DNA from: Thecamonas trahens ATCC 50062
Lineage: Eukaryota > Protista > Apusomonadida
Reading direction: 5' to 3'
Assembly: GCF_000142905.1 (NCBI RefSeq)
Contig: NW_013657602.1
Coordinates: 1 to 49,652, forward strand
Length of the DNA: 49,652 nt
Shown: positions 1 through 49,652 of the stretch, in pieces
How the letters are laid out: each line of letters begins with the position of its first letter
Position numbering within the stretch: the first letter of the stretch is position 1
Position numbers and translations under genes: made by a program
Notes under the pieces: generated by a model
The model's input: the letters and a program-made list of their open reading frames with translations, nothing else
Databases searched by the model: none
Told to the model about the DNA's origin: nothing

Positions 1-74
1 TACCTACCTACCTACCTACCTACCTACCTACCTACCTACCTACCTACCTACCTACCTACCTACCTACCTACCTA
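1..74. repeat. Terminal (TACC)n / (TAGG)n tetranucleotide array distal to the telomeric hexamer
   Basis: About 18 perfect TACC units from base 1, merging directly into CCCTAA units at about 75. Confidence 0.9.
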
Positions 75-144
75 CCTAACCCTAACCCTAACCCTAACCC
101 TAACCCTAACCCTAACCCTAACCCTAACCCTAACCCTAACCCTA
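75..144. repeat. Telomeric repeat (CCCTAA)n = TTAGGG-type telomere, left chromosome end
   Basis: 10 perfect CCCTAA units (80-139) plus partial units, C-strand on + at the window start. Confidence 0.93.
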
Positions 145-181
145 GTTGATGCCTCGTCAACCCTAGCTGATGCCTCATCAA
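140..181. repeat. Subtelomeric 21-bp tandem duplication with internal hairpin
   Basis: CCCTAGTTGATGCCTCGTCAA (140-160) and CCCTAGCTGATGCCTCATCAA (161-181); each contains TGATG-CCT-CRTCA. Confidence 0.8.
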
Positions 182-2318
182 CCCTGCGTCACACCCCATC
201 GTAGTTCTGTGAAACCACTCCACTTGCCACTCACTGCCCCCTTGCCACCCCTACCCATCCCATGCATGACCCATATCCACATTCCCACCCACCCCACCAT
301 ATTCATCCTCCACCCTACCGTGTGAATGGCTGTTCATGGGCGTCGATTGAGTCTTTGATGCTGATCGACAATCTCCATCCCCCATTGACACTTGCCCGTG
401 TCACTCGTTCGGGTTCGCATGTGCGGGTTGTTGTTTGACATGAATGTCATTCAACATTTTCATGATTCGCCACTCGTCACTCGCTCGATTGTTTGACATC
501 GAATTGATTGTTTTGATCATTGTCAATTGATGATTCGTTTCTTTCCGTTTCTTTTCTTGTTGGCTGACCATGATCTTCGTTGTTTGCCGTTCATGTTTCC
601 ACATGCTTTGTTGTTGCTATTGTCTGCCTTCATGCTCTGCTTTGGTTACTTTTGCCTTTGATGGTTGACTACAACCGACATGCATTCTCATTGATCATTC
701 CTTTCGCTCTTGTTGTTGCTTTGTATCATTCCCTGTCATGCTTCAATTGTTCTTGACTCTCCTGTTCTCTTCGACCTTGACTTCAATATCCACCATCGGG
801 CCTTGCTCTCTACACTATCGATTCTCATCTTTGTTGTCGTTTGTCATGGTCAATAGTTGTGCATGCAATGTATTTCGTGTTGACCCTGTTGTGTCGTGGT
901 TATGGTTGATCTGCAGATCTGATCGATCAACCGTGCCCTGCCTCATCGACCTCAACGTCACCCGAATTCGTCCTATTGCCTGCTAGCTTTGTCCAGTCCC
1001 TGTTGGCTTACTTTTACGTGTGCTGTGCAAGCCATGTATGATCTTTGGTTGTTGTTGTGGACGTCATTGCCTCGTTTGATGCCCGTTCCGGCTTTTCTTC
1101 AATTAATTCAACGTTCAACTCAATTAACGTCCGCCGCCTTCCCTCTGCCGGCCAAGTACCCGCCGCCCCTATCGCCCACACCCCACACACACCCATCAGC
1201 CGTATCATACTCACCGTCATCAATGCTCAAGCCCAGTCGCCATACCCACCACCCCTTCGCCCGTCACGACCCCACGTCACGACCCCCCTCATCGCCCCCT
1301 ACCATACTCATCACCATCCGTCACCACCAACCACCACCCCCACCCCCCTACTCCACCACCATCACTATCATTGCAGCGACAACCACCACCCTCATTCCGT
1401 GGCCATCGCCACCACCATCCCATCGCGCACTCGGCTTCCTCTTCCTCCTCATCCTCCTCGTCTTCCCGCTCTACGTCACCTCCATCCTCATCGCCGACCC
1501 CGACACCCACACTCCTCAACCATCACAAGTCATACTGCCCAATCTCCAACCAACAGTATTCTCAAGCCACCCAGTTCCGACCCAGCGCACTCTGCTGCCC
1601 CTGCCTCGCCGACCACCAGCCGCCCAGCCGTCGCCCGCTCGCCCGATGAGCCCACCTTCATCACCACCCAGCTCCCACCGACCACTAGCTACGCTACCCA
1701 CGACCTCACCCAATGTCATCACACACCTCACACTATCACCAGTACCAATATCGCTGTCACCTATACCCATTGACCTCGGCTCACTTGCGCAGCCACTTGT
1801 TTGCCCTAGGTGGTTGAGCACGCCCTCGACCGTCCGACCCCGCACACGCCCCCCACCACACTCATTGCAAGATATGGCCAATCTGATTTCACTAATACTC
1901 TACTACATATCCACACTACCCCCTTGCACAGTCTACAATCCACAGCTGCAGTATTCCGGAATCCGAGTTCTGCCACCCGAGGCCCAAGTTGTTGGCCCTG
2001 TGTCCCTTTCAAGGTGCTGACCCCCCTGCCGCGGGCCCATATCCGACCCCCACTCCCCACCATCTTCACCCACAACCACCACACCCACACCACACCTGCC
2101 TACGATCACTACAACCTAATCCATCCAATCCCTGCCCGCGTGGACGAACCTCAGCCGACACCAGCCCGTCAACAGCAGCGCTGCCGGCCGCCATGGATGG
2201 GCTGCTACCTGCGACCGCCCCTGCCGCTTGCTACGTTTTGCAGCTGCATCCACCACACCACCTCAAATGCACGCGCTGAAAGCCGCGATGCCATGTGGAA
2301 GAGGTTGAAGACAAAGAT

Positions 2319-3052
2319 TTATCCAAGGAGGTCCTTAAAGTATGCCTTGGCCCGTGCAAACTCCTTCTGGAGCTGGTCAAAGTTGGTGGCCACGCCGCCG
2401 GCGTCGCCGGCCTTGGAGGCCGCCTCGGTCGCCCGTGCCGCCTTGAGCATCGCGTCTGCCCCGACGTTGCCGCACGACGATCCAATGTAATGTGCATGGG
2501 TATAGGTAGCCTCGTGATCGCCCGCAGACCTGCCCTCACGCCACCGGCCTCCAACATCACGTCAGTCTATACACATCATAATCGCCCTCCCCATCCCTCC
2601 TCCCCTCATAACGTACACGGATGCTGACAGCTCAGGCATGCGCTCCTCGACCGTCTCGATAAACAGATCCGCGCACTCTTTCACAAACTCGACATCGTCC
2701 TCGGCAGCCATGTACAGCTGCCACACCAGCGTGAGTTGCTCTCTGTCCCGCACCCCAACCACCCCCCGCACGCGCTGCATGCACCCACCCACCACAACCC
2801 CACCACAAGCAATCATCCCCAACTCGAGGTCGCCCCTCACGCCATGCGCCTGGCTTGAGCACACCATCAACGATAACAGTCTCAGCAAAGTGACTCTGTT
2901 CTTCTCCTTCCCCCCTTCAGCTGCCCAGCTAGTCACGCCCCCCCCCCCCACCAGCCCAACCTGCCAGCAAACAACCAGTCCTCCCCACGTACCTGCGACA
3001 GCAGCTCGTGGGAGATAAAGTCGGGCACATCATCAGGTCCAGGACACGCCAT
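2319..3052 (-). CDS. Stand-alone histidine phosphotransfer (HPt) protein, Ypd1/AHP/RdeA-like, 123 aa, 3 exons
   Basis: Exons 3052-2993, 2717-2617, 2529-2319 joined by two GTACGT..CAG introns give MACPGPDDVPDFISHELLSQLYMAAEDDVEFVKECADLFIETVEERMPELSASVSAGDHEATYTHAHYIGSSCGNVGADAMLKAARATEAASKAGDAGGVATNFDQLQKEFARAKAYFKDLLG; HPt pattern DD-F---L F ... AHxxxSSxxxxG. Confidence 0.85.
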
Positions 3053-3695
3053 GCTTGTTCCACACACGAGGTCGGCAGAGAGGTATTACCTGCCCTTTCC
3101 TCGACTCTCGACAGCCTGCCATTGCTGTTCGTTTGTTCGGCCGAACTACGGCCATTGTTCCGCTCTTGCCTCACCAGCCAATAGCCAATTCCGCACCATT
3201 GACTAGCCCCAAACGCCAACCATTGCTAGCTCGACTCGTCTCCTTCGGGCAATCGGATCCCAGGGCGTTTACACCACTGCGGACTACACAGTCGCACTCG
3301 ACATGACAAAAGCCACAAATTGAAGCCCAATGCGGTGCTCCTCGATCTCGTTGCTGCTCCTGCCTCACTGCCCTCACCATCGCCACCAGCATCATCGTCC
3401 CCACAGTCCGATCGATCGACCGGCTGAATCACCGACTGACCGACCACCTACCCCCCACCCCACCCCACCCCCACGCCCACCCCCACCCCCCACCCACCCC
3501 TTCCCCCCCCTCCCTTCCCACAACCAACCTCACCTCGCCACCACCACCTCCAACCCCACCTCTTTCCGCAACTCCTCACAACCCACCTACCCCACCCCCT
3601 CCTCCAGGCCGCCGCACTGTAGCGTCGCCTCCCCTCGCCCCCCCCCCCCCCCCCCTTCCACACACACACACGCATACATACATACACATACATAT

Positions 3696-5468
3696 ATGTC
3701 AACCGGGCTCACTCCACACCCGCCGCCACCACGGATCCGCACGCCTCCGTACCCTGTACCCCCCGTCCCGGCGAGGTTGTCGGACCCGCCGCCGCCGCCG
3801 CCGCCGGTAGCGGCAGCGTACCCGGCACCGCCGCTCCCGCCCGGCCCGCCGCCGGCAGCCCAGCAGCCTCCACTCCCACCCGGCCCGCCGCCGCCGACGT
3901 CGTCATCGGCAGCGCCAGCCTCGGCTGGTGGTAAGGCGTTGTCGGTACCCGCAAGCTCGCAGAGCCCCACCATGGTTGCTTCGACCAAACCGATCTTCAC
4001 TTCGAGCAAGAAAGCTGCGATGTGGGGCTCGCGCTCGGTCGACGTCTTCCAGAAGGAGCGCCACGTGGGCGAGGGCACCTTTGGCATGGTCTATCTTGCC
4101 ACCGACAAGGCTACCGGCGAGCGCGTTGCGCTCAAGAAGGTCCGCACCGAGTCTGAGCGCCAAGGCTTCCCCATCACCGCCATTCGCGAGATCAAGATCC
4201 TCAAGGGCCTCAATCATCCCAACGTGGTCTCGCTCAAAGAAGTCGTCATGTCCGACCTTGGCACCGTCTACCTTGTCTTTGAGTATGCGTCAAGTGATCT
4301 TGTTGGCATTCTGGACAACCCGGAGATCCCTGCGCTCACGCTGGCCCAGATCAAGACGTACCTCAAGCAGACGCTCGAGGGTCTGTACTACGTCCACGCG
4401 CAGAAGATCATGCATCGCGACATCAAGGCTGCCAACTTGCTTGTCCACGACGGTGTGCTCAAACTTGCTGACTTTGGCCTCGCCAAGCCCATCGACCGCA
4501 ACGCCGACGGCTTCACCAACCAGGTCGTCACTCTCTGGTACCGAGCCCCAGAGATTCTGCTCGGCGAGCGCATGTATGGTCTGCCCATCGACATTTGGTC
4601 CGTCGGATGCATCATGGTCGAGCTCCTCACTGGCCGCGCCTTCCTACCGGGCAAGGACGAGGCCCACCAGGTCGATCTCATCTGCCGCCAGCTCGGCACC
4701 CCGACCGAGGCCACCTGGCCCGGCTGCACCAGGCTCCCGCGCTTCGCAACCCTCGTCAAGAACAAGTACCCGCCCATGATTGCCCGCACCCTTAAGGATC
4801 TCCAGCCTGATGCCTACGACCTCGTCACGAAGCTCCTGTCTCTTGATCCCGCCAAGCGCCCAACCGCCCAGGAGGCGCTCGAGCACAAGTTCTTCTTCAA
4901 CAAGCCTCGCCCGCTCAAGCCGGAAAATATGCCCAAGTTTACCTCGCATGAGCTTGACGCCAAGGAAATCCGCAAGAAGATGCGCGCCGAGCAGGCTGTC
5001 GGCGCAAAGCGCGCTGCCGCCGCCGCCGCTGCTGGTGCAGACCACCCCTCGAAGCGCTCGCGCAACCTGTACAACCAGCCTGTCCACCGCCACCAGCACG
5101 GCGGACCACAGCGAGGTAACTCGGGCCCACGCCGCCACCACCACCCCTATCCGCACCAGCGCCGCGGCGACCGTGACCGCCGCGGTGGTGGTTCCTACGA
5201 TCGCGGTGATCGCAACCGTGACCGCGACCGCAACCGTGACCGCGGCCCGCCGCCGGGCCCACCGCGTGCTCGCGGCCCGCCGCCGGGCCCACCCGCCCCG
5301 CAGCAGCGCCATCACCACCCGGGCGCCGCCCGCCGTGGCGGCCCGCCGCAGCGCCACCGCCACCCGGGCTTCAACCGTCAGCGCCGCCCAAACCGCCCGC
5401 CGCCCAAGTCCGCTGCCAAGAACGGGTCGTCCGGCCGCGGTGGGGCCGGCCCCGCCGCCGGCAAGTAA
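3696..5468 (+). CDS. Transcriptional cyclin-dependent kinase, CDK9/CDK12/13/CDKC family, about 590 aa
   Basis: GEGTFG, VALKK, GFPITAIREIKIL, HRDIKAANLL, DFG, TNQVVTLWYRAPE, C-terminal SHE + basic extension; Pro-rich N-terminus and RD/RG-rich tail; ATG follows a CA-rich tract. Confidence 0.93.
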   Translation: MSTGLTPHPPPPRIRTPPYPVPPVPARLSDPPPPPPPVAAAYPAPPLPPGPPPAAQQPPLPPGPPPPTSSSAAPASAGGKALSVPASSQSPTMVASTKPIFTSSKKAAMWGSRSVDVFQKERHVGEGTFGMVYLATDKATGERVALKKVRTESERQGFPITAIREIKILKGLNHPNVVSLKEVVMSDLGTVYLVFEYASSDLVGILDNPEIPALTLAQIKTYLKQTLEGLYYVHAQKIMHRDIKAANLLVHDGVLKLADFGLAKPIDRNADGFTNQVVTLWYRAPEILLGERMYGLPIDIWSVGCIMVELLTGRAFLPGKDEAHQVDLICRQLGTPTEATWPGCTRLPRFATLVKNKYPPMIARTLKDLQPDAYDLVTKLLSLDPAKRPTAQEALEHKFFFNKPRPLKPENMPKFTSHELDAKEIRKKMRAEQAVGAKRAAAAAAAGADHPSKRSRNLYNQPVHRHQHGGPQRGNSGPRRHHHPYPHQRRGDRDRRGGGSYDRGDRNRDRDRNRDRGPPPGPPRARGPPPGPPAPQQRHHHPGAARRGGPPQRHRHPGFNRQRRPNRPPPKSAAKNGSSGRGGAGPAAGK

Positions 5469-5572
5469 CCGCCATGTAGCTCCCCGCATCGCTGGCCTTT
5501 CGCTTATGAACCCACCCTTACTCACATAAGCATCTTGCCTATCTTCATACGTGAGCTACCCTCCCCTCCCTC

Positions 5573-6199
5573 TCAGCGCCGCGCCCTGATCCGGGTCTGC
5601 ACCCAGGCCGGCGGTCCTGGCGGTGGTGGTGGCGGCGGGAGGTGCGCTGCCGGTGCGTTAGCGGTAATCTCACGAGTGCGAACAGAGCGCCGAACCGGCG
5701 CCACAGTGGCGACATCAATCGGGGTATACGTCGCCTGCGCGGTCGAAACATACGGCGACGACGCCTGTGCCCGTGCCGCTGCTGCTCTCCGCAGCCTGCT
5801 CGTCCGCTGCGCCACCACGCCGCTAAGCGGGAGCGCCTGGGTGTGGGGCGCGTTGAGGACGTCGGACACCGAGAGCTTCTCTCCTAGTGTCAGCATGTTG
5901 ATCGTCGCGGTCTCCATCTCCTGCGGCTGCGTTGGCAGCTCGCCTCCCGAGTGGCCAAAGAACAGATGCGGCGGGAGCGACTGATGCGCCCGGGTGGTGA
6001 CCACAGCCAACGACGGGTCTGCCTGGCCGCCTCTCGCAGCACTGTGGTCCGTGTACGAGGCCATAAACTCGCTCTCAGGCGGCACAGCAGCCTCCACTGC
6101 ACCAGTGCCCGAAGCAACCTGGCCCGCTCCACTTGCACTCTCCTTGCACCTGTTCTCATACCAATTCCCCACAAGCACCCCGTCCTTGTACGTCGCCAT
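5573..6199 (-). CDS. GNW-motif axonemal microtubule inner protein, CFAP107/C1orf158-like, 208 aa
   Basis: N-terminal YKDGVLVGNWYENR, internal LPPHLFFGH and STAQATY segments recall CFAP107-family MIPs; head-to-head with ZMYND10. Confidence 0.6.
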   Translation of the reverse strand: MATYKDGVLVGNWYENRCKESASGAGQVASGTGAVEAAVPPESEFMASYTDHSAARGGQADPSLAVVTTRAHQSLPPHLFFGHSGGELPTQPQEMETATINMLTLGEKLSVSDVLNAPHTQALPLSGVVAQRTSRLRRAAAARAQASSPYVSTAQATYTPIDVATVAPVRRSVRTREITANAPAAHLPPPPPPPGPPAWVQTRIRARR

Positions 6200-6338
6200 G
6201 CTTGCTGTCTGCCTAAACCCGCAAGCCAACCGTTGACAAGTGGCAGACCAATCGACCCAAAGCCAAAGCCAGTGCCAAAGCCAAAGCCAATCATTTCGCT
6301 CACTTGGCGCCACACCCAACCTCACCCTCACCCACCCT

Positions 6339-6358
6339 CACACACACACACACACACA

Positions 6359-6397
<39 letters not shown>
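6339..6397. repeat. Compound (CA)n(CT)n microsatellite just upstream of the ZMYND10 ATG
   Basis: Direct reading. Confidence 0.9.
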
Positions 6398-6402
<5 letters not shown>

Positions 6403-6413
6403 CCATACATCAC

Positions 6414-7883
6414 ATGACTGCCGTCTCTCCTCTCGATGCAGAGCGTTTGGTCTCGTCCCTCGGAATCCACTCTATCACCGCCGTGGGCTCGCCCGAGTAC
6501 GCGACCCTTCCCTCCTCCGTCCTCCCGCCCTCCCTCCTCCCCCCCCCCCCCTTACTTGCGGCTCACGCTACACTCGTAGATGGATGCGACAGCGCGAGAC
6601 GGTGGAACGCCTCAACATGCAGGCGCATCAGTCTGCGGCTGCCAACTCGGACGAGTTTGTGACAGAGGCCTTTATCACGCTGGAGCAGGTCTCCGTCCTC
6701 GTTCACGAGCTGGTGGTGGCCGAGGTCTGGGCCGACTCGGTCCTGCCCGAGGTCATTGCTGCTGCGCGCGAGATAGACGATACAACGAGTGCAGACGGCA
6801 ACACCTCAACGGTCAAGCCGTACTTGGTCGTCTTTCACCAGGCTACCCTCGCCAATCTCCTCGAGATCCTGCTGTTCTCACAGGCGGCCGCACTCTCGCT
6901 GACCGAGGAGGCACTCATCGAGCTCGCCGACTGGTGCATGCGCAAGCTGGCGTGGCTCAACTCGGCAGAGGCGAGCAACCACGGGCCAGAGGTCCCTGTC
7001 ACCTCAGCAGACGAGCTTCTTGCTGAGGATCCGTGGGCGACACTCGCCAAGCAGGCGGCCAAGGTCCAGTTTGACGTCGCCGTCATCTCGGTCACCCTCC
7101 TCCGCTACCTCTCGCAGTATGTGACTGACCTGCCTGTCGCCCTCTCATCGCGGCTGATGCGGGTCCATGATGCCCCGCTCTCGCTTGTGCCGCTCATCCA
7201 CTCCCCGCCCTGGGTCACGTCCGCGCCGGTCAAAACCAAGAAGGGTAAGACCAAGATCAAGCTCCACAAGTACATCGACGGCAGCTGGCGCCCGCTCTCG
7301 TCCGGCGATGTTGCGCTCCTTTCAAAGACCGAGATCCAGGTCTGGCTCACGCTGTACAACCTGCTCATGGAGCCGTCGCTGAGGTCGGCGTACGCGTTCA
7401 ACTCGTCCAAAAACTCGGTCCTCACTTCGCTCACCGGCGCCCTCACCCAGCCGGTTCTGGACCAGATCCCGATACTCGCCCCGTTTGCGCGCTTCCTCCA
7501 CGAGCTCACGCTCTCGACGCCGCCTGCCGCCACTGCTACGCCCCGTCGCTGTTTTGGAGACGGTAGCAGTCATGCGGAACCACGTGCTCTCCGAGCTTGG
7601 CGACCAGCCTGCACTGCTTGCGCAGGCCTTTGTCGACGCCATGATCGACGACTCGCCCGACACCATCGCCGCCTACATGTCTGGCCTGGCTGACACCTAC
7701 TCGCTCGACAATCTCGAGGACGTACTTGACCCGCCACGCTGCGTTGTCTGCGGCGACGACGCCGTCAACCGCTGCTCCCGCTGCAAGGCCGAGTGGTACT
7801 GCGGCCGCGAGTGCCAGGTCGCTGCCTGGAAGGACCACAAGCCGCTCTGCGACCTCATCGCCTCTGCCGTCACCCCGCAGTAG
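6414..7883 (+). CDS. ZMYND10: Axonemal dynein assembly factor ZMYND10, about 461 aa
   Basis: Exon 1 MTAVSPLDAERLV..GSPE, intron 6497-6579 (GTACGC..TAG), then WMRQRETVERLNMQA, HELVVAEVW, HQATLANLLE, KTEIQVWLTLYNLL, LDQIP; C-terminal MYND finger CVVC..RCSRCK..YCGRECQ..W..HK..C; one frameshift at C-run about 7540. Confidence 0.92.
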
Positions 7884-7889
7884 TTGCCT

Positions 7890-10800
7890 TCAATTGACGC
7901 TCACCTGCGGGCCATTGCTCTCGACGCGCTCGCCAGCACCCCCGCTGCCAGCGTCGACGTCGCGCGCAGACGACGCTGCAGGCGCAGGCTCGGACCGCGC
8001 CGTCATCGAGCCATGTGAGCCGCCGTCGTCGGAAGGCCGGCTGAGAGCCGACGCGTGGTTCACGCTTCCGCGCGGCGATGCCCGCCCGGGACTACGCTCC
8101 GGACTAAAGTTGAAGAACCCGCTGTGGGCGTCAGCAGACGCGCCGGTCGTTGTCACCGGGCGCGGGTTGCGGAGCTCGTTGGTCACCGCCGGCTCGTATG
8201 GCGAGCCGACAGCAGCGAGCGCAAGCCGCGGAATGCGCTCGTCGCGCTGCCGGTCGGCCTTACGAGCGAGCTTGCGGTGCTTCCGCCGCATATCGCGGAG
8301 GTGGTCCTCCTCGTGCGAGTGATACGAGCCCGTGTACGAGCCTGACGAGATGGAGTCGACATCGTAGTGCGACGCCGGGCCAACTCGCGACACCCGCTCG
8401 CGCGAGCTCGACCGCTGCCGCGGCTTGGTCCGTGGCGCAGTGGCTCGTGACTGCGACTTGGACCGCGACCGCTGGCTTGGCGAGAGCGACGCCGTCGACA
8501 TGCCCGTCGCCGGCCCGCGCCGCCGAATCGGCGACGCCAGCCGTCCGTCGTGCACGTGCGAGGTCGAGACCGATGTTGCGAGCGCGCTCGGCGTCTCGGC
8601 GTAGCGGATGCTCTGAGGGACATGGCTTTGTGATGCAGCATGCGCCAACGACGAGCGACGGCCGCTGCCAGCCCCGCCTACGCTCTGCGTCATGCCGTAC
8701 GGAGATCGGGCTTCTGACGGAATTGTCCGCCCGGTTGCGCGCATAAACTCATGATACGGCCGGTACATAACCGGCGAGCCCGCGCTGCCGGTACCTGCAC
8801 CCGCGCCCGCGCCTGCGCCCGCGCCCGCGCCTGCGCCGCCTGGAATCACAACCGGTGGTGGAGGTGTCTTCCGCCGCTTGGCCTCCTGGATCGAGCCCGG
8901 CGTCGAGCCGGCCAGCAGCGGCGTCGACTCTGAGTGCGGGAGCGGACCAGTGAATTTCGACCGCGGCGTGTGGTGCGCCGAGTGGATGGGCGAGACAGGG
9001 ACCGACTGGCTGCCGACGGCGTCGGCCGACGCAGGATCGGGCAGGGCAAGGAGGTCGTCGCCGCGGCTGTTGTTGTTTCGCGACCGCATGCGCTTGACCG
9101 CTTGCTTGGAGCGGCGGATGAGCGAGGTGATAGTGAGTGACTTGAACGCGCGCATGACTGGCTCGGTCGTGCCTGGGTGGAACGGGAGCGGGATGTCGTG
9201 GACTGCGCGAAAGTTGCCGCAGTTGCTCACATGCTCGTTCTCAAGCCGGAAGATGATCCACTGCGTCCGCCGCAGGATCTCGATAAAGGCAAGGAGGAAG
9301 ACAAAGAGGTTCGGGTTGAACGCCGTTGTGATGGGCACCGTCACAATGGTGAGCATCCACACAAACCGGCCGATGAGGTTGGTGAAAATGGCAAAGTAGA
9401 GCCAACTCGGCGAGATGTGGAAGGCCGTCCGCAGCTTGAGCCGCCCGCCGGAGAACTGGACCAGGCCCCAATCCATAACCACGTCCCACAGGTACTTGTA
9501 CGTGGCGGCAAGGGCGAGAAGGACAACCCAGAGCACTTTTTGTGTCGACCAGTCGCCGAGCGCCGAGTGGTAGCGCTGGAAGAGGCCGCCATAGGTGACC
9601 GCGGTGAAGCCGACCGCATACTTGAGCGCGTTGAAGAGATGCTCGATCTGCCGCTGATCGTTGAACCGCCGGAGGCACTGCATCATCCGCCAGAACATGG
9701 GCAGGCCGGTGAGGACCGGGAGCGCGTACAGCTTGTTGTTCTTCTGGCATGTGTCGTACACGTTCGACTCCCACGAGCCGGTCACGTAGAAGCACACCGT
9801 GTACTCGAGGTCGTAGAGGACCTTGACCAGCGACGTGAGGATATCGCCGATGAGAAAGTCGGAGAATCGGATCTCGCCAAACGGCGCAACGCTGACGTGA
9901 AGCAGCCGCCAGAACATCCACTTGCGCGTGTGGCGGTAGAGAATGTCAAACGGACAAAGACGGCCCGAGAAGAAGGACCAGCATGAGCATCGGGTACCAG
10001 TGCGGCGAGAGGAACGAGATCGGGTTGAACCCGGACCGGATCGAGGTGAGGAACATGGTGAAGAACGAGAGCCACACTACCGAGAGCATAGAGGCGAACC
10101 GAAGGAGCTCAGAGAGCGTCATGGTGTGCCGCGGCGAGAGCTCCATGATGAACGCGTAGTTGACTCGCTTTTCTCAAAGACCCACACCACAAAGGCCCAG
10201 CACCAGACTGTGAGGATGAGAAGCGACGTGCATCGGAAGATGGGCAGCGATGCAAAGAATGCGTCCTGATTCCAGTGCGCTTGCGACTGGTTCACCGTCA
10301 CAATGAGAATGAGCTGCCAGACGAGCGGAATGCACATGCCCATAAAGAGGCCGAGCGAGTAGACATCGCGGAACGACTTGCGCGGCGCCTGCCGGCGGGC
10401 TGTCAGGTGCCGCCGCGCCCGTTCGAGGTTGTTCTCGGTAAAGAGCGCGCCGTAGATGTGGACAATGTCCTCGGCAATGACCTGGAGGTGCGCCGCCCGC
10501 GCGTGGAACGCCATCTGCTCCACCGTGTCCATGTACTTGTGCCACACGGCGATGCCGGTGAACCGGTCGTGCTTTCGGGTCAGTTTGTAGATACCGGTGT
10601 AGTTGAGCGTGGCGTAGTTGTACAGCAGGAGGAAGCCGCGGTACACCTCAATGTACGCCAGCTTGAGGGAATGGACGTCGTTGACGTCCGTCGGCGTCTC
10701 GTCAGACATGACAATTTCCGACACAAGCGTGATCTCCTTGAGCCGCTCGATGTACTTGCGCTCACGAGCCACAAAAAGGCGTTGATCATCTCGACGTCGT

Positions 10801-11546
10801 CCTTGAGCATGCTGAAAAAGGCCTTGTGCTCCTTACGGATGGCCTCGGCCATCGAGAACCGCTCGGACGCGTCGACCCGCGCGTCCGACAAGTACTGTCG
10901 GTACGACGCCAGGAGTGCCGCCTGTGCGCTCTCAGTCCGCCCTGTCCCGGCCGGCGTACCCGTGCTTGCGCCAGAGTCTTCCGGTGGAATGAACGAGACC
11001 CGGCGCTCCGGAGGCTCGCCGCTCTCGCTCTCTTCGGCTCCGCTCGCCAGCCGCAGCCGCGCCGCGGCAAGCTCGGCCGACGGCAGCGACTCGGGCGGAA
11101 AGGCATCCCGCGGGCTCTTCTCGCCGGTGCTCTCAAGATCAGAGAGGATCTGGAAGTCTGTCGGCGGTGGCCGATAGAGCGACGATCCAGGCCGCTGCTC
11201 GTCATCCCCGCCCTCCCACAACCCGTTGTCGATCTCTGGCAGCTCGGGCGGATCAAAGGTGACCGAGAGCAAGTGGCCGGCTGCGTCCATGTCGTTCAGT
11301 GACTTTTTGATGAGCTTGAGCTGATTCTTCAGCTCATCGTACTGCACATACTTGCTCTTCCACTGCCGACCCCGACCCGTTCCCCATCAGCGGCAGCCCG
11401 TCCGCCACACGCCACCACCACCGATCGAACTATCGTGAGTGTCATCCCAACTTCCTCCTCTTCCTCCACATCATCATCCCCACCTCGACCACACTGCCTA
11501 CCTCTTCGATGGTGTTGGCCTTGAGATGAAGGCCAAACTTGACCAT
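7890..11546 (-). CDS. XPR1: SPX-EXS phosphate exporter (XPR1/PHO1/Syg1 family), about 1170 aa
   Basis: Exon 1 MVKFGLHLKANTIEE, intron 11501-11363, WKSKYVQYDELK (SPX start), LNYTGIYKLTRKHDR; EXS motifs FSDFLIGDILTSL, QCLRRF, NALKY, WDVVMDWGL, EILRRTQWIIFRLENEH; long S/R-rich tail; 3 frameshifts at homopolymers (about 10775, 10170, 9960). Confidence 0.92.
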
Positions 11547-11856
11547 GGCCTAAACCACGAGGACAACGACGAGCACCAGGAGGAGGACCAGCAGCAACAG
11601 AAGCGACAGCAACACACACCACAAGGACAAGCGCCAACCACCCACGGCCTTGGATAGACGGGGGGGGATGGGATGCACTGCCACGTGGAGTGTGGCGTCG
11701 TGGTCGTGATGAGGAACGGCGAAGGGGGAGGGGGAGGGGGGGGACAGAGACTTGGTGGAGTCGGTCTGCCGTCGGATGTGGTGACTCGTCACCGGTGGTG
11801 GGGCGGCCGGCGGCCGGCGGGGCGGAGGGTGAGAGGGGGGGCCAGCTATTGCGATC

Positions 11857-11956
11857 NNNNNNNNNNNNNNNNNNNNNNNNNNNNNNNNNNNNNNNNNNNN
11901 NNNNNNNNNNNNNNNNNNNNNNNNNNNNNNNNNNNNNNNNNNNNNNNNNNNNNNNN
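11857..11956. other. Assembly gap (100 N)
   Basis: Run of N. Confidence 0.99.
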
Positions 11957-12488
11957 CGCCGTGTGTTAGCCTCGGCCCGGTCGAGGGAGGATCCACAGGC
12001 CGAGCCTGCCGAGCCAGCACACCCCACCGCGCCGCCTCGACGCCCAGCGCGCCTCCGGCGGCCTTGATGCCGGCCATCGAGTCGAGCTCGCTCCATCGCG
12101 GGAGCGCCGGTGCCCGCGGCGCTGTCGGCATCGGCGGACGCGGCGCGTGTGGCAACAGCGGATCCAGCAGCACACGCTCCGGTAGCATCGCCGCCGACGA
12201 CAGCCAGATCCGCACCAAATCTGCTGGCGCGAGGCTCTCCGGCGACGCTGCAGCCAGTAGCGTGTGGCCTCGTGCTCCCCCGCCGCCCACACTCCCGCCC
12301 GACGCGGCTTGGCGCCTCTCGCTCTGCGTTCTCAACACCACCTCGTACGCGTCACGGCTCCCGGACCCGTCCTTTGCCAACAGCGACGACGACGGTATGG
12401 GAATGCTTTGCACATCCGAGGTGTAGTAGACGGCAAGCCCTGCTGCCGCCGCCCCCGTCCCCACCACTCGGAACGCCCATCGGAACAT
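11957..12488 (-). CDS. Hypothetical protein, 3' end lost in gap; possible mitochondrial presequence/N-anchor
   Basis: Open frame from MFRWAFRVVGTGAAAAGLAVYY with codon usage like neighbouring genes; runs into the N gap. Confidence 0.55.
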
Positions 12489-12586
12489 CTGTTCGACTTG
12501 TCGCCGTCCGCCCTCGCGCCCGCTCGGTGTCTGCGTGAGGTGTCACTCACTCCGCCACCGCCACCGCCACCTGACCACCACCCTCA

Positions 12587-12587
<1 letters not shown>

Positions 12588-12655
<68 letters not shown>

Positions 12656-12672
12656 TACACATACACACATAC
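12588..12672. repeat. (CA)n microsatellite abutting the MORN gene ATG
   Basis: Direct reading. Confidence 0.9.
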
Positions 12673-13509
12673 ATGGACAAGAAGCGCAACCGGCCGCCGC
12701 GGCGCCGGGCACCGCGTTCGCCTTCGCCAGCGGACCGCGAGCGGAGCGCGTCGGGAGGGACAGGCGGCGGAGGCACGTCGGGCGGCTCGGGCGCATCGAC
12801 GACAACAGGCAATGGAGCAAGCGGTGATATTGATGTGACAAGCGGTAGTGGTGCTGATGGATATGGCGATGCTCATGGCGATCGCGAGGTCGGAGATGGC
12901 CGGGATGGCGCTGCCGGCGATCGTGGCGATGCTGGCGCTCCGCAGGATCCGCTGGCGGGCGCCGGCGACTATGTGTATCCGCTGCTCTCGGCGCCAGGCG
13001 CGTTTGATCCCCTGCCTGATGGGTGTGACCGCAAGGCGAGTGCTGATGGCAAGTACAAGGTGGTGTACGTTGGCGAGACGTACGACTTTGGCGGCGTGGT
13101 CATGCGCCATGGCCTCGGCACCTTTACCGACGGCGCCACCGTGTACAAGGGCCACTGGCGCAAGGACGCCATGCACGGGCCCGACGGCCGCATCGAGTAT
13201 GCATCGGGTGCCGTCTACGTCGGCGGCTTTGTCGATGGCATGTACCAGGGCCACGGTGTCTACACCTGGCCGTCGGGCGCTTACTACAAGGGCGACTTTC
13301 ACAACAATCGCATGCACGGCATCGGCGTCTACGTCGACGCCACTGGCTTTGCCTGGCACGGTGAGTTTTACAACAACCGTGGGCCTGGCCTCGTCCAGCA
13401 CTTTCTCGGTCCGCGCCCTTCCCCTCGCTCGATCCCTCTGCCGTCGCCGCCGCCTCCGCCGCCGCCGCAGACGCCGATGCTGCAGACCCTTAGGCCCCAT
13501 TCTGCTTGA
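12673..13509 (+). CDS. MORN-repeat protein (MORN2-like), 278 aa
   Basis: Repeats YKGHWRKDAMHG, YVGGFVDGMYQGHGVYTW, YKGDFHNNRMHGIGVY, WHGEFYN. Confidence 0.88.
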   Translation: MDKKRNRPPRRRAPRSPSPADRERSASGGTGGGGTSGGSGASTTTGNGASGDIDVTSGSGADGYGDAHGDREVGDGRDGAAGDRGDAGAPQDPLAGAGDYVYPLLSAPGAFDPLPDGCDRKASADGKYKVVYVGETYDFGGVVMRHGLGTFTDGATVYKGHWRKDAMHGPDGRIEYASGAVYVGGFVDGMYQGHGVYTWPSGAYYKGDFHNNRMHGIGVYVDATGFAWHGEFYNNRGPGLVQHFLGPRPSPRSIPLPSPPPPPPPQTPMLQTLRPHSA

Positions 13510-13830
13510 CCACTTCCGCCACCTGCTACGCCAACATTCAATTGCTTGGTACCAGCTCCCTACCACGCGCCCCCGGGCTTCGTCATCTCCGACGTCAGCA
13601 ACCCCCCCCCTCCCCCCTTCACCCTTCACCCTTCCTCTCACCCTCCTCGCCCACACCAACAAACCCACACACCAAGCATCCCTCCCAAGCACCAGCCCAA
13701 CCATTTCACTCCCTTCACTCTCCCGATCCTCGCCCCGATCCTTGTCCCCGTCCCCCCCCCCCCCACCCCCCAACCGCGGTCACTCACCCGACGGATCATT
13801 CTCTCACCTCTCGCCACCCCCTTCACCTGC

Positions 13831-16143
13831 ATGCCACGGCGACTGCCCGCCTGGCTTGTGGTCTTTGTCATAGCGAGTGGCTTACTCATTCCATGCACGT
13901 ACTCGTCAGAGCCGCTTGTGTCCCCTTCCCCTTCTCAACCACCACCTTCTCCTCCTTCTCCTTCACCGCCTCCACCTCGACCACTGCCCCCGCCTCGGCC
14001 TGCTTCGCTCTGGCCGCCGCCACCTCGCCCGCCATCGCCTTCTCCACCGCCACCCCCGCCACCTCCGCCTCCGCTCTCTCCGGATGATCCACCTTCGGTA
14101 ACACGGGACATTCTCAAGTATGCCGAGTTTATGAACCCGCCACCCCCGCCACCACCGCCGCCATCGCATTCGCAGCCTTTGCATCCGTCGTCGTCATCGT
14201 CAACATCTTCGTCAGCCGAACCGTCGCCGCCGTCGCCACCACTGCCGAACATGGCCGATGCAGCAGCTTCACGCGATGACGGTGCCGAAGAGAGCAGCGA
14301 GGCTCGTGATGGCGGGCCGATGTCGGCGGATGGTGGAAACAAGCAGCTGCCGTCGCCGCCGCTGCCGCCGAGCGGAGCTCCGGCGGATCTGGGGACCAAC
14401 TATGCGGCTGCCGAGTGCGGGGCGCGGGTGCTGTCTGCAGCCGAGCACGTGACCAACTCTGGCAACTTGCTCACTCCGCACCGCGACTCGTACCTGCTCG
14501 CCCCGTGCGAGCTCGGGTCGTGGGTGGTCGTCCAGGCGTGCGATGAGATCAACGTCCGCACCCTCGAACTAGGCTCGCTGGAGATGTTCTCATCGTTGCC
14601 GCGTGCGTTTGAGCTCTACGCCTCGGACAGCTACCCCGAGCCGAGCTGGGTTCTCATTGCCCGGTTCGAGGCAGCGCCCAAGCGGGCCGTGCAGGTCTTC
14701 AACCTTCCGCCGTCGGCACCCGAGATGTGGACAAAGTACTACAAGCTGGTCATCACCTCGCACTACGGCTCTGAGTACTACTGTCCCATCTCTATTCTCC
14801 GACTCTACGGCACGTCGGTCCTGCAAGACTTTAAGGACGGGCTGGTCAACCACGCCGACGATGACCTGCCTGTGGTGACTGTGGTCTCGCCGCCGGCCCC
14901 GCTCCCTCCGGCCGCTGTGCCCGTCGCCCCGGGCCCGCCGCCGATGTCTCCTCTCGCTCCGCTAAGTCTTCCAGTCAACGCGCGCCCGCTGTCCCTCCGC
15001 CGCTGGCCGCTGCATCACCCGATGTGTGTGTGCTCGTTGTCGGCGGCAACTTGCGGCTGCTCGCCGTTCTCGCAACTGCAGCTGCCGGCTACAAACCCGG
15101 GTCCCGGCTCGCCGCCGCTCCTACCGGACGCCGCGATGGCGTCGCCGCTTCCAGCACCGCCACCGCTTTCCAACAATGCGATACACCGTCCAGCATCGAC
15201 TCTGTCGCCGCCGTCCCCGGCTCCGGTGCCGTCGACTCCATCGATGCCGCTTCCGCCTCTCGACGGGCCGCCAACACCGCCACCGCCATCACCGCCGCCG
15301 GCTCCGGTGCCGCCAGTCGAGACTGACCTGGAGACCGAACCGGCCCCATCCCCGCAAGAGCCGGGCGGGCCGGCCTCGGGCTCGCCGGATGTGCCTGTGA
15401 GCGACACTGGGTCGCCGCAGCAGCCGGCCCCGCCTCCACCGCCGCCGCCGCCGCCGATGACGATGCCAGAGCCCGGCGAGTCGACCGGCTCGGTCTTCAA
15501 GACGCTCGGCAAGACTGTCCGCGAGCTGCAGCGGCAGCAGACCAAGGCCTCGTTGTACCTGGAGAGCCTCTCGACAACATACACTGTTGCGCTCGACGAG
15601 CTGCAGCAGTACCAGCGGACCCAGGACGCACGGATTGCAGCACTGGAGGCTGCGCTCGCCGAAGCGACCGCGGCGCGGCTTGCGCACGCTTCCAAGCTTG
15701 CCGAGCTCCAGGCGCGGCTCGACAGTGCCGACGCGCTCCACCCATGGCTCCGGCTCGGCCTCGAGTCGCCGGTCTCAGCCTCGGTTGTCGTCCTAGTTAT
15801 CGCCGTCTCGACCGCTTCCTGGGTTGTTCTCTGCGCCTCGCGCTCTCTCGGCTCGGACACGACGTCGCCGGTCTCGCCATCGGCCGCCGCTCCACCACTT
15901 GCATCTGCACGTGCGCGCGCCCGCGCCCGCGCCGCCCATGGCGCCCACGCCGGCCACGCTCCCGCCACCACCGATGCCGCCGACGGCGTCGTCGCCGTTG
16001 TCGGCCACACCCGTTCGGCTTCCGACCCCCGCCCAGGCACCAAGCCAAAGCCAAAGCCAGAGTCAAAGCCAAAGCCAAAGCCAAAGGCCGGGCCTCGATC
16101 TGCTTCGGCAACCTACACCATCATCGCTAACAACCACCGGTAG
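13831..16143 (+). CDS. Mid-SUN domain membrane protein (Slp1/SUCO family)
   Basis: Signal-like N-terminus, NYAAAECGARVL, YLLAPC, EMFSS, SHYGSEYYCPISILRLYG; SVFKTL..LE..S..Y coiled coil, then TM; start codon inferred. Confidence 0.88.
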   Translation: MPRRLPAWLVVFVIASGLLIPCTYSSEPLVSPSPSQPPPSPPSPSPPPPRPLPPPRPASLWPPPPRPPSPSPPPPPPPPPPLSPDDPPSVTRDILKYAEFMNPPPPPPPPPSHSQPLHPSSSSSTSSSAEPSPPSPPLPNMADAAASRDDGAEESSEARDGGPMSADGGNKQLPSPPLPPSGAPADLGTNYAAAECGARVLSAAEHVTNSGNLLTPHRDSYLLAPCELGSWVVVQACDEINVRTLELGSLEMFSSLPRAFELYASDSYPEPSWVLIARFEAAPKRAVQVFNLPPSAPEMWTKYYKLVITSHYGSEYYCPISILRLYGTSVLQDFKDGLVNHADDDLPVVTVVSPPAPLPPAAVPVAPGPPPMSPLAPLSLPVNARPLSLRRWPLHHPMCVCSLSAATCGCSPFSQLQLPATNPGPGSPPLLPDAAMASPLPAPPPLSNNAIHRPASTLSPPSPAPVPSTPSMPLPPLDGPPTPPPPSPPPAPVPPVETDLETEPAPSPQEPGGPASGSPDVPVSDTGSPQQPAPPPPPPPPPMTMPEPGESTGSVFKTLGKTVRELQRQQTKASLYLESLSTTYTVALDELQQYQRTQDARIAALEAALAEATAARLAHASKLAELQARLDSADALHPWLRLGLESPVSASVVVLVIAVSTASWVVLCASRSLGSDTTSPVSPSAAAPPLASARARARARAAHGAHAGHAPATTDAADGVVAVVGHTRSASDPRPGTKPKPKPESKPKPKPKAGPRSASATYTIIANNHR

Positions 16144-16149
16144 CCGCCC

Positions 16150-16187
<38 letters not shown>

Positions 16188-16355
16188 CCACTTTCGCACA
16201 TGTACGCAAATCAAGTCACAACGCCTGCCAAACAACCTCCCCAACCACCACCACCACCCGTCCCCCCCCCCTTCCACACCCATCTCTACTCTTCCCACCC
16301 ACACCAAAAGCCCTCACACACCCACCTTTTACACACACACACATACACGCTCACC

Positions 16356-19306
16356 ATGTCCGAGTCCAAAATGGTGCGGCTAACGTACGCCCCCCCCCCC
16401 CCTTCCTTTCCCCCCTCCCCCCCCTCTGTCCCCTCCCCCCCAGCCGAACACGACCCTTTTTTAGCCAGCCACTCACCGCACGGCACATCATGGAGTACAC
16501 ACAGCATTCGATTGGTGAAGCCTGACGGAGCAATTCAGAAAAAGGTGGCGTTTCAAGTGGATGCGACTGTGGCCAACATGTGCTCTGTTCTGACTTCCAA
16601 GTTTCATCTGGTGGAAGAGGGCTTTGGCCTCTTCTTCCCGCCCTCGCAGTATCGAACGTCAAAGTGGCTGATGGCCAACAAGACGGCCGAGTTTTACGAC
16701 TTGAAGAACGATGAGCTGCTGGAGTTTCGTCTTCGCCATCGCCCGCTCCGCGTGAGGCTGCCGGATGGAGTGTACAAGACTGTGGTCATTGATGAGAACA
16801 TGGTGGTGGCTGAGATGTGCAAGGCCATCGGCGCCAAGGTCGGCATCGACAACGTTGCCGAGTTTTCGCTCAAGATCGAGGGCTCGTCGGCCGTCGAGTG
16901 GCTCTTGCGAAACAAGACCCTCATCGACCAGGGCGTGGACGAGTCTGTGGCGCTCGAGTTTAAGCAGCGGCTGTTCTTTACCGACACCGAGGTGAACCTG
17001 AACAACCCGCGCGAGCTGCACCTGCTGTTTGAGCAGTGCCGCGAGTCGGTCCTGACCGGCAACGCGGTGTGCTCGTTCGAGGAGGCTGTCGAGCTTGCAG
17101 CCTACCAGCTCCACCTCACGTTTGGTGACTACGATGCAGCATCGCCGCCGTCGTTTGACATTGGCGAGTACATGCCGCCCGAGTACACCAAGCTGAAGAA
17201 GGCGAGCCGGCTGATTCTGGAGGCATACGCTGCGTGCGTGGGGACAAACATGGAGCAGGCCAAGTACCAGTACGTCTCGGTCTGTCGCGGGCTCAAGACG
17301 TACGGCGTCACCTTTTCACCGCTACCGAGGCCGTGACGTCCAAGAAGACCCGTCCGATTCTCATTGGCATCACCAAGGAGCGCATCATGAAGTTTGACGG
17401 CAAGACCAAGGCTGTTCTCGCCGAGTGGCCGCTGACCTACATCAAGCGGTGTGCGTCGACCCGGTCGACCTTTACCGTCGACTTTGGCATGCACGAAGAG
17501 GCGTACCACACGTATCAGACCTCAGAGGGCGAGTCGATCCAGGCCGTCATCGAAGGCTACCAGCACCTGGCCAAGTCACGGGAGGAGCAAGCCGCCGAGG
17601 ACGAAAAGCTGCGCCAGGCCCGTGGCCCGTCGCTGGAGGAGCAGGAGGCCGAGGCGTCTGCCGCCACCAAGGCCAAAGACGAAAAGCGGCGGTCGCGCGT
17701 GCCGGGCGCCGACAGCTCGGACTCGAGCGCCGCCGGTCCGTCGGGTGGCGGCGGCGATGGCATCCAGCGCGGCGCCGCCGGCGAGATCGTCGTCGACGCC
17801 TCTGAAGTCTCTGTCAAGCTCAACCAGATTGGACTCGCGGACCTCAATGTGGAGCTGGTGTACGTGACCAAACTCATTACCAACGCGCTGGAGGACGTGG
17901 CCGCGCCTGCGGCGGCGGCGCCGGTGGCGGACGAGTCGTGGCGGCGCGAGGCGATGACCACCGTCCGCGGCACCATTTCGGAGCACACCGTCCGCCTCTG
18001 CATTGCGGTAGCCAAAGTCATTGCGGCTGTTGTGGTGCTCAAGGCCGACGACTTTGAGGCTGGCCTTCTGTACTCGGCAGTCAAGCTCATGGGCGAGGCT
18101 GTGACCCAGCTCGTCACCGCCTGCCGCGCCATCGGCGCCCTCGCCGAGGGCATGGTCGGCGTCATGGTCGTTGACATGTGCCGCATGGTGATCACGGCGT
18201 CGCTTCGGGTGGTGACAGCGGCGACACGCGCGGCCGTGGCTCTGGCCGACTCGCGGGTTGACGCCGCCATGCGCGACGAGCTCCTCTCCGCCGCCCAGAC
18301 GACCGGCAACGCAGCGTGGGAGCTGCTCCGCCGCGCCAACGCCAACGACGTGCAGGACGGCCACTTTAAGGTGATGGAAAAGGCCCTGGCGGCAGCGGCG
18401 CGGGCAGTGACCATTGTCGTGGCCTGCGCCAAGATGTCGTCAGAGGCCCTGCCGCAGTCGACTGCCAAGGACGCTGTCGTCGACGCCGCCATGGACGTCT
18501 ACACTTGCGTCACCCACATGACTGCAACCGCGCGGGTCACTCTCCCGTCCATCCTCAACGAGGTCTCGCTTTCCGAGCTCGAGGCGTGCACCGCCGACGT
18601 GCTCGATGCCATTGCCGTCGTCATTGCCACCATCCAGAGCTCGGGCCTGACTGGCGACCACATCGCCAACGCAACGGCAGCCCAAACCGCGGCCCAGGAG
18701 GCTCTGGAGGCCCTGCTGGCCGCAGCGCGCGACCCGGGCGACCGCGCCTCGTTCGAGGATCTTCTCCGCAACGCCTACGAGCATGTCTCCGCCGCCATCT
18801 CGTCGCTCATCAAGCACGGCTCGGACCCGACCGCCATGCTGCAGTACGTCAAGGCGGCTGGATCAACCGCCACAGACCTGGTCAACTCGCTCAACCGCGC
18901 CGCAGAGCTCTCGTCGGACCCGGAGCTCCGCAACAGGCTCCTCGCCGCCGCCAACCAGGTCTCGCAGTTTGCGCAAGCACTCGTTCTCGCTGCCAAAAAC
19001 TCGCTCGCTAACCCCGGCGACGCCGACGCAGCCTTCAAGGTCTCGCAGATTGGCATGAAGCTCGACGCGCTCGTCCAGCAGCTCCTCCTCGACTTTTCCG
19101 TCGCCCTTGCTGACCCCAACCTCGGCGATGAGTTTGACGACTTTTCCGCCCTCGTCAACGCCTCCAAGAACCTCGGAACTAAGGTCCGCAAGTTCTCGGC
19201 CGCCGCTACCGGCGCCGACGGCGCTGACGGTGGCGCGCCCAAAAGGTCAGGCGGCGGCCTGCTGGCCGCTGCCGCCGCTGCCCGCGCTCTCGGCCCCGGC
19301 CAATGA
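16356..19306 (+). CDS. Short talin-like protein (F0-F3 FERM head + partial helical rod), about 943 aa
   Basis: Intron 16385-16504; FGLF..KWL..KTAEFYDL, RPLRVRLPDG..KTVVIDE, PRELHLLFEQCRESVLTG, AKYQYVSVCRGLKTYGVTFF, LIGITKERIM, EWPLTYIKR, FTVDFG, QTSEGESI (talin head); Ala-rich amphipathic helices; one T-run frameshift about 17315. Confidence 0.88.
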
Positions 19307-19368
19307 TCACGCTGCAGCCTCTCAAACTCCTCTCCCTCCTTCCCACCCACACGCACGCGCACGAACCT

Positions 19369-21628
19369 TTACACAAACTGAAGAATAGCAAGCGAGGCCG
19401 CCACAACCAGAATCGGCGTGTGGATCCACCAAAAGGCAGGCACCATCCACTTGGCCTGTGGAGGCTTGTGCTGGTAGTAGCCGTACAACATGCCGATGGG
19501 GAGGAGGAACATGTACGGCGCGCCAAAGAAGGCGCCGGCAAAGCGCAGAACGGTGCCGATGTACGGGAAAAAGGTGGCGATGAGGACGGTCTGCAGCGCC
19601 ATGTACACGTTGAGTAGCGCGATGTACGACATGGGCGTGAACGCCGGGTCGCGGGGATCGGCCACCTTGTTGTTGGAGCCGGTAGCCGCCTTCTTCTTGG
19701 ACTTGGCCTTGCCTTTGGCTTTGGCCTTGGCCTTGGCCTTGCCACTACCGCTGCCGTTGGCCTCGACGCCGACGGCGTTGAGCGAGCCGCGCTCGGGATC
19801 AGGCAGCAGCGGCGCAGACTCGTTGATGAGCTCGGGCCCGCCCGAGGCGCCAGTCATGTCGGCCGCGCCCGCCGCCGAGAGCAGAGCCTCGGTCTCCTCG
19901 GGGGCGAGAGGACAATGGTGAAGATCTGCAGGCGGACAATGTAGGCGAGGAGCGGGAAAATGCCGCAGAGCTGGATGAGGAGGGCAAGGCGGGCGAGGAA
20001 GGGCGTGACATCGTGGTACGAGTAGACATTGAGAAAGTTCTGCGGGATGGCGGTCGACTCAAAGGCGAGGTAGCCGGCGATGCCGCACGAGGCGTAGGTG
20101 AGAAAGACAAAGCCAAAGGCAAAGGCAAGGTCGCGGCGGTTGTGCTTGGGCGACTTCTTGTTGCGGATGATGGGAATAATGGCGTTGTGGATGAAGAACG
20201 AGACCATGCCGAGGCCGCCGAGGTAGTACCACTTGTCGGAAAAGTAGGTGATGACCGGCGGGTGGGTTGAGAGGTCGGTCACACTCTTGGTCACAATGAA
20301 GCCGATCATGTAGAGGATCGAGACAATGCCAAATGAGTTGAACTTGACGAGCGGGCCGATGTCGCGGAGGTTCATGAATGGGAAGAGGACAACGCCCATC
20401 ATTAGCGGCACCGTCTTGAGCGAGAACCACCGCGAGGCCTCGCCCGAGTGCAGGTCGGCCAGTCCAGACTCGCCCGAGTGCCACAGCACAATCGACGAGA
20501 CAACTGCGTGTGTAAAGTCCGAGATCATGGTGAGGTACACAACGAGGACGCACAGTAGCATGAGCACCGACGACCACGACGCAAAGTAGTACGCCAGCCG
20601 CCCGATGCGCGGCGAGCCAAAGTACCGCATGACCATGTCGGGAAAGTCGTCAAAGCCGTCAGAGTGGTCCACAATGATGGCTGCCGTGTAAAAGCAGAGC
20701 AAGCCGACCGCCATGAGCACCAGCGTCCCGCCCACAAGCCCGGCGTTCTGGAACGCCCACGGCATGACAAGGAGGCCTGAGCCCACCATGACGTTCCAGA
20801 TCGAAAAAATCGTCGAGAACGACCCTTGCTCGCCCGACGGAACAAAGAGTGCGTACGGCGACGCGCCGCCCACACAATGTGCTGCGGCGCACGAAAGTGG
20901 TGCGATGACTCGGCCGACGGCGTCAGCCGGTTGTAGTACTTCATCCGCGAGTAGAGCGGATGCGACCGCTCTAGTGTCACTGCCGTCCGCTTGCCTGACG
21001 CCTGCCCGCCCTCGCCCGGGCTCACGCGACCGCCTTCATCCGCGGCTCCGACGCTGCCGCCGCGTCGAGTCCTCCGCCCGCCGCGCGGGTGCCGCGTCGA
21101 GCTCGCCCCACGGCCAGCATCGCCGCCGGTCGATGGCACCGAGGTCGAGAGCGAGGTCGGCGAGGACGAACGCGAGCCCGACCGCGAGCCGGGCATCGAC
21201 CTCGAGCCGCCCGACGGCGAGAGCGCCGGCATCTGCAGCGAGCCAGCCGGAGTTGCCGGGCCCGGCACAATGAGCACGTCCGGACTCCTAACTGGCTGCG
21301 CCAGCGGATTAAAGGCACCACCGCCCGCACTGAGGCCAGCTCCGGCTCTACCCTTGCGGACATAGAGCGGAGAGGAGCCTGTGCTTGTGGGTGTCCTTCG
21401 AGATGTGGGTGAGCCCGGGGTGGTGGTCATCGCAGACCAGTCGTTGTTGCGAGCTGCAGCGTGTCCAGGGCTGGGACCTCCACTAGGTACAGAGCCAGCC
21501 GCTTTCCATCTGCCATCGCCTTGTGCCTCTCTTGCTGTTGACCTTGAGCCCGAGGTGCGGCTACCACCAGCTTCTGTTCCGCTTCCTCTCCTTGGTCCGT
21601 CACCAGGTGATGGTGGGAACGACGACAT
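19369..21628 (-). CDS. SLC38A9: Lysosomal amino-acid transporter/arginine sensor, SLC38A9-like, about 753 aa
   Basis: N-terminal RMKYYNRL..APQHIV, TIFSIWNVMVGSGLLVMPW, KTVPL, KFNSFG, FFIHNAII, HNRRDL, QNFL, FPLL; frameshifts about 20875 and 19905. Confidence 0.85.
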
Positions 21629-21944
21629 GGAAGGCGGCCGGTGTTGGGTGTTGGTGGTAGTCGTGCTTGGTGGTGGTGGTGGTGGTGCTTGGTTCTGGCA
21701 CGAGTTGGAAGGGGATATGTGGAAGTGGGATGTGGCGGTGACAAGAGTGTGAGGAAAGAGGTGGACGTGGGAGGTGGGCGAGGTGGGGGAGGGGGGGGGG
21801 GGGGGAGGGTGGGCTCGTGGCTTGACGTGGAGGCGGTGATGGGGGGGATCGCTCGTGGCAACATTTTTGCATGTGATTGTTGGGTGCGGCCAGCCGGCTT
21901 GCCGGGTGGGTGGCGGGAGGCGGTGGTTGGTGGTTTGGTTAGCT

Positions 21945-24900
21945 TTACGCCTGGGCAGCGGGGGGGATGCCACGGTTGGGCTTGTAGTCGGTGGTGCGCG
22001 GCTCCATGGTGATGCAGTCGACCACGGGGCAGATGCCGAGGCAGATGGCGCAGCCAGTGCACCGGTCCTCGAGGACGCGCGGGAGGTGGGTGTCGAGGTT
22101 AAAGGCGATGGCCTGGTAGCCCGAAGAGGAGCAGCCGTTGACGCAGCGGCCGCAGTTGATGCAGAGCTCCTCGTCGATGACGGCGACAACCTGCTGGGAG
22201 TTGTCGAGGTCACCGTAGGTGCCGACGTTGGGCAGGGCCTTGCCGAGCTCCTCGGCGATGGACGACGGGCCGCGGACGACGTCGGCCTCGTTGGGGACGA
22301 GGAACGGCGACGGCTCGGCGAGGTTGACCGACTTGGCCCACTCAGAGCGAATGCGCTGGCGCTCCTTCTCGTAGGGGCCAAAGCGCGGGAGGCCCTTGCC
22401 GTGCTCGCGCATGACGGCGTTGACGCGCGGGACGCGGTCGGTGATGGCCGGCGGCGCCTGGCCGTCCCATCCGGCAAAGTCGCCACGTGACGCCATGTAC
22501 AGCTGCGTCTTGAGGCCCATGATGTAGTCCTGCACAATGGTAAAGTCCTCGTTGTGGACGGCCGAGCAGATCTGGACGACCGACGCGCCACAGTGGATGT
22601 ACTGCATCGCCGTCTCTGCAGACTCGACACCGCCAGTGGCCATGATGGGGAAGCCCGGAAGCGCGTTGCCGATGGCCGACACGGCCTTGAGCCCGATGGG
22701 CCGCGTCGCCGAGCCAGACACGCCTCCGTACGTCGTCTTCTTTTCCTTGCCCACCGCAGGCCACGCCTCGGCGTTGGTCTTGAGGCCCATCAGGCCCGAG
22801 ACCGTGTTGATGGCTGTCACGCCCGTAGCTCCACCGCGCTTGGCGGCCTCGGCAATGACGCGGATGTCGGTCACGTTCGGCGTGAGCTTGGCAAAGAACG
22901 GCACGTCGCCGCACACCTCCTTGACCCACTGGCAAATGCCGAGCACGAGCTCGGGGTTCTGGCCGCAGGCGAGGCCCATGCCGCGCTCGCCCATCCCATG
23001 CGGGCAAGAGAGATTGAGCTCGAGAGCGTCTGCGCCCGACTCGAGCGCCTGCTGGGCAAGGGTCTTCCAGTCCGACTCGTCAAAGGCAGCCATGATCGAG
23101 GCGACAATGATGCGGTCAGGGTAGTCGGCCTTGACGTCCTTGACAAACTTGCACCAGTACGCCGCAGTCTTCTCCGAGATGAGCTCGATGTTGAGGAAGG
23201 CGCCCTGGCTGGGACCAAACAGGTGGCCCGACGTCGTGCCGCGGACAATGCGCGGCGAGACGTTGGTGACAAGGTCCTTGTCGAGGCCAAAGGTCTTGGT
23301 GACGGCAAAGCCCCAGCCAGCGTTAAAGGCGGCGCGGATCATATCGCCCGAGGTGGCCGGCGTGGCCGAGGCGAGGCCGAACGGGTTGACAAAGTGGAGG
23401 CCGGCCATGTCAACCGAGATGTCGACGGCATCGATCTCCGAGTAGTACAGCGGGAGCTGCGGCGTCGACGGGACCGGCAGGCCGTGCAGGCCCTGCAGGT
23501 AGGTGTGCATGGACCACGAGGCAACCTTGCCGTCGTTGACAGCCTCAACAGTCGTGCCCGAGCCGGCGCAGTCGCCACCGGTAAAGAGCCACTCGGCGCC
23601 AGTCGCCACCATCGTCTGCGGGTCGTGCTCGATGCCGCCCCACGAGTTAAACGTGGCCGGCGCGAGCGCAGCGCGGAGCGCCTCGTCCTTGAGCGACGAG
23701 CCAAAGGCGGTAATGATAAAGTCCGCCTTGACCCGCGACCACTGCTCCTCGTCGACGTAGTACTTGCCCTCGTCGTCCATGTCGGTCCGGAAGAGCTCGA
23801 TGGCCTTGACCTTGCCAGACGCCTCGTCGACAATAACCGCCTTGGGCGACGAGAACGGGAGGAACTCGCAGCGCTCGTCGCGCGCAAGGTCCACCTCCTC
23901 GGGCACCGCGCGCATGTCGTTCATGCCCTTGCGGAAGACAACCGTGACACGCCGCGCGCCGCACCGGAAGGCCGACGTCGCGCAGTCAAACGCCGTGTCG
24001 CCGGCGCCAAGCACCACCACGTGCCCGTGGAGCTTGGGCAGGTCCGGCCGCGCCTCGCCGACGCACGCCGTCGCCTTGGACGCCGTCATCACCAGCGGGA
24101 GGAACTGCTTCGACGTGTACACGCCCTGCTCGGGCGTGAAATCCGCAAAGGCAGGCGCAACCTTGGCGTCCGGCGCGCCCACGCCGAGGAACACAGCCTC
24201 GGCCCCGGTCTCGGCCTTGATCTGTGCCAGCGTCCGCTCGGCAGAAACCGGCGAGTTGAACTCAAACACCACGCCAAGGTCCTTCGCCTGCTGCACCTCC
24301 CACTCGACAACCTCAAATGGCAGACGGTACGACGGGATCTCCGTCGTCGACAGGCCGCCCACAAACGCGTTCTTCTCGTACACCGTCAGGTTCGAGTACC
24401 CCAGCCGCGCCAGGAACGTCGCCGCCGAAATCGACGCAGGGCCCGCGCCGATAAACGCCACAGGCGTCGAGAACGACTCGGGGAGCTCGTCGAGCGAAGG
24501 CGCCGCCGGGTTGCGGATCTGCTTCACGCCCATCTTCATGAACACCTGCGTGGCAAACTGCTGGAGGCCACCAATGTTGATCGCTCCCTCCTCGGCAGCG
24601 TGCAGGTTGCACCCGCCCACACACAGCTCAGACGTCGGGCACACCATGCCGCACGTCAGACCCAGCGGGTTGTCCGACAGAATGTACCGCGCCGCGCCGT
24701 AGTAGTTGCGGTTCGCAATGCACGAGATGAACGCTTTGACGTCGAGCTGCGTCGGGCACGACTTTTGGCACGGCGCGTCCGCGCACTTGAGGCACCGCCG
24801 TGCCTCAAACAGCGCACCACGCTCCGTCAGCGTTGTCGGCTTGATGTCCTCAAAGTCATGCGCGAGCGCCGTTCCAGGCGTGTGGATGTTGCGCTTAAAG

Positions 24901-25775
24901 TGCTCCTGCTGCTTGTGCACCTGCGTCGTCGGCACGCACTTGGCGTACTCGTCGACCGTCGACGAGAAGGCGAGGATGGCCTGTGTACGGGGAGGGGTAA
25001 GGTGAGTGTGGGAGGGGAAAAAAAAAAGGTCGTGTTAAAGGTGGGGAGGGAGGGGGGATAGTTGATGAGCTAGGGAGGGATGGAGGGAGGGGGTTAGAAG
25101 GGAAAGGAGGAGGAGGAGGAGGCTGTGGTGGAGGTGGAAGTGGAGGTGGTGGAGGTGGTGGTGTGGAGGGAGAGGGGAGGGGGGGGGGGGGGGGGGAGGG
25201 GGGGGGGACAGGCGAGGGGGGGACAGGCGAGGGCGAACCCCAAGCCAACAGACATAGCAAGGGTGTTCACATCGATCCTCCCCCACCCCCCCTTCCTCCA
25301 AAGGGAGAAAAAAAAAGCGAGGCCATTGATTAAATAACGTTGGGATTATCGTTGCGAGAGCGATGAACGATGGAAAAACGAAAACAAAGGCTTGGCCGTC
25401 TCAACCTCCCCACGTGGCGGACAGACGACCAAAGACAGAGGCGAGTTTGGACGAATAAAGGGGAGGAGGAGACCACAGACAGGCGCTGAGGTCGGAGTGT
25501 GCCTGAGCAAGGACCGAGGCTTCGGGCGAGGACAAAGGCCACTGCCGCCGCGCTTATGTCCGCTCGCACTGTTCCAAGCTGGTCGAGAGTCGGCCAGAGA
25601 GCATGGCAAAGGCAAAAAATGTTCGCGCCACACCGGCAGGCGCAACCACCCTGCTGTCGCCCGCCACGCCGCAGGCAGGCAAAGACGCTAGCTACAACAA
25701 CACGTTGCAAGGGCTTGTGGTGCGTACCTCGATGTCGACGATTTCATTCGTGGTCGGAGAGGACGAAGACGACAT
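21945..25775 (-). CDS. DPYD: Dihydropyrimidine dehydrogenase (NADP+), single-chain eukaryotic type, 1027 aa
   Basis: Exon 1 [16 protein letters not shown], intron 25727-24981; [62 protein letters not shown] (catalytic Cys), C-terminal CxxCxxCxxxC ferredoxin motifs. Confidence 0.97.
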
Positions 25776-26179
25776 GATTGAGATGAGAGAAAAGTATGAG
25801 CCGCGCCTCCGAGTCGAGTCGGCCAAGAGCCACTCAGCCAGAGAGGCCAAACGTCGAACCGTTGGAATGGCAACCAACAGGCGCGCCGGGTGACGGTCCG
25901 AGGCCTCTGCCCAGCTCCCAGGAACCACTGCGTCGAGGATCACAGCTGCCCCCAGACAAAGAAGGCGCATCGCCATACGCCGCCGGTTTACTCATCACAT
26001 CTGCTCCACTGTGGCCAGCCGGCCAACGGCAAGCGGGTCGGGCTTGGCATCGAGAGGAGGAAAAGAAAAATCAAGAGCACGGCAGAGCACAATCAAGTCA
26101 CCTCTTCCCCTCCACCACACACGCAGATGCAAGCACCAAGGAGGGGACGCATGGTTTTACGCCGTCGCCAACGATACGA

Positions 26180-28482
26180 TTACTTCTTCTTCTTCTTCTT
26201 CTCCTTCTCCTTCTTCTTCTTCTTGTCCTTACCCTTGGACGAGTCCGAGGCCGCGGCGCCGCCCTTGTTCGCCGAGAGCTGACGGCGGAGGTGTGCAGGG
26301 AGCTTGAGGAAGCAGCGGCGGCACATGGGCTGCGAGTCCTTGAACGAGCAGAAGGTTGCGCCGGCGAGGGCCTTGTCGCAACCAACGCAGGTGAAATGAT
26401 CCGGGTGCCACTGCTTGCCGAGCGCGGTGACGCCACGGCCGGTGATGGAGCGGCCGCACTTTGCGCAAACGGTGCCGAAGAGCTGGTGGTAGTGCACGTC
26501 ACAGTACGGTCGGCCCTCGCGCTCAAAGAACGAACCGCCGGCAAACGGCTTTTCGCAGTGAGCGCAGACAAAGTGCTCCGGGTGCCACTGCTTGCCGAGC
26601 GCGGTGACGCAGCGGCCGGCAATCGGCCGCCGGCACTTTGCGCAGCACGACGCGAGTAGCGCGTTGTAGTCCGACTCGCAGTAGAGACGGCCGTCGTACT
26701 CAAAGCACTTGGCTGACTGGAACGGCTTTTGGCACTGTGCACACGAAAAGTGCTGCGGGTGGACCTTGTGGCCCTGGATGACCAGAAACTCGCCGGTGAT
26801 CGCCTGTCCGCACTTGCCGCACTGCACCGACATGCCCTGGCCCTGCATGCCAGGCTGTGGCATGCCCTGCTGCGGCATCCCGCCCTGCTGCGGCATCCCG
26901 CCCTGCTGCGGCATCCCGCCCTGCTGCGGCGCCTGTCCCTGCATGCCAACATTCCGCCGCCGCCCTGCATCGAGTGCATCGCCGGCTGCATCCCGCCCTG
27001 CATGCCCATTCCGCCCTGCATGCCCATTCGCCCTGCATGCCCTGGCCCTGCATGCCCTGGCCCTGCATGCCCTGGCCCTGCATGCCCTGGCCCTGCCCGT
27101 ACCCGCCCATCGAGGCCATCGGGTTCGACGGTGGCGGCGCTGCGCCCGTCGCCACCGCCTGGCACGACTTGCAGCACGGCGCGCCCTGGAACTCCACATA
27201 CGCCCCAGACGCCAGCGGCGCGTTGCACCGCGAGCACATAAAGTGCTCTGGGTGCCACTTCTTCTCCAGCGCGTTGATGCACTGCCCGGTGATCGGGTTG
27301 CGGCACGACGCGCACCGCGGACCAAACAGGTCCGTGTAGTCAAACTGGCAGTACGGCTTGCCGTCAAACTCAAAGAACTGTCCGTTCTGGAACGGCTTGA
27401 AGCACTGCGCACACACAAAGTGCTCCGGATGCCATTTGCGGTTGAGCGCAGTCACGCTCTTGCCCATCACAGGCTCGCGGCACTGCGCGCACGGCGTCGT
27501 GTCTGCCGCGGGAGCGTCCGCAAGAATCTCGTTGAACAGATCGTCCACCTCTTGCGACGCACCCGGCTCGCCGCCGGCCCCCGCTCCGGCCCCGCCCACC
27601 GGGGTGCCCGGCGATGCCGCCGCATACGGGTTGACCCCTGGCATGGCGGTACCTGCCCCAACAGAGACCAGGCCGGGTGGGATGCCACCCATCCCGCCCA
27701 TCCCGCCCATGCCCGGAGAGCCTGCTCCCGCCGCACCTGCCTGGAACTGTCCATTCAGCAGCTGCTGCGTCGAGAGATTCGCCAGCGCATCTGCGTTGGG
27801 TGCCGGCAGTCCGTCGACGCCACCGAGGTCAAGGTCGGCAAGGATATCCTGAAGCTCATCACCACCACCGCTACAACACAAGACAACAGAGAGAGTGAGT
27901 GTGAGAGAGAGAGAGAGAGAGTCATTGCGCTAGCCCGAGTCCAAGCCCGAGTCCCAGCCCGAGCTGTACCAGCTGTGCGCCGCGATTTCCATTGCCACCA
28001 TCATCTCTACCTTGACTCCACCTTCCATTCCCGCCCCAGTCCCGGTCTTGGGCCCTGTCCCCAGTATTGGGCCCTGTCCCCGGTCTTGGCTCCCGTCATC
28101 GGTCTGGGGTGTCCCCCGTCCCCGTCCCCCTTCTGCCGCAACCGACAGCAACGATTCTCCCGACGACGACTCTGGCATGCATAACCACCATTCTACCACG
28201 CCATATATGGCACACAGTCGGTCATATACATGCACTTGTGTGGGAATGGGGAGGGTGGGGGAGGACGGGAGGGGGTACGGGCGGGGGGGGGGGGGGGGGG
28301 GGGACAGGAGACTGGGGACGGGGGGAGCCAAGGGGACTGGGGCAAAAAAAGCATTGATAACCAATATGAAAGAATCAAGGGTTTTGGGTGGTCACGCACA
28401 TTGTCAAAGTGACCGACGGCAGGGGGGGGGGGATAGGTGAAGAGGAGGGAAGAGGGAAGGGATTGGGGTTGACGTACTCCAT
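26180..28482 (-). CDS. Paxillin/PINCH-related protein: LD motifs + 5 LIM domains + polybasic tail, about 565 aa
   Basis: 5-nt coding exon ATGGA (28482-28478), intron 28477-27871, giving MDGGGDELQDILADL; second LD-like VDDLFNEIL; five CxxC..H..xF.CxxC..C LIMs; GQGMQ/PQQGG spacer with two frameshifts. Confidence 0.87.
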
Positions 28483-28943
28483 CTTGGGTGTGTGACTGTG
28501 CGCAGAGTGCGGTGTGGGAAGAGAGAAAACGAGGTGGGCGTGGTAGGGCTGGGCGTGGGGGTGGTGACCGAGGGAGGGGGGGACAGTGGTCGCTGTTCGC
28601 TCGAATGGCTTCAACGAACGAACGCCGACAGGCGACGACCATGCCGTTGGCGAGGACAATGCGGCAAGTGAGGAGGGTGAGGGTGTGTGTATGAGCGGGA
28701 TCATATTGGATCAAGAAGGGTGGGGGGGAGGGGTGAGGGGGGTGGCTTTATACGTATCGGGATCCGTATTGATCATCATGCAGTGGGCCGCCAAGATGAA
28801 CAGAGCGGAGAAGGGGGGTGGCGTCATCATGGCCATCACAGGCACTACGGCCATCATGGCCATAGCGGCCATCATGGCCAGGGCAGACATATTGGCACTC
28901 GCTAACAGTGCCAACCCTAGTCAGCAACACCATCACCGCCATA

Positions 28944-28997
28944 GCCATCGCCATCGCCATCGCCATCGCCATCGCCATCGCCATCGCCATCGCCATC
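28944..28997. repeat. (GCCATC)n hexamer microsatellite
   Basis: Direct reading; related units at about 42405-42500 (GATGGC). Confidence 0.85.
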
Positions 28998-29145
28998 GTC
29001 ATGACTGTGGCAGATGGCGGCAGACGACTGTCGGCGTGGTAAGAGGTGAGGGAGACACACACACAAACATACATGCATACACACATACACACACTCCACG
29101 CAAGAAGAAGAGACTCAGTTGGGCTTGGACCGCAGGTGGAGGACG

Positions 29146-30344
29146 ATGAGCAGTCAGCGACACCAGGTCGAGGTGGTTGCGGTGGAGCAGAGCAGACCAA
29201 AGTCGCGGCTCGGAAGACAGCCGCCGGTCATCTACACCATTCGCCTCACCGATCTTCGCACGCCGCCGGCTACCTTGCCTCGATGGACCGTCAAGAGATC
29301 TGCTAGCTCAATTGCTAGTGTGCTAGAGGCTCTTGGTGCAAAACTAGGGCTTTTGCCATCACCAGGCTCGATCACGCCACCGAGGAGAGCCAAGCCGCCG
29401 CCTGCCGCGCTGTCCAAGACGCGCTGGCGGAGGTTGTGGCGGATGACATCGCCGCAGACTCGATCGCTGTCCGGCGTCTGCTGGACATCGACCCGGTCTC
29501 GCACATGAGCCAGCGGGCAGTGGCGGTGACCGCCTCGTTTCTCGCCCGTGATCACACCGTGTACCAGATCAAGGTCCAGATCGGGACCGCCTCGTGGCGG
29601 CTACTCCGCCGGTTTGCCCAGTTCCGCGCCCTCGCTCGCGATCTTGTCGCCGAGCTCGGAGACAGCGCGCCGTGGGCGTGTCTCATGCCCAAGGCCTCGT
29701 ACTTTGGAAGGAAGAAGCCGTCGGTTGTTGCCCACCGCAAGAACGCACTCAACGCCTTTCTCCAGGCCGCTGTCGCTGACGACGCCGCCTGGGCGTCGCC
29801 GTTCTTGCAGATATTCCTCCGAGTCAAGGCCAACTACCGCCCGCTTCAGCCGCGGACAACAGCGTTCTCGCGTAAGGTCACTTCGCTGCCGCCGGGTGCC
29901 ATGTACGCCTCGCTGCCGTCGAGCCTCTCGGGCGCCAGCGCCGGCGCTGGCGCCAGTGCCAGCCTGGGCTCAAGGCCGTCGAGCTCGCCGCTCCGCGTCC
30001 CGCGGGCAGCCACATCGCAGGCCGCCCGCGCCACAGCCTCGTCCGTTGGCACCGATGCCTGGATCCAGCTCTTTGCCTCTGGAGCGGTACCTGCAGACGT
30101 CATGGCAGTAGCAAGCTCGGGCGACGCGTCGCCGGGCGCGCCGTCGTCGTACACGCAGCGCGTCGACGAGTGGTCATCCCTCCCAGTCGCACCTACCATG
30201 CGTCAGCTGCACACCACCACGCCGGTCGAGGACGACGGGACTGCGCCCGACGACTCAGTCTGTGACGGAACGTTTTATACAGACGCCGGCGGCGTCTCTT
30301 CTGACGATGACGAGTTCTTCTCGGCGTCGGGCGACGGCGGCTGA
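29146..30344 (+). CDS. PX (phox homology) domain protein, probably tandem PX, about 399 aa
   Basis: VYQIKV..WRLLRRFAQFRAL..MPK..HRKNALNAFLQ..FL (PX); upstream degenerate PX IYTIRL..WTVKRS; frameshift about 29365; start uncertain. Confidence 0.75.
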
Positions 30345-30351
30345 GTGCATG

Positions 30352-31359
30352 CTACGCACGCGACGCTGCAAGCGCCTCGTACAGCTCGCCCATGTCGTGG
30401 CGAAGCTCGATGGAGCGGCAGAACCGGACGTCGAGCGAGGTCAGCGCCGCCAGCCGCGGGCCGAGCGTCTCCAGCACATCGCTGTCCGAGAGATGCAGCA
30501 GGCCGGCGAGCGAGAGCGTGGTAATGCCGGGCGCGCCATCAGCAAGCGCCGCCAGGCCGGTCACCGTCACATCCAGGCACCCGGCGAGGACCACCGACTG
30601 CAGCTGCGTGCACTGCGCCAGCGCGCTCAACCCGGCGTCGGTGATCTTGCGGCAGTCGAAAAGGTCGATGGCAGTCAGGCTCCCGCTCGCAGCGGAAACC
30701 AGCGCCTCGAGGGCTGCGTCTGTCACTCCAGGCACCCGCGCCAGGCTCAGCGACTTGAGCGAGCTCGCGCTCGCCAGCAGAGACTCCAGCTCTCCGCCGC
30801 CGATTCGCAGCGCGCCCGAGAGATCCAACTGCTCCAGCTGCGGAACGAGGCGAGCCAGGACCGGCAGTGCGTCCGATCGCAGCTCTTGGGCAGCCGGAAG
30901 CAGCAGACCGCGGCACGCTGATCCGTTTGTAGCCAAGGCAACGAGGCCATCGACGACTTTGCTCGATGCAAGCCAATGCCGCACATGATAGCCATCGATA
31001 ACACCCGGACTCGGAAGAGCAGCATATGTCCCCAGCACTTGCACCACTTGTTCTACGCTTGCAGTTTGGGGCAACTCCTCCAGCGGAATGGTGAGAAGCA
31101 CCTGAGCCCATTCCACCTTGTCTGTCATCGTGCCCGCTTCGCCTGTCGTCTCGGTCGGGCTGCTGCTGCTGCCTGTCGTCGTCGTCGTCCCCTCGCCAGC
31201 CTTGCCTTGCCCAGCCTCGTTGCTTCCGCCTGCCCCCGCCATGAGACTATACCCGATAACGACTTGGTTATCGCCACATGCGCCCTGCACAAGCTCGTCC
31301 ACGGTTGTCGCCATGCCTGTCGTTGTCTGCGCGTCGTCAAGTGTGCCGCCGACCGCCAT
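30352..31359 (-). CDS. Leucine-rich repeat protein (FBXL/AMN1-type LRR_CC)
   Basis: LEQLDLSG, LKSLSL..VTDAAL, LTAIDLFDCRKITDAGL, LQSVVLAGC, LTSLDVRFC; possible degenerate F-box; 5' end uncertain (possible upstream exon). Confidence 0.8.
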   Translation of the reverse strand: MAVGGTLDDAQTTTGMATTVDELVQGACGDNQVVIGYSLMAGAGGSNEAGQGKAGEGTTTTTGSSSSPTETTGEAGTMTDKVEWAQVLLTIPLEELPQTASVEQVVQVLGTYAALPSPGVIDGYHVRHWLASSKVVDGLVALATNGSACRGLLLPAAQELRSDALPVLARLVPQLEQLDLSGALRIGGGELESLLASASSLKSLSLARVPGVTDAALEALVSAASGSLTAIDLFDCRKITDAGLSALAQCTQLQSVVLAGCLDVTVTGLAALADGAPGITTLSLAGLLHLSDSDVLETLGPRLAALTSLDVRFCRSIELRHDMGELYEALAASRA

Positions 31360-31855
31360 TTCGCCAAGGCCATTGATCACCCCCGCGTGGGCGCAGCGAT
31401 GGCTGGAAAGGGGATAGTGAGGCAAGGAACGAAATCGGGTGGTGGAGATGGAGCGTTAGAAGAGGGGGTGATAGTGTAAGCTCGGGAAGGTGGCGGGGAT
31501 CTGCAGTGATGGGCGTGGAAGCTCGGGAGGCATCGACAACCCTTGGCTGATTAAAACTGTGCCGATCAAAGATCGGAAGTTGAACTGAAGGCATGTTACT
31601 CCCACGGGTAAGGGAGCTCACCAGGTTGCGATCTCCACCTTGGACAAGCACCATCAGGGATGGAAGATAGCAAGAATGCGACCGTGTGGTTGATTGCAAT
31701 GACTACCCTGTGCGAGCAGCAATTGTGGGCGATGGGACGTGCTTGTGTCTCGGACGGCGACAGGCGATGGGGTGGGGGGGGGGGAGGTGACAAGGCGAGG
31801 TTCGGCCGCAGACGACTGACACGACACTCTCCAGCAGGCGGGAGAGCACCGCGAG

Positions 31856-31886
<31 letters not shown>

Positions 31887-31917
31887 TAGAGTCAGAGGGA
31901 GGGAGAAGAACAGGAAG

Positions 31918-33355
31918 ATGTCTGCCTGTGAGTCCACCATTGTCAACTCTACCGAGGAGCTGCTTGCGGGTAGGTGCAAGTGTGTATGAGCGAGGGTGTG
32001 TCCGTGTGCTGTGCAGGGTGGCTCGGGTGGGTATGGACTCATCGCGAAGGGGGATATGATTGGCTGGTCGTCGTGGCTCGGTGGCTCGTGGCTCGTGCTT
32101 GCGGCCATGCTCGCGGTTGTGGCTGTGGTTGTGGTTGTCGTTGTGTTTGTGGCTGTGGCCGTCTTCCCCGATCCTGGCTCCCCCCCTGGTCATGGTCTCC
32201 TCTCGCTCGCTCATCCTCACTCCTGGCTCCTGGCTCTCGGCCCCGGTTGACCCCGGTTGATGACTATGGCCCTGCGGATGGCTGCCAACAGAGGTCGAGG
32301 TGGAACAAGCCGAGTCCCGCGAGGACTTTGAACTGCGTGTGCGCAAGATCAAGAAGCGAGTGAACCCGGACGTGTCGTCGCGCAAGTGGGGCGTGAAGCG
32401 CCATGCCGATGTGCCGGAAGAGGTGCTCCGCGGGAGTGGCGAGCTGGATCACCTACTCCCACGGTTTGACGCGCGAACAATGACCGAGGCCGAGTGGTTT
32501 GCCTTTGAGGCGCTCGACCGGCCGTGCGTAATCGAGAATCTGATGGACGACTGGAAGGCGCCGGCCAAGTGGACGCCGCGACGGTTCATGCGCAAGTACG
32601 CCGACAAGACCTTTGACGTCGGCTCGTTTAACTACACAGACATGACATGGGCGCAGTTTGTGCGGTACGCGCTGACCAACGACGACGACTCGCCGCTGTA
32701 CGTCTTTGATCCGTACTACGGGAGCAAGTATCCCAAGCTGCTGCAGCAGTACACCGTCCCGCGCTTCTTCCGCGACGACTACCACCAGTATGCCGGCGAA
32801 AAGGATCGCCCACTCTACCGCTGGTTCCTCGTCGGGCCCAAGCGGTCCGGAACGGGCATCCACCAGGATCCCGGCAACACCTCGGCGTGGAATGCGCTGG
32901 TCATGGGCCAGAAGCGGTGGGCCTTCTTCCCGCCAAGCACCAAGGGCTCGGTGGTCAAGCCGCCCAAGGGCGCCGGTGACGAGGGCATCGACTGGTGGCT
33001 CGACGTCTACCCACAGCTCCGCCCGCGCGCCGAGGAGCTTGGCATGATCGAGTATACCCAAAAGGCCGGCGAGACGCTGTTTGTCCCGTGGAAGTGGTGG
33101 CACGTTGTCCTCAACACCGAGTTCACCGTCTCGGTCACCCAGAACTTTGCCTCGCGCGTCAACATGCCGCACGTCTGGCGCTACACCAAGAAATACCGCC
33201 CCAAGTACGGGCGCCGCTGGTACTTTAAGCTCCCGCCCGAGGTCCGCGACGCGCTCGACGTCTCCGACTTTGACTTGACCGGCCCGGTCGAGGGCTCCGA
33301 CTCGAGCTCGAGCTCAAGCTCGTCGAGCTCCGAGGCGTCATGGGACGGCGACTGA
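31918..33355 (+). CDS. JMJD6: JmjC 2-oxoglutarate oxygenase, JMJD6/PSR-like, about 371 aa
   Basis: DDSPLYVFD, YRWFLVGPKRSGTGIHQDP..TSAWNAL..GQKRW, GETLFVP..WWHVVLN, TQNFAS, poly-Ser tail; exon 1 31918-31969 inferred, intron 31970-32291. Confidence 0.88.
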
Positions 33356-33392
33356 GCGCCGACGGCTGGCGCCGAGGCTTGCAGCGCGGCCA

Positions 33393-34444
33393 TCACAGCC
33401 GCGAATGGAGCTTGGACGGCGCCGCCCGGACGACGGTGCCCTCGATGTAACCCGCAGGGTCGTCGACCGGAAAGTACACCTCATTGTTGTTCTCGAGGCC
33501 GAACCGCTGGATGTCGTAGAGGAAGACATGGATGTTGGGCATGATAAACGTGATCGTCTCCAGCTCAGGCACCCGCTCCATGACCTCCTCGCCGATGTCG
33601 TACACCATCTGCTGGACAGAGAGCGAATAGCGGTTGGCGAAAAGTCGAGCGTGACGTTGCGAATCATTGAGAGCGCCGCGCCGTAGCCCGGCTCCGAGCC
33701 ACGTGCAAACGTCCAGTTGGCCGTCACCGACGTGCACAGGAGCCGGTCGTGCATCTCCGGCAGCGTCGTGTACTCGCACCGCGGGAAGCCCTCAAAGCCC
33801 GATCCCGTCGTCTTGAGCACACGCAGGCCCTTAAAGCCCGACACAACGTCCGCGCCGCCGTCCGCCCGCGTCGTCGCCGATGCCGTGCGATAGCACGGCC
33901 CGGCCTCGGCAAACGCCGTCTTGTGCGCACCCTCCTGCCCATCAGGCGCATCAAGCCGCTCCCACAGAGGCTGGCGGATGTCGACCTTGCACTGGGTAAC
34001 TGTGATGGGGAAGAGAGAGAGTGTGTGTGAGAGAGAGCAAGATCCGGCCCTTGTGAGTGTATGGGAGGCAGGGCACCCGCAGCAGCGCCACCATCATCCC
34101 CATCCCCATCCCCATCCCCATCCCCATCCCCATCCCCATCCCCATCATCATCCCCATGACGTACCCTGAGCGTATTTCGACTTGAAATGCTGGGCAACAG
34201 ACTCTGCAAACGACTCGATGGGAGTGACAGGATGGATCTTGGCCAGAGCATACACGGTGTTCTTCATGGTATCCGTAGGCACCGTCGTCGAGTTATCTCC
34301 CGAGAGATACGTCCTCGCAAAGTCGGCGCCCCACAAATACACGTCGACGGAGAGCTCCGTCACCACGTGTCGAGGTCCACTGCGGTCGACGTGGACGACA
34401 CGAATGCGTGACTTGCCATAGTGATGCTCTCCAAGCGCTGCCAT
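33393..34444 (-). CDS. UOX: Urate oxidase (uricase), about 295 aa, C-terminal PTS1 (SRL)
   Basis: YGK, GDNS..VPTDTMKNTV, LRVLKTTGSGFEGF..EYTTLPE..DRLL, SVQ, MPNIH; intron 34164-34000; one T-run frameshift about 33640. Confidence 0.96.
34096..34145. repeat. (CCCCAT)n microsatellite in the uricase intron
   Basis: Direct reading. Confidence 0.85.
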
Positions 34445-34600
34445 GTTGGGCTTTCCGTCCTGTTTCTCGTTCTCGAACAGAGTAAAGTAAGTAGCTCAGT
34501 CCCGTCTCTTGTCCCTTCCCTCCGCCCCCCCCCCCTTCGCTGCCCCACTCCAACTCATATCATCGGTCGCCTGACTCACTCGCCCGACTCAAACCGACTC

Positions 34601-34633
34601 TTTGGCGCATTTTTTGGCGCATTTTTGGCGCAT
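34601..34633. promoter_or_regulatory. Three tandem TTTGGCGCAT motifs (E2F-consensus-like) about 160-190 bp upstream of the uricase ATG
   Basis: Copies at 34601, 34613 and 34624; match the E2F consensus TTTSSCGC. Confidence 0.5.
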
Positions 34634-34896
34634 ACCCCCCCCCCCCCACCACCACCACCACCCTTCCCTCTCTCCGAGCCTACCCGTACACCTCCTGCTG
34701 CATCCGATTACGCCGTGTTTGTTTTTGATGACCAGATCGTTCCGCATCGTCGTGGGGGAAAAAACAGACCACACCCTGCCCAGCGCCCCCTCTCCTCCCC
34801 TCCCCGTCTGACCCGATCTGACCCAGTTGCCAAGTCGTAACGCTGTCTACCATGTGATGGATCCTCGCCCACTCGTCATCGCTCCTTCGACATCGT

Positions 34897-35630
34897 TCAC
34901 TCGTCATCGTCCGAGGCAAAGTCGGCGAGCGAGGTGTTGCGGAACATGGCGTCCTTCGGCTGGTACACAGTAGCCGAGCTGCGCGGACGCTCGATGCCGA
35001 GCCTCCTCCGCCAGATCTCGGGGCGATCCGGATATGTCTTTTGGAGAAAGGCAACGTAGGCGTTGTGAAGCATGTTGGCCTCGTACAGCGAGATGTAGCG
35101 CGTGACCGATGCTCTGGGCGGCGCCTTCTTTCCCCTCCGAAGCACGTCCCAGTCCGAGTCCGGCAGCACCACGCCGACGATCTCCTCCACCGACTGGGAA
35201 AGGCGATGACCGACGCATCGCCTGTCCCTCCACCGCCGGCCTCTGCCGCCGCCAGCTTGGCCTTCTCAGACTCGAGCAGCTCACGATACTCCTTGGGCGA
35301 GAGGCCATGCATACCCTCTGATCCCAGATCCAAGCCCTTCAGCGCCTCTGCCAGCTCGTCCACCACACGTTCATCCACTTCCTTCCCCGCGCTAACTGCA
35401 CCTTGCCCCTCCCCATCCACTTTTGTCCGTCCATGCCCTCGAGTCTCACCTGCCACCGCCATCCCTCCACCGCCGCCGCCCTCCAGCCGCAAGGTAACCT
35501 CTGAGAGCTTGGCACGGAGCTTCTCACCCCCGTCAGGAAGCTGCGCCATGAGCTCCTCGTCTCTAAGCATGACACGGAGTTGCCGCGCGAGCTTCTCGTC
35601 AGGAAGAAGCTGCTGTTGTTCCGACGTCAT
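34897..35630 (-). CDS. Gdown1/POLR2M(GRINL1A)-like protein, about 244 aa
   Basis: N-terminal LRDEELMAQLPDGGEKLR resembles the Gdown1/TTF2 LPDKG motif; C-terminal YISLYEANML..RLGI, acidic end; frameshift about 35197. Confidence 0.55.
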
Positions 35631-35752
35631 CACAACTCGCTCGCTCGCTCCCTCTGGCCTCGCCCGAACGAAGCACTCGCGTCAAGTGTGGCTGGCTACA
35701 GCTACAGCCGGAGCCCGAGTCGCACTGCGCCACAACTGCTGCATTTTACCTT

Positions 35753-38700
35753 TTACTCCAACTCGGGTGCCACAGGTCCGCATGCCATGCGAATGCGCTC
35801 GGACGAGGCCGGCGAGTGGAGGTCAAAGGCGCCAGATCCGAGGCCGGCGTCGACGCGGGCGGCGCCGACGGCATCCTTGATGGCGAAGAACACACTGGCG
35901 GCGAGGAAGAGCGGCGGCTCGCCGACACCCTTGGACGAGTGAATGGCCCGCGAGTTGGGCGCGTCCTTGAGGAGCGACACGTTGAAGATCGAGGGAATGT
36001 CCGAGAACGCGGGGATCTTGTAGAACGACGGGCCGCGGGTAAAGACGTGCCCGTTGCCGAGCTTGATGAGCTCCTCGGTGGTGAAGAGGCCCATGCCCTG
36101 CACAAACGCGCCCTCGACCTGCCCGAGGTCAATCGCCGGATTGAGCGAGTCGCCCACGTCCATGACGAGGTCGGCGCGCGTCACCACGTGGTCGCCGGTG
36201 AGGACGTCGATCTCGACCTCGGCCACCGCCGCGCCGTAGCAAAAGTAGTTGAACGGCATGCCGCTTCCGGCCGTCTCGCCCGTCGGGTCAAACTCGAACC
36301 CGATGTCCGGCGTCTTGTAAAAGCCGTTGGCCGAGAGGTTGATCCGCTGCAGGTGCGCCGCGAGCGCCTTTTCCGCCAGCGGCGCGTCCGCCGCCACGCC
36401 CTCCACCGTCGCCAGCCGAGCCAAAATCTGCTCGCACGCATCGAGCACCGCCATACCGTTGATGTCCGACGAGACCGACGCCGCCGTCGGCACTGTGTTC
36501 GCCACCTTGTCCGTCGCTGTCTCGTCGACGTACACGTCGCTCACCGGAATACCAAACGCAGACGCCGCCACCTGCGCCATCTTGGTGTGCAGGCCCTGGC
36601 CCATTTCGATGCCGCCGTGTGAGACAAGGACCGTCCCGTCCTGGTAAACGTGGACAAGCGCGCCGGCCTGGTTGAGGAACTTGGCCGTAAACGACATGCC
36701 GAACTTGGTCGGCACCGCCGCCAGCCCGCGCTTCCTCCACCGGTGCGCCGCGTTGAACGCAGCCACCTCGGCCCGCCGCGTCTCGTACTCGGACTTGCTC
36801 ATCACTTCGCCCCACACCGCCTCCAGCCGGTTGTCGGTAAGCACCTGCCCGTAGTGCGTCGTCGCGTCCGGCTCGTAAAAGTTGGCCGCCCGCACCTCGG
36901 CCGGATCCTTGCCCAGCTCGCGCGCCACATTGTCGATCCACGACTCGCAGATGAGCATCGACTGCGGGCCGCCAAACCCGCGGAACGCCGTGTTCGACGG
37001 CGTGTTGGTCTTGCACAACCACCCGCGCGCACCCACCGCGGGAATCTTGTAAGCGTTGTCGACGTGGAACAGCGCCCGATCCATGACCGAGCCCGAGAGG
37101 TCGAGCGAGAAGCCGGCGTTTGAGTACAGGTCGATGTCCAGCCCGAGGATCTTGCCGTCGTCGTTGTACCCGACCTTGTACACACCCTTGTACGGGTGCC
37201 GCGTCCCAGAGTACACCATGTCCTCGTCGCGGTCGAGCATGCACCGCACAGGCTTGCCCGAAAGCTTGGCCGCAAGCGCCACCGCCGCAGACAGCGGGCA
37301 CGTCCGCGTCTCCTTTCCGCCAAACCCACCGCCGATCCGCTTGACGTGGACCGCCACCTTGGCAGACGGCACGCCAAGGACCCGCGACACAAACTTCTGC
37401 GTCTTGGACGGGTTCTGCGTCGACGCGTACACCTTCATCTGCTCACCCTCGACAGGCACCGCCAGCGTGGCAAACGTCTCCAGGTAAAAGTGCTCCTGTC
37501 CGCCGACGTACGTTGTGCCCTCGAGCACATGCGATGCGCCCTCCAGCGCGCCCTCAACGTCACCGCTCTTCATCTTGTTGCCGCCCGACATGTACTGCCC
37601 GGCCGCCACCGCCTCATCGATGGTCACCACAAGCTCAGGCGCGTCAGGTGCCGCCTCGGTGAGCACCACGTTGACCTTGCGCGCCGCCAGCCGCGCCAAA
37701 TCCGCACTCGACGCCACGACCATACCCAGCAGCTGGCCCTGCGACGTGATCTCCTTCGACACAATGACCTCCTCGTCGTACACAATGGCTCCGAGAACAT
37801 TCATCCCAGGCACGTCATCAGCCGTGTAGACTGCAACCGAAGGGTCCAGCGCCAGCGCGGCGCTCGTCTCGATCCGCTCGATTGTTCCCCGTGCCACCGA
37901 CGAGAGCAGCGGCGCGCCAAAGAGCGAGCCGGCTGCCACCGGAATGTCGTCGACGTACACGGCCTCGCCGGTCGCCTGCAGCAGCGCCGACGCATGCATC
38001 TCTGGCATGTGCACCCCGCCCGAGACCGGCGGCGAGAGCACTCCGTCGTACGCAGCCTCAAACGCCGACGAAGCATACTCCTGACGGCCCTGCGAGAGCG
38101 GCTTGTGCTCCTGCAGCAGCGCCCCGGTGATCTCGCGCGCCTCCACCGGCGCAAGGCCCGACTCGACCGAGACGTAGAGGAAGAACTTGTAGAGGAACGA
38201 CTTGGCCAGCTCGCGACGGTATCCGACCTGCCCACCCGGCGCGTTGGGCGCCAGCGGCACGTCCACCGAGTCGAGCTGCGCCATGGCCTTGCGGACGAGC
38301 GCGTCGCTCCACTTTTCGCCAGACATCAGCACCTCGGCAGCCGCCACTGCAGACTTGGTCCACGCCGCCATGCCGCCGTACGCCAGGCCGGCGTCGACCA
38401 CGGCGCCCGTCTCCGGATCGAGCTTGACCCGGAACGACGCGCCAACAATCGCAATGTCGTCCTCACGCCGCCGCGACTGCTTGTACGACCGCACATACTC
38501 GTTCTCGCCCGCCAGCGGGACCACAAGCTTGACCATGACCTCGTCGGCCTCCACCGCCGTCTTGCGGTAGCCCACATACAGTTCGTTGAACGGAATCCGC
38601 CGCTCGCCACGCGCCGCAGACGTGACCACCACCTCGGCGCCGAGCGCCATCCACAGCGGGTTGAGGTCAGAAATCGGCGACGCCGTCATGACGTTGCCAG

Positions 38701-39959
38701 CCAGCGACGCCACGTTGCGGATCTGGTTGCCAGCAAACCAGCGGAGTGCCTGCTCGATGCCAGCGTACACTGGGTTGGCCGTTGCCTCGTCCGCCAGCTG
38801 CGTGCTCGCAAACCGCGCCAGCTCGTTGAGATTGAGCGAGGCTCCGAGGTGCAGCGAGGAGCTCGCCTCGTCAACCTCGCACTGCAGCAGCTCGGCCACG
38901 CCGCCGGTCGCCACAAGCACCTCAAACTCGGCGTGCTTGAGCTTGGCCTCAATGCCGAGCTCGGTGTTGCCGATCACAAGCTTTGCGCCCGGAAACTCAG
39001 CCTTGAGCGTCGCAACCTGTGCCAGCGTCGTCGGCACATACCACGTCGTCTTGGACGTCGGTTCGGTCGCCGGCCGGAACGTCACCACTGGCGCAGCACC
39101 GTCGGCCGCTGCCCCGCCGCCGCCATCGCCACGAGTTCCTCTGGCACCTCCACATGCTCTGCAAGGCTCGACGCCGACGATGATGCTGCACCTTGCGCGC
39201 TCTTGATAAGCTCGCGGAAGCCCTGCAGGATCGGGCGGTAGCCAGTGCACCGGCAGAGGTTGCCGTCAAACGCGCGCTCGACGTCTTCCTCGCTCGGGTT
39301 GGGGTTTGACGCCAGCAGCGCGTACATCGACATGACAATGCCGGGCGTACAAAAGCCACACTGCGAGCCATTCGACTCGGCCATCGCCTTTTGCACCGCG
39401 TGGGGACTGCGCGTGTTGCCGATGCCCTCCACCGTCGTAACCACCAGCCCGTGCACCGCCGCCAACGGCGTCAGACACGCGTTAGCCGAGTAGCTCGTCG
39501 CCTTGCCGACACTGTCCACCCGCGTCAGCGTCACCGTGCATGCACCGCACCCGCCCTCGCCACATCCAAGCTTGGTTCCGGTCAGACCTGGACTCGTTCA
39601 CCATCATCGCGGCAGATTCAGATAATCCATCATCAAGCCGCGTACAGGAGCATCAAAAGTCATCAACGGTAGGCAGCCCGCGTCGCCAACAACGATAAAT
39701 TAACGTTCCCGCAACGGTTTCAACGATTATTTTTCAGATGGTTTTTGGGAATTCCACGTGTGAGTTGCGTTGAGCTTCTGGGGCCGGGAGCGGGGAGACA
39801 TAGGCATGGTGGTAGGGAGGTAGGGAGTAGGGAAAGACGGGAAAACGTACCACGAGAGCGGAGAAAGGTGAGCAGTGTCTGAGTGGGGTCAAAACTCCCA
39901 GGAGTAAGCTCAATCCGGTTGTTGTTGACATAACAGATAAGCGGCGTGGTCGTGGTCAT
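35753..39959 (-). CDS. XDH: Xanthine dehydrogenase (Mo/FAD/2x2Fe-2S), about 1314 aa
   Basis: Intron 39850-39588; [98 protein letters not shown]; substrate Glu/Arg of XDH present; one frameshift about 39113. Confidence 0.97.
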
Positions 39960-40795
39960 GGTCGGCGCCAGAGAAGTCTGCAGTTGCTACTCAAGTACGA
40001 CCGACTCGAATTGAGGTCAAAGCCACGGAAAACGGCGGCTCACAGCCACACCGCGGACGAGGCCCACCACATTGCAATTCATCAGTCTGTTGTCGTTATT
40101 TGATGTTGGATGTAGGAGTGGGCGATCTAGACCGACTCGTGGCTCGTGTCGATGCCGTGCAATGTTGAGCTTTAATCCTTATCGGGGCGGTCGCTCGGAC
40201 GCGTCGTCGCGCATCTCAACGTGAACAACTCGATGATGCCTGGCTTCCAGGTCACCTGGCCGACGCTGCTTGACGCCTGCTTGGTCTGCGGCTTGAGGTG
40301 GGAGGCGCGCCCGCACGTGATGGCGGCCGACACGTAGACGCCCGCCTGAAGGATGCCCGAGTTGCCGTCGCGGTGGCGGATGCCTGGGAGCATAGGCGAG
40401 GCGCGCGAGGTGCCGTACGGCACCGATCCGGAGGAGCGGCGAGCGCGCGGACGGTGCGGAGCTTATCGTTGACGACCTTGACGACCGGGAAGGAGAGCAT
40501 GCCAGAGTTGAACAAAGCGGCCGAACGGGATAGCGCGAGGACATTGTGGATCTTCTTGCAACGGACGAGCTTGCCGGTCGGCGTAGCCGCGCAAGTGGCG
40601 GCGCGCCATCTTGCACTGGATTCTGGACGCCGCGTATGCGCTCTACGCTGACGCGAGCCCACGCCCCGCCATCGCCGTATGTTTTCTGTTGTGGCCCACC
40701 AGTGGCCACAGCACTCTTCTACCGCGACTGACGGCCGCTGTGACGTCTGTGGAGCGTCGCGGCACGCGGCTTGCGCGATGGTCAAATGTGTACCG

Positions 40796-42305
40796 TTAAG
40801 GATTAAACGCGACTCTGTCGCCACTGGTATCGTCGGTCTCGCCGGCCTGGGCGTCGTAGCTGGATGCGCTTTGGTCTGAGAGGTTCGAGCCATCAGAGTC
40901 GGTGCCAAGGTCTGCGCTCTCGTCGTCTTCGGCCCGTTGTCGGCATCAGCACCTACGGTGGCAACCTTGGCAGCATGGAATCGAACCGCGAGAGTGATAA
41001 AAACGATCGAGAGGAGCGAGGCGGCGGCGGCGATAAATGCGCCGACATGGTACGAGCCGGTGGCGTCGCGGAGTAGGCCGGTGACGGGCGAGCCGGAGGC
41101 GATGCCCACAAACGAAAAGCCGATAGTAAAGCCGGTGATGGTCGGGATGGACTGGATAGGATATAGCTCGGCCACAAAGGCCGGCGCCAAGCCGATGTAC
41201 GAGCCGGCGTTGTATGCGTATGCAAAGCCGAGGAGGAGGAACGGCCAGAAGCCCGAGACAAAGGGCCAGACCGCGAGACATACAGCCATGCCGGCGGCGG
41301 CGACCCGGAGCATAAGCGGGACGCCGAGGCAGTCGGCGGTAAAGCCGTTGACCAGCCGCCCGGCGATCGAGGCCACGCCCATGGCCGCCAGAATCAGCGC
41401 CGCCCGCGACTTGGAGACTCCGCTCTCCTGGGCAGACGGCACAATGTGGATAAAGAGGACCAGAATCGAGTACGAGAGCGTGGCCGAGACCGCGAGCAGT
41501 GAGACAAAGACCCGGTCGCCGAGGAGCGCCACAAACGAGAGTCCAATGCGGGCCTTGGCCGGCGGCACCCGCCGGGCGAGCAGCATTGCTGCCGCCACCA
41601 GCACCACCATCGAGAGCGCCATCACCCGCAGCGCCACCCGCCACCCGTACGCCGACTCGAGCTCCGAGAGCAGCGGCGCAAAGGCCAGATTGCCCACCCC
41701 CGAGCCACACACCGCGAGGCCGAGTCCGGTCCCACGTCGGGCCTGGAACCAGGTCGAGACCGAGACGATGGCCGGAAAGTAGGCCATGCCGAGGGCGGTG
41801 CCGAAGACCACCCCGTACGTAGCCAGCAGCATCCAGATCGAGGTTGCCACCGAGCTCACCAGCAACGCAGCGACGCCGATCAAGCCGGCCACCACCGAAG
41901 GAATGCGGAAGCCAAAGGCATCGATGACTCTCCCAGCTACAATACCAAAGAGAGTGAGGAAGGCGTTGGCGGTCGAGCCTACAAGCGCCACCGAGGCCTT
42001 GGACGCGCCAGCAAACGAGGCCTCGATGGGGACAAACAGAACACCAAACGAGTAGATGAAGCCCAGGACCACCACATGGATGACAAATGATGCAAATACC
42101 ACAACCCATGCATATCCCTTGTCCGGTGCCCGTTCTCTAGGCCCTTCCATCTCGCCATCGCCACAACCACTGCCACGGCCACCGACTTCCTCGTCGACAG
42201 GCACCGAGACACCCGCCGCCTTCTCGCCCCCTCCCGCCCATTTCCATCGCTCTTGGTGACGTCCGCCCCGCCTAGCGGATCCTCCACGGGGAGGAGTCGT
42301 CCCAT
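40796..42305 (-). CDS. MFS transporter, monocarboxylate porter (SLC16/MCT) family, about 503 aa
   Basis: PDKGYAWVVV..SF (MCT signature), GRVIDAFG, WFQARRGTGLGLAVCGSGVG, YGWR, GRLVNGFTAD, GLLRDATGSY; frameshifts about 42230 and 40933 restore N-terminus and acidic tail. Confidence 0.9.
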
Positions 42306-42648
42306 GCCGAGTGCAACAATGGCGATGGGTGTGGAGGTGCACGAGTGTCCACGGGGTGGCCAGCTGGCGTCTCGGGGTGGATGCCACCGTGCCCGATGGG
42401 ATGCTGGCGATGGCCATGGGTTTCTGGCGATGGCGATGGCGATGGGATGCTGGCGATGGCGATGAGATGCTGGCGATGGCGATGGGTGGCTGGCGATGGC
42501 TGACTGGCGTGCTTGGCTTTTGATGCGCCCCTTGATGGCAATTGCTAGCGATAGGTGCCGAGGACAGCCCGAGTGGGACCAGCAGCAGCACCTCACTCGC
42601 ACCGAGCACCCCCACCCACCCACCCACACGTGCGCGCGGGGAGGGCCG

Positions 42649-44124
42649 ATGGCTGAGCGAGAAGGGAATACTCAAGTGCTCGAGCCATTGCTTCGGACAG
42701 ATGGACATGTGGCGTACGGGGGCGACAAGAGCAAGCGGCACAAGACTATCCATACTCCGTCTTGGTACCCATCGGTCAGGGTCTCGACGCGGTGGACAGA
42801 GGTCCGCAGATCACTGGCAGCTGGAGAGGAGCCGGCTGGATGGCGGGCCGAGAGCAAACGGGAGAAGATGTACTTGTTGCTGAATGGTCACTCGAAGACA
42901 GGGCGGATGGTCCAGGGTGCGATCTTGGCTTTGATTGTGGCTAATCTGGCTCTGTTTGTGGCATCGACCGACCCGAGCTGGTCGGCCTCGAGCGAGACGG
43001 CCTTTGCATGGATCGAAGGCTGCTCGGTCATCATCTTTACCTTTGAATACGTGGCGCGGGTGTGGTCGATTGTCGAGGCAAACAAGTACGCACACCCGCT
43101 ATGGGGCAGGATCAAGTTTATGACCAAGGCCGTGTCTCTCATCGACGCTGTCGCCATTCTCCCGTGGTTCATCGGGCTCTTTGTGGAGGCTCTGACGCCG
43201 CACGATGTGCCGATCACCACTCCGATCCGCATCTTTCGCGTCCTTCGCCTGCTCAAGACCGAGCAGTACGGGCAGGCGTTTGCCTCGGTCAAGCGGGTTG
43301 TCTGGCACAACCGCGAGATTCTCTCGGTCGGCCTCCTCCTCTCGGGCATTCTCCTCTTTGCCACCGCCACTCTTCTGTGGGCGGCGGAGCACAAAGACAA
43401 CCCGGGCGACTTTGGGTCGATCCCCAAGACCCTCTTTCTTGCTGTCCTCATGCTCACCGGGCAGGGCATCGACTACTCTGGCAAAAACTACTCGACGCTG
43501 ACGCTCATCATCATCGCTGTTACGGCTGTGGTCTCTGTCGCCTTCTTTGCCATTCCGGCCGCCATGCTCGCTTGGGCCTTCGAGTCCGAGGCCGAGCGTC
43601 TTGTCGCTGTCCGCCGGGAGCGGGCCAAGGCCAAGCGGCGCGCAGTCGAGCTGGGCATGACCTATGTCGAGCCGATCACCGACTCGGACTCGTTCTCCTC
43701 CGACTCGTCCGGCATGCTCTCATCGTCCGAAGACGGCTCGCCCGAAATCTTTGCCCTCTTTGACGATCCGACCTCGCCGGGCCTCGACGCCGCGCACCTT
43801 GGCCTTGTCCTCCGCACCTTTGGCTATGACTTTGACGCCGAGACGCTCGAGGACATGCTCGGGGACGTTGATCCCTTCCGCACCGGCATCATCACCTACC
43901 CGCGGCTCCTCACGCTGTTGGCGCGGCGTCGGCTCCGGCGCATCCAGGACCTCGGCCCAGCCGCCGGCGACGAGCCATGGCGGACGGGTGGCCGATTCTC
44001 GCCCGAAGACGGCTCCCGCTCGTCTCTCCAGCCGCTCACCGACGTCTCGCACGCCATTGCTGTCCTGAAAGCGCTCTCGCCCGCTGATCGGCTGCAAGCT
44101 CTTGCAGCTGTTGCTGCTCCGTAG
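42649..44124 (+). CDS. 6-TM voltage-gated ion channel (Kv-like) with C-terminal EF-hand pair, 491 aa
   Basis: S2 IFTFEYVARVW, S3 IDAVAILPWF, S4 IRIFRVLRLLK, FGSIPK pore helix, filter LTGQG, S6 FAIPAAML; calmodulin-like lobe EIFALFD..DVDPFRTGIITY. Confidence 0.85.
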   Translation: MAEREGNTQVLEPLLRTDGHVAYGGDKSKRHKTIHTPSWYPSVRVSTRWTEVRRSLAAGEEPAGWRAESKREKMYLLLNGHSKTGRMVQGAILALIVANLALFVASTDPSWSASSETAFAWIEGCSVIIFTFEYVARVWSIVEANKYAHPLWGRIKFMTKAVSLIDAVAILPWFIGLFVEALTPHDVPITTPIRIFRVLRLLKTEQYGQAFASVKRVVWHNREILSVGLLLSGILLFATATLLWAAEHKDNPGDFGSIPKTLFLAVLMLTGQGIDYSGKNYSTLTLIIIAVTAVVSVAFFAIPAAMLAWAFESEAERLVAVRRERAKAKRRAVELGMTYVEPITDSDSFSSDSSGMLSSSEDGSPEIFALFDDPTSPGLDAAHLGLVLRTFGYDFDAETLEDMLGDVDPFRTGIITYPRLLTLLARRRLRRIQDLGPAAGDEPWRTGGRFSPEDGSRSSLQPLTDVSHAIAVLKALSPADRLQALAAVAAP

Positions 44125-44241
44125 GCTCGGGAGGTAAAATTGCTACCGCAGCGCGCCCCATCAATTGCCACCGTGGTGTTTGGCCATGTCACACCTGCTG
44201 CGCTACCTGGCCCCCCTTGCTGCCACTCCACTCTGGTCATC

Positions 44242-46683
44242 ATGGAGGCGAGCAGCCGGCTGGAGGAGCGGGTGCGGGAGTTAGAGGCACGGGTGCGACG
44301 AAAGCAAGCGACTATTGACTCGCTGAGGGGTATGGTGAGGGGCATGAGCACTGGTGGAGGTGGTGGCGGCGAGGGTGAGGCTGGTGCTGGCGAGGCGGGT
44401 GGTGCTGACCTGGCCGACGAGCTGGAAAAGTCACGATCGGAGGCTGGCTTTCTGAAAGAGGAGCTCGTGAGAGCCAAGAACAAAGTGACCGAGCTGCGGG
44501 CTCTGTTGGGGCCAATGGGGATGAGTGCGCTGATGGATGAGGCTGCAGAGGCAGAGCGATCAGCGAGCAAGTCGAGCAAGGCGCTGGCAGACCTGGAGGC
44601 GCGCGCCGAGGAGCAGAAGGAGACCATCGTGGCCTTGCGGGGTGAAGTGGAGACGCTCGGTGCCCAACTGGCTCTGGCGCATGCGGATGATGCTCAGGTC
44701 GCTGCTGCTGGGAAGAGAGCTGCACTGGCTGCGTCGGACCTGTCTGATGCTCGCGCAGACAACGCGACGCTGCGGGCAGCGCTTGACGCGGCCGAGGCCG
44801 AGCTGGCCCAGCTCCGGGCCGAGGCTGCTGCCGGCCGCACGGCTGCGGCCGAGGCATTTGAGCTGGCTGCTCGCTTGGAGGAGGCCAAGGTGAGCGCGAC
44901 GACGCTGCGTGGCGAGCTGGCCAGTGCGAGCTCAGCGGCTGCCGAGCTGACCCAGCTCCGCGCCGAGCTCAAGGCGATGCGCAAGCAGCGTGATGCACTG
45001 GCGCGTGCGCTGGCCGACGAGGAGGCGCGGACTGAGGCGCTCAAGGGCATGGTCAAGGCGCAAGAAGCCGACGCGCTCGCCGACTACGCCGCTCGAAAGT
45101 CGCGCGGTGCGCTCGAGGACCAAGTTGCGGCGCTGACCGCACAGCTCGAGCGGGCTCGTGATGAAAAAGAAGCGATGCGCGCAGCGGCGGCGCGGCTGGC
45201 CGAAGCTCGCGAAGATGCAGCAGCCGCCGAGCGGAGCTCGGCGCTCGAGGCTCTCATTGCCACGTCTGCCGGCAGAAGTAGCAACCAAAAGTCTGCTGCA
45301 CAGCGCGAGGCCGATGTGAGGCTGGCCGATCTCCGCGCTGCGCTACAGGCGGCGGCAGCCGAAAACGCAGCGGTCAAGGACGAGCTCACCGCCGCACGCC
45401 ACGCCGCTGCGGTCGAGACGGCCAAGGTCAACGACCGCGACGCCACCATTACTTCGCTCCGCGACGCCCTGGCTTCTGCGCGGGCGAGCGCCGACTCGGC
45501 AGCCGAGACAGCACGCGCCGCTGACGGCCGGGCGCGGCAGGCCGAGTCTGCGCTCCGAGCGCGGAACGCGGCGCTTGATGCAGCCGAGGCTGCCCGCCGC
45601 ACCGCAGTCGAGGCAGCAGCTGCTGCCACGACACAGGCGAGCGACGCGCTGAGCGCCGCGGGCCAACTGAAAGACGAGCTCAAGGCAGCCGAGTTGCGAA
45701 TGCGGCGGGCAGCGAGTGTGGCCGACCGCGCCGAAGACGCTGCGGCGGCTGCGCGCGACGAGAACGCGCGACTGGAGGCCGCCAACAAGGACCTGGCGCG
45801 GCAAATCGAGGCGCAAACGGCGGCAGCGGAGGCGGCAGTCGAGACGGCTCGGCGGGCAGGGGAGCGGAGTGCTTTGCTGGCAGGGGAGCTGGACGCTGTC
45901 CGCGGCAAGCTGGCGGCGACCAAGGAGTCCAACGCTGAGCTCCAGGCACTCGCGCGTGAACGATCAGCAGCAGTGTCGGCGCTGGAGCGCCAGATGGATA
46001 CGGCGTCGGGCTGGCGGAGCTCGGCGGCATCGAGTGCAGAGGCTGCAGCGTCGAAGCGCGACGAGGCGGCGTCGCTGCGTGCGATTGTGGCGAGGCTGCA
46101 AGATGAGAACGACGGGTTGCGAAGCGCAGCGGCGGCGGCCGGCGACCGTGAGGCAGCGGCTGTGAACGCCAAGGCGAGGCTGGAGGCCAAGGTTGCGGGC
46201 CTGCGATCGGAGCTGGCGACTGTCCGGGCGCAGCACCGCGAGGAGCGGGCTATTGTGTCGACGTCGGCAAGCACGGCGGCGGCGGCGTCGTCACGGGCGG
46301 CGGCCGCCGCTGCAACGGTCTCGGACAAAGACGAGACCATTGCGCGGCTGCGAAGCATGGTGCTCAAGCTGCAGGCGCGGCTGGCGGGTGCTGGTGCTGA
46401 CGAGCAGGAAGCCAAGATAGCGAGCCTAGAGGAGCAGGTCGAGCACGCCAAAGCGACGTCAGCACAGCTGCGGCGGGTGCTTGCTACGTACCAGGCCGAG
46501 GCGCGCGACGTGTCGCGGGCGGCCGATGCGAGCTACGGCGGCGTGCCGCGGGCGGCGGACGACGCGGCGGCGGTGGCGAGCAAGCTGCGGAAGGAAAACC
46601 GGCGGCTGAAAGAGATGCTGACGTCGGTGCGAAGTGACAACGATGCGCTGCGGGCGATGGTGGCTCGGGCGCGCGGGCGGTGA
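44242..46683 (+). CDS. Ala-rich long coiled-coil protein, 813 aa, function unknown
   Basis: Uninterrupted ORF with near-continuous heptad pattern. Confidence 0.8.
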   Translation: MEASSRLEERVRELEARVRRKQATIDSLRGMVRGMSTGGGGGGEGEAGAGEAGGADLADELEKSRSEAGFLKEELVRAKNKVTELRALLGPMGMSALMDEAAEAERSASKSSKALADLEARAEEQKETIVALRGEVETLGAQLALAHADDAQVAAAGKRAALAASDLSDARADNATLRAALDAAEAELAQLRAEAAAGRTAAAEAFELAARLEEAKVSATTLRGELASASSAAAELTQLRAELKAMRKQRDALARALADEEARTEALKGMVKAQEADALADYAARKSRGALEDQVAALTAQLERARDEKEAMRAAAARLAEAREDAAAAERSSALEALIATSAGRSSNQKSAAQREADVRLADLRAALQAAAAENAAVKDELTAARHAAAVETAKVNDRDATITSLRDALASARASADSAAETARAADGRARQAESALRARNAALDAAEAARRTAVEAAAAATTQASDALSAAGQLKDELKAAELRMRRAASVADRAEDAAAAARDENARLEAANKDLARQIEAQTAAAEAAVETARRAGERSALLAGELDAVRGKLAATKESNAELQALARERSAAVSALERQMDTASGWRSSAASSAEAAASKRDEAASLRAIVARLQDENDGLRSAAAAAGDREAAAVNAKARLEAKVAGLRSELATVRAQHREERAIVSTSASTAAAASSRAAAAAATVSDKDETIARLRSMVLKLQARLAGAGADEQEAKIASLEEQVEHAKATSAQLRRVLATYQAEARDVSRAADASYGGVPRAADDAAAVASKLRKENRRLKEMLTSVRSDNDALRAMVARARGR

Positions 46684-46702
46684 GTTTGGATTTAGGAACG
46701 AG

Positions 46703-48214
46703 TCACAGCTCGGGCTTGTTGTCCGAGTCGGCGAGGGCACGGGCGAGGGCGGTAAAATCAAAGAGGAATGGTGCGAGGAAGCGGGCGAGCCACATGGCGA
46801 CGATGGCGACAGCGACAAGGGCGATGGCGGACTTGACCCAGCCGCGGGAGGAGGTGACCGAGCCAGCGCGGTCTCGATCGGCGGCGCAGAGCTGCGCGTG
46901 TGCGGAGGCCTCGGCGGCCTTGCATGCGTCGGAGCAGTAGACGGCGGCGCAGGTCCGGCACGCGTTGTCGACCGTGAGGCTGACGGCGGCCGGCAGCGTG
47001 TCGCAGGTCGGCATGCAGCAGGGCGAGAACGGAATGGCGCGAGGGAGACGCGTCGAGATGTGAGCGTAGACGCGGATGGTTTGGACAGTGGCTGGGTCGG
47101 GCGAGAGCTGGCCCGGGTTCCACATGCGGAGCAGGCGCATGGCGGCGCGGTAGCGGGTGAGGTCGGCGATGCCGGCCCGGATGTCGTCAGGCGCGTTGGC
47201 GATGGCGTCGTCTGATGTCTCGTGCTTGAGCAGCCGAGTAGTTGCCAGCTGGAGCGAGGCGAGCGCGGTGTACCAGTGGCAGTCGGGCGCGGTGGCGAGA
47301 AAGGCCTCGATGGCGGCGGCGGCGTCGTCCATGGCAGCGTCGGCGTCGGCTGGACAGTCAGCCTCGCGGAGCTCTGTCGCCCGCGAAGTGTGGATGTGAC
47401 CGAGGAAGAGATGGGCTTCGCCGCGCAGCTCGCTGCCGGGCACATCTTCGGGAAGAGCGAGAGCGTCGGTGAAACAGTTCTCGGCAACGTCGACGATCTC
47501 GGCGTGTGCGGGGCCAGCAAAGGCAACCGACCACATGACGAGGATGCCAGCGAGGAGCGGAACGCGAAGATCGCCCCCAGCAGCAACAATGGTGGCGTGC
47601 TGGACAAGTTGCATCGATTTCGCAACAAGCCGGAGGATGCTGCGCATGCGATCGCTCCGGGCCTCGCGGCCGGCGTCGTCGCCCTCGCCGGGCGGCGGAG
47701 CAGCGTTGAGCGCAGAAGCCTGTCGAAGCGCAGCAAAGTGAAATGCAAAAGCAGCGACCATGCAGCTGGCAATCGAGTCGTCGTCTGCGCCCTCTTCCAA
47801 CGCAAGCACGCCCTGCAACTTGCGGTAGCGATCAGGCGAATCGAGGATGTCTCCCCAATCAAGAGCGACCACAGCGATGAGCATGGCCTCGTACAGCATC
47901 TCGCACACTGCGCGACCTTGTGCGCGATGCTTGCTCCTCTCCGCCTCGTCCATGCTCTCGCCACCAGGGCGAGCATCACCAGTATGGTAATCGGCATCTG
48001 TGCCATGATCGGCATCGGCATCGGCATCGGTATCATTGACGCTGACCTCTTGGTTCTGCGCCAGGCTACCGGAGTCGTCGACGGGGAGAAGCGGAAAGTG
48101 GTCAAGGGCAACAAGACCAGCCGACCACTTGGTAAAGGCGGAGAGCACTCGCTTGCCTGTCGGCGTTGTGCCGATTGCCCCAATGGCGCTGAATTGGTAT
48201 GGGAGGCTGGTCAT
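46703..48214 (-). CDS. Helical (TPR-like) protein with MYND-type zinc finger and C-terminal TM segment, 503 aa
   Basis: C..PTC...CRTC..VYCSDACK.....H..LC followed by hydrophobic SAIALVAVAIVAMWLA; start inferred downstream of (CAT)n repeats. Confidence 0.7.
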   Translation of the reverse strand: MTSLPYQFSAIGAIGTTPTGKRVLSAFTKWSAGLVALDHFPLLPVDDSGSLAQNQEVSVNDTDADADADHGTDADYHTGDARPGGESMDEAERSKHRAQGRAVCEMLYEAMLIAVVALDWGDILDSPDRYRKLQGVLALEEGADDDSIASCMVAAFAFHFAALRQASALNAAPPPGEGDDAGREARSDRMRSILRLVAKSMQLVQHATIVAAGGDLRVPLLAGILVMWSVAFAGPAHAEIVDVAENCFTDALALPEDVPGSELRGEAHLFLGHIHTSRATELREADCPADADAAMDDAAAAIEAFLATAPDCHWYTALASLQLATTRLLKHETSDDAIANAPDDIRAGIADLTRYRAAMRLLRMWNPGQLSPDPATVQTIRVYAHISTRLPRAIPFSPCCMPTCDTLPAAVSLTVDNACRTCAAVYCSDACKAAEASAHAQLCAADRDRAGSVTSSRGWVKSAIALVAVAIVAMWLARFLAPFLFDFTALARALADSDNKPEL

Positions 48215-48586
48215 GGCCGAGTCGAGTGCGACGGCGGACAGGGGACGGGCGACGGGCGACGGGCGACGGGCGACCGGGACCGGGACGAGAGCCGGTGAGA
48301 TGCGTGAATGGGAGCATTGTATAGCTGGATGATTAGATGAGTCAAGGGGGGCACGGGGGCGGGGGGGGGGGGGGAGGGGGGGGGGTATCGGATCAGACTC
48401 GTGTTTGCCATCATCATCATCATGGTCATCATCATGGTCATCATCATGGTCATGGTCATCCATCATGGTATTCGTCATCATCATCATCATCTCCATCATC
48501 ATCTTCATCATCATTCCCATCGCCATCATGTGGTCGGTTAGGATGATTGACGCTGTCTCAGTCTGCACCTCGGTCTCGGTCTGCAC

Positions 48587-48587
<1 letters not shown>

Positions 48588-48656
<69 letters not shown>

Positions 48657-48657
48657 T
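48588..48657. repeat. (GGTCTC)n microsatellite upstream of HIU hydrolase; (CAT)n-rich tract at about 48409-48530
   Basis: Direct reading. Confidence 0.85.
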
Positions 48658-48716
48658 CTCACTTGGCTCGGGTCCGAGTCAATCAAGAGTCACTCAACTC
48701 TACCACACTACATACT

Positions 48717-49491
48717 ATGGCCGACACCATTACGCTCTCGTCGCATGTACTCGACACGACCACTGGGTAGGCTAGTGCATGCATGCCTTCTCTATACCCA
48801 CCACTTGGGGCTACTTCCCATCCCCCCATCCGTCAACCCACTCATGTTGCTCTCTGTCTCTTCTGTTCTGCTGTCTGTTGTATCGGCTGTGGCCGGCGGC
48901 GATGTCGGCGGCGGCGATGTTGGCGGTGGTGTGATCGGGCTCTGGCCATTCCGACGAGCGAGAGCAGTCGCCCTGCTGCTGGGCTTGCTGTCGCGCTGGA
49001 GAAGTTTGATGGTTCGACGTACACCACCATCGCAGAGGCGGTTACCAACGATGATGGTCGGGTTGGGGATGTAGGTTGAGGCCGAGAGAGTGTGACGAGG
49101 GATTGAGATAGCAGCCAATGGAGCCGATCACGGCCGATCAAGTCGATCAAGCCGAGTACGGCTGATCGAGCCGGTTACGGCTGATTGAGGAGCTGAGAGT
49201 GTATGGAAGGGAGCAGAGATGCGTATGGATGGAGCGATGGCATTCGGTTAGCGCACTCACCCCTCATGCCTGATTTTGCCCGTGATACGGTGGAAAGTGG
49301 GCCTCGCGGAGCCGCTCACCAAGGCTGTGTACCGGATCACCTTTGCTACCGGCGAGTACTATGCCAAGGAAGACAAGCCATGCTTCTATCCGGTTGTTAC
49401 CATTCTCTTTGACGCCTCGGTCGAGTCTGGCCACTATCATGTCCCGTGCATCCTCTCCTCGCACGGCTACTCGACGTACCGCGGCTCGTAA
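48717..49491 (+). CDS. URAH: 5-hydroxyisourate hydrolase (transthyretin-like), about 117 aa, 3 exons
   Basis: SHVLDTTTGRPAAG, TNDDGR, YRITF..EYY, FYP, HYHVP.ILS..GYSTYRGS (YRGS signature); introns 48767-48967 and about 49071-49290. Confidence 0.96.
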
Positions 49492-49652
49492 CCACCATCA
49501 TCCACCCTCACCCAACTCGCTTACTCTGCCCACCCTGGCCCTGATCGTCCTAATCACCGTCATCCCCTTGATCGCCCCCAATCGCCCTAATCCTGGCCTG
49601 ATAGCCCTCCCCTCCCCCCCCCCCGCTCCCACTCCCGCCAACCCCCCCCCCA

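Follow-up and report, generated by a model that had tools for sequence, protein, structure and literature searches.

Linkage of three upper purine-catabolism genes on a subtelomeric contig of Thecamonas trahens, and a candidate lower-pathway fusion protein

To our knowledge, gene clusters for primary metabolism are rare in eukaryotes and nearly all known cases are fungal. The subtelomeric yeast DAL cluster (Wong and Wolfe 2005, summarised in PMC13751858) comprises six adjacent, non-homologous genes that together break down a nitrogen compound, taking allantoin to glyoxylate, with proven co-regulation and relocation; among its members are a transporter and, at the glyoxylate end, a gene of the malate-synthase family. 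Consecutive ureide enzymes also occur in one polypeptide, peroxisomal in eukaryotes, in the allantoin synthases known from plants, diatoms and bacteria, which are Urah-Urad (5-hydroxyisourate hydrolase-OHCU decarboxylase) fusions (PMC13751858). At the end of the route, ureidoglycolate lyase (UGL) activity has been demonstrated for malate-synthase-like proteins, and UGL was found only in eukaryotes (PMC10120013). In bacteria, operons for urate and purine breakdown (puc, hpx and the PuuD-HIUase-fusion-XdhABC clusters seen here in Bdellovibrionota) link xanthine dehydrogenase (XDH), urate oxidase and 5-hydroxyisourate (HIU) hydrolase in tightly packed genes; their XDH is split into subunits and their oxidase is mostly of the PuuD type.

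The window analysed here is the entire 49.6-kb subtelomeric contig of the marine flagellate Thecamonas trahens ATCC 50062, a bacterivore; apusomonads are a sister lineage of Opisthokonta. Like the DAL cluster, the locus is eukaryotic and subtelomeric and holds non-homologous genes of one catabolic route. It differs in linking the upper half, xanthine to OHCU, and the DAL-equivalent steps are fused on another contig. It resembles the bacterial operons in linking XDH, urate oxidase and HIU hydrolase, and T. trahens shares the four-domain lower-pathway protein of the Bdellovibrionota clusters; unlike those operons, its genes are monocistronic, intron-bearing, of eukaryote type and interrupted by unrelated genes. 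In contrast to the Urah-Urad fusions, HIU hydrolase is separate and OHCU decarboxylase is fused to beta-lactamase-fold, allantoicase and malate-synthase-like domains. No such cluster was found in our literature searches, which included an October 2026 review of the genomic organisation of urate catabolism (PMC13751858), in keeping with the original prediction, which knew of no description. An apusomonad cluster for the upper purine pathway would widen the taxonomic and biochemical range of eukaryotic clusters, and its position near a telomere, as in the DAL cluster, bears on how such clusters form.

Three purine-catabolism genes near a telomere

The features of the window are given below.

78 to 145, no strand: telomere repeat (CCCTAA)n at the contig start, read from the sequence
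21945 to 24935, minus strand: dihydropyrimidine dehydrogenase (DPYD), a 996-aa ORF with Fer4_20, Pyr_redox_2, DHO_dh and Fer4_21
33393 to 33999, minus strand: uricase exon 2, encoding T-fold domain 1 from its second half onwards and the whole of domain 2 (PF01014 and alignment with PDB uricase)
34000 to 34164, minus strand: uricase intron, GTACGT...CAG, containing a (GGGGAT)n repeat
34165 to 34444, minus strand: uricase exon 1, ATG at 34444, PF01014 profile positions 2-93, from sequence
34680 to 35633, minus strand: small ORF between uricase and XDH, no Pfam match
35753 to 39587, minus strand: XDH exon 2, with 2Fe-2S, FAD and Moco domains (Pfam, and tblastn with a 70% identical homologue)
39588 to 39850, minus strand: predicted XDH intron, GTACGT...CAG, from sequence and frame change; joining restores a canonical motif
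39851 to 39959, minus strand: XDH exon 1, start ATG at 39959
40252 to 42753, minus strand: SLC16-like MFS carrier (PF07690), best PDB matches MCT10 and MCT8
48717 to 48766, plus strand: HIU hydrolase exon 1, MADTITLSSHVLDTTTG
48968 to 49074, plus strand: predicted HIU hydrolase exon 2, RPAAGL...NDDGRVGDV, alternative donor at 49070
49298 to 49491, plus strand: HIU hydrolase exon 3, ending HYHVPCILSSHGYSTYRGS and stop, alternative acceptor at 49252

The original prediction had described genes for three consecutive enzymes near a chromosome end, with an SLC16-type transporter beside XDH. Pfam matches and exon models place all three genes at the coordinates first given, intact and of eukaryote type, and the cluster lies 33-49 kb away from the telomere repeat.

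For uricase, PF01014 matches in the minus-strand pieces (33393-34444) cover both tandem T-fold domains, and the C-terminus, ...SKLHSRL, ends in a predicted PTS1 peroxisomal signal, -SRL. The intron is spliced in RNA, since a contig from a marine metatranscriptome (X15 record 9) has 33997 directly next to 34165. Within the T run at 33640-33643 a base is missing from the assembly; three independent data sets (X1, X5 and X15) carry an extra A after 33639, and the break in frame is a 1-base homopolymer deletion. A pseudogene, suggested by the frame break at 33641, was ruled out, the reads carrying the missing base. With this base corrected the two PF01014 domains of a cofactor-less urate oxidase stand in an intact frame. 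The gene is single-copy in the 28.68-Mb genome by PF01014 profile search, and its database entry reads 'uricase [Thecamonas trahens ATCC 50062]' (XP_013752711.1). Its nearest homologue is 69% identical.

A 1165-aa ORF (35753-39250) within the XDH gene contains FAD_binding_5, CO_deh_flav_C, the hammerhead domain and MoCoBD_1/2 by Pfam, and the 2Fe-2S part at 39202-39585 aligns with homologues. The protein has the two 2Fe-2S, FAD and two-part Moco modules of eukaryotic xanthine oxidoreductase on a single chain, which ends ...APELE with no PTS1. One C is absent from the assembly after 39111 and the extra base is present in three independent data sets; a second intron at 39091-39202 was thereby ruled out. 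The gap at about 39111 is a 1-base homopolymer deletion, and XDH therefore has one intron rather than two. The introns originally reported in all three genes are present, that of uricase being confirmed by the RNA contig and those of XDH and HIU hydrolase predicted, with the count for XDH reduced by one. The protein matched XDH structures in the PDB with 1012 bits, compared with 811 for aldehyde oxidase. The motifs GGFGGKETR and AFRGFGGPQ are conserved and supply the equivalents of Glu802 and Arg880 (bovine numbering), which we take to be the substrate-site residues that separate the two enzymes. Judged by its sequence, the gene at 35753-39959 is a true xanthine dehydrogenase rather than an aldehyde oxidase. 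Animal, algal and amoebozoan XDH share about 50% identity with it.

On the plus strand, positions 51-109 of the PF00576 profile align with 49306-49485 at 65 bits, and the three-exon HIU hydrolase model (48717-49491) contains SSHVLD, DDGR and HYHVP...YRGS before the stop. The product combines the transthyretin fold, the C-terminal YRGS and the His/Arg/His set expected of a 5-hydroxyisourate hydrolase, the catalytic roles of that set being assumed from general knowledge of the family. This gene is the only transthyretin-family member in the 28.68-Mb genome.

The carrier, confirmed as SLC16-like, has the same orientation as XDH and begins the array 0.3-0.8 kb upstream; residues 198-596 of its ORF match MCT10 (E 6.5e-25) and MCT8 (SLC16) in the PDB. 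An NCS2 permease (PF00860) had no match in the T. trahens genome. The frame of the small ORF is disturbed by assembly indels at 34700 and 35195.

The carrier, XDH, the small ORF and uricase all lie on the minus strand, with HIU hydrolase on the plus strand 9 kb further on, 161 bases before the contig stops, which leaves no further 50 kb to search as had been advised. The cluster is loose, its three pathway genes being non-contiguous among about nine in the span, and the interval between XDH and HIU hydrolase holds unrelated genes for a Kv-like channel, a coiled-coil protein and a MYND protein. The three upper-pathway genes nevertheless sit nearer each other than chance predicts. The probability that three given loci fall by chance within 16.1 kb of the 28.7-Mb genome was 9e-7 (about 1e-6). 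For any three of 6-12 purine pathway loci it was 2e-5 to 2e-4, and the worst-case P was about 0.01-0.04 once the many pathways noticeable by a scan were corrected for. The locus contains three non-homologous genes of the same pathway closer than chance, one of the marks of a eukaryotic metabolic gene cluster of the DAL type.

A four-domain fusion gene proposed for the lower pathway

The whole-genome search advised with the original prediction found OHCU decarboxylase, allantoicase, guanine deaminase and candidate Moco sulfurases, all of them outside the cluster, and neither known allantoinase. The rest of the pathway is distant from the cluster, condensed in one fusion gene on contig C73 (62398-67431), which encodes a 1677-aa protein with malate-synthase-like, OHCU decarboxylase, beta-lactamase-fold and allantoicase domains and a terminal -SKL peroxisomal signal. 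Its neighbours are a cyclase-like ORF and a WD40 ORF, neither of them purine-related. In literature searches, an architecture joining these four domains appears to have no earlier description.

The fusion is common to about 310 bacterial species, where it stands in urate operons beside HIU hydrolase and XDH genes; the Bdellovibrionota have the same four domains within such operons, and the cultured Oligoflexus tunisiensis Shr3 carries an orthologue. It is also found in several marine protists, with PTS1 signals. Relatives of the beta-lactamase-fold domain occur as stand-alone peroxisomal proteins and in fusions with allantoicase alone or with both OHCU decarboxylase and allantoicase. The stand-alone homologues were on contigs of only 1.2-1.5 kb. 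In an unrooted tree of the fusion, the split between six eukaryote-context sequences and 97 bacterial sequences has 100% support.

Allantoinases were called by the curated cut-offs of TIGR03178 and TIGR03212. The best AllB/DAL1 match in T. trahens is a dihydropyrimidinase (548 bits to TIGR02033; 195 to AllB, cut-off 358), no PuuE was found in the genome, and none of 40 fusion-bearing bacteria has AllB or PuuE above the cut-off. With both known types missing in T. trahens and in all 40 bacteria, the beta-lactamase-fold domain becomes the candidate allantoinase: in this one protist and in 40/40 bacterial genomes, the sole unassigned domain of the fusion coincides with the sole missing reaction, allantoin to allantoate. 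The domain (residues ~880-1295) matches PF00144 with E 1.4e-11 and carries the catalytic ASMSK. This motif, Y-S-G and H-Q..N.G are invariant over 24-40 family members, and the fold together with Ser-x-x-Lys and Tyr-x-x identifies a serine beta-lactamase or penicillin-binding-protein fold. An AF2 model had a pLDDT of 88, and the nearest folds were family VIII esterase, LACTB, D-amino-acid amidase and class C lactamases (TM 0.5-0.56). A look-up of the domain in the ESM Atlas returned only generic 'beta-lactamase domain' clusters. We give an even chance to the proposal that this domain is a third, non-homologous type of allantoinase, and the fusion offers a directly testable candidate for the new class. 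If the proposal is true, then together with the malate-synthase-like lyase one polypeptide would take OHCU to glyoxylate and two urea, and Thecamonas would break down purines with the subtelomeric cluster and the fusion gene, two loci in all.

The malate-synthase-like domain is the only malate-synthase-family sequence in the genome and falls far below the TIGR01344 cut-off for malate synthase A (96 bits against 594). Arg276 (E. coli MSA numbering) is replaced by Trp throughout the fusion family; Arg166, Glu250, Asp278, Asp447 and the Mg and glyoxylate ligands are kept. No cupin-type AllA was found in the T. trahens genome. We infer from these sequence features that the domain is a ureidoglycolate lyase. 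As with the UGL of vertebrates and other eukaryotes (PMC10120013), a divergent malate-synthase fold with Arg276 replaced occurs alongside allantoicase and uricase, with no AllA; it differs from that enzyme in being a predicted fusion domain that is also present in bacteria and retains Trp365. The fusion would extend malate-synthase-like ureidoglycolate lyases to bacteria.

In the proposed route, XDH, presumably cytosolic since it lacks a PTS1, would make urate, which uricase with its -SRL signal would oxidise in the peroxisome, and HIU hydrolase would open 5-hydroxyisourate. OHCU would then pass to the peroxisomal fusion protein and be processed by OHCU decarboxylase, the putative allantoinase, allantoicase and the putative ureidoglycolate lyase, giving two urea and glyoxylate. 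Neither urease alpha nor the urea-carboxylase-specific region was detected in the T. trahens genome. The four ring nitrogens would therefore leave as urea, which makes the nitrogen salvage first suggested for the locus doubtful. Most likely, the route disposes of prey purines and recovers glyoxylate carbon.

Accounts of the linkage

Collectively our data are best explained, with a probability of roughly 0.55, by a real but loose upper-purine-catabolism cluster that serves a disposal route and is linked beyond chance. By analogy with the DAL proposal, the linkage is probably maintained by selection for co-inheritance or by shared chromatin or regulation. The earlier reading of the locus is in this way partly supported, its term 'selected' being one that we infer.

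That the linkage is accidental or neutral, three genes among nine with neither selection nor shared control, seems to us rather unlikely. The interspersed unrelated genes and the dispersal of the remaining pathway loci are compatible with accident, and coincidences are to be expected in a scan of 554 windows of this genome. It is also favoured by the upstream sequences, in which no 7-mer common to the pathway genes exceeded chance (seven regions, best raw P 0.002 in 1898 tests). CCGACTC was rejected as a regulon motif, its 22 occurrences against 11.8 expected (about 2-fold) being scattered through coding DNA; it is not present upstream of the fusion gene. Among the XDH loci sampled from four other eukaryotes, one has a pathway neighbour: on a MAST-4 stramenopile contig HIU hydrolase lies 2.7 kb upstream of XDH, an independent partial recurrence that argues against accident. 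No linked pathway gene was seen at the XDH loci of a dictyostelid, a chytrid and one further eukaryote, so that most sampled eukaryotes are without the linkage. Accident must also contend with the chance values for three given loci and for any three of 12, and with the fact that the three steps are consecutive. A further point against it is DPYD, a nucleobase-catabolic gene 8.5 kb away from uricase, whose inclusion gives a span of 27.5 kb. Dihydropyrimidine dehydrogenase catalyses the first step of pyrimidine breakdown, and DPYD is possibly part of a wider nucleobase-catabolism neighbourhood; dihydropyrimidinase, the next pyrimidine enzyme, is encoded on contig C48.

We consider it highly improbable that the cluster is what remains of a purine operon transferred from bacteria, with introns and targeting signals acquired later. 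The wide occurrence of the fusion in bacterial urate operons would suit such an origin, as would some top uricase matches beyond the lineage, which are found in bacterial operons; both uricase homologue neighbourhoods examined on metagenome contigs were of this kind. The nearest homologues of uricase, XDH (70% identity) and the fusion (47%) are on 1-7 kb metagenome contigs without informative neighbours. Against a bacterial remnant, XDH is of the single-chain eukaryotic type and close to its eukaryotic counterparts, whereas in the bacterial fusion operons XDH is split (XdhABC) and a membrane urate oxidase of the PuuD type mostly takes the place of the cofactor-less uricase. Moreover, one intron at least, that of uricase, is genuine, the fusion gene stands on another contig, and its unrooted tree gives no direction of transfer.

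A misjoin of HIU hydrolase or another part to a small contig is very unlikely: the assembly is error-prone (five 1-base indels in 6 kb relative to independent contigs) and the contig is short, ending in a poly-C tract just past HIU hydrolase, but across 33.3-39.3 kb independent contigs, taken from an estuary metagenome and from the organism's 2010 and 2020 runs, tile colinearly, with no conflicting joints in the organism's own runs, and base composition is uniform over the whole window. Homopolymer errors have also damaged the public gene models of T. trahens; that of XDH, for instance, is cut to 978 aa.

Uricase, XDH and HIUase on a subtelomeric contig

Contig C78 (approximately 63% GC) makes up 49,652 bp of a T. 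trahens assembly of 28.68 Mb in 131 contigs. Telomere repeats near its start bear out the near-telomeric location in the original prediction. A (TACC)n run occupies positions 1-77 at the extreme end, outside these repeats; it may be a terminal repeat of unusual type, or else an artefact of the assembly or the library.

Features of contig C78 (strand in brackets)
78-145: telomere repeat (CCCTAA)n, read from the sequence
16200-19306 (+): talin-like gene (Pfam: FERM, IRS-type PTB, IBS2/VBS)
21945-24935 (-): dihydropyrimidine dehydrogenase (DPYD), intact
33393-33999 (-): uricase exon 2, gene model
34000-34164 (-): uricase intron, gene model, spliced in an RNA contig
34165-34444 (-): uricase exon 1, gene model
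34680-35633 (-): small ORF with no function assigned, its frame hit by 1-base assembly deletions
35753-39587 (-): xanthine dehydrogenase (XDH) exon 2, predicted splice sites
39588-39850 (-): XDH intron, predicted
39851-39959 (-): XDH exon 1, predicted splice sites
40252-42753 (-): SLC16-like MFS carrier
48717-49491 (+): HIU hydrolase (HIUase), three predicted exons, C-terminus HYHVP...YRGS

All three enzyme genes were found where they had been predicted. Uricase (33393-34444) has both PF01014 domains and a C-terminal -SRL, which is a PTS1, and a piece of it is 100% identical to the database entry 'uricase [Thecamonas trahens ATCC 50062]' (XP_013752711.1). Uricase and HIUase, the latter a transthyretin-family gene, each occur once in the genome. 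XDH carries the full set of XOR domains, retains the equivalents of Glu802 and Arg880 (bovine numbering) and scores 1012 bits against XDH structures versus 811 against aldehyde oxidases; its C-terminus has no PTS1. Two further family members lie in tandem on contig C66 (104049-104750 and 114231-114929, with approximately 10 kb between them). Both score lower for MoCoBD_1 (approximately 220 bits versus 314), and they are probably aldehyde oxidases.

The carrier, XDH, the small ORF and uricase share one orientation, in agreement with the predicted co-orientation of uricase and XDH around a single small ORF, and the best PDB matches of the carrier, MCT10 and MCT8, fit its proposed SLC16 type. Introns had been claimed for all three enzyme genes. 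For uricase, a marine metatranscriptome contig joins 33997 to 34165, and this one RNA contig therefore confirms the intron in nature; for XDH and HIUase the splice sites are predictions.

In the assembly uricase is apparently broken by a frameshift at 33641 and XDH is split at 39091-39202. We aligned contigs from four public runs to positions 33300-39299, which they tile colinearly. An extra A after 33639 was present in a 2010 T. trahens run, an estuary metagenome and the marine metatranscriptome, and an extra C after 39111 in three data sets; other 1-base insertions relative to the assembly fall at 34700, 35195 and 35463. Since independent data carry the extra bases, we conclude that both genes are intact and that the assembly has 1-base homopolymer deletions, approximately one every 1.2 kb in this region, which break reading frames and leave the public XDH model truncated at 978 aa.

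Linkage and the genomic neighbourhood

The probability of three given loci falling within 16.1 kb of 28.68 Mb is 9e-7. For any three of 6-12 pathway loci lying equally close it is 2e-5 to 2e-4, and a generous correction for approximately 200 pathways raises it to around 0.004-0.04. Of the proposed selected cluster, the physical linkage thus stands: the purine-catabolism cluster is genuine but loose, and statistically non-random. An adaptive or regulatory meaning, through selection or co-regulation, is an inference. No upstream motif common to the pathway genes was found.

Among XDH loci from four other eukaryotes, one showed linkage to a pathway neighbour. In a metagenome contig (28,766 bp) of MAST-4, an unrelated marine stramenopile, HIUase and XDH share a strand, HIUase being 2.7 kb upstream, an independent XDH-HIUase linkage. 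The loci from a dictyostelid, a chytrid and one unidentified eukaryote had no such neighbour. Close relatives of T. trahens are represented only by metagenome contigs of 1-7 kb. The literature searched contained no description of the T. trahens cluster.

The gene for DPYD, which catalyses the first reaction in breaking down pyrimidines, is 8.5 kb away from uricase, and its partner dihydropyrimidinase is on another contig (C48:234207-235517); the region may be a wider nucleobase-catabolism neighbourhood. The talin-like gene and putative LIM-domain adhesome genes at approximately 26180-28482, the latter from the original reading of the sequence alone, would be consistent with the apusomonad integrin adhesome. 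Talin, paxillin-type and further adhesome genes on the contig agree with an apusomonad identity.

The remaining pathway and its end products

Six-frame HMM searches of the draft assembly recovered part of the remaining pathway. They placed guanine deaminase on C12 and gave MOSC_N matches on C21, C53 and C12. The searches for OHCU decarboxylase and allantoicase both led to one intronless ORF of 1677 aa (C73:62398-67431, + strand; 398-5431 of excerpt L007). Its domains run malate-synthase-like, OHCU decarboxylase, beta-lactamase fold (PF00144, here BLAC) and two allantoicase domains, ending in -SKL, and it contains the sole malate-synthase-family sequence in the genome. Neither known allantoinase type was found genome-wide (the top match for AllB was dihydropyrimidinase, and PuuE gave none), nor were AllA-type ureidoglycolate lyase, urease alpha, an NCS2 (xanthine/uracil) permease or the urea-carboxylase-specific region, for which the matches were generic biotin-carboxylase only.

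As far as these searches show, the T. trahens route would terminate in urea and glyoxylate. This end point argues against the purine nitrogen salvage originally proposed, which is probably the wrong function for the cluster, and favours the disposal of prey-derived purines by this bacterivore.

A four-domain fusion with candidate missing enzymes

The pathway-in-one-gene on C73 is a more novel lead than the cluster itself. The four domains recur in this arrangement in 106 protein clusters and approximately 310 GTDB species. Most of these belong to Bdellovibrionota and Oligoflexia, among them the cultured Oligoflexus tunisiensis, and some are Planctomycetota and Myxococcota MAGs. Several protists carry the family as well. 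In bacteria the gene lies within urate operons: HIUase is at most 10 kb away in all 37 long-flank loci, usually directly upstream, with PuuD-type urate oxidase in 32 and XdhABC in 17. None of 40 fusion-bearing bacterial genomes reached the AllB cut-off or had PuuE or AllA, and the missing allantoinase and ureidoglycolate lyase reactions therefore match the two non-canonical domains.

Experiments have established that malate-synthase-like proteins act as ureidoglycolate lyases (PMC10120013). The domain in the fusion retains the Mg/glyoxylate ligands, with Arg276 (E. coli malate synthase A numbering) replaced. In BLAC the motifs ASMSK, Y-S-G and H-Q..N.G are invariant, and AF2 predicts the domain with confidence (pLDDT 88), the nearest folds being the distant family VIII esterases, LACTB, D-amino-acid amidases and class C lactamases (TM 0.5-0.56, 15-19% identity). 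BLAC sits between OHCU decarboxylase and allantoicase, matching the reaction order, and recurs in BLAC-allantoicase and OHCU-BLAC-allantoicase fusions and as stand-alone proteins of approximately 400 aa, many ending in SKL, SRL, AKM or ARM. Collectively these features make this serine-hydrolase domain a strong candidate for a third allantoinase class. The C73 protein is a candidate single chain holding both a new allantoinase and a ureidoglycolate lyase. We found neither the four-domain fusion nor a beta-lactamase-type allantoinase in the literature searched; both are absent from a review, dated October 2026, that covers clustering and fusions in urate catabolism (PMC13751858).

In the fusion tree, T. 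trahens, two Tara relatives (-SKL), one -SRL sequence and two more form a separate group of six with full support, and for two members the other genes on the contig are plainly eukaryotic. Because no root can be placed, the tree does not give the direction of transfer.

In a bacterial uricase/OHCU-HIUase cluster (a metagenome contig of P0232), an adjoining 443-aa DUF6986 protein has a faint HpcH_HpaI match and is possibly a further aldolase-fold player in ureide breakdown.
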